Source of the DNA: Stegostoma tigrinum
Taxonomy: Eukaryota
Assembly (NCBI RefSeq): GCF_030684315.1
Contig: NC_081397.1
Span: 11,990,421-12,054,420, forward strand
Reading direction: 5' to 3'
Length of the DNA stretch: 64,000 nt
Shown here: positions 1-64,000 of the stretch, piece by piece
How positions within the stretch are numbered: position 1 is the first letter of the stretch
Layout: each line of letters starts with the position of its first letter
Notes under the pieces: generated by a model
The model's input: the letters and a program-made list of their open reading frames with translations, nothing else
What the model was told of the DNA's origin: nothing
Database searches by the model: none
Program-made: the position numbers and the translations under genes

Positions 1-344
1 AAGCATTCCGAACACAATTTGTAATTACTGCCTGAAATGTCTTTCGCAGGTAAATGGGAGGAATACACCGTTAAAACATCGCCAGAGGTCCTAACATCAA
101 AATTAAACAAATTAACATTCCTGGAAGGGTTAATGAGATGCATGTACTGCATTATGTAAGATTTGTGTCTGGGCAGAATTACAAGTCGCGGTATGAAATA
201 GCCAGATGCAGTTCCAGTGACTCTCCCCATGTGATACCATCCCCATTCTCAGTTTCTGCTCTCGGAAATGTGATATTTAAGTTACTCGAATCAATTCAAG
301 TTTATGCTGTGTCTGCACTCGGATCCGGGACAGGGATCATTTGA

Positions 345-530
345 GAGATAGACGGAATTGCAGATGCTGGACAATCTGAAATAACAAGGTGTAGAGTCGG
401 ATGGACAGAGCAAGCCAAGCAGCACCAGAGAAGCAGGAAGAAGGATCTGGGCCTGAAACGTCAGCTTTCCTGCTCCTCTGATGCTGCTTGGCCTGTTATG
501 GTCATCCAGCTCTGCACCATGTTATTTCAG
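345..530. mobile_element. Fold-back fragment of a Penelope terminal repeat with a truncated hammerhead motif
   Basis: Two inverted arms of the repeat seen at 25324-25451, with GAAGAAGGATCTGGGCCTGAAACGTCAG at the junction. Confidence 0.7.
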
Positions 531-549
531 GGATCATTCGATCCAGGCT

Positions 550-589
550 CAGCTCTCTCCTGAAAGATGTGGCGGCTCTGAGAAGAGCC
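550..589 (-). terminator. H1 3' stem-loop plus histone downstream element (HDE)
   Basis: Minus strand CCAAA-GGCTCTTCTCAGAGCC (574-589), then purine-rich GAGAGAGCTG (550-559). Confidence 0.93.
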
Positions 590-625
590 TTTGGGTTCAG
601 TTTGTTACATGTTACACGGACTGCT

Positions 626-1264
626 TCATTTCTTTGCTGCTTTCTTGGTCACTTTCGCTTTGGGCTTGGCCTTCGGTTTCCTCGATTTCGGGGCCGGCTT
701 TGCGGCCTTGGGGCTCTTGGTCTTTATCACCTTCTTCACGGGAGTCTTTTTCTTCGGCGCTGCTTTCTTCGCCGGTTTCTTCGGCGTTGCTGCCTTCTTG
801 CCGCCCGCTTTCTTGCCGGTTGCTTTCTTGGCTGGGGACTTCTTCGCTGCCACCTTCTTGGCCGTTGTTTTCTTCACGGCTGCTTTCTTGGCGGCTGCTG
901 CTGGTCTCGCCTTCTTTCCCACTTTTGCCTTGACTGGATTCTTTGCGAGTTTGAAGGAGCCGGAGACGCCCTGGCCCTTCACCAGAACCAGGGAGCCTTT
1001 CGCCAGGCACCTCTTGGTCGCCATCCTGATCTGTGCATTTTGCTTCTCCACATTGACCCCGCTTCTCTGCAGCGCCTTCTTTATAGTGACCAGAGACGTC
1101 CCCTTCCGATCGCTGTTCTCCCCGACAATCTTCACAATCCGCTCGCCCAACCCGGGACCGGCTGGTTTCTTCCTGGGAGCCGCCGCCTTCTTCTTCTTTG
1201 GAGACTTGGGTTTGGTGCTGCCGGAGGCTGGAGGAGCCGTTTCGGCGGCTGCACTGTCGCTCAT
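626..1264 (-). CDS. H1: Histone H1 (replication-dependent, 212 aa, divergent globular domain)
   Basis: Intronless ORF MSDSAAAETAPPA..., winged-helix end KGQGVSGSFKLAK, K/A/P-rich tail; histone stem-loop just downstream. Confidence 0.96.
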   Translation of the reverse strand: MSDSAAAETAPPASGSTKPKSPKKKKAAAPRKKPAGPGLGERIVKIVGENSDRKGTSLVTIKKALQRSGVNVEKQNAQIRMATKRCLAKGSLVLVKGQGVSGSFKLAKNPVKAKVGKKARPAAAAKKAAVKKTTAKKVAAKKSPAKKATGKKAGGKKAATPKKPAKKAAPKKKTPVKKVIKTKSPKAAKPAPKSRKPKAKPKAKVTKKAAKK

Positions 1265-2149
1265 GTCGGGAACTCTGCGCTGAATCTCTCTCTGTCAAAC
1301 TGAACTGGGTCAGCAATGAAGCTGCTGGTGGCGGCACTGAGCAACTTAAAGGCAGCGAGCGGACGGCGCGGAGACAACCTGCCCTCAGCTCCCTGCTCCT
1401 GCTGCCTGCCTGTCTCTCGGCACAAACTCTCCAATTCCTCTGCCATTCCGCATCTCCAGAGAGCCAGGCTCGATCGTTCCTGACCCTGACACAGGAAGGT
1501 TTGCGGCTGAAAGGTTTTCACTCGAATTGACGGCTCCGTTGTCGATTTTACCGCATTTTGCTGCTGCACTGATCGCGCTGTCTGAGCTGAGCGCTGGCAT
1601 TATCATCATTTTTAGACTGAAATCTTGAAATCAACAAATATATTGCCTTGAATTCTATCTTTAGGGTTTAGTGGAGGAGCAGGGGGATGATTTGAAATGA
1701 AAATCTTTTTGATTTGCACAAGAGAGACGTGGAAATATCATGATATGAGCGGACACACAAGCACATTTCCGTGTGACTATCCCGCCCGCCCTTTTCCTAC
1801 AGTCTCTCTGACTCAATATTCACATCCATACAGTCACAGGGCAGAAATATCTCTAAATGTACCTGTGGGAGGATGTACTTTCTCCCCCTTTCAGCCTGTG
1901 CTCCGGTACCCAGGGAATTAGTTGTAGTTTTTCTCCTCAGTAATTGTGAAACTCTCCGAGGTCTGTGCGCCGGAGATTCGTTCTGCTGCATATTCAGCTG
2001 CAAGAGCCACTCATCTGGTTTGAAGTTACATTGATCACCGAGATCAGTTTTTTTTTCAATTGCAGTGACAATACTCAACATCGTTTCTGGGAATCACACT
2101 CATATAAACGTAAAGAATAGCAACTGGGCAAATAACACCCATCAGCCCT

Positions 2150-2640
2150 TCAAACCTCTCCTCCCACTCACCATGAAAATGGCAGATCATCCAACTCAAT
2201 GGCTTGTCTCTGTTTTTTTTTCTCCCACAGAGTCATACAGTGAGGATACAGACCGTTCAGTCCAATCAGTAGAGGCCGAGTATAATACCAAATTGAATTC
2301 GTTCCATCTACCTGTCCCTGACCTATTTCTTTTCAAAACTGTCGTGTTTATGCACTTCTCCAAATGTCGTTTTAATGTCATTATAGCCACGTCGACCATT
2401 TCGACAGGTAGTTTATTCCACATCCTTCCGTGTTCTATGTTTAAAAAACGCCCCTCGTGTCTTTTTTTTTCAATCTCTCGCCTGTAACATTAAAATGTCC
2501 GCCCTGGTTTTCTATTCCCTCCATCCCAAACAAAGTTCAACGACCATTAACTCTGTCTCACCCCATCAGTATTTTACAAACTGTGAGAAGGTGACTTCTC
2601 AACATCCTACTCTGCAGTGAAAAAAAGCCCCAGCCTATCC
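2150..2640 (-). mobile_element. Old CR1 LINE 3' fragment
   Basis: Decayed CR1 ORF2 C-terminus (WNKLPVEMVD...LKRHLEK). Confidence 0.75.
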
Positions 2641-3753
2641 ATGAAAACACGGTGTGGAACTGAATGAACCCAACAGGTCAAGCAGCATCTTAGGGACAGG
2701 AAACGTTATGGATCTTGACCCCTATCCATCCTTTCTATATGACTCGAGCCTTACATACTCTGCAAATACTAGTGAATCTCTTCTCAAATTTCAAAAACGG
2801 TGTTAAATAGCCCTCTAAAATGACAGTTTTGTAGACTGTAAAAAGACCACCATCCATACTCACGAATATATCCATTTGAAAGGGCTTGGGCAGTTGATGT
2901 GGAGGAACACCACCTTGATACTAGCCACGTTCCCCTCCAATCACCCACAATCCTAACTTGGAAATACGTCCCCTTGCCTTCACTGTCTCTGAATCAAGAC
3001 CCTGGATCTACCTGCGAACTGCAATGTGGGCAGCACATGGACCAGAACTATTTTAGAAGGTGGCTCAGCACCAACTTCTCAACGGGGGAAACTAGGGACG
3101 CGCAATAAATGCTGGACCAAGCCAGAGACGTCCTCTTCCCAGGAATGCGCAAACCAGAAAAAACAGGTGGGTCATTCGTTGCGGTAACCCATTCATCACA
3201 AGGTTTCTGCCTGCAGCATACTGAGAATAAAATCAGTCATCAATTCCAAACTGGTATTTGCATCGGGCCCAGGGATATTATTACACTCCTCTGGTCCGGG
3301 TGTGGCTTTAGGACGGCCCACCTGACCCAGAAATAGGGAAACTACCTCTGCGCTGCAAGACTCCCCACAGCAGTTACATTCTGCCTTCGTCATAATGTCG
3401 CATTTATTCCATCGCTCTGTGAGTCAATATGGGACGAAGGCCAGCAGAATTAAATATCACAGTTAACATGAGATCAGACGTGATTTTATTGAATAGTAGA
3501 GAATATTAAATGGGCCGAACGGCTGCCAGCTTCTCCGCTTCCCCACCAGATTGTGAGCAAGCCGGGGGGAGGCAGATATTAACATGACCCGGGAATGAGC
3601 TCCATTGGAGCTTCACAAAGGGCCAATGCCCCAGTTTGAAACACTTTATGCCATTTCCCCCACAGCCTCCATTCGCTTTGCTTAAACTGGGAGGAAAGGG
3701 AATTGGGGAAGTAACCAATTGATGTTTGTTTCTGGGACACAGCGGGGAAAGCA

Positions 3754-3897
3754 GCGCATGCGTGATCCTTGCTATGCCCACCCCGAAAAAGCTGCTTGTT
3801 GCTGACCAGAGGAGCGCATGCGTGAAGCTTTCCGCTGAGCCGCTATTGAGGGGCATTGAGTCAGTGAGTGGAAGAGGTTAGTTTGAAACAGGCCGCA
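3754..3897 (+). promoter_or_regulatory. CpG-rich promoter A of the unidentified gene
   Basis: Two NRF1-like GCGCATGCG motifs (3754, 3814) and AP-1 TGAGTCA (3857) upstream of a Kozak ATG; near-identical to 27285-27377. Confidence 0.55.
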
Positions 3898-3961
3898 ATG
3901 GAGAGACCAGCGCCCAGGGAAGCGAGGGAACAGCAGGCTCCTTCCAGCAGCGCATCGAGAT
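3898..3961 (+). CDS. Unidentified gene copy A, exon 1 (MERPAPREAREQQAPSSSASR+1 nt)
   Basis: GCCGCAATGG Kozak context, 64 nt, donor T|GTGAGT, phase 1; coding sequence identical to 27378-27441. Confidence 0.55.
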
Positions 3962-4060
3962 GTGAGTCTGGGACACAGAGTGGGCTCCGAGACCGGCATT
4001 GATTCGGGTTCAGTTCAGGGAGACCCGGGGACTGTTGGTAAGAGGCCGAGCGGAGCAGGA

Positions 4061-4151
4061 TAATAAAATGTGAGGCTGGATGAGCACAGCAGGCCAAGCA
4101 GCATCTCAGGAGCACAAAAGCTGACGTTTCGGGCCGAGACCCTTTATCAGA
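4061..4151 (-). mobile_element. Penelope terminal-repeat insertion with 13-bp target-site duplication; hammerhead core mutated (CTGATAA)
   Basis: GAGCGGAGCAGGA at 4048-4060 and 4152-4164; the insert is absent from the paralogous block at about 27530. Confidence 0.85.
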
Positions 4152-4767
4152 GAGCGGAGCAGGAACTGGTCCCGGAACTTGGAGTGAGCGGCCTGGGGGC
4201 GGGGAGAGAGAGGCCTTTCTCGGGCTGTGTGTGGGCCTGCTGAGGGAGACGCAGCGGCAAGAAGCTGCTGCTGGGGGTCAGGCTTGTAGCTTTTAGTCTT
4301 CTAAACACTGATGGAAATTCATTGTTTGGCTGCTGTTTCACGCTGTTAGTTGGGAGTTTGCATTGAACCGTGAATAAAACAAAGCAGTGTGTGCAAACGG
4401 GCTCATCCCGCGAAGGAGAAACATAGCAGTCACCGGATTAAGAGTTTCCAGCAAAATATTTGAAATCGTGCCTGTTGTGCTTCCCTTCAATAGTTCGTGT
4501 ATTGGGAGCTGGATATTGAACCGTGTAAGCATTCCATTCGTGGATCTGGTTAGCTTTTGTATCTTAGTAAATTGTTTTAGAATTTCGCTAAAAGAAAGAG
4601 GAGGAACCCGGGTTAGTTGTGTAACCGGACCCTTTTCTGTTCGACTCGTTGGCTTTAAAACAAGGAATTATCATGAGTATTCACGAAATTTTCTATTGAT
4701 GAGCTTTGATATTTTGAAACTCGGTAGATGTCGATTTACGGGAGAATTCTCTTTTGTCTTTCTCCAG

Positions 4768-4848
4768 GCAATTATCTGATGTGTCAAGACAATGTCACGT
4801 TTCCGTGGTGCAACACCAAGTGTGACTAGCTGCTCCTACTAACAGCAG
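4768..4848 (+). pseudogene. 82-nt-family exon copy 1, disrupted (81 nt, in-frame TAG)
   Basis: tctccAG|GC...CAGCAG|GTATGT; NYLMCQDNVTFPWCNTKCD*. Confidence 0.6.
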
Positions 4849-5174
4849 GTATGTTCCCACTGTCAGAGCGGAGACTGTGCTTTCCACAGTCGCGGTTTAA
4901 GTAAGACTCGCATTGAACGCAATTTCCATAAAGAAACAATTAAACCAGCGAACAAATGCCACCAACAAAATACAAAATGTAACCTTTTTTTTCCTCTTCT
5001 CAATATAAACTAACCCAGTTCCAGTAAAGTTTATCTTTGACAGCCCATTGTCATTCACAGCATTTGAAGAGAATAGATTGAATTTATGTCACAAATATAC
5101 TCTCAATAACTACATTGAATTCACATTAAGCGAGGGTATTTTTATAGTTATAATCCAGGTATACAACCTGATCA

Positions 5175-5358
5175 CAAGGTTTAGAGCTGGATGAACACAA
5201 CAGGCCAAGCAGCATCATAGGAGCAGGAAAGCTGATGTTTCTGATGAAAAGTTTAGGCCCAAAATGTCAGCTTTCCTGCCCCTGAGATGCTGCTTGGCCT
5301 GCTGTCTTCATCCAGCTCCACACCTTGTTATCTCGGATTCTCCAGCATCTGCAGTTCC
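5175..5358. mobile_element. Fold-back Penelope terminal-repeat element with degenerate hammerhead
   Basis: Inverted arms around CTGATGAAAAGTTTAGGCCCAAAATGTCAG (5241-5270). Confidence 0.75.
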
Positions 5359-6529
5359 ATTTAAGTCTGATACAAACAGATCAAGTTGTTACAATGACCA
5401 TTATATGGAGTAGGTATTGAGTACAAATATGGAAGGAAACTTTTGATGTTTGTCAGTGACTGAGGACAGAAATAGTAAACAAAAACAGAATTTTCTGGAA
5501 AAGCTCAGCAGGCCTGGCAGCATGCGTGAAGAGAAATCAGAATTAATGTTTCGGATCCAGTGACCTTTGCGCAGAACTGAGGAAGTGTTTGAAAAGTTAA
5601 CCATGATTTCTCTTCACGTGCTGCCAGACCTGCTTTGCGTTTCCAGCAAATTCCATGTTTGTTTCTGACTTGCAGCACCTGAAGTTTTTTGAGTTTTTAT
5701 TTAGGACTAAAATTATCTTTTGATGAATGATGTCCCATACAAAGACACAGAAATTAAATAATGTGAAATGCAAATGCACTTTCTCTGCCAAAGCCTGACA
5801 AGTAGAGAATGCAGCGTGGTCTGTCAGATACAGAATAAAATTCTCCAAATAAATAAATGAAAAAAAACTCAATATCCCAGTACAAAGTGAAACTAAGTAT
5901 CTCAGTAAAACTGGAAACAGCCTACACTGACTCACAGGGCCAGCTTTTTTTAAAAGAAAAATAAGCTTGTCTGTCCATTTCTACATGATATCTTTACACT
6001 GACGCACTATCCAACACTTGGATTCATGAAAATGCCTCAGAAATACAGACCAAGTACATGTCAGAAGCAGGCCATTCAGCCCATTGTGCTTGCTCTAGAA
6101 CATTTGTACTCTTCAACTGTTTCCACAAATTGTTGGGAATATAATCTGCTCTCCACCTCCTTACCCCCTCAGACTGACAGAAAGCTCATAAACTGCAAAT
6201 GGAAATGGGGTTAAGGCTCACTCTCTACGCCCTCATAACTATTCTCTCAGATTGAAGCACAGTCACAGAATATCACTGGTGGCCAGAGAATAAAACTATT
6301 TTGATGCACAAGAGTAGAAATTGATTATTTTGGATTGAGAACTTCACTCTCACAGTCACACAGCAAAAACTGGTGTTTGCAACAATTACTAAACTCACAA
6401 ATGGACATAACAGAAACGGAAAGGCATACATTAATAGTTGCTCTTGTTCACGTTGCAGTAACTGACAAGAAAAGAATGATAATAACTCTCACATTCTCAT
6501 TGTTCAAAACAGGAGAGGGGTTTGACAGT

Positions 6530-7260
6530 TAATAGGAGGGCCGTGGGAAGTGTTCCCCAACAAAGACGCCAAGGTGTTTGTGTGCGTAGTTCATTGAAAG
6601 TGGAGTCGCAAGTAGATAAGGTGGTGAAGCAAGTGTTTGCCTTCATTGGTCAGTGCATTGAGAATAGGAGTTGAGATGTCATGTTGTGGCTGTACAGGAA
6701 ATGTTTTGGGTCCACTTTTACTGCTTAAAGTTCTGGCCAAACTGCTGTCGGAAGGAAGTTGTTGAACTGGAGAGGGCGCAGCAAATATTTACAGAGATGA
6801 TAGCTGGACCAGATGGTGTGAACTGTTTGGAGAGGGTGAACAGGCTCGGGCTTTCTCCCCTGCAGCGTCAGAGACCGAGGGGTGACCTTGTAGAGGTTTA
6901 TAAAGTCATGAGGGGCATGGATAGGGTGAATAGCCATGGTCTCTTTTTCTCGGGTGGTGGAGCCGAAACCTTAAGGGCATAGGTTTACAGTGAGAGGGTC
7001 AATGTTAAAAGAGACCTGAGGGAGATTTCTTTAGTGCAGAGTGTGGGGCATGTCTGGAACAAGCTGACAGAGGTACGCCTTGTGGAGGGTACAATGATAA
7101 GTTTTAAACACCATTGGACGGGTAGATGAACAGGTCGACATGAGAGGGATATGTGCAAAATGCTGGCAAATGGGACGAGGTCAGATTGGGATGTTAATCT
7201 ATTGCAGACCAGTTGGATGAAAGGGTCTGTTCCCATTCTGTTTCACTCATGGACGCTGTG
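6530..7260 (+). mobile_element. Old CR1 LINE 3' fragment
   Basis: RGDLVEVYKVMRGMDRV motif and CR1 3' UTR. Confidence 0.85.
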
Positions 7261-7844
7261 ATGCTCGAACTGATTCTGTACATAAATACAGATACTGCAA
7301 GGACAAGTCAGAGTCTGGGTATCCTGCAGTGAGTGTCTGGTCTCCTGCTTCCCCAAATCCTGTCCAACATCTCATGTGATCAAGTCAGGAATGTGATGGT
7401 TTAGCCCCACTTACCCGGATGAGTGCAGCTCCACAAACACACCAGAAGCAAGATACCATCCAGGAGAGAAACACTTGATTGGCTCCACATCCGCAAACGT
7501 CCATTCCCTCAGACACCAATACTCAAGCAGCAATGTGTACCTTCCAGAAGATGCACAGCTGGAATTCACCAATGCTCCATAGACAGTGCCTTCCAAGCCC
7601 ACGACCACTTCCACCTAGATACCACTGTGACACAGGGTGTCATCCAATACTTATGTGTTGCTTCAGTGAGAATGTCCCATTTCTTTCATTTCTCTGTATG
7701 TTCTTTCAACATTGAATTAATATTTATGGGACGAAGGTCAAGGTGAATTAATACTACAGATAACGGCTCACTTGGATCAGATATTGTCATTGAACAGTGG
7801 AGCAAATTGAATGGGCCAAATTTTCAATCCACTTCTTTGATTCC

Positions 7845-9380
7845 CTGCAGGAGTGAAACTCCAGACCGAGGACAAAGACTCGGGGCAGGCGGAATTCAGG
7901 CCCGTGGCAGTATTTCGTCAACCAGTCACGAGATCATGCGGGGAGAGGGCCATAGCCACCCCTCTTGAAGATGCAGTTACATCATTAATTTTTAGCTCAG
8001 ATTGGAAAGCGATTGATGACTCTGATTCTCACAGTGGAATACAGTATTATACATTTTGTTGCAGTGATTCAATGCAATGGGATCACTGTGCCTTTCCCCT
8101 TATTCTATACAACGAATCCTTTGAAACTCCTAATTGAAGATGGGCCCTCTATTAGCCAGGCCAAGAGTCGCCACAATCTGATAATGTTTAACAGACAATG
8201 TAATCACCAGGCCATGGGATCTTTCCATGCATCTATTAATTCGCTTTTCAAAGTTACTGGCCGTACACCTTCAGTCATGCCCCAGAATCGCTTACCTATC
8301 AGGCTAGCTTGAATTCTGCTGTCAATTGTATTAATTTTGTGTCTCTATTAAATTCTGTTACTCCTCTTATTTTCCCACTGTCTGAATTATAATAAAACAG
8401 ACAGTTGACTCCTACTAGGAGGCCAGGCAGCATCAGAGTATCAGGAAAGTTGATGCTCCTGAAGAAGAGTCCTGACCCACAACTTAAACTTTCCTGCACC
8501 TCTGATGCTGCCTGGCCTGCTGTGTTCCTCCAGCTCCACATTGTGTTATCTCCAACTGCAGCATTGGCAGGGCTTACTATTGCTGAGTTGATTCTTACGA
8601 CTTGCTGTGAGATTCATGATATTAATTGTATTATAAAGTGAGTTTTATTTAAAGCATTATGCTTACCCTACTCTTAGCTCTGTTGGAGCTAATGAATTGT
8701 GAGCCATTTGCTTCTTATTGGATGCACCAGGCATTCCTTTAGTGACATAGGAAACCTTCTGGTGACTAATTAACTTTCATACCCATGTTTGAATCTTCTC
8801 CCCTAATGCTTATATATAGATTTAGAATTACATTGAAATCCATCTGAAGGATCTTTAACTGGAACCAATTTCTTAATAGCGTGAATATTGCTGCAAGATG
8901 GAGTTATCTGCTGTTTTCATGATTAGCTAGGCCAGCTGTCTTTGGGATGATTGACACCCCTTGTCCTAACTAACTATATTCATCTAATGGGACAACATCC
9001 TTTCATTAAAGGGACTGAAGTCAATTGCTTATCAATTTTAATGAACTTGTTTGATTCTGTAGATTTTTTTATGAGCCATAATCCCATGAGTTCAACTGTT
9101 TGTTTCTTGCAGAATTTACTGTCCCCTTCAATCTTTGTTGCAAACCTTCAAACTGTCTCCAACAAATCTTGCAGCTGTTGTTTGTGCAATGCTCCCTTTT
9201 GCCTCGGAATAACCTCTTCTCCAAAGTACCATTGTGTCTTTGTTAAATGCTGGAGCAGGCTTTCTTCATTCGTTCTGTTTAACCACGTGTCAGTCATAGG
9301 CAGCAGGGCTAGAGGAACAGCTTAGCTGCCAGCCATTCGGTGTCTCTTAGACTTGGGCAGCCCGAACATTGCTCATTCAA
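7845..9380 (-). mobile_element. About 1.5-kb insertion, possibly a decayed retroviral gag-pro relic
   Basis: Interrupts homology to 3425-3800 (7715-7830 resumes at about 9385); only a faint gag-like look in broken minus frames. Confidence 0.3.
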
Positions 9381-10133
9381 TTCTGAGAGAGCTGGAGGCA
9401 GGGAGTTATTAACATGACCTGGGGAAGAGCTCTATTATTGCTCCACAAAGGGCCGACGCCTCAGGTTGAAGCATTCTCTGCCCTTTTCCCCACAGCCCCA
9501 GTTGCTTTCTTCACAGTGGGAGAGAAGGGAGTTAGGGAATGACCCATTGATGTTTGTTGTTGGGAATTATTGGGAAAAGCAGTCCATGCCATTGGTGGCC
9601 CTGCCCCAAATGCTGCTTGTTTGGCTACTGTTTCACACTGTTTATCGTCATTGTGCAAAGAATAGTGGAAACACAGACAAGATGGTGGAAATATAAGAAT
9701 CCTGTAAAGGACGCAGATTGGAGTCAATGGATTATATGTCTCGAGCAAAAACATTTGAAATAGTGTCTGTTGTGCTTCTTTACAACAGTTAGTGTGTTGG
9801 GATCTGGTAACACAAACTGTGTCAATATTACAGCATCCTCAGGTAGCACCTTTAGATGCAGCTGTGCAATTGTTCAGTTTCTGGACCTCGCTGAGTTAGA
9901 CCTGTGTTTGAATTGATGGCTTCAAAGAAAAGGCAGAAGTCTCATGATTTGTGTTATAGTCCAATAGGTTTATTTTAAAATCTCAAGCTTTTGGAGCTCT
10001 GCTGCATTGTCAGGTGAAGTTGAAGAAAAGAAACATCCTAATAATTATCAACTGAATGTACGTTAATCTGTTTGAGATTGTCAAACCTGGCTGATGCTGA
10101 TTTACAGAATGTTTCTCTTCTGTTTTCATCCAG

Positions 10134-10215
10134 GCAAATACATGAAGGACCAAGACAGTGTATCATTTCCTTGGTGCAAAGCCAAGTGTGAGCAGCTGCT
10201 TCTCACAAACAGCAG
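10134..10215 (+). CDS. 82-nt exon copy 2 (KYMKDQDSVSFPWCKAKCEQLLLTNS), phase 1 to 2
   Basis: Pyrimidine tract, catccAG|GC, donor AG|GTATGT, open frame. Confidence 0.55.
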
Positions 10216-10858
10216 GTATGTTACCGCTGTCAGAATGGATCATTTCCACAGGCGTAGAGCAGTTTGAGTCAGAGACACGGTGATCTCAATTTCCAGAGAA
10301 ATGCATTCAAGCCAACAGTCAAATACAAGCAACAAAATACAAGTAGTTTGTTTTCTCTCTTCCCAATGCACCCCTCCTCGGTTGCTATAATTTTCTTCAT
10401 TCATAGCCTACTGATATTTACAACATTTTTGAAAAGTCACAGACTGAATTTTCATCTGAGACGGACACCGAGGAACTGCACTAAATCTGCATTTAGTAAG
10501 CATGTTTTTCAAGTTACTGTCAAGGTGAAGAAATAGTTCATGCAGTTACATAGTTACTTCGCACAGTGTGAGTACAGATATGGAAGAAAACATTCACGTT
10601 ATCAGTAACTGAGCAGGACGGTGTCTATGTTTTGACAAATTGATGTCCCATGCATAGAGAGAAGAATTAAATAATGTGACTTCCAAATGTGTGACATAAA
10701 ATGGTTACTGAGAGCACATAACATAAACTGCACATGCGCGCGCGCACACACGCACCGACTTACTGAGTGATTTACAATGTATTCCAAATACATACATGCA
10801 CCGTTCCAACACACATTCCTCAACATCTAATAGCCATGAAGACCATGTACACTTCAAG

Positions 10859-12555
10859 CATTTAACTGATCAATTCAACATCTAGCTAATAAGCATTCAG
10901 ATATTTAGATTATCACCAGGAATTCTAACAGAACTGTGGGTCTGATTGCACTCTTGCCCTGAGCTGCACTACATTTGATCAATTTTAAAAACTTCAACTC
11001 TAATTGAGTGATGCACAGAAAGTAACCAACACCCGTACAGCTCCATGACTGGAACTACCTAATGCAAGCTTGTCTGTGCATATGTGTTTAGTTACTGATC
11101 CATGCATGTCAGTTGCTACCTGTTGAATGTGTGTGTGTAGTTATCAATGTGTCCCTCTAAATCTTTGGCAAATTACTTCTGTATTACACAGCAGAGACTG
11201 ACAGGGAAACATTGGTCTAGACCAATCAATCATTGTAAAAATGGTACAGAACAGAAGGAGGTCATTTGGTGCATCATGTCCATGCTGACCCAAACACCCC
11301 CAGATGGCCATCACAATCACATCTTCCTGCACACATCCCATAGCCCTGCAGGTTTCATTCTATTATCCTTCAGAACTTGGTCCATATGTGACAGACCATC
11401 AAAAGAGGAGAGCCAAATTATTTTGTGAAGAATTTGGAAACTAAAATTTAACACTGAGGACCATTGGGTGAGTACCCAGGTTTTAGATAATGAGATTTTT
11501 TTTTGAAAAGAACCGTTGTTATGGAACAAGACGGACAGCCACACTCCATTGATCCTTCAATCTTCCTGCATTCGAAAACTGAGCATTTTAAATGTTTCAT
11601 GTGAAGTGGAGAGCCAGTTATGATTTAAATTATTATTTTTTTAAATAAATGTCCATGATTATAAAATCTTCTAGCGTACAACAGAACAAAAAAATTCTAG
11701 TTCCACAAGATGAAGAATTTGAGAACAATCCTGCGATAAGGGTGGAGATGGTAGTTCCCCTGCCACCGTGATACATTTATGGAAATTGAATGCTGGCTGA
11801 ATGGATGTAATTATTGGCTTGTTGCTTCTATCATTGCTGGCTTGGAGAGACAGGACTGTTTGCAGTGCTGTTGTTGTCTATGACTAGATATGTGTGAGTG
11901 ATAATAATTTTGTATAGATCATGTATCTGTTGCTGGAGTTTAAATGGAACTCCATAGCTGTTAGTCCTTGGATCACATCTTTAGTTATGATGTCTGTATT
12001 TTGAACTAGTTCTGAGTCAGTCAGTACCTGTACCTGTCAGTCCATCCACGTGGAAACAAAGCAAGTAATAATACAGGTCCCGTCACACTTCCTCAGAACA
12101 GAGGTTCAACTTCAGAACATTCATTTCCATACTCATATGCTGATAGACTTGCTGAGATTTTGCAGCAATTTCTACTTTTGTTGCTGATTTCCAGCATCTG
12201 CAGTTCCTTGGTTTTTCTCATTTGTCAGGCATGTGTGTTTGAAGTTGTCATGATTTGATAAATGTATGCACACATTATAAAAATGTAGAGATTGAGATGA
12301 ATGAAATGACATGAATGGATCAGTAACTAAACTCATATGCACAGACAAGCTTGCATTAGGTAGTTCCAGTCATGGAGCTGTACGGGGGTTGGTTACTTTC
12401 TGTGCATCACTCAGAGTTGAATTTTTCAAAATTGATCAAATGTAGTGCAGCTCAGGGCAAGAGTGCAATCAGGCCCACAGTTCTGTTCGAATTCCTGGTG
12501 ATAATTTAAATATCTGAATGTTTATTAGCGAAATGTTGAATTGATCAGTTAAATG
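10859..12555. repeat. About 250-bp inverted repeat (arms 10859-11111 and 12307-12555)
   Basis: Direct reverse-complement match, roughly 90% or better by eye. Confidence 0.92.
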
Positions 12556-12612
12556 TTTTCAAACCCATCTGATGACGGTTTACAGGAGCTATCTGTTTTT
12601 TCCTTCCTGCAG

Positions 12613-12694
12613 ACAAACGCTTGAAGGAACAAGGCAATGTATCATTTCTTCAGTACAAAGCCAATTGTGACCAGCTCGTCCTAACAAACAGCAG
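12613..12694 (+). CDS. 82-nt exon copy 3 (KRLKEQGNVSFLQYKANCDQLVLTNS), phase 1 to 2
   Basis: tttttccttcctgcAG|AC, donor AG|GTATGT, open frame. Confidence 0.55.
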
Positions 12695-13199
12695 GTATGT
12701 TCCCACTGTCACAGCAGAGAACATCCTTTCCACAGTCACGGAGCAGATTGAGTCAGACACCGTTGAACTTTAATTTCCAGTCAGACACGTTCAAACCGAC
12801 AATAAAACAACACGGAGGAATGCCACTTTATTTTGCTTCTCTCTCCATTCAAAATACCCAGTTCAAACAGATTTCACCTAACATAACCCATTGACATTTA
12901 CACCATTTTTGAAGATGGGTAGACTGAATCCTTATCCAAAGTATACCCTCAGGACTTGAAGAAAATCTGCATAGAATTACTCTGATATCAACTCCACATA
13001 ATGAATCACGCTTCCACGGATAATATTTTTGGCTGCCTGAAACCTAATCCACTTTAAGGAGTAGAAAGTGACCAGTACGCATGGATACCTAACCTCACAC
13101 ATTCGTATTGTAGGGTCAGACGAAAAAAATAGTATTTGACCATATTGATACTTCAGAAACTGCAAGTAAAAGGTTGATTAAAAATGTTCACATCGTCAC

Positions 13200-13750
13200 A
13201 TAATAGAAACTATCATGCATATATTCATTGATGTACTCGCTTTCACAGAGACTGAAACTGGCAGGAATATATTGATGATAACACTCCCAATTTCACAGAG
13301 CATCAAGTGACAGCTACAAACTTAGAACTGCAATCACAAATCCACAGAGAGACAGGCACGGATTGCTGACTGTACTCAAATATTCAGAGTAGGTTCTCAC
13401 AGGTACATCTTGGTAACTGGACGCTCAAATTGACAGAGAAGCAAATGATAGGTGCATGTTGCTTTCATGCACATATCCAAATGGACGAACTTGACAGGAA
13501 CAGATTGATAACAACCTTGAACATAGCGAGAACTGCAGATGCTGGAATCAGCCTTCCCAGTTACACACAGCATAAACTGACTGACATGTACAGTTTGATA
13601 ATTACTCTCATTCACAGAGCGGAATCTGAAACGTCCTTATTGATAACTGTACTCACATGGCCACCAAGCGGAAACTGACAGAGTTTGATCACAGTGACAG
13701 TTAAATTGCGGAAATTGACAGATACATGTTGATAATTACTTTCACACTTG
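13200..13750 (+). repeat. Degenerate ~49-bp minisatellite array
   Basis: Repeats of approx. CACAGAGCAGAAACTGACAGGTACAGATTGATAACTACACTCACATATT. Confidence 0.75.
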
Positions 13751-13789
13751 CCTTGCAGGTAATGTCAGGGTCAGTTCATTAAATACGAT

Positions 13790-14500
13790 GCTGTTGACTT
13801 GCTCACTGAGCTTGTAAGTTTGTTCACAGACATTTCATCACCATACGACATAACATCATCAGTGCACCGTGAATGAAACGTTGGTATTCTGTCCTTCTTG
13901 CTATTTATGTGCCTCACTTTGCTGGGGTGGTGAGCAACACTTCCAGATTGGTTTCTTAGTGGTTGGTGTGTGGTGTCCAGCTGGCCATGTTTGTTAATGG
14001 AGCTCTAGTTTGAACTCTCGTGCATGTCTTTGGTTGGGATGTCTTCTGATGGCTACCTTGTCCCAGTCAAACAGGTGTCCCTCTTTATCCATGCGCATTA
14101 AGGTGAGTGATAGTTGGCCATGACTTTTGGCAGCGAGTTGATGTCCATGAATCCTGATGGCGGGTTTTCTCCCGGTTTGCCTTGGGTAAGATTTATGGCA
14201 GTATTTGCATGGTATCTTGTAAATCGCATTGGTTCTGCTAATTGTGAATGTTGGATCCTTCATTCTCAACAGCGGCTGTCAGTTCGTGGGCTATCATGAT
14301 TCTTACGTGGTAGTGTAACCTGGTGGTTATTTCACACCCTCAGTGCATAGTCTGGTGACTACTATCACTGGATGTGTTGTGTCTTCCTGTTGCCATCAGT
14401 TGTGTAGCATCTGCGAACAATGCATTTTGAGTAACTGTCATTTCTAAAGACACTATCAGTGTTCTTCCTTGGCTTTATGAAACTCCGGGATGCTGCAGTG
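13790..14500 (-). mobile_element. Penelope-like element, decayed GIY-YIG region
   Basis: NAIYKIPCKYCHKSYPRQTGRKPAIRIHGH. Confidence 0.85.
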
Positions 14501-14519
14501 TGTTGTGGCTCACTTGAAC

Positions 14520-15570
14520 AGGGAAAGCTAGCTCATTGGATTCAAAATTGGCTTGATGGTACAAAGCAGAGGGTGACAGTTGAAGATTCTTTCTCGGACT
14601 GGAGGCCTGTGACTTGTGGTGTGCCACAGGGATTGGTGCTGGGACCTTTGTTATTTGTTATTGACATAAATGATCTGGATGTGAATGTGCAAAGCATGAT
14701 TAGTAAGTTTACAGATGATGCAATGTTAGGCAGTATCGTTCATAGTGGGGAAGGTTATCGAAAATTACAGAGGGATCTTAATCAGATGGGGAAGTGGGCT
14801 AAGGATGGGAAAATGCAATTCAATGGAGATAAGTGTGAGGTGTTGTACTTTGGAATGTCAAACTACAGTAAGCCTTTTACAGCAAATGGTAACGTCCTGA
14901 GTAGTGATGTGGTACAGAGGGTCCAAGGAGTACAGGTACGTAGTATGTTTAAAGCAGTGTCACAGGTGGATAGGGTGCTGAAGAAGGAATTCAGCATGCT
15001 GGCCTTCATTGATCGAGGCATTTTGAATAGACATGGAGTATTGTGTACAGTTTTGGTCACCCTGTTGTAAAAAAGACCGAGTTCAACTAGAAAGCGTTCA
15101 AAGAAAATTTATGCAGGACTAGTGGTCCTGGGTTATGGTGAGATGTTGGCCAGGGTAGGACTTTATTTCTTGGACCGTAGGAGAATGAAGTGTGACCTTA
15201 TTCAGATGTATAAAATCATGAGCACCATAGGTCGGATAAATGCATATCATGTTTGTTTTTTTTCCCCCACAGATGAGGAATTGAAAACTAGAGGGCACAG
15301 GTTTCAGGTGAGAGGGGGCAAGAATTTAGGAAGGACCTGAGGGGTGCCAACTTCACAGAGAGAGTGGAGCACGTGTGGAATCAGCTGCCAGAGAAAGTTG
15401 TTGAGGCAGGCACAATATCAACACTTAAAAAAAAATGAACATGTACATGGATGGGAAGGATGTAGAGGGATATAATGTGGGCAGTTGGATCCAGCTGAGT
15501 GGGCACCACGGTCATCATGAACCAGTTTGGGTGGAAGGGCCTGTGTCCGTACTGTATTACTATATGACCA
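14520..15570 (+). mobile_element. CR1 LINE reverse-transcriptase fragment
   Basis: GVPQGLVLGPLLFVIDINDLD...SKFTDD. Confidence 0.92.
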
Positions 15571-17665
15571 TAAGACGTAGGAGCCGAAATCAGGCTATTT
15601 GGCCCATCAAGTCTGCTCCGCCATTCAATCATGACTGAGATGTTCCTTTAGCCAATTCTCCTGCCTTCTTCCCATAACCTTGATCCCCTTGATAATCAAA
15701 AACCTATCTATCTCACCCTTAAATGTACACAATAACCCGGCCTCCACAGCCTTCTGTGGCAGTGAATTCCATTGATTCAGCACTCTCTGGCTGAAGAAGT
15801 TTCTCCTTATCTCTGTTCTAAAATGTCTTCCGTTTACTTGAAGGCTGTGCCCTTGGGTCCTAGTCTCTCCTACCAATGGAAGGATCTTCCCAACATCCAC
15901 TCTGTCCAGGCATTCAGTAGTCTAAGTTTTGATTATCATCCTTCTAAACTCCAAAGAGTACAGTCCCAGAATCCTCAACATTGCTCATATGTTCAGCTTT
16001 TCATTCCTGGGACCATTCCCGTGAACCTCCTCTGAACCTGCTCCAGGGGCAGTACATCCTTCCTGAGATATGGGGCCCAAAACTGCACATGCTACTTCAA
16101 ATGTGGCCTGACTCGAGTCTTCCAAAGCCTCATAAGCACATCCTTTTTTTTTTAAACATCTTCAAGACCATAAGTCATAGGAGTGGAAGTAAGGCCATTC
16201 GGCCCATCAAGCCCATTCCACCATTTAAATCAAGGCTGGGCATTTCAACTCCACTTCCCTGCACTCTCCCTGTAGCCCTTGATTCCTTGTGAGATCAAGA
16301 ATTTGTTAATCTCTGCCTTGAAGTCCTGGCAAAATAAATGCCAGTATTGCAGTTGCCTTCCTGACTACTGACTCAAACTGTGAGTTTACCGTGAGAGATT
16401 CCTGGAGTTGAACTCCCAAGTCTCTTTGTACGCAAGACTTCTGAATTTTCTGCCCATTTAGAAAAGAGTCTATGCTTTTATTCTGGAGGGAGGATGGTAA
16501 CTTCTTCAGGTCAGGCATCCCTGGAAGACGCTTTGCAGTGAAGTTAAAATTGTATCAGAGATAATGGTGACTGCAGATGCTGGAGAATCCGGACAAACCT
16601 CAGGGGATCTCTACACCACTGCAACTCTAGATTCCCCTCCACCTACCTCCTCCTCTATCCATCTTTGATCCACCTCCCAGTCTGTCCCTATTTATTTCAG
16701 AGCCCTCTTCCCCCTCCCACATTTCTGATCAAGGGTCTCGGCCCGAAACGTCAGCTTTTGTGCTCCTGAGATGCTGTTTGGCCTGCTGTGTTCATCCAGC
16801 TCCACACTTTTTTTTTAATCTCGGATTCTCCAGCATCTGCAGTTATCATTATCTCTCATGCTTTTATTCTCCTTAGCCAAGTGCATGACCTCACACTTTC
16901 CCACATTGTACTCCATCTACCACTTCTTTGCCCACTCACCTAACCTGTCCATTTCATAGTGCAGCCTCAGCACCTCAATACTACCTGTCACTCTACCTAT
17001 TGTTGTATCATCTGCAAATGTAGTCAGAATGCAAACAGTTCCTTCATCCAGATCATTAATGTATAAAGCATGCCTTTTATCCCCACTCTCTGCTTTCTGC
17101 CAGGCAGCCAATCTTCTATCCATGCTAGCACCATGGGCCCTTATGTTACTCAACAGCCTCCTGTGCGGCAGCTTGCCAAGGGGCTTTTCGAAGCCCAGGT
17201 AGATAACATCCATTGGCTCTCCTTGGTCTACCCTGCTTGTTACTTCCTTAAAGGATTTAAGCAGATTTGCCAGGCATGACTTCCCCTTGATGAAACCGTG
17301 CCTGGAGTGTTGGAGGCTGTGTTTATAAAATTTAGTGGTGTGGAAAGGGTGCATAATCAAGATCTTTTCCCCAGGATAGAAGAATGCAAAATGAGAGGGC
17401 ATGGGTTTAAGTGACTGGGAAAGTCTTAAAATGAACCAAAGGTGTGCAATATTTGCACACAGAGTGGTGTGTGAATGGGTTGAATGCCAAAAGAAGTGCT
17501 GGAGGCTCTTACAACTACAACGTTTTAAAGGCATGTGGATGAGTATATGAATAGGAAGTGTTTCGTGGGATATGGACCAAATGCTAGTAAATGGAACTAG
17601 ATTAATCTCGGATATGTGCTCTCCATGGACGAGGTGGACCCTGTACATCTCTCGGACTGTATGAC
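15570..17665. mobile_element. Nested CR1 fragments (mostly minus) with a Penelope terminal repeat at about 16557-16856
   Basis: RNFFSQRVLNQWNSLPQKAVEA; HGFIKGKSCLANLL; FADDT; hammerhead variant CTGATCA near 16724. Confidence 0.85.
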
Positions 17666-18070
17666 GGGGACTGATTTATGAGAGAATAATCATCATTCAT
17701 ACTGCCTAAACAGACAGGGACAGATCGAGAACTGCACTCCCATTCTCATAATGCAGAGACTGACAGATATTCGGCAAAGTGTCCCTCAATAAACCCGAAT
17801 GTCTGAACAATACAATCCTGCCCACAGCCTAATAAGGAAATCTCAGCTAGTGATGAAACAAGGTAACATTTCACTCACAAAAGATTACTATGAGCAGAAT
17901 AAAACACCCTGTCACAATTAAAATCTCGGAGGTAGTGTTCAAAATGTTAGTGGATGACAGGAACAAGTTCAACTGCAAGGAGCTAGGAATTTGGTCCGTG
18001 TACAAAATTTCGGTTTGTGTTTCACATTTCGTTGCAGATCCGAACAGATCCACTTTGTGTTTCACACTAA

Positions 18071-18184
18071 CCAATCACAGAAAGGCTAATCGCATGGTCT
18101 GACATTCTTGTAAACTACCCAATCAGGAACAAGACTTTTCCCCCATCCCTCATGAGCATTGCTGACGCCAGCAGCGTATAAAAA
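18071..18184 (+). promoter_or_regulatory. H2B promoter
   Basis: CCAAT twice (about 18071 and 18119), CRE half-site TGACG (18163), TATAAAA (18177); the octamer-like site reads ATGAGCAT (18152). Confidence 0.75.
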
Positions 18185-18234
18185 GCGAGCTCCGAGCCTG
18201 CTTCCGTTTATTGTATCTGAAAGCGACCGACACG

Positions 18235-18615
18235 ATGCCGGATGAGAAGAAAGCGCAGGCAACTTCCAAGAAGGGCGCCAAGAAAATCATCAAGAAGGCG
18301 CCGGGGAAAGGCGGCAAGACAAAGAAACGATCCAGGAAAGAAAGTTACGCCATCTACATCTATAAAGTGATGAAGCAGGTTCACCCCGACACCGGCATCT
18401 CCTCCAAGGCGATGAGCATCATGAACTCGTTCGTCAAGGATATTTTCGAGCGTATCGCAGGGGAGGCTTCCCGCCTGGCCCATTACAACAAGCGCAGGAC
18501 CATCAGCTCCCGGGAGATCCAGACCGCGGTGCGGCTGCTGCTGCCTGGGGAGCTGGCCAAGCACGCCGTGTCGGAGGGTACAAAGGCGGTGACCAAGTAC
18601 ACCAGCTCCAAGTGA
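18235..18615 (+). CDS. H2B: Histone H2B (126 aa), with N67K relative to canonical
   Basis: MPDEKK...[14 protein letters not shown]...AVTKYTSSK; true ATG at 18235. Confidence 0.97.
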
Positions 18616-18658
18616 GACCCCACATTGTGCTGAGAAAAACACACATCCAAAACCCAAC

Positions 18659-18674
18659 GGCTCTTTTCAGAGCC
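18659..18674 (+). terminator. H2B 3' stem-loop
   Basis: GGCTCTTTTCAGAGCC followed by ACCCA; weak HDE AAGCAGTTG at about 18691. Confidence 0.95.
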
Positions 18675-20464
18675 ACCCACAATTTCAATGAAGCAGTTGA
18701 ACCATTTTACGTTTGTAAATGATTCTCGGTGTCTATAATTAATGTCCCTAATCTTTATCTTTGTTTACACAAACGTTCTAAACATTAACGTGCGGTCCCT
18801 GTCCCTCTGTCGGTTAGTTTCGGTTGCCTTCCTACCCAGTCTCTCCTCCCTCCCTGTACAGAAAGCACATTCATCGTCACTCAGGCATTTTTTTTTCAAC
18901 AACTCCTTTGTGTTCCAGTTATTATTTACCCCTTGATCAGGAATTTCACCCCCTGGAAAGAAAACTAACTGCTCGAGTCCCACGAACAGATGTTGGGGGA
19001 TACTTGTCATTGAGGATATCAGCTGTCGGTGAGAGGCTTTCAAAATGAGCTGAGATAAAGCCCGAGCCAGGATTGCAGTCGCAAGTGTGAAACTGTGTTC
19101 AAGGAGAATATGGGAGGGCAACTTCAAACTATTGTTTCAAGTTTTAACCCGTTCACCCCGAAAAACTTTGTGTAAGTTTTTATAAATACATCAGCGTGCA
19201 CTTGTAATGTGAAAGTGAACTAAATTCAAAGAAAAATTAAACTGTTTATTCCTCTTTGTGAAACTTTTCCCCCTATATCCTACATGTTGGAGGGTTTTTC
19301 AAATTTGTCCCAATGGGGGTATGAACGCTGGATTTCACCCGTGGCAATGAAAAATTATGATCTCTTATTTGAGTCCCATTAAGAGAAATGCCGCGCGATT
19401 CCTTTTTCAATTTCCAAATTGTCAGGGAATTTTTCCGATTTTTTTTTTTCAGTTTGCAGTGTGTGGGGCTTTTTGCTGTCGGTGAGAGGCTTTCAAAATG
19501 AACCGAGACCGTCCGGAAAGACTGATCCAGCACAATAAGTGAGGGCTATTTTACAATGTTTTCGGAAAACGGTGTTGCTTCGGGAGTGACAGAGAGAGAT
19601 TATGTGAAGTGAACATTTTTAACTGAAAGGAAATTAAATCGTAAGCATTAACGCAAAAATCCTTGTGAAACCTCTTCCTCGTATTGCCCATATTGGCGGG
19701 CTTTTCAAATCGGACAGAAAACGGTTGATGATTTGGCGCCGGTATTTTCCTACGGTTTTCACGCAGAGGAATTTTGTTTTATTTTCAAATCTCCCCGCGG
19801 GTTCTATCCGGTTTTTCAGAAAGCTGGAAATGAGGCTTTCTGCAGTCGGCGGGAAAATTTCCAAGTGAACTGAGATAAAAGCAGAACAGCTGCCGGACTG
19901 GCATCACAAAAGTGGAAATATTGTTGATCTTGTGCAATAGGGAGCGAGATTGTAAAATATTGTTTAAAGCAGTATTGAGTTCAACGAGAAAGAAACAGTT
20001 GTGTGATACTTTTATCATTATATCCGGGTGGAGATGTGAATTAAATTCTATCTGTGCAGAGAATAACTTTCGGCGGGCTTTTCTTTCCCCCTTCCGCTTA
20101 ATGTTAAGTTTTTTCGCGGGGTGGGGGGAATTCAAGATCAAAAATAGTTGGTTTCAACTAGGCCGGGAAATCAGAGAGAGATGGTGTGACGTATATAGGA
20201 GTATTCTAAAAGTAAATTATCCGAAGTAAGAACGCATTCTTCTTTGTAAAACTTCTACCCATTTCGAAATTATTGGCGGGCTTCTCCAGTTTTAAAGAAA
20301 GCGGTTGATGATTTGGCGCCGGGATTTTCCGGCCTCCTGCCCGGGCCCTCTCCGGATTGGTGAGGGAAGCAGATATCTGATTGGGCATTGAAACGACATT
20401 AGGAGATACTGAACAATGTGACCAATCAGCAATGGCCGCACCCCCATTCCTCCCGAAGGTATAA

Positions 20465-20917
<453 letters not shown>

Positions 20918-20945
20918 AGACACTTCTTGAATCTGACAACCCAAA

Positions 20946-20961
20946 GGCTCTTTTAAGAGCC
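20946..20961 (+). terminator. H2A 3' stem-loop
   Basis: GGCTCTTTTAAGAGCC followed by ACCCA; HDE-like AAAAGCAGCT at about 20978. Confidence 0.95.
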
Positions 20962-21662
20962 ACCCACAATATCAGTGAAAAGCAGCTAGACTTTCACTGC
21001 TGGCTAACTAATTTTCATTTTATGTGCAAACACGGTCCTCTAAACGCGCAAAAATCATCCCTTTTGTTTTCGCTTTAACAGTGATAAAACTAGAACGGGA
21101 CGAATAAAGTTGGAGGGTTTGCTGCAGGGACAGCGACTGCGACTTTAAATAGTGACTCAAAGCGGTATCCCCATTCAGGGAACATGAGACATGGAATAGC
21201 TCGGCCCCAGAAAGATGCCATGCGAGACAGAACCGACCATCCTCAGAGGATCGAATACACTTGTGGGAGATTGGGCAAAATTTCGATTGCATGGCCAAAA
21301 CTACAAAAATCATTTGTGTAATGTGGCGGGTTTTGAAATTGGCGATTGTTTCCCACCCTGCTTCTGCGGCAAGTTCAGTTACAGCTGGCGAAACGCCACG
21401 GGAAGCAATTCCCACACAGGCGGTCCAATTGGAAATGTATCAATTATAAAGGTTGGAATGCAGTACTTGAATTTGTTGTGATTACTGAAAATTTATAAAC
21501 CTGATTGTCCCGAGTTGCCTCGTCTTCAATATCAATTCGTGCATCCCAGACCCATTCATTTTCTGTAAGTCCTGTTGCATTGAGACATCAATAGCATGCT
21601 GTGTGTTGACATTAACTAAAGTCCAGTGCCTGACGATTGCTGCTCTCTCGGGACAGTTTAGT

Positions 21663-21678
21663 GGCTCTGAAAAGAGCC
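21663..21678 (-). terminator. H3 3' stem-loop
   Basis: GGCTCTTTTCAGAGCC on minus; HDE GAGAGAGCAG at about 21640-21649. Confidence 0.95.
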
Positions 21679-21722
21679 GTTGTGTTTCTCGGGGTCAATG
21701 TACAGGGCCGGGCACGCTCCGT

Positions 21723-22160
<438 letters not shown>

Positions 22161-22691
22161 CTATCAATGCTGATCGTGCTGCGGCGCTGCCTATTTAAGG
22201 GAATGGAGAGCCCGCCCAAGAGCTGGGATTGGATACAGTCCCGTCCCTCAAATCCCCGAGAAACAGCCACTGAAGGACAGAAAAGGCAGTAAAATAATTA
22301 TTGGAGGCTGATTGGTTAACTTCAAATGACAGTTGGTCAATTTCAAATCGCCCGCCGATTTCAGCCTGAGCTTACATAATATTAAAAAGCAAGGTCCCAT
22401 GCGCCTGCGCCTAAGATGATATCTTATGCTTTACAAAATTTTCTTGTGAACCTAACTTGCAGTCAGCGCGGAGTGGGCTCTGAATCATTTCCTGACCATC
22501 TCTAACAGGCAGGTGGAATGAACACGCCACTAAAACCTCGGCACGGCTACCAGAATCAAAACTGAACAAATTATCATTCCTGGGAGCGTCAATGAAGTAC
22601 AAACACAGTAGTATATATCATTAGCGCCTGGGCCCAAAGTTACGGACAGAGCAAATTATTATTCATGGTATGGACAGCTGGTGTTGTTATT

Positions 22692-22719
22692 CTGATGAAG
22701 GGTCTAGGCCCGAAACGTC
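22692..22719 (+). ncRNA. Minimal hammerhead ribozyme motif in a solo Penelope terminal repeat (22692-22808), between H3 and H4
   Basis: CTGATGA-AGGGTCTAGGCCC-GAAACGTC: intact core boxes, stem II, GUC triplet. Confidence 0.75.
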
Positions 22720-23172
22720 AGCTTTTGTGCTCCTGAGATGCTGCTGTGTTCATCCATCCTCACATTTTATTATCTTGGATTCTCCAGCATCTGCAGTTCC
22801 CATTATCACTGGTGTTATTACTGATAGACTGGTATTCACATGGAAGAGAATCAAAGATTTAGGGTTGAGAAACAGATCAGCCATGGTCGCATGACGGAGC
22901 CGGCCGCTCCTTCTGTATCTGACATAACCAGCTGCAGAACCGTATCGTATCGACTGGCCGTGAAACCTCTATCTGTAGTGCAGGGATATCTTGATTATAA
23001 AACACGTTACTGCAGACAGTATAATTTAACAATCTTGCTCTCTCTCTTGCAACGCGGGACACGAAGTTAATATATTTCCTAAAGGCTTGGTGCAAAATTA
23101 AAAGTCGCTGCACCAGCCCAATGTGCTGGTTCCCCATCCTCAGGTCTCCGCTCTCAGGCGGAGGGTTTGGGT

Positions 23173-23188
23173 GGCTCTGAAAAGAGCC
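23173..23188 (-). terminator. H4 3' stem-loop
   Basis: CCAAA-GGCTCTTTTCAGAGCC-ACCCA on minus. Confidence 0.95.
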
Positions 23189-23218
23189 TTTGGGTTCGCT
23201 GGAAAAGGGTTGATTTGC

Positions 23219-23539
<321 letters not shown>

Positions 23540-24019
23540 TCACTCCAATCGCTGCCGAGTGAGAGCCGAGCTGCCTCGCCTTCCATTTTTATACAGCCCG
23601 CCCCGACCTGACTGAGAAACAGCTGACAGGGAGTGAGAGGATACCCGGGCAGAAAACTGAGTGACACACAGAGAAATGTCCAGCTCCGCCTACAGCTGAC
23701 TGCCGCCCCCAACTGGATCTGGAACTAAACCTTTTCTCCACAAGCGCAGTGAACACAAGGCCCGGCAGAAAACCTGCAGACTCAAACTTCTATTCAAAGA
23801 TAATAAAACCTGGATATTTTAAAAGCAAGATGACAAAGTATGAAGCTGGATGAACACAGCAGGCCAAGCAGCATCTCAGGAGCACAAAAGCTGATATCAC
23901 TGATACAATTTTAAAAGCAGAGATAATGGGAACTGCAGATGCTGGAGAATTCCAAGATAGTAAAATGTGAGGCTGGATGAACACAGCAGGCCAAGCAGCA
24001 TCTCAGGAGCACAAAAGCT

Positions 24020-24047
24020 GACGTTTCGGGCCTGGACCCTTCATCAG
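24020..24047 (-). ncRNA. Minimal hammerhead ribozyme motif
   Basis: CTGATGA-AGGGTCCAGGCCC-GAAACGTC on minus. Confidence 0.75.
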
Positions 24048-25323
24048 AGAGGGGGATGGGGAGAGGGAACTGGAATAAATAGGGAGAGAGGGGGAGGCGG
24101 GCCGAAGATGGAGAGTAAAGAAGATAGGTGGAGAGAGTATAGGTGGGGAGGTAGGAAGGGGATAGGTCAGTCCAGGGAAGACGGACAGGTCAAGGAGGTG
24201 GGATGAGGTGAGTAGGTAGATGGGGGTGCGGATTGGGGTGGGAGGAAGGGATGGGTGAGAGGGAGAACCGGTTAGGGAGGCAGAGGCAGGTTGGACTGGT
24301 TTTGGGATGCAGTGGGTGGGGGGGAAGAGATGGTCTGGTTGTGTGGTGCAGTGGGGGGAGGGGATGAACTGGGCTGGTTTTGGTATGCAGTAGGGGAAGG
24401 GGAGATTTTGAAACTGGTGAAGTCCACATTGATACCATATGGCTGCAGGGTTCCCAAGCGGAATATGAGTTGCTGTTCCTGCAACCTTCGGGTGGCATCA
24501 TTGTGGCAGTGCAGGAGGCCCATGATGGACATGTCATCTAAAGAATGGGAGGGGGAGTGGAAATGGTTTGCGACTGGGAGGTGCAGTTGTTTGTTGCAAA
24601 CTGAGCGGAGGTGTTCTGCAAGGCGGTCTCCAAGCCTCCGCTTGGTTTCCCCAATGTAGAGGAAGCCGCACCGGGTACAGTGGATGCAATATACCACATT
24701 GGCAGATGTGCAGGTGAACCTCTGCTTAATGTGAAATGTCATCTTGGGGCCTGGGATAGGGGTGAGGGAGGAGGTGTGGGCTACACTTGCGTCCCAGTCA
24801 CAAACCATTTCCACTCCCCCTCCCATTCTTTAGATGACATGTCTATCATGGGCCTCCTGCACTGCCACAATGATGCCACCCGAAGGTTGCAGGAACAGCA
24901 ACTCATATTCCACCTGGGAACCCTGCAGCCTAATGGGATCAATGTGGACTTCACCAGTTTCAAAATCTCCCCTTCCCCAACTACATCCCTAAACCAGCCC
25001 AGTTCGTCCCCTCCCCCCACTGCACCACACAACCAGCCCAGCTCTTCCCCCCAACCCACTGCATCCCAAAACCAGTCCAACCTGTCTCTGCCTCCCTAAC
25101 CGGTTCTTCCTCTCACCCATCCCTTCCTCCCACCCCAAGCCGCACCCCCATCTACCTACTAACCTCATCCCACCTCCTTGACCTGTCCGTCTTCCCTGGA
25201 CTGACCTATCCCCTCCGTACTTCCCCACCTATACTCTCTCCACCGATCTTCTTTACTCTCCATCTTCAGCCCGCCTCCCCCTCTCTCCCTATTTATTCCA
25301 GAACCCTCTCCCCATCCCCCTCT

Positions 25324-25351
25324 CTGATGAAGGGTCTAGGCCCGAAACGTC
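25324..25351 (+). ncRNA. Minimal hammerhead ribozyme motif
   Basis: CTGATGA-AGGGTCTAGGCCC-GAAACGTC. Confidence 0.75.
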
Positions 25352-25599
25352 AGCTTTTGTGCTCCTGAGATGCTGCTTGGCCTGCTGTGTTCATCCAGCC
25401 TCACATTTTATTATCTTGGAATTCTCCAGCATCTGCAGTTCCCATTATCTCCAATACCAGAGAGATTCGGGATTGTAGTGGGGGTTGTAGTGATAGACCT
25501 TGCTGTTAGGGTGGATGGAGTCTATATCAAGTCTGATCAGTGTGTGTGAGGGTAAAACTGTGTCACAGAGTCGTGCAGTAAGGCATCCTTTGGCTTGGG

Positions 25600-26840
25600 C
25601 CTCAGCATCATTGTATCCTCCACTGTCAACATCCTGGGAGCTACTATGAAGGACAAATTGAACCGGACTCATCCGATAAATGCAATGGCTACAATAACAG
25701 GGCCAAGGCTATGGATACTGCAGCAAGTAACTTCCCTCCTGATTTCTCAAACCTGTCCAAAATCTCCAACATTCAAGTCAGGAATGTAAAGGTTTCCCCT
25801 CTGTAGCCCCCATTACCTGTATTAGTGCAGCTCCAACTGCACACGGCAAGCAAGGTACTATCCATGAAAAAGCTGCTCCTGGTTAATTGGCACCACATTC
25901 ACAAACATCCACTCTCTCAAATATAAAATTAGATAGCACCTACCAAACCCACAACTACTTCCATCTTGAAAGACAGCAGCAGCAGGTTCATGGGAACTGC
26001 ACGAACTGCAAGATCTTCTCCAAGACACTCACCATCCTGACTTGGAATTATATTGGCCGTTCAGTCTGTGCCAATCCGTGAAAATCCTGCAATTCCCTTA
26101 CTAATGGCAATGTGGGCCGACCTGCAGCTCAGAGATTGCAACGGTTCAGGAAGGCAGTTCACTACCACCTTCTCACGGGCATTTCAGGAGGGTCAATCAA
26201 CGCTCAGACCAGTCAGTGATGTCCACAGCTGGCATTTTTTTCTTTGAAATGTCTGCATTATTCTTGCCCAGTAACAAAGACTGTCCAAATTCTCTTAAAA
26301 CACCCAGTTGTGAAACAGAGCATAGACTGGGTAATCATTTTGCACAACATCTATGTTCTGCTTGCAAAAAAGACCTTGAACTTCCTGTTGCCTGTCACTT
26401 TAATGCACCACCCCGTTTCCAGTCCAACATCTCTGTCTCTGTCTTGCTGTAGAGTTCCATTGAAGCTCAACACAAGCTAGAAGAACAATACCTCATCTTC
26501 CACTTGGGTCCCTGCAGCCCTCCAGACCCAGTATCGAGATCAATATTTTTGGGCCTAAACTCTACCCCTCACAAGGCCTTGTTACCACATACCCTGCCAT
26601 TATCCACCACCCGCTAAGAGTTCCCATTAATTACTATTCAACATCCCAGCCTGATCGTTATCGACTCTGTCCAAGTGTTCTTCTCTCTGTTAGGCTCTAT
26701 CCTAACATTTATTCCAAACCCCATCACACTCCCCTTTTATCAGCATATAAACTGACGTTTTCCCAGCCACCATCAATTCTGCAGAAAGGTCACTGGACGC
26801 AGAATGTTAATTTTGTTTCTTTTTCCTTCTTAGATGCTGC
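25600..26840 (+). mobile_element. Old LINE 3' fragment (about 25600-26245) followed by an old Penelope GIY-YIG fragment
   Basis: LTILTWNYI-type 3' end also at about 2900, 7300 and 55700; ETEHRLGNHFAQHL...PVACHFN. Confidence 0.7.
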
Positions 26841-27284
26841 CATACATAGAACCGCTCCAGGCCATTTGGCCCAACAAGTCCTCAGCACCCGACCCAGACC
26901 TATTCCCCTACCCTTTACTTCTCATGTCTGACCCACAGAACCCAAACATCTCTGGGCACCACGGGCAATTTAGCATAGCCAATAGCATAGCTTTCACACC
27001 TTTGGACTGCGGGAGGAAGCATTCAAAATGATGCTCTAACTTTTTTTCTATATGAAAACAGTAAGGGAGGTGACATGAGCAGAACAAAACATTGGCATAT
27101 AGTTCGTAATTATGCGCCTAATCTACAGCACGCTTCATAGAATCATCATAGAATCCCTACAGTGTGGAAACAGACACTTCAGCCCAACTAAAATTCCACA
27201 CCGACCCACTGAACAGCATCCCCTCCCAGACCCATCGCACCGCCATTTCCCCGCAACCCTGCATTTCCCTTTGTCACACACAAC

Positions 27285-27377
27285 CCAGAGGAGCGCATGC
27301 GTGAGGCCCTCTCCCAGCGCTGCCATTGTGGGGCATTGAGTCAGTGAGTGGAAGAGGTTAGTTTGAAACAGGCCACA
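27285..27377 (+). promoter_or_regulatory. Promoter B of the unidentified gene
   Basis: GCGCATGCG (27293) and TGAGTCA (27337); near-identical to 3806-3897. Confidence 0.55.
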
Positions 27378-27441
27378 ATGGAGAGACCAGCGCCCAGGGA
27401 AGCGAGGGAACAGCAGGCTCCTTCCAGCAGCGCATCGAGAT
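27378..27441 (+). CDS. Unidentified gene copy B, exon 1
   Basis: GCCACAATGG strong Kozak context; MERPAPREAREQQAPSSSASR; donor GTGAGT, phase 1. Confidence 0.6.
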
Positions 27442-28285
27442 GTGAGTCTGGGGCACAGAGGGGGCTCCGAGACCGGCATTGATTCGGGTTCAGTTCAGGG
27501 AGAACCGTGGGCTGTTGGTAAGAGGCGGAGCGGAGCAGGAACTGGTCCCGGAACTTGGAGTGAGCGGCCTGTGGGCAGGGAGAGAGAGGCTTTTCTCGGG
27601 CTGTGTGTGGGCCTGTTGAGGGAGACACAGCGGCAAGAAGCTGCTGCTGGGGGTCAGGCTTGTAGCTTTTAGTCTTCTAAACACTGATGGAAAGCTTTTG
27701 TGCTCCTGAGATGCTGCTTGGCCTGCTGTGTTCATCCAGCCTCACATTTTATTATCTTGGAATCTCCAGCATCTGCAGTTCCCATTATCTCTGGAAATTC
27801 ATTGTTCGGCTTCAATTTCGCGCTGTTTTTGGACATAGTGCCGTGAACAGTGGAAACACAGACTAGAGGCATGTTATAACCCTGAAAAGGACAGTTAATT
27901 GAGTCCCTAGGTTAAATTTCTCACCTGAAATATTTAAAATAGCGCCCTTTGTTCTTCCTTTTCACAGATAGTGTGTTGGGAGCCGGATATTGAACTGTGT
28001 ATGTATGCATGCCTGCTCCTTCGGATAGCCCCATTTATGAAAGTACAGTTGTTGCTCAGTTTCTGGACCTCACTCATGTGATTTCGAATTATTTCAGGAA
28101 AAAAAGTACAATGAGAATCCCCAGAAAAGGAGCAGATCTGGAGAACAGAGAACAAAGCCTCTGGTTCTGTTCAATTTGCTAGTTTTCTTCTTTTAAAAAC
28201 AAACACACGTCCCAATGATTATGAACTTAATGTTATGTTGATTACTTCAATACGGTCAGACTTTATGTATGTTGACTTCCTCCAG

Positions 28286-28367
28286 GCAAATACTTGAAGG
28301 ACCAGGATGATGTTCTATTTCCTCGGTGCAAAGCCAAGTCTGACCAGTTACTGCTAACAATCAGCAG
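28286..28367 (+). CDS. 82-nt exon copy 4 (KYLKDQDDVLFPRCKAKSDQLLLTIS), exon 2 of copy B
   Basis: ttcctccAG|GC, AG|GTATGT, in frame with exon 1. Confidence 0.6.
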
Positions 28368-28669
28368 GTATGTAGCCCATTGACGTTGACACAAGTTTTG
28401 AAGATGGATAGACTGATTGGTCATCCGAAATAGACACTCAGGAACAGCATTAAATCTGCATTGAATAAGGGCATTTTCAAAGTTACAATCAAGACAAACA
28501 ATAGATCATGCTGTAACATAGTTTCAAAGTCATACCTCAGTGAGATGTTAAGTACAGAAATGGGAAGAACCTGTGCACCAAGAGTTACTAAAGTGGATGA
28601 AACATGTTTATATGAAGTTTATCAGTGACTGAGAAGGACAGAATTAATCCTTTGATGAATAATTCTCTC

Positions 28670-28678
28670 CTCCTCTCA

Positions 28679-28737
<59 letters not shown>
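28670..28737. repeat. (CT)n(CA)n microsatellite
   Basis: Direct. Confidence 0.95.
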
Positions 28738-28745
<8 letters not shown>

Positions 28746-29869
28746 AGACCTTCAGTCAGTCAATGTGGAACAACTAAATTGTTTTGTGTTCACTGCAAAT
28801 CATAGAAAATGATAGACTCAAAATGATCTCCACTAACACCCTCAAGTTACAGAACTCTACAGCACAAGAGAAAGGCCCATCAGCCCGTTGCATCCACACC
28901 ATTTTTTTAAAATGGTGAACAACTTTTAAAATCCCAATCAGCCAGCATTCTATTTCCATGAATGTATGGAGGCTGAAGAGGAACTGCTATCCTCACCCTT
29001 ATCATTTCTTCACCTTACAGGAGTAAATATTTCTTTTTTAACATTGTGTATCTCTTTCAATTTTTTGTTTCAATTTTCAACAAAGGGCTTGATGTTCATC
29101 TCGACCTTCCCTACAGCACAATCATGTTAGTCCTCATGGTACGGACAAATGTCAGTGTAATATTAATCCCAGTGTAATATTAATATTAATCGTACAGAGT
29201 CAGTGAATATCTACTGTACCTGAGATGGTTGCAGACATCATGAAGCTAGCACTGCAGCTATTCAAATGCTGATAACTGGAGAACTAATGTCAAATTGGCA
29301 CTAACAGACACTGGCAGTGAGTGGAAGAAGTTCACAATTCCAACAATTAGTGGAAACTAGTATGCAGAATAGAATGTCCCAGTGCAAGCACAGTGGGCTG
29401 AATGGTCTGCTTCCACGCTGCACCTCATCTTGATTTTGATCCTGGTAATGACGTAAATGATATTCTGTTGTATAGAGTATTAGTTTAAAAATATAACATA
29501 GAAATAGACAGAGAGGTGCAAAACAAAATCTTTAAGAAAGAGCACGAACAATGCCCAATACAAAAAAAATGAATCTACGGAAACCTGAAAAAACAAATCC
29601 CGTACTGAGACAGAGAATCAGCATCTGATACGATCGGTATATAAAACCCATACTCAGCACATAAACTGTAAATTGTGTTGTTGATTCAGAATGGTTCTCA
29701 TAGGAAACCAGTCCCATTTATATGACCCCTCCTAGATCCTGCCAACTGATAACGAACTCAGAAGTCTCAAAATGCCGAAGAGATTAATACCCAGCCTCAA
29801 TGTCTTATTAGCTATGTCAGAATATGTTGCATAGTCACAGAGAATATTACTGGCTGCAAGAGAATCAAG

Positions 29870-31530
29870 GCACATTGATACACAACAGTAGAAACTGACA
29901 GATACAGATTGATACCTACACTGACTCATTCACATTCCAGAAACACACAAAAGAAAATTGATGATGAATCACATATTCACATTCAAATAACAGGAACGGA
30001 CATGGACTGATAATTTGACTTGGCCATTCACACAGCAGAAACTGACTGGAGAGATGGGGAAATGCAGCCTCACATTTATGTTGCAGATACTGACAGCAAG
30101 AATAATGTTGTTAGACACAAATTCACAGAATAAAAACTGACTGGTACACATTGATAAATGCATTTGCCTATTCAAAGCCAGAAACTCATAGGTGGAAATT
30201 GATGGGTAAAATCACACATTCCCAAAGCAGAATGATTGTTTGTAATAGTCTTGGTTTCAAATAACTGACGGGGACAGATTGGTAACTTCACTCACCGATG
30301 CACAGAGCAGAAACTGACAGGCATAGAGCAATAACTACACTCATCTGCTGCCGTAGGTACTGATTGACAATGACATGTACATATTCACACAGAAGAAACT
30401 GACAGGTATTCACTGATAACTAAACTCATATATTGACATAACAGAAACTGCAAGTGATAGACTGAGAATTACACAAACATATTCACAAAGCAGAGGCTGA
30501 AAGTGTACAGATTGATAACTACACAAACATATTCACACAGCAGTCTGAGAGGAATAGACTGATTGTTAAACTCACATAGACAGAGCAGAAACTGACAGGC
30601 AGAAATCAGCAGTGAAACTCTCATTCTTTTAGCTGAAACTGACAGGTAGAGATTAATAACTAAATCCTCACATTCACAAACCAGAAACTGACAGGTGCAG
30701 AATAATAATGACATTGACATATGCACATAGCAGAAACTGACATGGACAGAATAAAAATATCATGCCCAGGCTCATTTGGCATCATCTGAACAGTACGTTT
30801 GAATAACTAAATTAATTTTCACAGAACAGAGTTTGCCAATTATGTATTGATATCTATATTCCAAGATTGACAGAGCAGAAACTGACAGGCATAAATTGAT
30901 AACTGAAATCATATTCAAAGAGCAGAACCTGATTGGTACAGATCCAGAACTGCACTCACATATTAACATATCACTTGCTATCAGTTAGTTCCAGCTAACA
31001 TCATTCACATATTGACAAAGAATTAACTGACAGATAAAAATTGACAACTATATTTATATATTCCCAGACCTGAAACCGGCAGGTACAGAGTGGTAAATAC
31101 ACTCATGCATTCACATATCAGACTGACAGGGACAAATTTTAAAACTACATTTCACAGAGCACAAGGACAAGAACAGATTGATCACAGCACTCATGCATTC
31201 ACATATCAGGACCTAACAGGTAAGGATTGATAATTATACTCATGTTTTGAAGTAGCAGATGCTTACAGCTAGAGATTAATTACTGCACTCTCATATGCAC
31301 AGTGCACAAACTGACAGATAACTGATAACTGCACTCAAACATTCACATGGCAGAAACTAATATAAACAGATTGATAATAAGCTCATACTTGTATCGCAGA
31401 AATAGGCAGTGACTAACTACTTCTGTGTGAATATGTAAACATATTTATCAGTCAGTCTCTGTCAGTTTCTACAATGTGGATATATCAGTTTAGTTATCAG
31501 TCTATAGTTGTCAGTTTCTGTGATGTGAAT
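29870..31530 (+). repeat. Largest ~49-bp degenerate minisatellite array; last ~110 bp inverted
   Basis: AGAAACTGACAGG...GATTGATAACT recurs at 49-50 nt spacing (e.g. ATTCACA at 30481 and 30531). Confidence 0.85.
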
Positions 31531-32650
31531 GTGTGAGGGAAGTGCATCGGATGCCATCTGTATGGATTTTAGTAAGGTATTTGACAAAGTGCCACATGGT
31601 AGACTGGTCCAAAAAGTAAGAGCCTCTGGGATACAGGGCAGTATGTTGAATTGTGTCCAAAGATGGCTCAGTAACAGGAAACAAAATGTAGTGGTTGATT
31701 GCTGCCTTTGTGAACAGAAAGCTGTTTCAAGTGGTGCTCAGCATGGCTCAGTGTTGGAACCCCTGCCGTTTGTTTTCTGCGTTGATGATTTGGACTTGAA
31801 TGTGGTGGGCTTATTTGAGAAGTTTGCAGACAACACAAACTTGGCCATGTAGTGGGTAGTGTAGAGGATAATTGTAAGATGCAAAATGGTACAGATAGTT
31901 TAGTGGAGTTGGCAGGAAAGTGGCAGATGGAGTTCAGCTCTGATAAGTGCAAGATAATGCACTTTGGAAGCTCAAACAGTAAATGGAATCGAAAATAATT
32001 GAGAGTATATTGAGAACGGTAGATGAAGTGAGAGATCTGGTGTGCAGGCGCACAGGTCCCTAAAGGTAGCAGTACGGGCATTTAGAATTATAAACAAGGC
32101 ATGTACAATGTTCCCCTTCATTGACAGTGGTATGGAATACAAACGTAGGGATATAACTGTGAAACTGTATCCGGAAATGGTGAGTCTGCAACTGGAGTAT
32201 TGTGTGCAGTTCTGGTCACCATATTACAGGAAGGATGTAATTGCTGTGGAGGGAATGCAGAGGAGATTTACCAGAATGTTGCCAGGGCTGGAGATTGTAG
32301 CTCCGAGGAGAGATTGCAGAGGGTGGAGTTATATTGCTTGGAATAGAGGAGGCTGAGGGGTGTCATGATTGAAGAAAACGAAACTGTGAAAAGAAGAGAC
32401 AGAATAGACAGGAGGAACCTGTTTCCCTTGGAGAAACTGTTCAAAAATCAGAGGTCATTGATTGAAGTGAAGTGGCTGAAGGATCGGAGGATTCTTAAGG
32501 ATTTTTTTTAACAGTATGAAACAGTCTGACCTCTTCCAGCCTTCCAATATTAGGAAGGAAGATGTGCCAGGAACTTTGAGGAAGGTGAAGATAGGTAATT
32601 CCCCTGGGTCTGATGGGATTTATCCAAGGATTCTGTGGGAAGCGAGGGTG
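31530..32650 (+). mobile_element. CR1 LINE reverse-transcriptase fragment
   Basis: MDFSKVFDKVPHGRL; LEYCVQFWSPYYRKD. Confidence 0.92.
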
Positions 32651-32719
32651 GGGCAGGGGGTGGGGTGGGGGCGGGATGGGGGTGGGGGAGTGGGGCAGGG
32701 GGATGCGGGGCAGGGCGGC

Positions 32720-33190
32720 GGTGATGGTGGTTCTCCCCCATTCTTTCTGAAGCCAATGGTCAGTTCTTTAGTTTTTCCAACATTGAGAGAGAGGTCGCCT
32801 TCACTGCACCATGTCATCAAGCCCTCTATCTCCCTTCTGGGTTTTGACTCCTGCTTGTTCCATATGTGTCCCACTATGATGGTGTCATCAGCAAACTTGT
32901 AGATGGTGTTCATTTGGAAATTGGCCCCACAGTGTTGGGTGTACAGTAGGGGCCTGAGGTTGCATCCTTGGCGGGTGGCCTCCAGTGTTGTGTGTTACTG
33001 TAGAGGAGATGCAGTTGTCTGTCTTCACTGATTGCAGTCTATGGGTTAGAAATTTGAGGATCCAGTTGCAGTGGGTGAAGCCGAGACCAAGGTCACAGAG
33101 TTTTGAGATCAGTCTGCACAGGATAACAGTGTTGACTACAGCTCCGCGTTCAATGAGCAGGAGTCTGATGTAGGTGGTTTTGTTGTATAG
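32720..33190 (-). mobile_element. Rex1/Babar-like LINE reverse-transcriptase fragment
   Basis: YKFADDTIIVG...WCSEGDLSLNVGKTKELTIGFRK. Confidence 0.8.
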
Positions 33191-33867
33191 ATGTTCCAGG
33201 GATGAATAATCTCCTACAACCTCTTGAATCAGGCAGAAGATACAGAAGCCCGAACAGGTTCAGGGGCAGCTTCTTCCTGTTCATTATTAAATTGATGAAT
33301 GGACTCTTTAGCCTCAAATAATGATGATCTTGCCAATGTTGATCTCTCCGAGTGCGCACCCTGTGAAATGTAACCTGCATTCCTCTCTGAGTTGTTTTGT
33401 TCTGTACATCCTTGCTGACTGTGATCGGCCTGTACTGCTCGTAAACAGAGCATTTCACTGTCTCTCGCTACATTTGAATTTATTTAAAAAAATTAACAGA
33501 GCATATACTGACAGGTACATATTTGTAACGACACTCACGCATTCAACAAGTGGGAGCTGACAGATATAGATGGATAACGAAACTCACATATCCATATACC
33601 CACTTGCAGTATGTACTCCCACTCATGCAGCTGTATCAGTGTTGGTTAGCTTTTGGATCTCACTCAACCGGGTATTCGAATTTTAAGAAAAAAAAATAGA
33701 CAAGGAGCAGCTCAGGCTAGGAGTAGAATCAGACCGTGGTTCTGTTCAAATAAGTAGCTCGAAACAAACAATCCTAATGAATAATTAACTGAATGTTACA
33801 TTGGCAATATCAATGTGATCAATCTCAACTGATGTTAGTTTACAGGAGGTATTCCTTCTTCCTCCCG

Positions 33868-33949
33868 GCCAATACTTGAAGGACCAGGACAATTTAGTGT
33901 TTCCTCAGTACAAAGCCAATTGTGACCAGCATCTTACAACAACCACCAG
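33868..33949 (+). pseudogene. 82-nt exon copy 5 (QYLKDQDNLVFPQYKANCDQHLTTTT); acceptor AG mutated to CG
   Basis: cctccCG|GC...AG|GTATGT; frame still open. Confidence 0.55.
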
Positions 33950-35559
33950 GTATGTTGCACTGTCAGAGCATAGAATATCCTAGCCACAGTGATAGCAGAT
34001 TCAATCTCACACATTGAATGCAATTTCCAGAGAGATGTGTTCTAACCAAGAGTCAAACACCATTGAGGAAATACCAGTGTATATCTTTTATCTGTACTGT
34101 CACTTCCAGCCACCCAGTTCTAAACAATTTCACTTTGGAGGAATGACAGACTGAATCCTCATCCAAAATACCTACACAGGAACAGCATGAAATCTGCATT
34201 TAGGAAGGGTACTTTCAGTGTTACAGGGAAGTGAACAAATAGATGATACTGTTAGTTTGACCAACCACATGGGAAGTAGATATGGAGTACAGATATTGAA
34301 GCAAACATTTCAGTTAGCAGTAACAGGCAGACAGAATTATTATTTTACTGAATATTTGTCACAATAGTCACAAAAAGACTGACAACGAGAGAATTGTTAA
34401 TATACACTCTCACTCCCTCTCTTGCACCCTCCTCTCTCTCTCTCTCCCTCTCTCTCTCTCTCACTATCAAATATATATACCATTCCAACACACGTTCCAA
34501 CATATAATAGCCATGCAATACCGTATACATTGCAAGCAACAGAAACTGTCACATCTGGAATGATTTCTATTCACAGAGCCATTGTCAGAGAGGCCTGCAG
34601 TCCTTCACATTATTGAGTCTGCACCGAGAATTCTCATCCCATTCATTCAACATTTCATTCACATAAATGTATGATAGCAGCAGAGAAGCTGCCATCCCCA
34701 CCTTTATCGCAACATCATTCTCCTTTTCTTCACCTTTCAGGATTAGAATTTGCTTTGTCTTTTTCAGTCCAGCAAGAAACCTCGAGTACCTCTTTCAAAA
34801 TTAATCTCAATTTTCTATAAAGAGCCTGACATTCCTCCTGGCCCTCCCGAGAATGTATTGCAGAGAAATACCAAGATATCTGAATACAATTTTCACAATA
34901 AATCAGTTTAATCAAGTGGTTACCTTTCAAAGCAGTGCACAAAATAAAAATAGACAAAATTGGTTTGCTTGGTAGGTTTGTGAAACACTCATTTTGTTTC
35001 AAAGCAGAGTTGAACAGTGTTGATTGTTCAATAAATTGAGTTTCACACTTTAAATCTGCTGCACTGCAAGACAGAAAATAAACTTCCTTTTCCTTTCCAC
35101 TTCCCTCCCATAGAACAACACAAGAGTACCAGTAATTGCTTCCACCATCACAGCACAGAGCAGGGTCATGTCCTGTCTACATCAGGGAATAAGTTCCCTG
35201 TTTGTCTTTTCTGTCCAAGCGACACTGTGTGGTCAGGCAGCTGCAATGCAGTTGAATTGTTCACTGCCATTGGCTTTCACAGTTTACACTGATTGCTACT
35301 TTAGCGTTACTCAGAAAAGCATATCACTACACACTGAAAAAGAAACGGATGTTATTCTGACAGTCAATACTTTACATCATTAATCCCCGTTCAACTCTAC
35401 ACTATACAAGTTACAAAGGCCCATTGTGTTTCCAGTCTTGAATCTGAGGAACAGCACAGAGTCCCTTCTGTAGCAGTGTGTTGCCTTTCACTTGCACATG
35501 ATTCCCACAGGCACCAACAATTAAAGATCTTCGGTGGTTTCCCATTCACGACAGGAGAC

Positions 35560-37000
35560 GGGAACTGAGATACAGACTGGCAGCACGAGGGAAAACTCAC
35601 TCACACACAGCCAGTGGATGCTAAAAGGAAAAGAATGAAGTACGGCCTCTCAGTAATTTCCAGATATGAACTGACTCTCAAAATCTCTGATTACACCTGA
35701 GGATATTGGACTATTACAGTGCCCAGTAGTGACAGATAGATTCTACTGCACACTCAACCTCATGCACAATGTAAAAACAAACTGAGACTGAAATGCAATG
35801 CAGTTGAGTGCAATTGAAAAGAGTTTGACAGAGTTTACTACTCCGACACAAACCACAACTGAACATACGAGAATGAGATCCATGTACTCTCCCTGAGACT
35901 GTGGGAAACACATCAAAACTGCCACGATCGTTATGAAAAGCCAGATACCCACAGAACTTATGTCATATTGGCCTTTACAAATAGACGCTGACAATGAGTA
36001 GATGAAGTTCACATTCCTAACAATTACTGCGGAACTGCTGCATAAAAAATTCCCAGTACAGAGACAGTGGGCTGAATGGTCTGCTCCTATGCTGTACCAT
36101 ATCTGTGATTCTGATTTTGGTGAGAAACAAACAGTTTAATCAGTGGTACCACAGATCTCAGGCTGTCTGACCAAATAGGAAATATGTGACCATTTGTCAG
36201 AATGGTTCTCAGAATAAAGCAGTTCCCCTCCTGTTATCACCCCATGTCCTGAACTTCCTCACCCCCCCTCACCTACCACACGGATTGACACTCAACTCAT
36301 AAATCACACAATGCAGAAGAGATTAAGAGCCAGCCTCAACACCCTAACAATAACTATCACAGAGTGATTTGTACAGTCACAGAGAATAATACTGGCCTTC
36401 AGAGACTTAGCCATTTTGATACATGAGGAGAAACTGACACGTACAGATTGATAACTACACCCACTTGTTCGTATTGCAGAAACACACAAATGATGACAAA
36501 ACATTGACTACAATGTAAAGGTGTGACTGTAGTTATCAGTCTCTCTTGGTTTCTGCTAATGTCAGTCATGCATTCGCATTGCAGGAACTGTCAGGGAGAG
36601 ATGAATAACTTCACCCTCATTCTCAAAGCTAAAACGGACATACACAATGATAACTACACTCCCAGTTTCACAGAGCAGAAACTGACAAGTATAGTCTGTT
36701 AACTAGACTCTCCTATTTACAGAGCAGAATCTCACAGGTACATGTTGGGAACAGCACCCACACATTCACCAAGCAGGAACTGACAGGTGTACTTCGATAA
36801 GTACATTTACACACTGACAAGGCAGAAACGGAGAGGCATAGACTGGGAACTCATATTCACACAACAGAAACTGACAGATACAGATTAATGTTGTCACTCT
36901 CAATTCTCAGAGCAAAAACTAACAGATACAGGCTGGTAAATATAGTCATACATTTACATATGAGAAACTGACAAGTATATGTAGATAAATATATTGATTA
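35560..37000 (+). repeat. ~49-bp minisatellite arrays within a duplicated unit (paralog of 29380-31400)
   Basis: Same consensus; 36050-36480 aligns with 29375-29920. Confidence 0.75.
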
Positions 37001-37059
37001 TAGAAATGATTTGGAGTTGGGTATTGAGGATAAAATCTCTGAATGCGCAGGTGATACTA

Positions 37060-37860
37060 AGCCAGGGAGAAGAGTGAATTGTGCGGATGATACTGAATGA
37101 CTTCACAGGGACATTGACAAGTTGGCCAAATGGGCAGAGACCTGGCAGATAAATTTCAATGCAGAAAAATATGAGCTCGTGCATTTTGCGAATAAAGACA
37201 CAGAGAAACAATACAAGCTTAAGGGTACAGCTTTGAGGGGAGTATTGGAGCAGAGAGATCTTGGGGCTCATGTGCATTATTCTCTAAAGGTGGCCAGGCA
37301 AGTTGAAACAGTTGTGAAGCAGGTTCAAAGGATCTTTGAGTTTAAAAATAGAGGCATTGAGTCTCAAAGGAAGGATGTAATGCTACGCCTCTACAAATCA
37401 TTGCTAAGACCACATTGCTCAGACTAGATTTGTGTTCAGTTCTGGACACCTTATTGAAGGAAGAAGCCTCTGGGGAGGGTTCAAAGAAGATTACTAGAAT
37501 GATAGCAGGATTTTACTGACAAGGAAAGATTAATGAAATCAGGCTTATTCCCCTTGGAGCAGAGAAGAATAAAAGGAAACCTTATGGAGGTGTTCACAAT
37601 TGTGAAGAATTTTGACAGAGTGAAGTTCAATACTCTATTTACACTATGTCAGTAACCAGGGGTCACAGTTTCAAGATTGTCACCAAGACAGCTAGGAGTG
37701 AGATGAGGAGAAACATCTTTACTCGGAGCATTGTTAGGATTTAGAATGCGCTGCCTGGGAGAGTGGTGAAGGTGGATTCCATGTGAGGTATGAAAAGAGA
37801 GCTGGATATATATTTGAAAATGATGAAGTTTAGAGGGTAACGTAGATGGGGCTGGAGAAC
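37060..37860 (+). mobile_element. CR1 LINE fragment
   Basis: KWAETWQINFNAEK...LYKSLLRPH. Confidence 0.88.
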
Positions 37861-38275
37861 AATCCTGCCTAGAATTATTTCCAGCTCACCACAATTATAA
37901 AATAAATGCAGAGCAGATTCAGTTCTTTATGTCATCTGTCCTGACCCACTAACCAGGAGATTAAATCGATATTCAAGTTAGGAATGGACAGCACAAAATG
38001 TCAAACCCCTGCGATCATGGATCAGATCATGTTACAGCAGAAGAAATTGGCCCACTCAGAGTTATGTGAGAGACAGTTATTCCGATGGCTTCTCAAGGCA
38101 AATTCATGTTTGGAGTTGATGTCTGGCTGAGTGAATGGGAACAAAGCTTAGCCATTTCTCAGCTGCAGAAACTTGACGCTCCTCTGTCCTCTCTTCCTTC
38201 TCCCCCTTATTTTCTGGAAGGAACAATTACTATCCATCAATTTGTGAGGCATTGAAGGGATTCTTCTGTGCTGTC

Positions 38276-38407
38276 TCACAATGTCCGTGGAAGATTGACA
38301 GAAACATTTCCCTCTTCACCTTGACCTGGTTCCTCATCCCCTCGCATATCTGTGTGCCTCAGGGTGGTGTATGTGATGCAGGATGGTTGCTGGTCTGCTT
38401 GCTCAGC
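38276..38407 (-). CDS. ITIM-bearing terminal exon, paralog B (AEQADQQPSCITYTTLRHTDMRGDEEPGQGEEGNVSVNLPRTL*)
   Basis: Acceptor gtcctattttcAG, phase 0; SCITYxTL and GNVxxNxP shared with 55064-55183. Confidence 0.75.
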   Translation of the reverse strand, partial: AEQADQQPSCITYTTLRHTDMRGDEEPGQGEEGNVSVNLPRTL

Positions 38408-38479
38408 CTGAAAATAGGACAATACAGAAACATAGTAAATGAGGAGCAGGAGCAAAATCGGTGGCCTCATGGACAGTGA

Positions 38480-40140
38480 AGGTGGTTATCTCAGAGTACA
38501 ACGGGAACTTGATCAACTGGGCCAATGGGCCGAGGACTGGCAGGTAGAGTTTAATTTAGACAAATATAGAGATGTTGCATCTTTGCTGAGGCAAACCAGG
38601 GCAGGTTAATGGTAGGGCCCTGCGGAGTGTTGTCAAACAGAGGTATTGAGGGGTGCAGGCACATAGTTCCATAAAGTTCCATAGTTCCATAAAGTTCCAT
38701 AAAGCGGACGGCAAGTTTGGAACAGTTGCCTTCATCAGTTCCAACACTGAATGTAGGAGTTGGGATGTTATGATGTGGCTGTACAAGACATTTTGCCCCT
38801 AAGAACTCCATGCAACTAATTGAACAACATTCACTGCTCTGGTCCCGACTACATTCTGTGACAGAGAATCCCATTGGCTCCCCACCCTCTAGGTGAAGAC
38901 ATTTCTCCCCACCCTCAGCCCTTCCCCATCTCCTTTAGACTGTGACCCCCTGAGTGTGGACTCACGTGCCCTCAGCCCCCACTCCAGCCATCAGCAACAT
39001 CTGTGTTTACCCCTATTAAGTCCCATTGAAGTTTCACAGGTTTCTATGAGATCGACCCTCAATCTTCTAAACTCCAGTGAATATAATCCTCACCAATCTA
39101 GTCTTTGCTTGTCCATCAGACCTGCCATCCCAGGATTCAGTTTGGGAAACTTCAGCTGCACTCCCTCCATAGCCAGTACATCCTTCCACAGAGACGGAGA
39201 CCCCAGACTGCAGACGCAATACAGCAGAAGTGGTCTCTCCCTGTACAATTGCAGCAAGACAGCCTTGCTCCTGGACTGGAACCTTCTCACTATGAAGGCC
39301 AACATCCCATTTCCCTTCTTCACCATCTGCTGCTCCTGTAATGCTCACTGTCAGTGACTGGTGTATGAGGTACATCCAGGTCTTGGAGCACCCCGACATC
39401 CCAATCCGGCGGATAAAAACCCAGTTTCCTGGTTTTGCACCCAAAGCAGATCATGTCACTCTGATCTACATTAAACTGTTTCAATCATCTCAGTGTTGAG
39501 TCTACAAACTGGACATTCGGAGGGGGTGGGTGGTGAACGTGGGGATATGGAGGGAGTGGATGGTGAGAATAACAAACTTTATCTGGAAGACACTGAGAGT
39601 GTATGGCATGAGCTGTGAACATCTGGGGTTGTTACACAGACCAGTTCCTCTTAGAAAAGCACACAGTTGGAACAAAGTTGAAACGGATTATGACGAATGT
39701 TATTTCTCTGTACTCTGAACAGGATGTGGCAAGTGGATGCCAATCTCAAAATATCCTTCAATGGATCAACGTGCTCGGCCTGAAGGCAATGAGGAGTTTG
39801 CAAAGGGTTCGGAGTCACGTGCGGAGCAGATCAGGTGAGAATGGCAGATTTTGCTCCCATAAGAACCATCAGAGACAAAAATGGGAGTAGGCCATTCGGC
39901 CCCTCGATCCTGCTCCACTATTCAATAGGACTGTGGCTGATCCAACATTCCTCATGTCCACTTTCCTGCCCTTCCCTTTGATTCCCCAATTGATCAAGAA
40001 TCTGTCAATCTCAGCCTTAAATCTGCCTTCCCCCTGCTGCCACAAATACACACAGCTCCCTGTAGCATGGAGTTCCAAAGTCTCTTATCTCTCTGAGAGA
40101 AGAAATAACTTCTCATGTCAGTCTTCACTAGTGAACCAGA
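38480..40140. mobile_element. Nested CR1 fragments, both strands
   Basis: VKKGNGMLAFI...VLLQLY; YFFSQRDKRLWNS. Confidence 0.8.
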
Positions 40141-40399
40141 TTGTTCTTTGCTTCTTACCATGGTCATCATTAGAGTCTTAACTCCAGATCTGTTTTGTTC
40201 AAAGTAGAAGTCAAAATCCACCGCATGCCACAGCAAGATTTAAATTCAAGTCCTCACAGTATATCCCAGCCATCTGACAGAATAGGATATTGCCTCCCCA
40301 TTATTTCAGAAATTGCAAATGAATCATATCAAAGTGCGGTGTTCAGGTCAGTATAATTTGCCCCACACCATTGAGCCAAACATCGACAGCAGTGGAATC

Positions 40400-40667
40400 C
40401 CTCCATTGGAGAAGTAGGCCATTCAGCCCATTGAGTGCATAGCAACCCTCTGAACAGCATCCCACACAGACCCACTCCTCGAACCCGTTCACTTCCCATG
40501 GTTAATCTCCCTAATCTACCCACCCCTGGACACTCTGAGCAATTTAGCATGACCAATCCACCGAACCTGCACACCTTTAGACAATGGGAGAAGACTGGAG
40601 CACCCGGTGGAAACCACACACACAATATGAGGCAGCAGTGCTAACCACTGAGCCACCGTGCTGCCCA
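40400..40667 (-). mobile_element. tRNA-derived SINE with LINE-like tail
   Basis: A-box GGTGGCTCAGTGGTTAGCAC on minus; another copy at about 46230-46410. Confidence 0.8.
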
Positions 40668-40829
40668 GTGTTTTTGCCGTGTAGGGCTTGCTTAGCTCAG
40701 TTGAGTGTCTGGTCGTGCTGAAAGCGTGTGGTTCAGTTTTTGCACTGGTTGAGTTTGCTGGGAATGATCGTCGCCCTTTGCCTTAGTTGTGGTGACCCTC
40801 AGGTTAAACAGTAAAACACTTGTTGCTGT

Positions 40830-41437
40830 TGTGTCCCTCTCTCCGTCCCTCTCTCTGTCCCTCTCTCTGTCCCTCTCTCTGTCCCTCTCTCTGTCCCTCT
40901 TTCTCTGTCCCTCTTTCTCTGTCCCTCTTTCTCTGTCCCTCTTTCTCTGTCCCTCTCTCTCTGTCCCTCTTTCTCTGTCCCTCTTTCTCTGTCCCTCTCT
41001 CTGTCCCTCTCTCTCTGTCCCTCTCTCTCTGTCCCTCTCTCTCTGTCCCTCTCTCTCTGTCCCTCTTTCTCTGTCCCTCTCTCTGTCCCTCTTTCTCTGT
41101 CCCTCTCTCTCTGTCCCTCTTTCTCTGTCCCTCTTTCTCTGTCCCTCTTTCTCTGTCCCTCTTTCTCTGTCCCTCTTTCTCTGTCCCTCTCTCTGTCCCT
41201 CTCTCTCTGTCCCTCTCTCTCTGTCCCTCTCTCTCTGTCCCTCTCTCTCTGTCCCTCTCTCTCTGTCCCTCTTTCTCTGTCCCTCTCTCTGTCCCTCTCT
41301 CTCTGTCCCTCTCTCTCTGTCCCTCTTTCTCTGTCCCTCTTTCTCTGTCCCTCTTTCTCTGTCCCTCTCTCTGTCCCTCTCTCTGTCCCTCTTTCTCTGT
41401 CCCTCTCTCTCTCCCTCTCCCTGTCTCTCTCTCTCTG
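40830..41437. repeat. 10-12 bp pyrimidine-rich tandem repeat (CTCTCTGTCC / CTCTTTCTCTGTCC)n
   Basis: Direct; lies in the intron between the two paralog-B exons. Confidence 0.97.
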
Positions 41438-41535
41438 CAAGGAGACAACGGTGACTCTACATGAACCACCTGCTAAAAACATAACTTTGCTGATTAAAAA
41501 TTAACTGCCAGCTTTTTCACTACAAAATAACTTAC

Positions 41536-41567
41536 ATGTTTCCCGCCTGATGCAACATCACAGTGAG
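41536..41567 (-). CDS. 32-nt penultimate exon, paralog B (xHCDVASGGKH), phase 1 to 0
   Basis: cttttcttttatttacAG|...|GTAAGT; same phases as the 35-nt exon at 57150; in frame with 38407. Confidence 0.7.
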
Positions 41568-41599
41568 CTGTAAATAAAAGAAAAGACACTTTATTGACA

Positions 41600-44500
41600 G
41601 AATGTATCTAAATGCACGGGGAGAGGGTGTAGAGGCAGCTTCACCAGGATGTTGCTTTCGACACTGGAGAGTGCCAGTGATGGAGAGAGATTGGACAGAC
41701 TGGGGTTCTTATCGTCAGAGCAGAGGAGATTGAGATGCTGGACACGATTGGGATGTATCAAATGATGAGGGACCATAGATTGGGTGAGCAGGAAGAAACG
41801 TTTCCTCCTTGATGGAGGGACCAATGAGGTACAACGTTTTCACCCAGAGGCTGGTGGGGAACCTGGAAATCGCTACCTGCGAAGGTGGGAGAGGGAGAAA
41901 CCCTCATCACATTGAAGATGGATTTTGATGTGCACCTGGGATGCCAAGGCAATGGGCTGAGTGCTGGGGAAATGGAATTAGAGAATGGTGAGGTGGTGTT
42001 TTTAACTGGCACAGGCTCGATGGGCCTTTTACTGGCGCTGGAGACCTCTCCGACACTGTGACTAGCTCACTTTGGGATGTGTGTTCTACATCCAGTATAC
42101 TACTTAGATGTAACGCGATTTTGTCCATGTCAGTTTCTGAGGGAAGGGGGTTGTCTTATGAGGAGAGATTGAGCAGTTTCGGCCAATAATCTCTGGAGTT
42201 TAGAAGCATAAGAGAAGATCTAACTGAGGGATATAAGATGGAAAGGAGAAGGAAAGAGAATGATTGCTCATGTGGGACTATCTAGCACAAGAGTTCAACA
42301 TTTCAGGAGAAGGTGGTGGTACAGATTGAAAACAGAGATAAAGAGGAATGGCTTCTCTCCAAGGGAGAGAGGGATGTGAATCTGGGGAATTTGCTGTGCT
42401 GTGTGTACTGCTGTTCCTGAGTGTGTGGGGAATGTTGGGACACTGAATAAGTTGGAGGAGGAGACAGACAGATTTGTAATCTATGATGGGGAATGGGAGT
42501 AGGGGCAGGAAACTGGATCTGAGGCCAAGATAGGATCAGCTGTGCCGTATCAAATGGGGCCACAGGCACCCAAGAGGCTGAATGGTCTCCTCCTGCTCCT
42601 AGCCCTGAAGTTGTATTGGTCAATCAGTTGCCTGAGCGCATTTTAGTGTGGGTGGTACAGACAGTAGCAACAGAAAGCTCTTATTCTGAGGTGCTAAAGT
42701 GTGTAATCCATTACAGGTCACTCAGTAAGAGTCAATGTAAGACCCATATGATAACAGCAAAATTAGGCTGTTTGGCCCATCGAGTCCGCTCTGCCATATG
42801 ATTGTGGCCGAGAACCCCATTCTCCTGCCTTCTCCCCCTCGGCCTTGATCTCTTTACCAATTAAGAACCTATCTATCACTGTCTTAAAGACATTCAATGA
42901 GTTCCGCAGATTCGCCACCCTCTGGCTGAAGAAGTTCCTGCTCATCTCAGTTCGAAAAGATCATCCCTTCATGCTAAGGCTGTGCCCATCATGTCATGGT
43001 CTCTATCCAGGCCTCTCAGTATTCTGTAAGTTTGAATCGGATTCTCCCTCATCCTTCTAAGCTCCACTGAGCACAGACACACAGTCCTCCCCACTCCTCA
43101 TTAGACAAGCCCTTCATTCCTGGGATCTTGTAAATCTCCTGTGGACCCCCATCCAAGGCCAGCACATCCTTCCTGAAATACAGGGCCCAAAGCTGCTCAC
43201 AATATTCCAAATACGATCTGACCAGAGCCTTATACAGCTTCAGCAGTACATCTGTTCTTGTATTCTAGCCCTCTTGAAATGAACTGCCGAATGAACTTGC
43301 ATGTTAACCTGAAGAGAATCCTGAAGTAAGGCTTTAGATTTCCGAAGACTTCCCCCTTTGAAAAATGGTCGATGCCTCTATTCCCACCAAAGTGCATAGC
43401 CTCACACTTTTCCCCATTGTATTCCATATGCTATATCTTTGCCCTCTCTCCGAGCCTGTTCAATTCCTTCGGCAGCCTCTCTGCTTCCTCACCATTACCT
43501 GTCCCTCCACCAAACTTCCGGTCACCACAGAAACAGGAAATGACAATGCTCCTCGTATGAACAATGCTGGACCCAGAGCGAATATCTCCTTGCCCCAGAG
43601 ACCCAGGCCAGAAGGGACCACACTCAGACATGAAGCAGTTGTAATGCGGTAACAAACAGATTGATGTTCCAGTGCCCAAACTTTCGGTGTCTCCTTGAAA
43701 CAAAATGAACAATATAGCAGTTAGCTCTCAGTGTACATTTCCCTCTTCCAATTCAATTCAATGACTGCTGCTTGGAATTCCCGTGTGTGTCTATGTTTGG
43801 CTTGGACTACTATGGTTACCGTGTCCCAATTAAACTGATGGCCTTCACTGTCAGTGTACCAATATTAAGAAGAGTTTATTGTGCCATTTTGCTGCTAGCA
43901 GATGTTCATGTGTCCTGATGGCTAGTTTCCTTCCTGTCTGTCTAAGATAATGGTTTCAGCAGTTGTTGCTTGGTATTTTGTCGACCACATTGGTTTTGCA
44001 TGTTGTGAGAATGCGGTCTTTCATCCTTTTGAGTGTTTATCATAAAGTGGCTGTGGGCTTGTGTGCTCCCCTGATTCCTAGTGGTCTTAGGAGACTTCTT
44101 GTCTGTTCTGATATGTTCTTGATGTAGGGAATGTGGTCAGTGTGTTAGGGCGTACTATGTCCTCCTGTTGTCCGAAATAAATGTTGACTCCCGGGGCAAC
44201 TCCATCCTGACTGTATACCACTGTGCCACCACCTCTGCAGGGTCTGTCCTGCTGGTGGGACATGACATCTCCAGGGATGGTGATGGTGGTGTCTGGGACA
44301 TTGTCTGTAAGGTATGATTCTGAGTATAATGCTGACTCTCCGGATTTTGACACGAGCCCCCACATGTTAGGAAGCAGGACGTGGCAGGGCTGACAGGGCT
44401 GTTTCAGGTCTGTTGTCTTTTCCGGTGCCTAGGTCGATGCTGGGTGATCCATCCCATTTCATTTCATTATTCAGAACTTGTCGCGATGAATACGACTGAA

Positions 44501-44600
44501 TGGCTTGCTCTTTCATTTCAAAGGGTCAACCCTGATTACAGGTCACTGGACTTGAAACATTAACTTTGTTTCTCTCTCTCCACAGATGCTGCCAGACCTG
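41600..44600. mobile_element. Patchwork of old CR1, Penelope (about 43760-44180) and other LINE fragments
   Basis: RNFFSQRVANL; MEYNGEKCEAMHFG; endonuclease-like RQDR..RGGGTVVY. Confidence 0.7.
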
Positions 44601-45332
44601 CTGAGTTTCACCAGAACTTTGTGTTTCTCACCTGCAACATTAAGTTTGTTCCTCTTTCTCTCCCTCTCCATAATCCGGCTAAGATTTTGAAATTTGCCAT
44701 TCTTGCTGTCTTCTCCTGATTGATGCAAGATGAAAAGCTTCAAACAGAATCTGTTCATTTTCCAGGTGCAGTCCTGCCAAGTGAATCTCGTCAAAGATTT
44801 CCAACTTCCCAAAGCATCGACTTAATGACCTAATCTTCTGGTGGCGGGGTGGGGTGGGAGGTTGACATTGGGGGTAGGTTTTATGGGGGTGAGCTGTCAA
44901 CTTCAGAGAGATACATGATCGCTATAACGGTTTGTACAAAGTACAGCTTTCTGTCGATATTTACTGTTTAAAAAGCAATTGATGCATCAATTACAGATCA
45001 TGGTCAATTCACCACAGTCTTACCAGATCATTAGAGCTGCTCTCCCGTTGGAGAGAGCGGATTGGATGGTGATGTAACCTGAGGGTCACTGCGCCTCAGG
45101 TGATGGAGGGATTCAAAAGGAGAGTCCTTCACGGTAACCCCATCCGGTGTATGAATTGAACCCACGCTGTTACCAATCTAATGCAAAGCAGCCATCGAGG
45201 AAAGCCCCCCCTCCCCCCAACCACATCCACTTCTGAGACAGGAAAAGTCGCTGATCTGGAAAGTGGTTGTAATTACAAAACAAATAGCCTTGCCCCTCTC
45301 CCCACCCCAACATCATTGGAGATAAAGAGCTT

Positions 45333-45966
45333 TGTAATGATACTGTAGCTTTAAGAGATTATTTTGTCCTGGTTTCTTTTGAGAGAGAGATTGAATGAGA
45401 GGTGTCGAGCTCGCTGGTGAAGACTGCTTGACTAAACAGCTTGAGTTTTATTTTGTCCAGGCTGAATGAGTGTGGCCAGCTCTCAGATCAGGATTTCTCG
45501 GTTTTGTTTCATTTCACGTGCACCTGAAGCTGTTGGGGTCTCAAATGCCTTTGAAGCTTCAGTGGATGTCTCCCGGCTCCTGCTGCCTCTGTATTTTCTG
45601 TTGACTCTTTATCCTCTTGGATTGGAGTTCTGCACGTGAGAATCTGTGTCTCAATTTTACATGTTTGTCAAGGAGTGTGTTTATGGGATGTTATTATTTT
45701 GAATCAGTTAATTAGCAATAGTTACTGTATCTACTGCTCTGTTACATTTCCAACAGAGTTAAGTTATTCTTAATTCTTCCTTCTTTTGTTGCATTTTAAC
45801 TGTCGTGTTTAAATCCATTGTTTTGTTTAACATTAAGTTGTTTGCCCAATTGCATTGCATCTGAAACAAGCACTTCACGTTCGCTTTTAAAAATAAAGTT
45901 AGGGTAGAGACTACCTTCTGAAAATATTTTGAGGGCGTCTGCCCTGGTCTAGTCTTGTCCATAACA
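45333..45966 (+). mobile_element. Possible solo LTR
   Basis: TGTAATG...CATAACA termini, about 630 bp, internal AATAAA; no clear target-site duplication. Confidence 0.4.
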
Positions 45967-47677
45967 GACTGAATAATTCCAAAGATTTATCTTGGGAAGA
46001 CAGACTGAGCAGTTTTGGCCGATACTCTCTGGACTTCAGAAGAATCAGAGGAGATCTAACTGAGGGATCCAAAATGCTGAAGTTGGGGGATTGAAAAAGG
46101 AGATGAAGAGAGGATGTTTCCTCATGTGGGAAAATCTAGAATGAGATGTCATCAAGTGAAGATAAGGGGTTGGGGCAGATTGAAAATGGACATGAGGAGG
46201 AATGGCTTTTCTCGAAGGTTGGGGAGAAGGGGCATGTCTAACCTGCACATCCATTGGAGCATACCAGGAAACAGGAGCACCTGGAGGAAACCCACACCAA
46301 CACAGGAAAAATGTGCAAACTTCACACGGACAGTCACCTGAGGCTAAAATCAAAGCTGGATCCCTCACACTGTGCAGCAGCTGCGCTAACCACTGAGCCA
46401 CTATGTCACCCATTGAGCCTGTTCCACCTTTCAGTCTGTTCCTTCACACCATTAACTTGCCTTTAGCCCCCATCCCCTTATTACCTCAGCCAAACAAAAA
46501 TCTGTCAGATTGGAAACTAACCACTGATCCAGCCACTGCTGTGTTTGTGGAAAAGAGATTTCAACCTCGATAACGCTTTGTATGTCATCATTTAATGGAA
46601 CGCTTTCAGCCTAACTGTTGCGACGTACCATGGCCATCCAAATACGAAGCAGTTCTTCCTTTTTTTTAAACAGAATTTGCCTTACACCTGTGAATGCTCT
46701 CAGTTTCGATTATAAACTCTGGAAAATGCCCCCCACCCCCAACTCCCCCGATCATGTGTCATTTGCTTATGGAGAGAAATCTACTGGTTGAATTCCTGTA
46801 GCCACAGGTTTTGGGGCAGGCTTTTTGTTTGCCAAAGAGGTACATCATGCTTTTTGCCCCAAGTTTGTACATTTGCTTTAGAAGTCCCGTAGCCAGTGGC
46901 AGGCAGCAGGGACTAACGTCCAACTGGAAAGCTGAGCCCAGAATATCAGGATGGAGCTGGGTAATACTTTGCGACAGAGAATAGAGGAGAAAGTGGGAGA
47001 AAGAAACAGAGTGGTGATAAGGGAGGGTCCTGGGAATGAAGCTTCATAGAATTGAGATGCCTGGTCAATTTGTTCATTTCGAAAGCTTGTGACATCTCAC
47101 AAAAAAGTAATAGAGTCACAGAGTACAGAAACAGGCCCTTTGGCATAACTTGTCCATGTCAACTGGGCTTCCCATAATAAACTAGTCTCATTGACCTGCA
47201 AATCCATTTTGTTCCCTGTCCAATTTAATAATATCTTTCCTTTTCCTAAGGTACCAGAATTATACACAGTAATCTAAAAGTGGCCAGACCAATGTCCTGT
47301 ACAATGGCAACATGACGTCCCAAATCCTATTATCAATGGTCTGACTGATGGATGCAAAAATGAAATCTGGATGGTGGCATGTGATCAGGAATGTAACTTT
47401 AATACAACAGAGTCTCACAGCACTGGAGAGTCTTTTTGATCCATCCAGACTATACCGACTAACAATAAAGGATGTTCCCAGTCACGATGGGGCAGTCCAG
47501 AACCAGGGGGTGACGGTCTAAATGGGAAGCGTAGGACTGAGTTGAGGAAAAATGTCTTCACCCAGAAAGTGGGGAGCATGTGGGATTCTCTGCCACAGCA
47601 AGTGATTGGGCCCAAAACATTGAATGTGACTCCATCTCTCAGTCCTGTAATCATCTCTCTATATCTGTCTCTCCCTG

Positions 47678-47711
<34 letters not shown>

Positions 47712-50700
47712 CTGTCATCATCCTTTTCTCTCCCTTCATCCTGCACTCATCTGACTTTCTCTCCCTCACCCGACCCTCACTTCCAGAAATTTTAATTGCA
47801 GGCTCAAGCGCGCGAATCAGTTTGAATTATTTTAGCACCTCCTAACAGCCCGGTCCTGGCATCTCAGTCGTATGTGAATAATCTGGGAGATAAATGCACA
47901 CAATGTTTCATTTATATATACATATGTAACACCCACTGACAGAAAGTAAACATGGAAAACACCTTCACATGCATCGCACGGGTCCACATGTAAAGTCAAC
48001 CTCTTTCTGTCTGGGAGGGGAAACACTTTGGGAATTCAATCAATTTCACCTCTGACATTCCTGAAAAAGAAAATAAATAGGAGCAGAGAATGACGCCACT
48101 CGGTCCATCTCCCAGTGGTGTAATTTGTAATCTGTGACCATCCATCTCCCTGAGAGCATTACAAACTAGTTTCTCCCCACCTCACAATTTTCTCCCTTTA
48201 ACTGCAGCAAGTAAAAGGAACACATTAAACAGTTATACAGCAGAAACAGATCCTTCAGCCCAACCTGTCCATGCCAGCCAGGTTTTCTAATCTATCCTAC
48301 TCCCATTTGCCTGCATTTGACCCATGTCCCTCTAAACCTTTCCTATGCATGTCCCTGTTTAAATGCCTATTAAATGTGTAATCGTATCTACATCTACAAC
48401 ATCCTCTCCCAACTCATCCCATACACACACCACTCTCTGTGTGAAACAGTTGTCCATTAGGTCCCTTTTAGATCTCTCACCTTAAACCTACGCCGTTTAG
48501 TTTTGGACTCCCCCGCCCTGGGGAAACGACCTTGGCTATTCACCTTATCTCTGGCTTTCATGATTTTGTTGGCCTCTGTAAGATCACCCAGCAACCTCCA
48601 CTCTCGGGGGAAAAAAGTCCCAGCCTAATTAGCCCCTCCCTACAACTGAAACCCTCCATTCCCAGTAACATCCTTGTCAATCTTTCCAGTTTAATAATAT
48701 CCTGTCCACTGCATTTAATGCATTTCTGTTTTGGTCATTTAAGGATTTCTCATGATCAATCTTGCCAATGGATCCACCAAAGAGAATGAATTGCCTCCAG
48801 TTATCCCTTCCCTTTCGCTCCCATCAATAAGCTGGATAAACACGACCGACTTGTGCACAGCCTTTCCAAATCGTACATGATCTCGAGAGACCGACTCCCC
48901 ACCCCTGGGAGACAATCTAAAGGGAGAGATTAGGGTCCAGCTTCTGCAGATCAGTCTGCAGCTCTAAACCTTCTGGCACGGGGTCGGGGGGGAGGGGGGG
49001 GGGAGCTCCAGTGGCTTCTGTGGATGAACTTGTGCTAGAGAGAACAGAAAATGATACTTACCACCCAGAGACAAGTCGAATGGACTGCCTGCAACCGGAA
49101 CACACAAGAAAAGGAACGAAACCTCATCTGTTGGTCCTTATCTGATAGAAACACTTGTCAGAAAGGCATGAGAACGGATGCAGAGTCGACAAACTCAAAA
49201 TCCTATCTCAATCTCTCTCTCTCTCTGCCCCACGCCCTCCCCTCCCTGACAGATGCTGTCAGACCGGTTGAGTTGCCCCAGTGCTCTCTATGTTGGTTTC
49301 AGATCTCCAGAACCCTGCACTGTGTTGCTTTTGCAACCTTACAAGCTGTGTTCCTTGCTTCAGACACCAGTGCCCCCACTCCTGGTGAAATGGTGTCCTC
49401 TGTTGTTCAAGCATAGAGGAAAGATATGGCTAACACATTTCAAAATAACATTGCATCACTGTCAGAAAGGATACACAGGACAATGAGACGACATTGCTTG
49501 GGAATGGTGTACATATGACCAGAGGATCAGAAGTAGGCCATTCAGCCCATCTGGCTGCTCCACCTTTCAACCATGACTGTGGCTGAACTGCTCATTCTTA
49601 ACTCTACTTTGCTGCCCATCCACCCCTTGCCCCATAACCTTTGCTTCTCCTTCCTGATTGAAAATCTCTCTCAAACTTGAATATACTGAATGACCCGGCA
49701 ATGACAGCCCTCTGTGGTAAAGAACTTCACAGATTCACTCCCGTCAGAAGAAGAAATTCCTCATCTCCATCTTCAATGGACGAACGCCTATGACATGATG
49801 CCCCTCTGGACCCAAATTCTCCCACACGAGGGGCAATGGCTCCCGGTCAAATTCCTCAAAGGATCTTCAATGAGGCCTCCTCTCATTCCTATAAACTCCA
49901 ATGAGGATAGGCCCAACAGACTCAATCTCTCCCTCATCAGACACTCCCTCCATACTCGGGATCAGCCGAGTGAACCTTCTTTGAACCTGCCTCCAATGCT
50001 AGACTCTCCTTCCTTAGATACGAGGCCACAAAACTGCTCACCGTATCCCAGCTCTGTCTTGTATGGTTTTCTTTAGAAAAATTTCCCAACATTTATCTCA
50101 CATTGAAGGCTAACCTTTCGGGCCTCGACCCGATGTTTCGTCTAAATCCTTCTTCTGAAGAAGGATCTCGGCCCGGAACGTCAGCTTTCCTGCTCTTCTG
50201 ATGCTGCTGGGTCTGCTGTGTTTATCCAGCTCTACACCTTGTTATCTTAGATTCTCCAGCATCTGCAGTTCTACTATCTCTGAAACAATTTTAACCTGGA
50301 TTGCAAGAAATAGTTTTCATCTGAAATCCTCAAGCAGTTGAGAATCTCTGTCCCTTTGTGATTTACAGCTGGTTTTGAGGGCGTTGCTAACATACCACAA
50401 CATCAGACAGAGTTACAGCGTGCCATGGTGTGATTGGAGATCCCCAGTGGGCAGATTTTATGCCATTCCCACTCAGTGGGCGATATGTACTCGCTGAGGA
50501 ACAAGCTATGGTAGTTCTATCCCTCTGTAAAATCAGCAATTACCACAAATCTGCCTTATTTATTTCCTCTTTCTGTCCCTCCTCTGTCCCACCCTGTAAT
50601 CAATTCTCCTTCTCTGTTTACATTTAAAACAAATGCATTCCCCTTTGAATCGACTTTTTTTGAAAAAATGCTAATCTGTTTCCGACTCTCTTGCAATTTA

Positions 50701-51310
50701 TTGCACGTGGCTGTTACTTTAGCCCTCTGTTTGCTGTATTTGGGCAGTTTAATTGTTGACTTCATGGCAGATCGGTCCTTTTTACAGCAGAACTCCCAGG
50801 TTTCCCCTTGTTTCCTGTGGCTATCGGCCTGAAGAAGGCTAATATCAGAAATGTTGACTGCTCCTTTCCTCCACATGCTGCCTGGCTTGTCCTTCCAGCC
50901 TCCCGTTTGTCTGTCTCGACTGTATCTTCAGCTAAAGGGGAGGGCATGGCTCAGTGAATGTCTACGTGTGTGTGTGTGTGTCACAGAGAGCGAGAGAGAG
51001 GGCGTGTTTCATTGAAAGGAAGAGTTTGGAGGTTTAAAGGGGATGTGAGGTAAAAGGTTTTTACCCAGAGAGTGCTGGGGAATCTGGTACTCACTGCCTG
51101 TGAGGGTGGGAGAGGCATAAACCCTCATCACATTGAAGAAGGATTTAGATGTGCACTTGTGATTCAAAGGCTATGGGCCAACTGCTGGGAAAATGGGATT
51201 AGGGAATAGGGATAGATAGGAGGAACTGCAGATGCTGGAGAATCTGAGATAACAAAGTGTCGAGCTGGATGAACACAGCAGCCAACCAGCATCAGACGAG
51301 CAGGAAGACT

Positions 51311-51338
51311 GATGTTTCGGGCCTAGACCCTTCTTCAG
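51311..51338 (-). ncRNA. Hammerhead motif variant in a Penelope terminal repeat
   Basis: CTGAAGA-AGGGTCTAGGCCC-GAAACATC. Confidence 0.55.
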
Positions 51339-51509
51339 CAATGCTTAAGAATCTTGCTGCATTGACCCCCATCACCAAACCCCAACCTGTCCATTCTTCT
51401 CAGGGTTTTCGAAATTGCATTGAGATCATCTCTTGATCTCCCAGATCCGGATGATACAGAGTGCCCAAACTCCCTTCCCAGCTCACTGCCTCATTGTGAA
51501 AAATGTGCG

Positions 51510-52350
51510 CAATCACACACTCTCTCTCTCACAGACTCACACACACACACGCTCATGCATGTAGATTCACACACATAGTCAGACTCTCACACACACTCAC
51601 ACCAGCCTTCCCCTCACTCTATGCTCCACATCCTGTTTCCGCTCAGTCTCACCCCAACTCCATCCTCCTTGACTAACCCCCACCCCCACAATTCAGTCCC
51701 TTTTCTCGCTATTCTCCCTCTCACGCACCGCACACGCACAAAGACACGCACACACTGACATGGTCACATATTCACACACAGTCTGACAGACACATACACA
51801 CTGGAACAATTTCACACACACGTCCTTCACAGGTGCGTGTGCACACACACGGTCTGACACACAGTCACACCAGTTTGCATTCACACAAACACATGTTTGC
51901 TCAAACAAATTCATTCACAAAATTACATTGAATATCACACACCCACACACACTCAGAACTGTCATAATCTCTCTCACATTCCCTTACACATTCACATGCA
52001 ATCACAGTTTATGCTCAGACTCTTGTACAAACTCACATTATCTCACACATAATTTCAAACAAACTCACACTCACCCACATACAGCCTCTTAAACTCACAG
52101 AAAAACACATTCACAACACACTCTTGCTCTCTCTCGCACACACACACTCTCACACACTGTCACACACATTCACGCACAGCCACACAAAACATCCTACGCG
52201 CACATTTAATCTCACAAAACATCTCAGACGGTCGTTGACATAAACTTTCCTCAAACATTTTCTCTCACACATACTCCTTCCCTTACCCTCTACCCCTCCC
52301 TATCACGATATCTCACCCTCCATCCCGCACCCCCCCACCTCCCTCCCACC
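51510..52350. repeat. Degenerate CA-rich low-complexity tract
   Basis: Direct. Confidence 0.85.
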
Positions 52351-52749
52351 CACACATGAGCGACGGATGGAAGGGGCGATGCTGGTGACCCAGGGGAGAC
52401 TGTGGCTGACGTGTTGGCTCACTGCACCTTGCATCACCTTCCCGTCCCTGAGAGTAATCCCCAAGTTCGGTCTCTGATACCCGCCTCACATTGGATCACC
52501 GGGGGTTCCACCAACGCACCTTGATTTTAAAAAAGAAATCCACCAATTTGTTGTGTGTTACAATTTTATTCATCTCCAAAGGCAGCATTGTTGTGTACAA
52601 AAGCAAATATCATCAAGAAATTACATTTACAATAACACAGCGACAGATTAAACCCATCCCAATGTACACCATCCATGAACAATACTTTCCATTGCTTCAT
52701 AAACACTGGGACCATTGTGTTTTCATTTAGTTTTCCATCTCAACACAGG

Positions 52750-53540
52750 GTTCGGAGGGAGGGGGAGCTGTGAAGGAGGATGCAGAGATGCTTCCATGCC
52801 ATTGGGTCAAATTGAGTGAGTGGGCAAATGCACGGCTGATGCAGTTTGATGTGGATTGATGTGAGGCTACCACTTTGGGAGAAATAAGAAAACAGGAATG
52901 CAGATTATTATCGAAATGGTGATGGATCGGGAAAGCAGCATGGAGGACAGGAGTTGGAACATCATGTTGTGGCTGTACAAGGCATTGATAAGGATATTCT
53001 TGTTGCATTGTGTACAGTTCTGGTCATGTTGCTACAGGAAGGATGTTATTCAATTGGAAAGGGTGAAAAAAATGAACATAACCATGTTGTCAGGAATGGA
53101 GAGTTTGGGCTATAAGGATAGGCTGTTTTTTTTTTCCAGAGCATCGGAGGCTGAGGGGTGACCCTTTGAAGGTTTTAAAAATCATGAGGGACATAGATAA
53201 GGTGAAAGCCAAGGTCTTTAACCCCAGGGTTGGAGAGTCCAAAAGTGGAGGGCATAGGTTTAAGGTGAGAAGGGAAAGGTTTAGAAGGGGCCTGAGGGGC
53301 AAATCTTTCGCACAGACAGTGGTGGGTATATGGAATGAGCTGTCAGGGGAAGTGGCGGAGGTGGGTAAAATTATAAATATTTGAAAGAAATTTTGGCAGA
53401 TACATGGATAGGAAAGGTTGGAAGGGATATGGTTCAAACACAGGTAAACAGGGCTGGGTCAGTTTAGGAAACCAGGTTGGCATGGACGAGTTAGGCCGAA
53501 GAGTCACAGAGCACAGAAATAGCCCCGATGACTCTATGAT
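52750..53540 (+). mobile_element. CR1 LINE 3' fragment
   Basis: LYKALIR...CVQFWS; FAQTVVGIWNEL. Confidence 0.88.
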
Positions 53541-53929
53541 GAGGGGCACAAATGCTGTCTTTACCAGCAATGCCCCACATCCTTCGCCTGAACGAGGGGT
53601 CATCGTGATTAAAAAACAGCAATAAGCCAGTCACCATCCTTACTGGCTCGAATGTGAACAATTCATCAGCACAGTCCTGCTGTTCCATTCAAAGGTACCT
53701 GGTACCTATTGACCAGACCCTTTGGCCCTCGCGCTGGTGTTGTCCCTGTTGGTGTTCACCAGTTTGCAATCGGACTTGCGCTGCTCCTTTCTTGGTGGCC
53801 AGCAATTGTCAGATCCAGACGGCGTCGATGTTAAAATCTTAACGTCTTCTACCAAGCCTGTACTTACATCAACCCAAACCCTTTTGTGGTGCAGCGAGAG
53901 TGTCTGTATGTCGGGACTAAAAAGCCGAC

Positions 53930-54270
53930 ATTTTTTAATTCATGGGATGAGGGCATTGCTGGCCAGGCCAACATTTGTTGCCCATCCTTAGCTGTCCAGG
54001 GGGCTGTTAAAAATCAACCACTTTGCTGTGGGTCTGGAGTCACATGAAGGCCAGGCCAGGTAAGGATAGCAGTTTCCTTCCCTAAACCACGTGAGTGAAC
54101 CAGATGGGGTTTCCCAACAATTGATTCACAGTCACCATCAGACTCTCAATTACAGGATTTTGATGAATTTAAATTCCACAATCTGTGTTGCAGGATTTGA
54201 ACCCGGGTCCCCAGAACATCACTGGAACATCTGGATTAACAGTTCCGCAATAATCCCATGAGGCCATCGC
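53930..54270 (-). mobile_element. tRNA-derived SINE (second family; also about 60310-60610)
   Basis: B-box GGGTTCAAATCC on minus; shared body. Confidence 0.7.
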
Positions 54271-55063
54271 TTCCCCATTCAAAGGTCAAGCCTGCCACTC
54301 TGGAGGTGTGTGATCCCCCATCCTGACAATGTGGCGTTTCCAAAATACCTGCAGCGGAGAGAAACCCCCTACGTTCCCATTCCCACAATGGGTTTTGGAA
54401 TCTCAGAAAGCCGAGTTGAAGTGTCCAGCAGGGGTTTTGGTTCTTTGGGAGATCTAGTCTTTTCCGTATAGACTCTGTTTCATCCATGCCTTTTCTATCC
54501 AGTTTGTTCAGTGGCTTGCAGCTCAGTGTGTGTTCCTTCTGTGGGGCCAGAAGTTGCTCCTTCCAACCCCACACCCCAGGTCTCTTTCGCCCTGGAATGT
54601 AACCATTGAAATTGGCTGGTTTCTCCTTTTATATATCTCCCAACTGTCAGATCCTTCTGGCAATTCCTGTTCAAAGTTGGTCAGAATAGGGGAGATTCCT
54701 GTTCCATGCGCACAAGGTGGCAGATGATGTCTTCCTCCCCTTAAACATGGACCAACTGAAAAGCTCAATCCTCAGACATGTACATGAGAGGGAAGGAGAG
54801 GCAGGTATTAAATTTCCAAAGACCACAGCTGCTGAAATAGTTTTGAATTTACAAAACTAACGGCCTGCAATGTCCAGAACAGACCAACAGATGCAACAAC
54901 ATGAAATTAGCTTCACAATGAGTGGAGCAGAACAACGTGTGAAAGATGGTTTCCATCGCAAAGTTCACAAGTTTGCGATCTGTACACAGGAGTTACATTG
55001 TACCTCTTCACCAGACAGTCTATAAAAATCGAATGACCCGCCTCTCATCTGTCTTCTTCTTTC

Positions 55064-55183
55064 TTACTTGTGTGGAATATTCTCGTAAACATTTCCATCC
55101 GCTCTGTCTTCTTCCTCTGAGAGCTCGCTGAGGTTCAGTGTGGCGTATGTGATACAGGAATCATTGGGGTCAGGCTTGGCATC
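55064..55183 (-). CDS. Immunoreceptor tail, terminal exon (DAKPDPNDSCITYATLNLSELSEEEDRADGNVYENIPHK*)
   Basis: Pyrimidine-rich acceptor ...ttgcAG, phase 0; ITIM ITYATL and VYENI; TAA at 55064-55066. Confidence 0.85.
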   Translation of the reverse strand, partial: DAKPDPNDSCITYATLNLSELSEEEDRADGNVYENIPHK

Positions 55184-56249
55184 CTGCAATTGGAATGATA
55201 TTGGAATGGAATTGGAATTGAGTGGGAGCAGGAAGGTGAAGAGGTGAGAGAGGCCATTTGTAGTTAAAGGTAGGAGTGGATATCAGTGGGAAACAGGAAT
55301 CACCAACAGGAAGTTCAGTGCCACAAGTTAGGAATCTGGGTAGTGCAGTGGTAATTTCCCTACCTCTGAGCCAGGAGGCTGGGGGTCAAGTCCCACCTGT
55401 GCCTGAGGTGTGCCATACAGATGATAAAAGTGGGAAGGTGATGTCAGAGCTGTACAGGACTTTGGTGAGGCTGCAGCTGGAGCACTGTGTGCAGTTCCAG
55501 TCTCCGCACTATAGTAAGGATGTAATTGCACTGGAGGGGGTGCAGAGGGATATTCACCAAGATATTGCCTGGGTCAGAACATTTCACCAGTGAAGTGAGG
55601 CTGGACAGGCTCAGGTCGATGCTTGGAGCAGAAAAGGCTGAAAGGGCTTTTGATTTGTTTCCATTCACTCAGGGACATTGGCATTGCTGGCTGGGCCCAG
55701 CATTTGTTGCCCTGTCCCTAGCTGCCCTCTTGAGAAGGTGGTATTGAGCCGCCTTCTTGAGCTGCTCCAGCCCCATTTCCTGTAGGTTGACTCACAATGC
55801 GCTTCAGGAGGGAACTCCAGGATTTTCACCCAGTGACACTGAAAGAACAGCCAATGTATTTCCAAGTTGGGATGGTGAGCGGCTTGGAGGGGAACACACA
55901 AGGGGTGGTGTAGCCATGTATCCGCTGCCCGTGTCCTTCTGGATGGATGTGGCTGTGGGTTAGGAAGGTGCCGTCTGGGGATCTTTGGGAAATTTCTGTT
56001 GTGTATCTTGTAGATGGTACATACTGTAGCTACCAATTGGGTGTGAATGACAATGAACTGGCAACTATTTAATGTCACGGTCAGTGATGTTTTAATTCTG
56101 TACAGGAGTAACTGGAACACCAACACCAGTAATGCCACAAGTTTGAAACTCACTTATCCCCAGGCACTGGAAGTGGAATGTGAAACAGTGAGTGACCTAC
56201 TCCATTGATAAAGCATTGCTGGATATTTCCCACTGTGTTTAAAGGCAGG

Positions 56250-57020
56250 CACAAAGCTGGGGGTGAGGGGAGCTGTGAAGGAGGCTACAGGATGCTTCAG
56301 TGTGATTTGGACAATTCAGTAAGTGGCAGCTAATGTAGATCAGCATGAGGTTAACCAACTGAGAGCAAAAACAGGAAGGTGGTGATTATCCAAACAGTGA
56401 TGGAATGGGAGTGGGGGAGGTGCAATGAGACCTGCGTGTCCCCCGTACATCAATCGCTGAAAGTGAGTATCGCAGGGGCAGCGGGTGGTGAAGGAGGCAA
56501 ATGAGATGCCGGCCTTCAAGCGAGAGGGTTCGAGCCCAGGAGCCGGGATATCTTGCTGCAATTGTACAGGGTGAGACCAAACCCTGGAGTATTGTGTGTG
56601 CAGTTTGGGGTCTCCTTATCTGAGAAAGGATGTTCTGGCTATGGAGGGAGTGCAGTGAAGGTTTCACAGACTGATTCCTGGGATGGCAGGATGGACACAT
56701 GAAGAGAGACTGGATTGGCTAGGATTATATTCACTGCAGTTTAGGCGAATAAGGGAAGAATCTCATAGAAATCTGTAAAATTCTAACAGGACTAAATACG
56801 GTAAATACTGGAAGGATGTTCCTAGTGACTGGGAGGAAGTCAAGAACCAGGGGTCACAATATAAAGGAGATAGGTAAGGACTGAGATGAGGCGAAATGTC
56901 TTCACCAAGAGAGTGGGATCCTTGTGGGATTCTCTGCGACAGAACGCAGTCAGGACCAGAAAATTGAATGGGGAGAGCAGGCTGGAATGGCTGAATGGCC
57001 GACTCCAGCTCCTAATTTGT
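56250..57020 (+). mobile_element. CR1 LINE 3' fragment
   Basis: Decayed CR1 ORF2 C-terminus. Confidence 0.8.
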
Positions 57021-57149
57021 AAGGTATTTCCTGTGATCAGTCTGATATGAACCAATAGTTAATGTTTTACTGCGCGGATGTAAGTTATAAATTACCTGCA
57101 CTTCCTGTGGCAATAGCTGTGGTCTATTTAGGCTTAAAATGTAACATAC

Positions 57150-57184
57150 CTCCTTCCCATTCGAGGAGAAACCAACACTGCTGC
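57150..57184 (-). CDS. Immunoreceptor tail, 35-nt exon (GSSVGFSSNGKE), phase 1 to 0
   Basis: ctgttttattttcAG|...GAG|GTATGT; phases fit both neighbouring exons. Confidence 0.8.
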
Positions 57185-58397
57185 CTGAAAATAAAACAGA
57201 CTAAGTTGAGAAGGAACTCTTTGGAGACATTGACGATTCAATTTGGACGAATTGAAGGCTGATCAACATTAAAGATGTAACTGAATCTTTCAAAAGCATG
57301 GCTGTGTTTTTATATTGGTGCAATGCTTAATAAATTGTCCTCCTCAATCAGCCCAGAAACTTCAGAAGATTGCATTTAGAAACCTCGCTCTGGCTAAAGC
57401 CTACAATTTGCATTCAGGTCAATCACACAGCGGGTCAGTTTTTTAGGATGCAGGTCATTGCAACATCTTCAGCAGGCCGCCTTAATCTTATCAGCCTTTG
57501 CATGACTCGCCCTGTTGTTATACATGAAAACGACAAGAGTGAACCATACAGATAACGTCCATTTGGGTTTTAGAGTCACACAGCATGCAAACAGACCCTT
57601 TGGTCCATCGAGTCCATGCCAAGCATAATCCCAAATTAAAATGGTTCCATCTGCCTGCATCTGGCCCATATCCCTCCAAACCATTTCAATTAATGTACTT
57701 AAAGTGTCCACTGTCAACTTTAATTCCTTTAAAATAAATTCAACAGTTGCTCATAAATGTAGGAATTTAGGAAAGAACACTATTTCAACTCAAGAGTTTA
57801 ATACACTTAGTCTCGTGTCAAACCATCTGAAGAACTAAACTAGACTCACCATATTGTCGACAAACACAGCAAGTCAGGCAGAACTCGGAGAAAAGGAGCA
57901 GTCAACACCTCAGGCACAACCCCCACTTCCAGCCCCGAAGAAGGGCCATACCCGAAACGCTGACCGCTGCCTCCCTCCAGACGTTGCCTGGCTTGCTGTG
58001 TTCTTCCAGCCTCCTGGTTTGTCTATCTTGGATTCCAACATCTGCAGCTTTTTTGTCTCTATACTTATCATATTAGTTGCAATGAGAAACTCTAATTTGT
58101 TCAGTTTTGTTTCATTGAAAGTCACACACCTTAGGAAAGAAACATTGTTTATTGAGAACTTACTGTATTCCAGGATTGCTTTTTATGCAAAAATAGGAAT
58201 TTGAGAATGAATGGACATCCACTCTTGGATGTTATATCTCTGCCAATGTTGTCCCTTTCAGGACAGCTTCAATAACAATGTGAACATGGTCAAAGGTAGA
58301 AGATAGAGGGTGGTTTTAGCTGTTGCATGCTGATAGTTCCAGATAGCTCAGTTGGCTAGATGGCTGGTTTTTGTCATACATTGACAAATGTATGTCA

Positions 58398-59630
58398 ATG
58401 CCTTACAAACCTTATCGAGTTTTTTGAGGATGTGACTAGGAAGGTTGATGAGGGTCGAGCTGTGGATGTGGTGTATATGGACTTCAGTAAGGCATTTGAT
58501 AAGGTTCCCCATGGAAGGCTCATTCAGAAGGTCAGGAGGAATGGGATACAGGGGAACTTAGCTGCTTGGATACAGAATTGGCTGGCCAACAGAAGACAGC
58601 GAGTGGTAGTAGAAGGAAAAGATTCTGCCTGGAAGTCAGTGGTGAGTGGGGTTCCACAGGGCTCTGTCCTTGGGCCTCTACTGTTTGTAATTTTTATTAA
58701 TGACTTGGACGAGGGAATTGAAGGATGGGTCAGCAAGTTTGCAGACGACACAAAGGTCGGAGGTGTCGTTGACAGTGTAGAGGGCTGTTGTAGGCTGCAG
58801 CGGGACATTGACAGGATGCAGAGATGGGCTGAGAGGTGGCAGATGGAGTTCAACCTGGATAAATGCGAGGTGATGCATTTTGGAAGGTCGAATTTGAAAG
58901 CTGAGTACAGGATTAAGGATAGGATTCTTGGCAGCGTGGAGGAACAGAGGGATCTTGGTGTGCAGATACATAGATCCCTTAAAATGGCCACCCAAGTGGA
59001 CAGGGTTGTTAAGAAAGCATATGGTGTTTTGGCTTTCATTAACAGGGGGATTGAGTTTAAGAGTCGTGAGATCTTGTTGCAGCTCTATAAAACTTTGGTT
59101 AGACCGCACTTGGAATACTGCGTCCAGTTCTGGGCGCCCTATTATAGGAAAGATGTGGATGCTTTGGAGAGGGTTCAGAGGAGGTTTACCAGGATGCTGC
59201 CTGGACTGGAGGGCTTATCTTATGAAGAGAGGTTGACTGAGCTCGGTCTCTTTTCATTGGAGAAAAGGAGGAGGAGAGGGGACCTAATTGAGGTATACAA
59301 GATAATGAGAGGCATAGATAGAGTCGATAGCCAGAGACTATTTCCCAGGGCAGAAATGGCTAGCACGAGGGGTCATAGTTTTAAGCTGGTTGGTGGAAAG
59401 TATAGAGGGGATGTCAGAGGCAGGTTCTTTACGCAGAGAGTTGTGAGAGCATGGAATGCGTTGCCAGCAGCAGTTGTGGAAGCAAGGTCATTGGGGTCAT
59501 TTAAGAGACTGCTGGACATGCATATGGTCACAGAAATTTGAGGGTGCATCCATGAGGATCAATGGTCGGCACAACATTGTGGGCTGAAGGGCCTGTTCTG
59601 TGCTGTACTGTTCTATGTTCTATGTTCTAT
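58398..59630 (+). mobile_element. Young 5'-truncated CR1 LINE with open RT C-terminal frame and (TTCTATG)n tail
   Basis: YMDFSKAFDKVPH, GVPQGSVLGP, FADDTK; splits a tRNA-SINE between its A-box (58344-58355) and B-box (about 59657-59669). Confidence 0.97.
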
Positions 59631-61172
59631 TACATGCCAACCCTTGCCAACAGCATGGGTACAATTCCCACACCAGCTGAGGCTACCCTGAAGGATGCTC
59701 CTTCTGAACCTCTCCCCTCTCCTGAGGCGTGGTGATTCTCTAAAAGTTAAAACACCACCCAGTTCCCCTTCACTCTCTCTCTCCTATGAAAGAGCAGGCT
59801 GGTGGCTATGTAGAACATGACCATTTACTACTCATTCCCTTCAGACAAAGGCTAGAATGTGTTTGAATTCCATTGTACACAAGGCCAACTTCAGTTCAAA
59901 TGTCCCTTGTGGGTGTTGACAGGTATCCGTGTGATAATTGTAAGTTCATCTTTCTGAGCAACAATATGACATGCGGTGCTTTTATTTTCTCTGTCATCTC
60001 AAATCAGCAGGTGGTAGCATTTTGCATATCCGCCTTGCGTATTATATGAGGAAAATGGAACTTGCTTTCTCTCTATCCATAGATGCTGCCAGACCTGCTG
60101 AGCTCCTCCAGAAATATTTGAATTTATTTCTGATGTCCAGCATCCACAGTTCTTAGTTTTAAGAGAAAATGATCTACGTCTGCCTCAGTTAAGTGTAAAA
60201 TGCATGTCCCACTGCTTATGTCACGCACAGAATGTTTCTACATGTACTAAACAGTAATTGGGAAGCGACCGCCTTCATAACACAGTCACCAACACACACG
60301 GCGATATATTTTTATTTCATTCATTCACAAGGTGTCACTGGCCAGGCCAGCATTTATTGCCCACCCCTAACTGTCTCCATTGCTGTGGGTCTGGAGTCAC
60401 ATGTCGGCCTGACCAGGTAAGGATTGCAGCTTCCTTCCCTAAAAAGCATTGGTAAATTCATTGGGCTTTTCCACAACAATTTCATGGTCATTGAACTCTG
60501 AATTCCAGATATTTATTGAATTCAAATTCTGTGGGAGGATTCAAACCCAGGTCCCCAGGACATTAGCCAGGGTCTTTGGATTAACAGTGAAGTGATAATA
60601 TAACTAGACCATACCCCTTCTGTTTGGAATAACCAGATGCGGTGCTGGATGAACACAGCAGGCCAGGCAGGGTCAGAGGAGCAAGAAAGAGGACATTTCA
60701 GGTCTGGACTCTTCTTCATTTTCTGAAACATCGGCTTTCCTGCTCCTCTGATGCTGCCCTGGCCTGCTGTGTTCATCCAGCTCCACACCTTGTTATCTCA
60801 GACTCCAGCATTGGCAGTCCCTGTTAACCATTTCTCATTGCTCTGTGTGTCTGTTCTGAGTCACTGACAACATATAAATCATCTCCAAATCCTTGACCCT
60901 ATCTGCAGGGGAATAAAGGGTCATGGCAGATCAGATCGGGGCTTGTTTCTGATTGGCTGGTTCACTGTCCATTCATTCACAAATCTGGATGTTTCTTTTG
61001 GTAGACCCTCTGTTCCCTCACACTCCTGTCACTGCAAGCACTGTGGTATTTCTCTATTTGGAACTGGCCACACACCGGCGTTTCCACAGTAACTGGGATC
61101 ATGATATTGTTGGAGCTGCAACGATCCTCTGTCTCTCTCTTAAACATAGCATTAAACAAACAAAATATTTAC

Positions 61173-61232
61173 CAGACTCTGTTCTCTTTTTGGTGGTGAC
61201 CACTGAATAAACTATATCCGCAGCGGCGTTTT
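61173..61232 (-). CDS. Immunoreceptor tail, 60-nt symmetric exon (ENAAADIVYSVVTTKKRTES), phase 1 to 1
   Basis: tttatttctttgtAG|...TG|GTAAAT; ITIM IVYSVV. Confidence 0.85.
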
Positions 61233-62060
61233 CTACAAAGAAATAAAGTGCACATGAAAAACACACATCAATCAGAGAGCAGCGCTATAATGGGCTAAAT
61301 GACACATGCAACATCAATGCACAGATTCATGGATAGATAATAAATTTCAGAGCTGGATGGACAAATTTAATCGACTGATGGACGGATAGACAGATGGATG
61401 TTTTAAGATAGAGATAGATAGCTTCTTGATTAAAAAGGGGGATCAAGGGTGATGGGAGAAGGAAGGGGAATGAGATTGACAAACACATCAGCCTTGGTCA
61501 AGTGGCACAGCTGACCTGATGGAAAGAATGGCCTAATTCTGCTCCTATATGTTAGGTCCTGTAGCCTCATTTAGATAAGAAGACGCATAGATAAATAAAT
61601 ATGCATGCAGTTAATATCCTTGGAGATCATTCAGTTCACTACAACCACTATAAAGACTGCTGTACAGGAAGCTTGCTTCCCTTCATTATCACTTGCATGG
61701 AGCACTTGTGTCTCTGAGGAGCCAAGCCTTTGTACACAATCACTCATTGTAACCAACATCAGTTGGATTTCTCAATACCAGAGTACTGCGCCCTCAGTTT
61801 CCGACATTACTTCCGATCAAATAAGCATGTTGTGTCAGGCAAAACACCCTGAAGGAGGTCCAGTCACAAGGTATTAACAGCAACAGCCGTCTGTAAAAGA
61901 CACTGGTTAAAGATAGGGGCTTATAGCTCAGCAGTAGACCCATCAGCGCATCAGGTCTGTGCTGTTCAAAAGCAACCACCTCCCTATTCTCTAATCACAT
62001 TTTCCCAGCACCTGCCTCCATATCCTTGGCATCACAAGTGCACATCTCAATCTTTCTTCA

Positions 62061-63301
62061 ATAGAACATAGAACATAGAACATAGAACAGTACAGCACAG
62101 AACAGGCCCTTCAGCCCACAATGTTGTGCCGACCATTGATCCTCATGTATGCACCCTCAAATTTCTGTGACCATATACATGTCCAGCAGTCTCTTAAATG
62201 ACCCCAATGACCTTGCTTCCACAACTGCTGCTGGCAACGCATCCCATGCTCTCACAACTCTCTGCGTAAAGAACCTGCCTCTGACATCCCCTCTATACTT
62301 TCCACCAACCAGCTTAAAACTATGACCCCTCATGCTAGCCATTTCTGCCCTGGGAAATAGTCTCTGGCTATCAACTCTATGCCTCTCATTATCTTGTATA
62401 CCTCAATTCGGTCCCCTCTCCTCCTCCTTTTCTCCAACGAAAAGAGACCGAGCTCAGTCAACCTCTCTTCATAAGATAAGCCCTCCAGTCCAGGCAGCAT
62501 CCTGGTAAACCTCCTCTGAACCCTCTCCAAAGCATCCACATCTTTCCAAAAATAGGGCACCCAGAACTGGACGCAGTATTCCAAGTGCGGTCTAACCAAA
62601 GTTTTATAGAGCTGCAACAAGATCTCACGACTCTTAAACTCAATCCCCCTGTTAATGAAAGCCAAAACACCATATGCTTTCTTAACAACCCTGTCCACTT
62701 GGGTGGCCATTTTAAGGGATCTATGTATCTGCACACCAAGATCCCTCTGTTCCTCCACGCTGCCAAGAATCCTATCCTTAATCCTGTGCTCAGCTTTCAA
62801 ATTCGACCTTCCAAAATGCATCACCTCGCATTTATCCAGGTTGAACTCCATCTGCCACCTCTCAGCCCATCTCTGCATCCTGTCAATGTCCCGCTGCAGC
62901 CTACAACAGCCCTCTACACTGTCAACGACACCTCCGACCTTTGTGTCGTCTGCAAACTTGCTGACCCATCCTTCAATTCCCTCGTCCAAGTCATTAATAA
63001 AAATTACAAACAGTAGAGGCCCAAGGACAGAGCCCTGTGGAACTCCACTCACCACTGACTTCCAGGCAGAATATTTTCCTTCTACTACCACTCGCTGTCT
63101 TCTGTTGGCCAGCCAATTCTGTATCCAAGCAGCTAAGTTCCCCTGTATCCCATTCGTCCTGACCTTCTGAATGAGCCTACCATGGGGAACCTTATCAAAT
63201 GCCTTACTGAAGTCCATATACACCATATCCACAGCTCGACCCTCAACAACCTTTCTAGTCACATCCTCAAAAAACTCGTTAAGGTTTGTAAGGCATGACC
63301 T
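62061..63301 (-). mobile_element. Young 5'-truncated CR1 LINE, near-identical inverted partner of 58398-59630; 4-nt deletion frameshift near 62375
   Basis: Almost identical translation; (CATAGAA)n at 62061-62090; inserted in an older LINE fragment with an AT duplication. Confidence 0.97.
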
Positions 63302-63917
63302 ATGTGATGAGATATTCTGCCTCTCTCACCCTGACAGGCAGTGAGTTCCAAATTCCCCATCACTGACTGGATGAAAACATTTTCCTTCACATCCCCGTCT
63401 AAACCTCCTGCCCCTTACCTTCAATCCATGTCCCCAACCCCCCGGTCATTGAGTCCTTCAAGAAGGGGTTGGGTTTCTTCCTGTCTCCCGTATGTCTGCC
63501 CCTTATCAGTTTATACACCTCAAAGAAGGAGGAGTTGGCATCTTTGAGGGTGAAAGGGATTGAAGTGTCTGCAGGAGAAAGCTGGGAACTGGGGATTGAG
63601 TCGGATGGTCAGCTGTGACACTACCCAATGGGCCGGCCAATGGGCAGGCTGAATGGCCTCCGCATTTCTCTCAGAACCAGGGACTGAGTTAGATGGTTAG
63701 CTATAATCATAATGTCTGGCAGAACAGGATAGGTGGGCTGAATGGCCTAGTCCTGTTTCCTGGCTGCTGTCCTCCCCTTCAGCCTCCACAGCTCCAAGGA
63801 AAACCACCCCATTCTAGCCCAGCTGACAGCTTGGACGATTGACCAGAATTCCTACCAGGTTATGGTGCACCGTCACTGTGTGGGGCTCTATAACCACACC
63901 GATTCAATGGCACTCAC

Positions 63918-64000
63918 CAGCATTGTGTGCTGCTCCGATTACTGCATACTCCAGGTTGCTGGCTGCTGCCACTTCACCAGAAGCTTGGGATCTATTTCCA
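63918..64000 (-). CDS. Immunoreceptor tail exon, 5' end probably beyond the window (GNRSQASGEVAAASNLEYAVIGAAHNA), ends phase 1
   Basis: Donor CTG|GTGAGT; ITIM LEYAVI; in frame with 61232. Confidence 0.8.

Follow-up and report, generated by a model that had tools for sequence, protein, structure and literature searches.

What is the short spliced unit at 27285..28367 of the window (the whole 64,000-nucleotide stretch of Stegostoma tigrinum DNA analysed here), inside an array of histone genes? It had been read from the letters alone (hereafter, the sequence-only reading) as a gene for a small protein, present twice. We favor a different account, to which we give as a whole a probability of roughly 0.55: the unit is a component of the histone arrays in about 150 copies, likely produces a non-coding RNA, is likely kept for the making of that RNA over its sequence, and would hold the arrays open in cis. 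The parts of this account differ in strength. That the unit belongs to a spliced non-coding family is, taken alone, highly probable, and that transcription and splicing of the spacers keep the arrays open and unmethylated in cis has, taken alone, slightly less than an even chance.

The copy that raised the question, copy D, is organized as follows.

27145..27285, no strand assigned: interspersed-repeat piece beside the promoter, SINE-like by inferred label, with loose contig ends at 27145 and 27188
27290..27441, plus strand: promoter and exon 1, donor after 27441, exon end joined to exon 2 in a relative
27293-27301, plus strand: NRF1-like word
27337-27343, plus strand: word that we take to be AP-1-like
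27378, plus strand: start codon ATG, opening a 64-nt exon up to 27441
27442..28285, plus strand: intron 1, 844 nt, with GT donor and AG acceptor
After 27487, plus strand: possible alternative donor within intron 1, inferred from database models P0001 and P0009
27518, plus strand: second GT within intron 1, apparently unused
27693-27793: interspersed-repeat fragment of about 100 nt inside intron 1
28286..28367, plus strand: exon 2, 82 nt, AG and GT intact, frame open in this copy
34741..34902, plus strand: candidate last exon (predicted), lying in older duplicated sequence

The letters bear out the description on which the protein proposal was built, namely the promoter motifs, the ATG at 27378, the 64-nt and 82-nt exons with their splice sites and open frame, the second GT at 27518, and AG acceptors ending at 34740 and 34767. 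The candidate last exon takes part in none of the 15 joints listed out of 964, in a table dominated by repeats. A TTTGAA-type word at 27362-27368, 16 nt 5′ of the ATG, is retained in most copies and resembles the cell-cycle CHR element. The whole window contains only three NRF1-like words, at 3754, 3814 and 27293; in D-type copies the upstream word of the pair is replaced by a repeat insertion (27145..27285 in the window). The NRF1 label expresses likeness to the site given in the available part of PMC3820735, and NRF1 would bind there: the shark word nearly matches that palindromic site, from which it is one or two positions off. As in NRF1-site promoters, it is paired and lies in CpG-rich DNA 5′ of a first exon.

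The window lies within an array of replication-dependent histone genes with stem-loops, and the unit occurs in it repeatedly, alongside the following genes.

626-1294, minus strand: histone H1 gene
3754..3961, plus strand: copy A promoter and exon 1, with paired NRF1-like words at 3754 and 3814, ATG at 3898 and donor after 3961
4768..4848, plus strand: copy A exon 2, 81 nt, with intact splice sites and an in-frame stop at 4827-4829
9380..10215, plus strand: copy B, in which promoter flank abuts intron sequence, the promoter core and exon 1 being lost
10134-10215, plus strand: copy B exon 2
12613..12694, plus strand: exon-2 copy C, splice sites intact
Between 18166 and 23539: H2B and H2A genes (plus strand) and H3 and H4 genes (minus strand)
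23219..23530, minus strand: histone H4 gene, about 3.8 kb from copy D, which is oriented away from it
33868..33949, plus strand: exon-2 copy E, 3′ of copy D, acceptor reading CG

Exon 2 is thus present in five copies, each followed by related intron sequence, and an exon-1 donor 22-mer has 151 exact matches in the genome, so that "present twice" falls well short. Copy A, the second member of the proposed pair (3898-4848), does have the splice sites described, but not the same peptide, its exon 2 being 81 nt long with a 1-nt deletion and an in-frame stop. Copies A–C have an H2A or H2B gene downstream on the same strand, whereas copy D runs in the opposite direction from the histone group. In copy B, the promoter core and exon 1 are gone (9380-9620), a deletion shared by two copies on contig C62 and, as far as the sequence indicates, apparently produced by microhomology between two 5-nt direct repeats. 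Between H4 and copy D (23920-25451) lie two inverted copies of a retroelement end, 660 nt long and 96% identical.

The unit is likewise concentrated in histone arrays across the genome. The window sits on the 15.6-Mb histone contig, C56, which carries 99 of the first 100 listed matches to the donor 22-mer. An H4 23-mer has 45 matches, 43 on C56 and two on C62, giving a ratio of modules to H4 genes of about 3 to 1; a first look at the genome had returned 187 candidates for exon 1, 213 for exon 2 and 292 with copy B as the query, with 40 candidates scored per query. Among the H4 matches within the listed exon-1 range, 28 of 32 genes have a divergent module 3.2–7.7 kb upstream, the distance of about 3.8 kb seen for copy D being the commonest spacing in the genome. 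Furthermore, 13 pairs of neighboring modules less than 10 kb apart stand back to back on C56 (4.4–9.9 kb apart), with an H1 gene between them in the fetched cases L095 and L101. The copy counts, the divergent modules near H4 and the fragmentary state of the copies elsewhere argue that the unit is part of the histone repeat.

Two other origins were considered and rejected. A parent gene elsewhere was one; what lies on C18, C43 and C2 consists of isolated fragments. The other was a solo LTR, since copy A compared with copy B resembled an insertion with a 4–5-nt duplication; the ends are not retained in other copies, nor is the short direct repeat, flank homology continues, and the copies are concentrated on the histone contig. 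The fragments off the histone contigs are at L112:300-560 (C18), where exon 1 has a 10-nt deletion, L071:9300-10000 (C43) and L074-L075 (C2). At L087:8500-8830 a short repeat has been inserted into an exon-2 copy and splits it. The histone genes themselves vary too: at L057:4420-6230 an H2B copy has a deletion near its start and an H2A copy reads AAG at its start codon, and from these letters both are likely histone pseudogenes.

Is the unit spliced where the exons were drawn? We turned to contigs from three sequence runs of another species, X1, X2 and X3, which we take to be RNA; X1 and X2 come from two studies. Contigs of these and one further run, laid over 26800-36000 of the window, gave tables dominated by repeats, and the informative target was L012:690-1800, a D-type copy that lacks the intronic repeat. 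One X2 contig of depth 298 leaves out the intron, passing from the end of exon 1 into exon 2 at the predicted GT..AG. In three more contigs of X2 the exon-1 end stands immediately 5′ of exon 2, another X2 contig has a diverged exon-2 start immediately behind exon 1, and one loose end in X1 contains the exon-1/exon-2 junction; among the X3 rows listed, beyond which there are 44 further loose ends, no junction appears. A further X2 contig has the end of exon 2 5′ of exon 2, and tandem exon-2 copies are therefore spliced to each other. Contig depth in X2 is 852 over exon 1, 605 over exon 2 and no more than 72 within the intron, a poor measure of expression, and intron sequence is also covered by contigs of all three runs. 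A processed DNA copy is unlikely to be the source of the junctions, because the exon-1 end always precedes a donor in the genome to which the window belongs (0 matches for the exon-1 end without a donor in a search for an intronless copy).

These contigs, from runs that are probably RNA, confirm for the family in a relative both a spliced transcription unit and the junction proposed from 27441 to 28286, exon 1 of family members being joined to exon 2 at exactly those positions. Splicing thus holds for the family in a related species, and copy D itself may be transcribed and spliced likewise. The sequence-only reading had added the caveat that a second donor at about 27517 would turn the unit into an upstream frame in a 5′ UTR or into a lncRNA. 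A non-coding RNA is indeed the better reading, but not by that route: no listed joint uses the second donor (GT at 27518), which reads GG in X1 and X3 contigs.

Does the spliced RNA encode a protein? The 110 fetched loci and the window yielded 63 distinct exon-2 sequences in 27 clusters, 24 of which were used as subfamilies; the three dropped are the two halves of a repeat-split copy and one row misaligned by 2 nt (acceptor AG, donor GG). A codon model in the proposed frame gives an omega of 0.75 across the 24 subfamilies (2dL 2.27 versus omega = 1), and the five alternative frames give 0.78–1.15. Pooled pairwise dN/dS for exon 2 is 0.98, and 1.03 among the 11 intact subfamilies. The exon-2 range of 0.75–1.0 across the 24 subfamilies is indistinguishable from 1, on tests that compare paralogs over 26 + 21 codons and in which 26 codons cannot exclude an omega of about 0.6–0.7. 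Differences by codon position are 0.235, 0.274 and 0.286 (permutation p 0.21). In-register stops occur in 11 of the 24 subfamilies against 10.7 expected from a neutral simulation scaled to the observed divergence, the stop and splice expectations being simulated from present-day copies without indels and without a CpG effect. Stops or frameshifts interrupt 12 of the 24 subfamilies and, counted by sequence, 26 of 60. The low dN/dS from a hand count between copies B and D disappeared once the 24 subfamilies were compared.

Exon 1 behaves similarly, with 16 non-synonymous against 5 synonymous variant codons and three indels among 52 distinct sequences, two of which remove the ATG. When exons are taken in pairs, 9 of 39 distinct pairs are fully intact (all splice sites and an open 64+82 frame), 18 contain a stop, five are open with a 6-nt deletion and three are open with a splice site lost; three were scored as having no ATG, one of them wrongly (L055 has it), and one was unmapped. 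In one widespread subfamily the stop falls at the junction itself, at codon 22. A dN/dS near 1 together with frameshifts, the pattern that the sequence-only reading had named beforehand as speaking against it, is what we find among paralogs, and with stops at the neutral rate the small-protein gene is not supported.

A family of small proteins in carpet sharks, about 50–70 residues long and with many pseudogenes, would nevertheless account for several observations. Copy D has an open frame, as do 12 of 24 subfamilies (among them one with an in-frame deletion), the remaining two forward exon-2 frames are closed in 23–24 of 24, and the exon-2 peptide appears in ten annotated shark models. Furthermore, the ATG, in a strong context, is retained in 50 of 52 exon-1 sequences and also in whale-shark and bamboo-shark models, a retention that the non-coding reading leaves unexplained. 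We consider such a family highly improbable: omega is 1.03 even in intact copies, the interruptions follow the neutral expectation, and the stop at codon 22 is the form carried by both the deepest spliced X2 contig and the X1 junction. Since the family does not conserve its reading frame, what it produces is likely a non-coding RNA.

The database models fit this reading. Among named sequences, those closest to the exon-2 translation are bamboo-shark and whale-shark models, and the ten, a count that omits one further match of 3071 residues without a matched stretch, come from Chiloscyllium punctatum, C. plagiosum and Rhincodon typus. All are one-member clusters labeled hypothetical or uncharacterized, with differing starts and ends, which speaks against a protein family, as do the lack of a Pfam match for either exon and, as weak evidence, the lack of a match for the exon-1 peptide among longer proteins. 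Two of the ten begin with a recognizable exon-1 start and then leave the exon-1 frame; in the protein alignment seven of the ten sequences were used and three with a frame slip were excluded. The ten look like automatic translations of the RNA family of the unit. If the role in cis fails, the practical use lies in annotation, since these "uncharacterized" shark proteins, including the one with an H2B fusion, probably stem from mis-translation of this RNA family. The presence of models in several species, at least three carpet sharks other than ours, indicates that the family spans carpet sharks.

The H2B-fused model, P0008 of the whale shark (XP_048476956.1), in which an exon-1 start and exon 2 run on into H2B, raises a further possibility, that the exons are far-upstream 5′ leaders spliced into H2B or H2A to give cell-cycle-independent histone transcripts. 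In agreement with this, exon-2 copies often lie 2–6 kb 5′ of a same-strand H2A or H2B gene, as do copies A–C of the window. However, P0008 is a one-member cluster without a methionine at the H2B start, a candidate AG before the H2B start is present in six of nine distinct upstream sequences and absent in three, and copy D faces away from its histone group with no histone gene downstream within the next ~65 kb. As an explanation of the unit we find this very unlikely; on the evidence of the model, a leader role may apply to copies with H2B or H2A downstream of them, and not to copy D.

If the RNA is not translated, what is retained in it? The acceptor AG is present in 24 of 24 exon-2 subfamilies against 16.7 simulated (P 0.007), a retention that may be inflated because the copies were collected with a profile spanning the flanks, and the donor reads GT or GC in 22 of 24 against 18.2 simulated (P 0.22, not significant). 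The pyrimidine tract differs at 0.19 of sites versus 0.26 for exon 2. The native promoter retains two NRF1-like words around a freely varying spacer, and several copies have a changed or missing AP-1-like word. Selection appears to act on the promoter and the acceptor and not on the body of the RNA.

The main rival to this reading, which we judge unlikely, is that the unit is a passenger: a spliced transcript of old origin that became trapped in the histone repeat and multiplied along with it, its CpG-rich start kept uniform by gene conversion and its transcription without function. Indeed, the exon-2 body and the intron behind it drift equally (divergence 0.259 versus 0.258 and 0.297 for the intron blocks), and many copies lack exon 1, a motif, the ATG or the donor. 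Exon 1 and the first 250 nt of the intron are 85–96% identical between units, even where exon 2 is only 72–84% identical, and this uniformity of about 250 nt of intron ignores the exon-1 boundary, so it could come from gene conversion instead of selection. The spacing to H4 would be set by the repeat itself. A passenger does not, however, predict an acceptor AG and pyrimidine tract apparently retained beyond the neutral expectation, two promoter motifs preserved around a free spacer, or modules that outnumber H4 about threefold and recur in the other carpet sharks.

Host genes for snoRNAs of the SNHG type have short non-coding exons and repeated exon-intron units, and in both respects the shark unit is similar. 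Unlike them, it has no Rfam snoRNA: matches above threshold are only the histone stem-loops plus two weak repeat-driven matches. Neither of the two intron blocks that follow exon 2 matches an Rfam family or shows a shared fold (consensus-fold index 0.0 and 0.05), and a snoRNA host gene was rejected.

Returning to an RNA kept for its making, we propose that the NRF1-type, CpG-rich promoter would drive RNA polymerase II through the spacer DNA and that exon 1 would be joined to whichever exon-2 copies come after it. The ATG would open a short frame that is mostly interrupted, and with the frame usually interrupted most transcripts would be substrates of nonsense decay; the RNA would then be marked for decay and the act of making it retained. 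In the least certain step, the passage of polymerase through the spacers and the splicing of the RNA would leave the arrays accessible in cis. If so, a repeated non-coding transcription unit is a built-in element of a vertebrate histone array. A more specific version, that the carpet-shark unit, a dedicated non-histone transcription unit at about three per H4 gene, keeps the arrays open outside S phase and that some copies feed a spliced leader into H2B or H2A, is decidedly unlikely; it would amount to a level of histone-cluster control for which no vertebrate example has been described.

In kind, the unit is probably a splice-constrained lncRNA, unusual as a component of a histone repeat in about 150 copies. 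For human lincRNAs, Schuler et al. (2014, PMC4245815) describe constraint on promoters and splice signals and hypothesize an effect of splicing on local chromatin, and Chen et al. (2016, PMC4739325) describe a class of lncRNAs in which nothing but the act of transcription is conserved. As far as the portions available of these two papers go, the shark unit shares with those RNAs splicing, the lack of coding constraint and of a conserved fold, and probably constraint on the promoter and the splice acceptor, and by analogy the idea of process over product may fit it. The loci in those portions are mammalian, whereas the shark unit exists in about 150 copies in a histone tandem repeat and, unlike them, has a re-duplicated exon spliced to its own copies. 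With a single promoter sequence common to all copies, the hypothesis of splicing as process could be tested at about 150 loci with one guide.

Splicing within a replication-dependent histone cluster has a precedent in mammals, where such genes have spliced, polyadenylated isoforms (Lyons et al., 2016, PMC5100578). In the part of that paper at hand, the isoforms use the histone gene's own promoter and a donor behind the stop codon, whereas the shark unit has a separate promoter and exons outside the histone genes, copy D being directed away from them. Our literature search, with supplements and most subscription papers outside it, found no paper that describes the element, and the accessible part of a shark-genome preprint names the histone cluster only alongside tRNA loci (10.1101/2025.06.08.657570).

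Beyond copy D the window carries other repeats. A GA-rich tandem repeat with units of about 14 nt occupies 40832-41437, and two young LINE fragments, which we take to be CR1-like, form an inverted pair at 58398-59630 and 62068-63296 that is 98% identical over 1233 nt.

What the first reader, a model, noticed from the sequence alone, without database searches (positions are those of the whole stretch)
38276..41567. Second copy of the receptor's last two exons: alternative tail or orphan paralog
Seen: a 32-nt phase 1-0 exon and a 132-nt terminal exon mirror the 35-nt and 120-nt pair about 16 kb upstream (SCITYTTL vs SCITYATL; GNVSVNLP vs GNVYENIP). Both have strong splice sites and open frames. 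I found no Ig or TM exon between 41.6 and 55 kb. Inference: the 60-nt exon could splice in frame to either pair, giving two tails that both keep the distal ITIM but differ in the terminal YEN tyrosine. Otherwise this is the remnant of a deleted tandem paralog.
Basis: partly seen in the sequence, partly recalled or inferred. Interest (0 to 1): 0.75.

Follow-up and report, generated by a model that had tools for sequence, protein, structure and literature searches.

The report
Leftover tail of gutted shark receptor
These two exons are the tail end of a second shark immune-receptor gene whose middle was deleted and which was then copied about 27 times in a gene array; they are likely a decaying leftover, not an alternative tail of the neighbouring gene.

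Summary
The two exons are real, but they belong to a different gene. Two intact copies of that gene ('type II' Fc-receptor-like, FCRL) lie on the same contig, each about 11 kb behind a 'type I' gene like the window's. The window keeps type II's two signal-peptide exons (47974-47941, 46658-46629) and its last two exons; about 17.5 kb between them (five Ig domains, TM, four tail exons) is deleted. The gutted unit was amplified to 27 copies. It decays: the 32-nt exon's GT donor survives in 12 of 26 copies, 2 of 27 terminal exons have nonsense codons, 20 of 27 lack the last tyrosine. All 12 database proteins ending in this pair are type II; 0 of 37 type I-family proteins use it. Against a pure relic: about 400 bp around the terminal exon are unusually uniform across copies; site patterns favour gene conversion, though a tree test did not. 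No junction read could be tested. The scan noted the type I array before on other DNA (e1-9367851).

The parts
38276..38407 (-). Terminal exon (C') of the internally deleted type II FCRL gene; keeps the ITIM-like motif, lacks the last tyrosine of the intact gene
   Evidence: 125 of 132 nt identical to the intact gene's last exon
41536..41567 (-). Penultimate 32-nt exon (B') of the type II gene, phase 1-0; GT donor intact in this copy
   Evidence: 31 of 32 nt identical to the intact gene
43754..44167 (.). Deletion junction: about 410 bp without match in the intact locus, between the two blocks that align to intact-locus positions 12481947 and 12499488 (about 17.5 kb missing)
   Evidence: shared by the distant copy at C56 5.5 Mb (4.8% substitutions) and 3 of 3 array copies compared
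46629..46658 (-). Second signal-peptide exon (30 nt) of the type II gene; pyrimidine tract of its acceptor replaced by an A-run
   Evidence: 7 of 30 nt differ from the intact gene
47941..48060 (-). First coding exon of the type II gene (ATG at 47974, 34 coding nt); acceptor intact, donor weakened
   Evidence: 5 of 34 coding nt differ from the intact gene
55064..55183 (-). Terminal exon (C) of the upstream type I FCRL gene (ITIM-like motif and terminal YEN tyrosine)
57150..57184 (-). 35-nt tail exon (B) of the type I gene, phase 1-0
61173..61232 (-). 60-nt tail exon (A) of the type I gene with an ITIM-like motif, phase 1-1
63918..63991 (-). 74-nt tail exon of the type I gene with the first ITIM-like motif; TM and Ig exons lie beyond the window's end
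38200..38600 (.). Tract of low divergence around C' (array copies 1-3.5% apart, 2-4.5% from the intact gene); likely gene-conversion tract

Best explanation
The two exons are the last two exons of a separate FCRL-like gene (type II) that lost its Ig, transmembrane and first four tail exons in one internal deletion and is likely a non-functional relic carried along when the array was amplified. Shown: in two intact loci a type I gene is followed head-to-tail by a complete type II gene; the window is collinear with that pair except for a gap of about 17.5 kb inside type II; 26 of 27 array copies hold the first signal exon and the 32-nt exon, and none holds type II's first Ig exon or the exon that precedes the 32-nt exon. 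Inferred: the deletion happened once, before the array expanded; type I transcripts normally end in their own terminal exon and polyA site about 11 kb before the 32-nt exon; the relic still looks clean because it is short, sharks mutate slowly, and gene conversion with intact copies has refreshed the terminal exon.
For: Intact genes: full exon map at C56:12477933-12504457 and 12716876-12743402; type II Ig1 has only these 2 matches inside the 9-15.2 Mb array, of 14 genome-wide. Collinearity and breakpoints. Proteins: 12 of 12 holding the pair start with the type II signal peptide and hold type II's own preceding exon; 0 of 37 type I-family proteins hold either exon. Decay: donor of the 32-nt exon GT 12, GC 10, CT 4 of 26 (my count); start codon lost in 3 of 26, acceptor tract of signal exon 2 replaced by an A-run in 25 of 25; terminal exon among 27 copies: 4 missense, 2 nonsense, 1 silent change, 6 of 7 non-silent against 0.73 expected if neutral, P=0.89; frameshift and dead donor in the distant copy. 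Control: type I terminal exon in 21 copies has 0 stops and both tyrosines in 21 of 21 (8 missense, 5 silent as scripted). 3 of 24 type I copies lack the tail and 6 of 27 tails have no type I terminal exon in the 18.6-18.8 kb fetched upstream. In relatives' contigs all depth over the terminal codon reads Tyr, as in the intact gene (3 of 4 runs cover it).
Against: The terminal exon has 6 segregating sites in 132 nt against about 20 expected; 0 of 116 background tiles are that low. Its acceptor AG is intact wherever read (22 array and intact copies plus the distant one) and 25 of 27 frames are open. The conversion reading rests on a window chosen after looking (3:5 against 205:15 site patterns, Fisher p=1.5e-4) and the tree test did not reject the intron topology (p-AU 0.378). 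The counts of coding changes are small, so weak selection is not excluded, and the type I control is not clearly different in missense rate. The database proteins are annotation models whose RNA support I could not see, and 3 of 18 members of the main type I cluster were not listed.
Confidence: 0.85

Rival explanations
1. Co-opted alternative tail: after the deletion, read-through type I transcripts skip their own last exons and splice to the orphan (60-nt exon to 32-nt exon, or 35-nt exon straight to the 132-nt exon), giving a receptor that keeps the ITIMs but, in most copies, lacks the terminal tyrosine.
For: Both splices are in frame by exon phase. 21 of 24 type I copies have the terminal exon 15.7-18.7 kb behind them. 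The terminal exon is the least variable stretch measured and keeps its acceptor; the 35-nt to 132-nt route would not need the lost donors.
Against: No protein model shows it (0 of 37). Amino-acid changes are not depleted. The low diversity covers 100 nt of upstream intron (6 sites) and 150 nt of 3' flank (11 sites) as much as the exon, and part of that intron is a dispersed repeat. Type I has an AATAAA at 52570, at the end of a block conserved with the intact locus, and intact acceptors of its own last exons and of type II exon 1 lie in the way.
Confidence: 0.1
2. Mini-gene: the gutted gene still fires from its own promoter and splices signal exon(s) to the last two exons in frame, making a short RNA or a 65-75 residue peptide that is a bare receptor tail.
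For: All four kept exons are phase-compatible. The start codon survives in 23 of 26 copies; the region upstream of exon 1 is 81% identical to the intact locus. A Xenopus FcR-like cDNA without TM but with a tail is on record (PMC2413239, passages) and 2 of 12 type II models skip the TM.
Against: Only 9 of 26 copies keep both the start codon and the GT donor; signal exon 2 has lost its acceptor tract in all; the signal exons differ from the intact gene at 12 of 64 nt, the background rate; the only protein search with the exon covered 77-2000 residues and could not have found such a peptide.
Confidence: 0.04
3. Assembly artefact: the deleted unit is a mis-join repeated by the assembler.
For: The region is a large near-identical array, which is hard to assemble.
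Against: Copies that share the junction differ by 2.7-7.8% across it and form supported clades; the window has no N.
Confidence: 0.01

Closest known systems
Intact type II genes on the same contig (NCBI models XP_059498322-27 and XP_059497893-98, named 'Fc receptor-like protein 2/4/6')
   Same: Same signal exons, same last two exons, same position behind a type I gene.
   Different: They have five Ig exons, TM and four more tail exons, and keep the terminal tyrosine; the window copy has none of these.
Mammalian FCRL1-6 and Xenopus XFL receptors of the TM2 (inhibitory) class
   Same: Best solved-structure matches of both shark proteins are FCRL5 (E 6.7e-51 and 1.8e-62), then FCRL4 and Fc-gamma-RI; two signal exons, uncharged TM, tail on several small exons with YxxL/V/I motifs, large tandem family (PMC2413239, passages).
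   Different: Signal exons are 34/30 nt, not the 30/21 rule that the paper gives for FCRL1-6; type II has six tail exons against one to five in XFL; no ligand, synteny or tree evidence here. Two papers state that sharks lack FCRL (PMC4016189, PMC13337447; passages).
Gene fragments and converted pseudogenes in paired-receptor clusters (SIGLEC11/16, SIGLEC22P/CD33, CEACAM, KIR)
   Same: Birth-and-death array with partial genes and sequence exchange between functional and dead copies (search listing and abstract starts only; KIR fragments recalled).
   Different: Here the exchanged tract is the cytoplasmic last exon, not the ligand-binding domain, and the fragment is part of the amplified unit itself.

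Membership tests
Remnant of a type II paralog | An intact paralog exists that uses these exons as its own tail | tested here: met
Remnant of a type II paralog | Flanks collinear with the intact gene on both sides of a deletion | tested here: met
Remnant of a type II paralog | Inactivating changes accumulate among copies; no depletion of amino-acid changes | tested here: met
   small counts
Remnant of a type II paralog | Nucleotide divergence of the exon at background level | tested here: not met
   terminal exon and its flanks are a trough; likely conversion, tree test inconclusive
Alternative terminal exons of the type I gene | Frame-compatible splice sites | tested here: met
   but donor non-GT in 14 of 26 copies
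Alternative terminal exons of the type I gene | Transcript or protein joining type I exons to the pair | tested here: inconclusive
   0 of 37 protein models; contigs laid could not show the junction
Alternative terminal exons of the type I gene | Origin by duplication within one gene | tested here: not met
   the pair descends from a different gene
FCRL / FcR-like receptors (intact type II gene) | Ig domains closest to FCRL/FcR among solved structures | tested here: met
   Pfam Ig_2
FCRL / FcR-like receptors (intact type II gene) | Signal peptide on two exons | tested here: met
FCRL / FcR-like receptors (intact type II gene) | 30/21-nt signal exon rule of mammalian FCRL1-6 (met by only a fraction of XFL genes) | tested here: not met
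   34/30 nt against PMC2413239 passage
FCRL / FcR-like receptors (intact type II gene) | Uncharged TM and Tyr motifs on separate tail exons | tested here: met
FCRL / FcR-like receptors (intact type II gene) | D1-D5 domain subtypes by phylogeny; synteny with the FCRL locus | not tested
   outside this finding
FCRL / FcR-like receptors (intact type II gene) | Immunoglobulin binding, phosphatase recruitment | not testable with these tools
   needs experiment

The most novel reading that the evidence does not exclude
A deletion turned the tail of one inhibitory receptor gene into an optional last exon of its neighbour; the exon has since been kept uniform across 27 copies by gene conversion under selection, so that each array gene can swap its YEN-ending tail for one with or without the last tyrosine.
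Probability: 0.1. Interest if true: 0.6.

Novelty: new member of a known kind. Interest (0 to 1): 0.25.

Why it matters
As a relic it is ordinary: a gene fragment in a birth-and-death immune cluster. It is useful in two ways. It records the history of the array (an ancestral type I/type II pair, one deletion, then about 27 duplications), and it leads to a second, intact lineage of FCRL-like inhibitory receptors in a shark, a group that two papers say lacks them (PMC4016189, PMC13337447; passages). If the alternative-tail reading were true it would be a clear case of a signalling tail captured from a dead neighbour.

Tried and rejected
RNA test of the junctions: no RNA holder listed for the stretch searched (17 of 21 rows are guessed RNA with small shares). 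Laying 4 runs on 41460-61400 was swamped by repeats and showed no exon joint among the rows printed (2214 joints not shown). Laying 4 runs on the terminal exon: 3 of 4 cover it, two contigs stop exactly at the acceptor (38407), none shows the upstream exon; one 30-letter loose end could not be assigned. Neither call bears on expression of the orphan copy. My first breakpoint estimate (22 kb, signal exons deleted, strict filter) was wrong and corrected. Splice-site scan with a rough weight matrix found only the 32-nt exon at its cut-off and missed the known exons, so it is no test. Tree test for conversion did not reject. The junction DNA recalls a Penelope-type GIY-YIG fragment and its left flank a LINE endonuclease (both recalled); Pfam gave no supporting family for 3 of 3 fragments. 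Literature: three searches listed no paper on this shark cluster; only titles and abstract starts were seen except for the four papers named; supplements were not read. No related shark genome could be searched, so conservation of the deletion in other species is untested. Look-ups of earlier notes by sequence and by place gave nothing.

Full report
Observation. The window is C56:11990421-12054420 of a 3.2-Gb genome. The upstream gene, here type I, continues beyond the window with a TM exon and at least four Ig exons; a whale shark model shows the same tail ending in the 35-nt and 120-nt exons.

The pair is not a one-off. The 120-nt exon has 24 matches at 90-100% identity on C56 between 9.1 and 15.2 Mb. 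The 132-nt exon region has 27 matches at 98-100% in the same span, 2 at 96% and a few more distant ones (40 of 46 candidates scored). In 21 of the 24 the 132-nt exon lies 15.7-18.7 kb behind the 120-nt exon.

Whose exons are they? A protein search with the 132-nt exon (77-2000 residues) returned 2 clusters among 6 candidates, 12 members in all, NCBI models from a contig of this length named Fc receptor-like. All 12 begin with a different signal peptide and reach the pair through their own preceding exon. They map to two complete genes, type II, at C56:12.478-12.504 and 12.717-12.743 Mb: two signal exons, five Ig exons, TM, six tail exons. Each lies about 11 kb behind a type I terminal exon. 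Type II Ig1 has no other match inside the array.

The deletion. The window aligns with the intact locus through type I, the spacer, and type II up to 44167 (intact 12481947, about 1 kb before Ig1), and again from 43754 (intact 12499488, 265 bp after the exon that precedes the 32-nt exon). About 17.5 kb is missing; 410 bp without match there fill the gap. The two signal exons are still there (47974-47941 and 46658-46629). I fetched all 27 array copies and the distant copy at 5.5 Mb: 26 of 27 hold signal exon 1 and the 32-nt exon, 25 hold signal exon 2, one holds only the terminal exon, and none holds Ig1 or the preceding tail exon in the 18.6-25.6 kb read upstream. In two intron trees of 13 rows (9 array copies chosen as representatives, the distant copy, 1 intact gene, 2 C62 copies) the deleted copies form one side of a branch with support 100/100: one deletion, then amplification (inferred).

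Decay. The 32-nt exon's donor is GT in 12, GC in 10 and CT in 4 of 26 copies, AT in the distant copy. The start codon is gone in 3 of 26; the acceptor tract of signal exon 2 is an A-run in 25 of 25. In the terminal exon the 27 copies show 4 missense, 2 nonsense and 1 silent change, and 20 of 27 have Ser in place of the last Tyr; 6 of 7 non-silent fits neutrality (0.73 expected, P=0.89). The type I terminal exon, as control, has no stop and both Tyr in 21 of 21, with 8 missense and 5 silent changes as scripted; the missense shares do not clearly differ, so the test is weak. Three type I copies keep signal exon 1 but have no tail behind them. None of 37 type I-family proteins holds either exon (15 of 18 members of the main cluster were listed).

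What speaks against a plain relic. The terminal exon has 6 segregating sites in 132 nt where the background gives about 20; none of 116 background tiles is that low. But 100 nt upstream and 150 nt downstream are as low, part of the upstream DNA is a dispersed repeat, and in this tract array copies are 2-4.5% from the intact gene against 6-23% in the intron before it, while the C62 copies show no dip. Four-taxon patterns flip from 205:15 in the introns to 3:5 in the tract (Fisher p=1.5e-4, window chosen after looking), and at 3 of those 5 sites relatives' contigs carry the base of the distant and C62 copies, so window and intact gene share the derived base. Some copies also carry intact-like tracts further 3'. 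This favours gene conversion. The tree test did not reject the intron topology (p-AU 0.378), and conversion could itself be favoured by selection, so a small chance of function remains. A low shark mutation rate (7e-10 per base per generation in the epaulette shark; PMC10587355, abstract) helps to explain a clean-looking relic (inference).

RNA. No direct test was possible. In 3 of 4 runs from two related organisms, contigs over the terminal exon all read the Tyr form of the intact gene, which shows only that the exon exists in relatives in its type II form.

Known families. Both shark receptor types match FCRL5, FCRL4 and Fc-gamma-RI best among solved structures and share the split signal peptide, uncharged TM and Tyr motifs on small exons with Xenopus XFL TM2 receptors, but not the 30/21 rule (PMC2413239, passages). 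PMC4016189 and PMC13337447 (passages) state that cartilaginous fish lack FCRL.

Verdict. Observation confirmed; the pair is the 3' end of an internally deleted paralog, likely non-functional (0.85); co-opted alternative tail 0.10; mini-gene 0.04. Interest 0.25.

Noticed in passing
G000:C56:12477933-12504457 and 12716876-12743402 (L025-L028, L032-L035): Two intact type II FCRL-like genes with five Ig domains and four tyrosine motifs plus a terminal tyrosine: a second shark FCRL-like lineage; ten or more further relatives with type II-like Ig exons at C56 0.28-5.7 Mb, many with stops.
   Followed up: partly
window 58398-59630 and 62068-63296: Two LINE fragments, 98% identical over 1233 bp, in inverted orientation on either side of the 60-nt ITIM exon; both are absent from the distant copy at 5.5 Mb. 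They could pair in the pre-mRNA and favour in-frame skipping of that exon (untested).
   Followed up: no
   Followed up: no
type I array models P0014, P0032-P0045: None of the 15 listed models carries the full type I tail; most end by read-through after an Ig exon (predicted secreted forms) although the tail exons are intact in the genome.
   Followed up: no
window 49447-49037: Block 81% identical to the DNA upstream of the intact type II start, holding a possible 27-nt untranslated exon (49088-49062) with AG and GT; likely part of the kept promoter region.
   Followed up: no
L016 / extended coordinates 114-131 kb beyond the window start: Another Ig receptor gene upstream of type I on the same strand (three or more Ig exons, TM, a distant terminal exon with a Tyr motif).
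   Followed up: no
G000:C56 0.9-4.4 Mb (for example 4353803-4353894): Seven or more type II-like loci match only the intron and first 19 nt of the terminal exon, so their last exon diverges or is interrupted after that.
   Followed up: no
window 40840-41440: A purine-rich microsatellite in the intron between the two exons, absent from the intact genes and from 9 of the 20 array copies counted.
   Followed up: no

Follow-up and report, generated by a model that had tools for sequence, protein, structure and literature searches.

Does a set of small exons on the minus strand, at one end of a 64,000-nt stretch of the genome of the shark Stegostoma tigrinum (hereafter the window), encode the tail of an inhibitory immunoreceptor, and to which family would such a receptor belong? 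A preliminary description made from the DNA letters had joined four such exons into a hidden tail with several ITIMs and had likened it to FCRL proteins, mammalian FCRL3 in particular. We give a probability of roughly 0.7 to the reading that the exons form the predicted tail of an inhibitory receptor of the vertebrate FCRL lineage, in a copy that lacks its start exon (S1) and would be non-functional at the cell surface.

The tail exons

The four exons carry AG and GT ends wherever the window shows them and join into one open frame that ends with the TAA at position 55064. They are confirmed as the predicted cytoplasmic tail of an immune receptor, with one correction. The first exon had been made to start at position 64000, but 63992 is the last base of the acceptor AG and 63991 the first of the exon (Table 1). 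The first two residues originally given for the tail (G and N) are noncoding because positions 64000-63992 are intron; the true upstream partner of exon C2 is a 31-nt exon, C1, just beyond the window. The three hexamers of the ITIM consensus and the single YxN site described earlier are all present, and this motif content exceeds chance: when the 106-residue tail was shuffled 200,000 times, at least three ITIM hexamers arose in a fraction of 0.000225, and at least three plus a YxN site in a fraction of 0.000075. NCBI protein models of the whale shark, of two bamboo sharks and of a divergent copy in the same genome join these same five tail exons, and in the same order. Compared with two paralogs, the tail has a dN/dS of less than 1 (0.205/0.309 and 0.128/0.249), and the IVYSVV and ITYATL motif types are kept in 15 of 15 shark/ray-type tails aligned. 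Use of a possible alternative last exon after C3 would lose the last two tail tyrosines.

Table 1. Exons of the receptor copy, insertions and neighbouring histone genes. Positions past 64000 continue the numbering of the window; adding 11990420 gives positions on C56, the contig carrying the window.
Feature	Position	Strand	Remarks
Histone H1 gene	626-1264	-	neighbouring histone set
Histone H2B gene	18235-18615	+	3′ stem-loop 18654-18699
Histone H2A gene	20525-20917	+	3′ stem-loop 20941-20985
Histone H3 gene	21723-22133	-	
Histone H4 gene	23219-23530	-	31.5 kb downstream of receptor stop
Last tail exon C5	55183-55064	-	phase 0; ITIM hexamer ITYATL, acidic run, VYENI, stop
Tail exon C4	57184-57150	-	35 nt, phase 1 to 0; also in whale shark model
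1.24-kb insertion, reverse-transcriptase-like ORF	58387-59628	+	C3-C4 intron
Possible alternative last exon after C3	60902-60835	-	used in NCBI model P0027 of sister copy
Tail exon C3	61232-61173	-	60 nt, symmetric phase 1; ITIM hexamer IVYSVV
1.24-kb insertion, same element	63301-62063	-	C2-C3 intron
Tail exon C2	63991-63918	-	74 nt, phase 2 to 1; ITIM hexamer LEYAVI; start corrected
End of C1-C2 intron with acceptor	64000-63992	-	gene runs on past window edge
Tail exon C1	64566-64536	-	
TM exon	65536-65435	-	uncharged
Ig5 exon	66645-66343	-	
Ig4 exon	73941-73657	-	
Ig3 exon	74883-74611	-	
Ig2 exon	75935-75654	-	
Ig1 exon	78131-77871	-	
Signal exon S2	83501-83472	-	30 nt
Junction of 1.54-kb deletion of start exon S1	84563-84554	-	

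Ectodomain and loss of the start exon

The upstream exons that the tail called for do exist beyond the window edge, as an uncharged TM and five Ig exons of C2 type. S2, Ig1 to Ig5, TM and the five tail exons constitute one open frame of 617 codons, with canonical splice sites at all 12 remaining exons and neither a stop nor a frameshift. The best profile scores of the five Ig domains are those of Ig_2/Ig_3, with V-set below the cut-off. The AlphaFold model of a sister protein, P0023 (mean pLDDT 87.1), has five Ig domains and a TM helix. A fold search with P0023 was non-discriminating: the lowest E-values went to PirB, sidekick and titin (14-22% identity), and among the rows shown the target-normalised TM-scores were highest for FcgRI and FCRL5 (0.50-0.59).

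A split signal peptide is encoded in sister copies by S1 (31 coding nt counted from the second ATG) and S2 (30 nt in 22 of 22 S2 exons examined), but S1 is deleted in the window's copy. The deletion of 1.54 kb, found here and in three sisters, takes away the start codon together with the part encoding the first half of the signal peptide; 10 filler bases stand at its junction, and nine of these repeat the sequence alongside. S1 was not found in the 150 kb upstream of the window's copy, and none of the 12 matches to S1 in the genome falls at any of the four copies whose last exon is identical. These four S1-less copies are 1-6 coding bases apart and occur in both orientations. Of their intron insertions, one, at 62063-63301, is common to all four and was not in the one intact copy compared; others differ, and that at 58387-59628 is missing from the 4 other copies compared. 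The inserted element, with its reverse-transcriptase-like ORF, is presumably a LINE. NCBI gives a non-signal N-terminus to the four S1-less copies, and also to a copy with a mutated S1 donor.

Because its start/signal exon has been deleted, the window's copy likely no longer works as a surface receptor and likely makes none. The intact 617 codons fit a recent loss but would also fit continued use. We regard the copy as a probable recently disabled duplicate, any transcripts of which would yield a protein without a signal peptide.

A family of copies interleaved with histone genes

What had been presented as a lone hidden gene is one among 27 copies and fragments on a single 15.6-Mb contig (C56), and NCBI already calls this copy 'Fc receptor-like protein 3'. 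A search of the genome with the last exon gave 28 matches, 27 of them on this contig. Most of the copies sit within large duplications at 95-100% identity; about ten look intact, one of them at C56:15170515. Five copies in which TM adjoins the last exon were considered as tail-less receptors and rejected: they are fragments, since nothing but Ig5, TM and C5 turned up within 30 kb. A charged TM core was seen in none of the 27 TM exons of the family and in neither of two neighbouring genes, so that no activating partner was found among the TMs examined.

At 23 of the 27 copies an H4 gene is present 26-35 kb downstream, and the locus may have undergone birth-and-death evolution through segmental duplication of a block carrying receptor and histone genes. 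A tRNA search of the window found none. Twenty 10-kb samples of C56 between 5.76 and 8.81 Mb consisted mostly of tandem or other repeats and contained no unrelated protein-coding neighbour; the Pfam cut-off was passed by none of their 28 non-satellite candidate frames (of 79). A SLAM profile search gave no match. Nicastrin is located on C59, and BolA and PRCC on C60, with none of the three on C56 or C53, the contig of a paralog; we take these to be 1q21-23 genes and used them as linkage proxies. In the adjacent gene upstream, a pattern scan found no signal exons. We found no literature on a chromosome uniting histone and FCRL genes, and a term search of PMC10620051 and PMC11406177 was negative.

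Relationship to FCRL and to other families

The Ig-domain phylogeny by which the family was to be settled groups the gene with FCRL. In a tree of 108 of the 170 extracted domains, Ig2 and Ig3 fall in a D3 clade (support 96/84) with domains of paddlefish, sturgeon, frog, caecilian, turtle, alligator, lion and squirrel. Ig5 clusters with membrane-proximal FCRL domains of paddlefish, frog, caecilian, turtle and alligator (99/92), which are apparently of D6 type. Ig1 is D2-like and Ig4 D5-like, both weak assignments, and the adjacent gene carries an FCRL D1-type domain (97/97).

Similarity searches point the same way. The sister protein P0027 has FCRL5 as its top match in PDB (224.6 bits, colinear with FCRL5 residues 95-460), followed at a distance by FCRL4 (85.1 bits) and the best non-FcR protein (65.1 bits). 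In a BLAST comparison with 20 tails, those of turtle (4e-5), paddlefish (4e-5) and alligator (5e-5) contrast with non-FCRL tails (CD22-like 2.7, PECAM1 80), while the lion FCRL tail does no better than chance (E 18); the alligator FCRL tail has the same four-motif series as that of the shark. With turtle FCRL as query against the shark genome, 60 of 218 candidates were scored under a stricter first look; of the 60 matches listed, 58 fall on C56, C53 and C798, the contigs that carry the receptor family and the related genes beside it, and the domain types line up. Best matches with tetrapod FCRL are therefore reciprocal, from shark to FCRL5 and from turtle FCRL to the shark family.

The family also combines the C2-subtype ectodomain, two-exon signal peptide and uncharged TM with a multi-exon YxxL/I/V tail of FCRL/FcR genes, the uncharged TM with such a tail defining the inhibitory class in the part of PMC2413239 available to us. 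Of the 30/21-nt signal-exon rule of mammalian FCRL1-6/FcgRI, S1 fits but S2 does not, and the shark family lies outside FCRL1-6/FcgRI in the strict sense because its S2 has 30 nt instead of 21. According to the same portion of PMC2413239, no more than a fraction of the genes in Xenopus follow this rule.

The nearest kin, known here from sequence, are non-mammalian FCRLs (the Xenopus XFL inhibitory TM2 class and those of turtle, alligator, caecilian and paddlefish), with which the shark gene shares a C2-only ectodomain, a repeated D3, a membrane-proximal D6-type domain, the two-exon signal peptide, the uncharged TM and a multi-exon tail with the same tyrosine series. Unlike them it has no D1, which is found in the adjacent gene, its S2 has 30 nt, and the family is unlinked to the 1q21-23 proxies and interleaved with histone sets. 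Species-specific expansion, domain shuffling and fragments are common to the shark family and to XFL as described in the accessible text of PMC2413239; unlike XFL, no activating NxxR-type TM occurs among the shark copies seen. That text calls D6 Xenopus-specific, and the membrane-proximal XFL domain is here taken to be D6. Mammalian FCRL2-5/FcgRI provide the best PDB matches and share the D3 clade and a 31-nt first signal exon, and the lion protein has an ITIM-rich tail ending in YENV/YENI. In contrast to the shark genes, they follow the 21-nt S2 rule, show non-significant tail similarity and, in the two mammalian FCRLs sampled, have no domain in the D6-type clade. A specific tie to FCRL3 thus falls away, the closest architecture being that of non-mammalian FCRLs ending in a D6-type domain. 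The broader proposal of a cartilaginous-fish ITIM receptor with TM and Ig exons holds, but a working receptor is unlikely for this copy, S1 being missing. Judging from domain trees, tail homology and reciprocal matches, the FCRL family is probably older than bony fish.

AU tests on a 39-domain set rejected only one of five groupings, Ig5 with PECAM1 (p 0.027); Ig5 with CD22-like domains (0.16) and Ig2/3 with PECAM1 (0.29) were not rejected, and Ig4 fitted FCRL D5 and PECAM1 equally well. Like PECAM1 (CD31), the shark gene has an ITIM tail, and Ig4 resembles the last PECAM1 domain: with a loach PECAM1 query it scored 43.6 bits, slightly above an exon on C26 (40.7 bits). Unlike the shark family, the PECAM1-like exons lie at a separate locus on C26; they match the first and last domains of PECAM1, and PECAM1 residues 18-130 match C26 and not the receptor family. 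The N-terminal PECAM domain and PECAM-type tail are not found in the shark family, nor are the N-terminal V-set and CD22-type C2 repeats of CD22/Siglec, and none of its domains enters the CD22-like clade. The C53 paralog sits amid CD22/Siglec-like exons.

Discussion

It might be argued that the family is not orthologous to FCRL and represents a shark-specific C2-Ig receptor near PECAM1/Allergin-1, CD22/Siglec or the LRC, with a convergent tail. NCBI does name several members PECAM-like, and the ambivalent Ig4, the CD22-like surroundings of the C53 copy, the three unlinked 1q21-23 markers and the length of S2 would agree with this. However, the D3 and D6-type clades, the colinear FCRL5 match, a tail that resembles non-mammalian FCRLs and not PECAM1 or CD22-like tails, the reciprocal best matches, the PECAM1-like locus apart on C26 and the D1-type domain next door make such an origin quite unlikely. 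That the copy number or the S1 deletion reflects an assembly artefact is scarcely credible: near-identical copies in large duplications invite the suspicion, and in four public contig runs no listed piece bridges the junction, which borders a very high-copy repeat, but the S1-less copies differ in coding bases, orientation and insertions, and the junction has its own filler.

The fate of the copy and of its tail raises two further alternatives. A different first exon or an internal start could keep the window's copy active, and it would then make a receptor with the complete tail, either at the surface or inside the cell. None of its 12 remaining exons is damaged or out of frame, NCBI gives three isoforms for it, and S1 is preceded by an acceptor, so that an upstream untranslated exon and the promoter probably survive. 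Against this, two NCBI first exons about 24 kb past the window yield 11-residue starts with no hydrophobic core and are spliced straight to Ig1, the next in-frame Met lies inside Ig1 past the first cysteine, and none of the three models has TM or tail; we consider continued activity unlikely. The three models (XP_059498345.1, XP_059498346.1 and XP_059498347.1, 'Fc receptor-like protein 3 [Stegostoma tigrinum]') are identical to the window's copy in all five Ig exons, begin with a non-signal start and stop after Ig5, leaving TM and tail unannotated. Such annotation could suggest that the family mainly makes secreted ectodomains or forms lacking the tail, and that the four-tyrosine tail is rarely spliced: of 14 proteins examined from an 18-member NCBI cluster, 8 end right after Ig5 and 2 earlier, 4 have a TM and none the full tail. 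This is very unlikely, considering that the tail is under purifying selection and kept in sharks and rays, that NCBI models of divergent paralogs and orthologs contain it complete, and that near-identical copies are presumably hard for read-based annotation. We therefore retain a disabled copy of an FCRL-lineage inhibitory receptor as the preferred reading.

ITIMs generally recruit SHP or SHIP phosphatases and YxN sites Grb2. B cells or other leukocytes would carry the products of intact sister copies as type I membrane proteins. Once the variable outer domains Ig1-Ig3 bound a ligand, Src-family kinases would phosphorylate IVYSVV and ITYATL, and these would recruit SHP-1/SHP-2 or SHIP, which would damp signalling from antigen receptors or activating receptors, and the terminal YxN would be an adaptor site. 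Binding of SHP or Grb2 to the tail is putative, from its motifs. The family may bind Ig, as a candidate role.

Human FCGR1 adjoins the HIST2 histone neighbourhood. It is possible, although doubtful, that sharks and rays received from the jawed-vertebrate ancestor a genuine FCRL lineage, now expanded, whose intact members are the missing Fc receptors for IgM, IgW or IgNAR, with the D6-type domain and four-tyrosine tail ancestral and the histone tie an ancient equivalent of that of FCGR1 and HIST2. In the parts accessible to us, PMC4016189 (2014), PMC5742104 (2017) and the review PMC13337447 (2026) state that FCRL genes are absent from cartilaginous fish and arose with bony fish, and the last of these asks how sharks handle Fc-dependent functions. 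A bamboo-shark single-cell study (2024, PMC11372145, likewise seen in part) reports that genes under the names fcrl3, fcrl5 and fcgr1a-like are high in B cells; they may be orthologs of the present family, an indirect hint at lymphoid expression. In the literature covered, mostly non-subscription journals, we found no dedicated study of shark FCRL. The novelty is tempered by the FCRL names already present in automatic annotation and in the 2024 paper. The window's copy itself is of less interest as a gene than as a marker of fast turnover: among the copies, which lie in blocks that were duplicated along with histone genes, start exons have been deleted, splice sites and domains lost, and some copies reduced to fragments. 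If our reading is right, the FCRL lineage would predate bony fish, against the papers of 2014-2026, and about ten intact copies would be candidate receptors for shark antibodies.

Results

Structure of the receptor copy in the window

The preliminary description placed four small tail exons of an immunoreceptor on the minus strand of the window, which corresponds to G000:C56:11990421-12054420. All four have canonical ends and splice to the frame stated there; its first exon is real, but begins at 63991 and not at 64000. By sequence, the tail is genuinely coding. Three ITIM-consensus hexamers are reached in 0.02% of 200,000 tail shuffles, the same exons are joined in protein models of whale shark, two bamboo sharks and divergent paralogs, and dN is lower than dS in comparison with two paralogs. 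Of the upstream exons that the preliminary description proposed to look for, the transmembrane exon, Ig exons and one signal-peptide exon are present in the next 20 kb. The 30-nt signal exon S2, five Ig exons (all phase 1), the TM exon and the tail form one open frame of 617 codons.

Coordinates of the receptor exons and of other receptor genes (window coordinates continued past 64000, unless a contig is given)
Feature	Position	Strand	Remark
Intron end before C2	64000-63992	minus	intron, not coding
C1, 31-nt exon preceding C2	64566-64536	minus	just beyond window
TM exon	65536-65435	minus	
Ig5	66645-66343	minus	
Ig4	73941-73657	minus	
Ig3	74883-74611	minus	
Ig2	75935-75654	minus	
Ig1	78131-77871	minus	
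S2 signal exon	83501-83472	minus	
Four-Ig FcR-like gene (L016-L017)	130754-114190	minus	directly upstream of this copy
P0161 receptor type, NCBI 'FCRL6' (L187-L189)	G000:C56:12721839-12743403		four-tyrosine tail

The top domain profile for each of Ig1-Ig5 is Ig_2 or Ig_3. A protein search with Ig4 returned 22 proteins. All are of shark origin and go by FCRL, PECAM-like or related names; the one at 99% is a Stegostoma tigrinum protein. Three NCBI models agree with this copy across its five Ig exons, and none of the three includes the signal peptide, TM segment or tail. Between S2 and Ig1 lies the remnant of an extra Ig exon (L012:5682-5717, minus strand); other paralogs have a coding exon of this type.

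In sister copies the start codon is carried by S1, a 116-nt exon 2.5 kb before S2. Here a 1.54-kb piece with S1 and its acceptor has been swapped for 10 filler bases at 84563-84554 (continued numbering), with both flanks aligning at 97-98%, and the next in-frame Met falls within Ig1. A genome search for S1, which overlooked some divergent S1 exons later recovered by alignment, gave 12 matches, none of them at the four copies (this one included) that have the identical last exon; direct reading of the four confirmed that S1 is absent in each. Since these copies are only 1-6 coding bases apart and have in common both the S1 loss and an intron insertion that is not in the one intact copy compared, we consider them a young clade derived from a single deletion. 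A second intron insertion is unique to the copy in the window. This particular copy is probably disabled and would likely give no surface receptor.

Copies and genomic setting

The last exon has 28 matches in the genome, and all 28 loci were read. Contig C56 has 27 of them, spread over 5.5-15.2 Mb; the remaining one is on C53. The C56 loci comprise seven intact five-Ig copies, one intact shorter copy, two divergent copies with full NCBI models, one uncertain copy, four with S1 deleted, one that has lost the S1 donor, four with a splice defect at the IVYSVV exon (one of which also has an S1 acceptor change and a last-exon frameshift) and seven fragments. A charged core was found in 0 of 27 TM exons. 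Among 11 five-Ig copies, which are not independent, variant codons are 31 replacement versus 11 silent in Ig1-Ig3 (8 and 0 in Ig1) and 10 versus 16 from Ig4 to the tail (Fisher p 0.005). This points to purifying selection on the membrane-near part and to change that is relaxed or diversifying in the outer domains. A further S2-like exon, Ig exons and a broken Ig1 occur at G000:C56:13722000-13729000 and four similar places; these 5′ gene fragments sit 25-29 kb upstream of short copies.

Exact full-length matches to H4 number 62 genome-wide, and 59 of them are on C56. A same-strand H4 (broken in one case) lies 26-35 kb downstream of 23 of the 27 last exons, as counted by hand, a recurrent spacing that argues for duplication of one block holding both the receptor and the histone set. 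With a repeat-rich gap at ~5.7-8.9 Mb, C56 amounts to a microchromosome of histone and immune-receptor genes, on which we found no paper in the part of the literature covered. Within the window, H1 (626-1264) is 17 kb from the H2B-H2A-H3-H4 group, and histone stem-loops (Rfam, gathering threshold) follow H2B and H2A only. A purine-rich simple tandem repeat (40692-41504) and another repeat element, present as a tandem pair (24000-25370), give long spurious ORFs. Broken H4 copies occur at C53 17.06-17.09 Mb.

Two more receptor types are found on C56. The upstream four-Ig gene has a D1-type first Ig, an uncharged TM and a related tail with IVYSVV, VTYASL and IYQNF; its signal exons were not found at that locus. 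A piece of its intron matches at 13 places, and every one of these is upstream of either a five-Ig copy or the 5.5-Mb fragment. The P0161 isoform leaves out an Ig5-like exon at C56:12730365-12730670, and similar Ig matches occur at 11 places (0.29-5.7 Mb); the first 5.7 Mb of the contig likely contain further copies of this type. The C53 paralog (G000:C53:16254298-16452737; P0013, 1059-aa) has duplicated outer domains and CD22/Siglec-like C2 exons as neighbours. PECAM1-like exons lie on a separate contig (G000:C26:10994732-11075343), where the first domain occurs twice, which suggests two tandem genes. A multi-Ig gene at G000:C42:32762939-32774397 falls outside the receptor family in the domain tree.

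Discussion

The FCRL-like inhibitory receptor proposed in the preliminary description is supported in part. FCRL5 was by far the top match in a PDB search, and colinear. In the domain tree, built on only 90 columns from 108 of 170 domains (21 proteins, whose names are automatic labels, and genome exons), Ig2/Ig3 fall in the D3 clade with bony-vertebrate FCRLs (96/84), Ig5 clusters with their membrane-proximal domain (99/92) and the first domain of the upstream four-Ig gene groups with D1 (97/97). FCRL tails of alligator, turtle and paddlefish align motif by motif with the shark tail (E about 5e-5), whereas CD22-like and PECAM1 tails give E values of 2.7 and 80. A turtle FCRL query matched this family first in the genome, with D3 on Ig2, D5 on Ig4 and D6 on Ig5, and the PECAM1-like exons have a locus of their own on C26. 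On the other hand, AU tests rejected only one of five groupings tried, and Ig4 fits FCRL D5 and PECAM1 equally well. S2 is 30 nt long in the shark family compared with 21 nt in mammalian FCRL1-6, and three markers that we take to be 1q21-23 genes (nicastrin, BolA and PRCC) are on C59 and C60. For these reasons, and because of the C53 context and the 90 columns, we do not file the family under mammalian FCRL1-6.

Upon ligand binding, the tails of ITIM receptors are phosphorylated and SHP-1/2 or SHIP damp signalling. By analogy, the outer domains of intact copies would bind ligand, the tail would then be phosphorylated, and SHP-1/2 or SHIP could damp an activating signal. IVYSVV-type and ITYATL-type motifs and the terminal YxN are kept in 15 of 15 aligned shark/ray-type tails (4 of these from unnamed proteins), while the first-motif tyrosine is missing in 4, so that the last three tyrosines are likely the core. 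For the FcR/FCRL family, part of PMC2413239 discusses antibody, MHC class I and pathogen surfaces as candidate ligands. Genes named fcrl3, fcrl5 and fcgr1a-like are high in bamboo-shark B cells according to a section of PMC11372145.

No phylogenetic test of shark or ray FCRL was found in the literature covered. Cartilaginous fish are described as being without FCRL in portions of PMC4016189, PMC5742104 and PMC13337447, yet FCRL is the name that NCBI already gives to these proteins from several shark and ray species. Judged from the domains and tails compared here, the genes likely represent the branch that cartilaginous fish have of the wider FcR/FCRL family, without support from synteny.

Follow-up and report, generated by a model that had tools for sequence, protein, structure and literature searches.

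The window, the whole 64,000-nucleotide stretch of Stegostoma tigrinum DNA that was analysed (GCF_030684315.1, NC_081397.1:11990421-12054420), contains on its minus strand the cytoplasmic exons c2 to c5 of a receptor gene. With adjacent DNA added, the gene comprises five Ig exons, a transmembrane exon and five tail exons; its frame is open from the fifth Ig exon through the stop codon and its splice ends are canonical. The tail carries three ITIM-like motifs (LEYAVI, IVYSVV and ITYATL), the ITIM-like consensus being (I/V/L/S)xYxx(I/L/V). Tandem Ig domains, a transmembrane segment and three cytoplasmic motifs give the predicted protein the layout of an FCRL-like inhibitory receptor. RefSeq names for the family alternate between FCRL-like and PECAM-like, and most of the RefSeq models listed for the cluster of related genes on this contig (C56) end before the tail. 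A 2014 survey, in the portion of its text available, did not find any FcRL homologue in sharks (PMC4016189). The features of the region are as follows.

55063..55183, minus strand: last coding exon c5, with the ITYATL motif, C-terminal VYENI and the stop
57150..57184, minus strand: downstream cytoplasmic exon c4, 35 nt
58383..58397, plus strand: 15 extra bases at the 5' junction of copy A, with pieces reverse-complementary to the adjacent flank
58398..59630, plus strand: copy A, a CR1-type LINE, 5'-truncated, in the intron that follows the ITIM exon and in antisense orientation to the host gene
58693..58698, minus strand: AATAAA within antisense copy A, a possible cryptic polyadenylation signal judged from sequence only
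59631..62067, minus strand: predicted loop, 2437 nt between the arms, with the exon and both its splice sites inside
61173..61232, minus strand: cytoplasmic exon c3, 60 nt, phase 1-1, AG/GT ends, ITIM-like IVYSVV
62063..63302, minus strand: copy B, a CR1-type LINE, 5'-truncated, in the intron that precedes the ITIM exon and in sense orientation to the host gene
63918..63991, minus strand: upstream cytoplasmic exon c2, 74 nt, with the LEYAVI motif

The limits and frame of exon c3 agree with the initial annotation, which had read it as a symmetric ITIM exon that could be looped out in frame. The flanking exon limits are as claimed there, and joining 63918 to 57184 keeps the frame while removing 20 residues and one of the three ITIM-like motifs. 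The donor of the exon (TG/GTAAAT) has no G at +5.

The same annotation described two inverted CR1 copies of about 1.24 kb and about 98% identity on either side of the exon, and self-BLAST bears this out. The inverted repeat (58398-59630 on the plus strand against 63296-62068 on the minus strand) spans 1233 columns at 98.1% identity, with 19 mismatches and one 4-nt gap, and this CR1-type pair is the top-scoring repeat of the whole window. In the pre-mRNA the order is copy B (sense), exon c3 and copy A (antisense), and the arms end 829 nt from the exon acceptor and 1542 nt from the exon donor. Of the 10 internal exons of the gene that were tested, the 60-nt exon is the sole one with an inverted repeat across it, none being found across the other 9 (Ig exon limits are approximate). 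No older inverted repeats were found across the exon in two of the paralogs (L043 and L036), neither arm contains a strong cryptic acceptor, and an Rfam search of 55000-64000 gave no match.

Both arms are the 3' ends of a LINE ORF2, and the open frame of copy A matches Pfam RVT_1 (E 1.3e-22). Both end in a (TTCTATG)n tail, a 7-mer. The elements are presumably CR1, a name that we take from the tail. A stem is predicted in the 3' end of the element upstream of the microsatellite, with z = -0.21 against shuffles, a value that does not rise above the shuffled background. The reverse transcriptase frame and the tail would fit the CR1 label, the amniote CR1 tail being an 8-mer related to ATTCTRTG (PMC8665684).

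The genome contains 24 matches to the exon region; 20 of these, counting the window, lie on the same contig at an identity of at least 92%. The comparison of paralogs covered 20 of the 23 other matches at first, with two added later and one match on the same contig near 12.46 Mb (77%) left out. Copy B is present in three of the 20 paralogs (L036-L038), copy A in none and neither copy in 17; the two loci added later also have no young copy. The inverted pair is therefore found in one of the 21 gene copies compared. The three paralogs with copy B are 99.85-100% identical to the window across the two non-CR1 stretches compared, and their exons c1-c5 are identical to those of the window.

The two arms carry different histories of substitution. 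Copy B differs from copy A by 17 substitutions that are common to all four B-bearing copies and by 2 that are private. Over 1215 nt, copy A is identical to 22 of 29 dispersed copies, which were picked by identity to its first 303 nt, and has a single mismatch to each of the other 7. At the 19 sites where A and B differ, the base of A is found in all 29 dispersed copies at 18 sites and in 28 of the 29 at the remaining one. Among 30 copies picked by position, the 28 full-length alignments differ from copy A at 1 to 32 sites, and the 19 differences of copy B fall toward the older end of this range. Each insertion has its own junctions and a clean empty site, that of A in L036-L038 and that of B in 17 of the 20 paralogs. 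At the insertion site of copy A, some 3 nt are duplicated or represent microhomology, and the 15-nt junction insert of this copy appears to have been templated locally from the flank. The paralog distribution, the substitutions and the empty sites together place copy B first, followed by segment duplication, with copy A arriving last in one copy. The arms are thus shown, at the level of sequence, to be two separate insertions of differing age, B older and A very recent, and the symmetric exon c3 is older than both.

The 5' ends of the arms coincide to about 6 nt, which is a point in favour of a single origin, whether by inverted duplication, conversion or assembly artefact. Against such an event, which we consider very improbable, copy A lacks all of the substitutions of B and matches dispersed copies exactly, and the junctions and empty sites differ. 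The region is also truncation-prone: of 85 dispersed copies extending to this point, 3 have their 5' end no more than 10 nt away and 11 no more than 32 nt away. Even so, the matching 5' ends are a coincidence of roughly 1% and are incompletely explained by independence. Copying or conversion between the arms was rejected as a candidate, copy A carrying none of the 19 substitutions of B, and a single-event or artefact origin was rejected on the base tallies and junctions.

Exact 32-mer counts were 14,272 for the 3' end of the element and 4,323 for the 5' end of copy A, and the young subfamily numbers at least 14,272 copies. Density was taken from these pattern counts because 36 arbitrary 10-kb stretches contained only 3 young copies, two of them belonging to one tandem duplication. 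With this abundance, a few exon-flanking pairs are expected by chance. For an assumed 200,000 internal exons, the expectation of an inverted pair within 2 kb is about 8 exons for any young copy and about 0.7 for pairs with both arms of at least 1.23 kb. A new inverted copy would land in this intron, in one or another of the four B-bearing copies, with a probability of about 2%. An exon-flanking pair of this kind is uncommon, yet expected somewhere in the genome.

The predicted pairing of the arms amounts to about -2,428 kcal/mol over 1200 nt, compared with -391 and -251 for the arms alone, and modelling suggests that they are likely to pair in the pre-mRNA. A contribution of this pairing to the skipping of exon c3 is plausible, in our estimate close to evenly balanced, given the stable predicted duplex and the precedents of Alu pairs and TBXT. 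The initial annotation had proposed that the duplex could loop the ITIM out in frame. As mechanics this remains plausible and matches the Alu precedent, as far as the accessible portions of two studies describe it (PMC13019944, PMC10901737); the skip joint itself is absent among the 15 joints listed of 359 in the RNA data described below.

The closest known system is exon 6 of hominoid TBXT, flanked by AluY and AluSx1. As presented in the excerpted text of that study (PMC10901737), the two loci share an older and a newer inverted element around one exon and in-frame skipping predicted from a pre-mRNA stem. TBXT is a single-copy gene with an insertion common to hominoids, and its isoform is lost on deleting either Alu (PMC10901737, same excerpts). 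Unlike TBXT, the shark locus has 1.23-kb LINE arms at 98% identity, a 2437-nt loop and the pair in one of 21 gene copies, and its skipping is a prediction. The loop is longer than the 1,448 bp of TBXT, which counts against the proposed rise in skipping, as does the ending of most listed RefSeq models of the cluster before the tail. The layout thus resembles TBXT/Alu loop-out, a class defined by an arm-dependent skipped isoform, which is here a prediction.

A broader study of human cells, taken from the parts of its text at hand, associates inverted Alu pairs around exons with skipping (PMC13019944). Among the duplexes captured there, 78.9% lie within one intron and 7.9% span a single exon; enrichment of inverted Alu elements drops with distance and rises with proximity, and LINE1 accounts for 8.99% of the predicted inverted pairs in this primate study (PMC13019944, same parts). 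The preference for one intron and the drop with distance both weigh against the proposed skipping here. In both settings, however, a conserved exon acquires inverted repeats on its two sides, a route by which skipping may become specific to one lineage. That work covers primates and mouse, mainly Alu (PMC13019944, same parts), whereas the present pair belongs to a CR1-type LINE and sits in a multigene family of a shark. RABL5 offers a further parallel in the text available (PMC2533698), where inverted intronic retroelements form a duplex that undergoes editing, with a shift in a neighbouring exon; there both Alus lie in one intron and editing is demonstrated, whereas here editing is a prediction. 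Loci of exonic circular RNAs likewise have complementary sequence in both flanking introns, according to the portion of the source available (PMC5042038). The circles have a median of 547 nt and few are shorter than 80 nt, while exons that circularise singly exceed the average exon length (PMC5042038, same portion), compared with the 60 nt of exon c3. By this analogy, the back-splicing that the initial annotation attributed to inverted repeats is unlikely for this exon.

Four RNA contig sets were aligned to 52000-64000, with contigs that are not separable by paralog. One run (X5) resembles spliced RNA; its inclusion joint (61232-63918), bounded by CT..AC, reaches a depth of 285 with paralogs pooled. 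No skip or back-splice joint is present among the 15 joints listed of 359 for this run, again with paralogs pooled. Mismatches in the run were 45 A>G, 45 T>C, 54 C>T and 45 G>A, pooled over many CR1 and SINE copies and hence uninformative on editing. Among sequencing runs searched with the intronic loop, none listed was RNA, a result that carries no weight in either direction.

These data bear on the view that splicing is not measurably altered by the pair, either because this gene copy is silent or weakly expressed or because the upstream intron is committed before copy A is transcribed. We regard this as the main rival, a substantial, if lesser, possibility. Among the joints listed, the inclusion joint alone is present, and the arms stop short of the splice sites by 0.8 and 1.5 kb. 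In the text available for the reporter experiments, deletion of one Alu lowered skipping in 7 of the 8 reporters, the drop ranging from about 1% to more than 40% PSI, so that shifts start near 1% PSI and one of the eight was nil (PMC13019944). Against this view, the stem is about four times the length of an Alu pair and is 98% matched. Skipping in mouse Tbxt rose with stem identity, an artificial 297/297 stem giving more of it than the 228/297 Alu stem, as reported in the accessible sections (PMC10901737). The exon is also short, has a donor without a +5 G and is annotated as skippable in relatives.

That annotation consists of RefSeq isoforms, which are predicted models. For a member of the family that the zebra shark carries on a different contig, the homologous exon is present in three of the four RefSeq models and skipped in P0049 (compare P0048). 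No inverted repeat exists between the 1232- and 594-nt introns that flank the exon in this paralog; older inverted matches of 68-80% span the wider c1-c5 region of the same gene. The initial annotation had named equal skipping without the CR1 pair as evidence against its reading, and this was found in part: P0049 is annotated as lacking the homologous exon, between introns that have no inverted repeat. A gene of the brownbanded bamboo shark has RefSeq models with two, one and zero copies of the exon, and P0036, P0010 and P0037 count as annotation of the exon as skippable. No internal skip of the homologous exon appears in five other RefSeq isoform sets. Within the cluster on contig C56, the exon has changed in copies without CR1, by GT>GG at the donor (L050 and L051), AG>CG at the acceptor (L053 and L054) and Tyr>His (L052). 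The annotated skipping and the changes in the cluster suggest that the exon is likely an old, dispensable cassette, and that CR1 is unneeded for variation in ITIM number. From these sequence comparisons, exon c3 is probably already an alternative cassette.

This variability weighs against a reading of the pair as a device kept for its function in setting how strongly the receptor inhibits. The exon is symmetric, encodes an ITIM-like motif and can be skipped with the frame intact, and exon c3 is the one internal exon of the 10 tested that an inverted pair spans, all of which would suit such a device. The exon varies in the family without CR1, by skipping, by duplication and by splice-site and Tyr changes; three sister copies with identical c1-c5 exons have no copy A, and two of the three ITIM-like motifs stay after skipping. 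Copy A, with zero substitutions, has had no time to show retention. We consider tuning by a retained device quite improbable. The proposal of the initial annotation that recent transposition may tune receptor strength is accordingly unlikely to hold, the pair being confined to one of about 20 close copies, affecting one of three motifs and including an arm too young to show retention.

An effect of copy A alone, such as premature polyadenylation at its antisense AATAAA or reduced output of this gene copy, would require no pairing. The hexamer lies at 58698-58693 in the sense of the gene, and one paralog model (P0024) ends in an alternative terminal exon within this intron, suggesting that the intron is permissive. 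Set against these points, one such hexamer per 1.2 kb is ordinary and a strong cryptic acceptor is absent from both arms, so an effect from copy A without pairing is improbable.

The account that we favour, with a confidence that stands at the balance point, combines two independent insertions, likely pairing and a modest rise in the skipping of a probable cassette exon, likely neutral and limited to one gene copy. An ancestral receptor gene would have had the symmetric ITIM exon. Copy B would then have inserted into the upstream intron, after which the segment would have duplicated to four copies, and copy A would have entered the downstream intron of one of them by target-primed reverse transcription. 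The stem formed by B and A in the pre-mRNA would modestly raise in-frame skipping of exon c3, and a portion of transcripts is predicted to lack the 20 residues and one of the three ITIM-like motifs. The arms are also predicted to act as ADAR substrates in the intronic RNA.

The anatomy, the independence and order of the insertions and the frame are established from the sequence; the duplex, its editing and the extra skipping are predictions.

A stronger version, in which the new LINE completes a near-perfect 1.2-kb stem and switches this copy mainly to a two-ITIM isoform, is unlikely. If it were true, the set of four near-identical copies would be an example, outside mammals, of a LINE causing exon loop-out as it emerges in real time, and if copy A still segregates, an active CR1 family would make the dosage of the inhibitory tail vary among individual sharks. 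The arms could also recombine, which would invert the exon and make the short form permanent in the DNA; they show no sign of exchange so far.

The mechanism is already known from primate Alu pairs and the arrangement itself is unsurprising. Searches of the open literature, which are limited evidence, turned up no paper about this locus and none about skipping driven by CR1 in sharks. The locus provides a natural control set consisting of one copy with both arms, three one-arm sisters (at least 99.85% identical in the compared non-CR1 stretches) and 17 paralogs with neither. Bases 63971 (in c2) and 57152 (in c4) mark the four B-bearing copies, and among the 21 copies that of the window alone combines T at 63971 with a gene-sense G at 65442, a position in window-extended coordinates that falls in the transmembrane exon, past the end of the window, and at which the three sisters have C. 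With these built-in controls and a copy-specific base, one RNA-seq set from immune tissue could test the effect of a long LINE duplex on splicing in a cartilaginous fish. The base that distinguishes the window copy from its sisters lies 113 nt upstream of the skip junction.

The receptor gene, which encodes five Ig domains and a cytoplasmic tail with ITIM-like motifs, is present on contig C56 in at least 20 close copies (92-100% identity) that are spread over 5.5-15.2 Mb in both orientations. In this cluster the shark has recently expanded its set of putative inhibitory receptors. The majority of the RefSeq models listed for these copies end ahead of the tail, and in several copies (loci L050-L054) the splice sites or the tyrosine of the 60-nt IVYSVV exon c3 are damaged. 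The model of one paralog (P0024) uses an alternative terminal exon that corresponds to window 60838-60903, within the intron directly 3' of c3. A contig from RNA sequencing run X5 covers 60797-61161 but differs from the window at 11 letters and therefore probably derives from another paralog.

Two further independent young CR1 insertions lie downstream of c4, the exon following c3, in other receptor paralog groups (L042, L046 and L047; L053 and L054). Among 85 young CR1 copies, 11 have a 5' end at most 32 nt upstream of the start of copy A, the very recent insertion on the plus strand at 58398-59630. Young CR1 copies seem to have recurrent 5' ends, as at the following sites:

Window 58398 (copy A) and 63302 (copy B, the older inverted copy)
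L084, L159 and L161
L114 and L042

The insertions in L114 and in the L042 group, which are mutually independent, share a 5' start 240 nt further in. The apparently recurrent 5' stops are possibly truncation hot spots. L114 also carries, at 1-6527, a 3.36-kb tandem duplication (99.97% identity) with a young CR1 copy inside.

The window contains these additional features:

600-23600, histone gene cluster adjoining the receptor gene
10856-11114 and 12304-12558, another inverted pair (259 nt, 93%)
23920-24579 and 24792-25451, inverted pair (660 nt, 96%, 212-nt spacer)
29900-31300 and 36400-37000, degenerate repeat with ~49-nt spacing
40700-41450, 14-nt tandem array

A Pfam search with a frame in the 660-nt pair (23920-25451) returned no match; we take this frame to resemble a Penelope-type GIY-YIG endonuclease. 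The frames in 600-23600 are presumably H1, H2B, H2A, H3 and H4-like.
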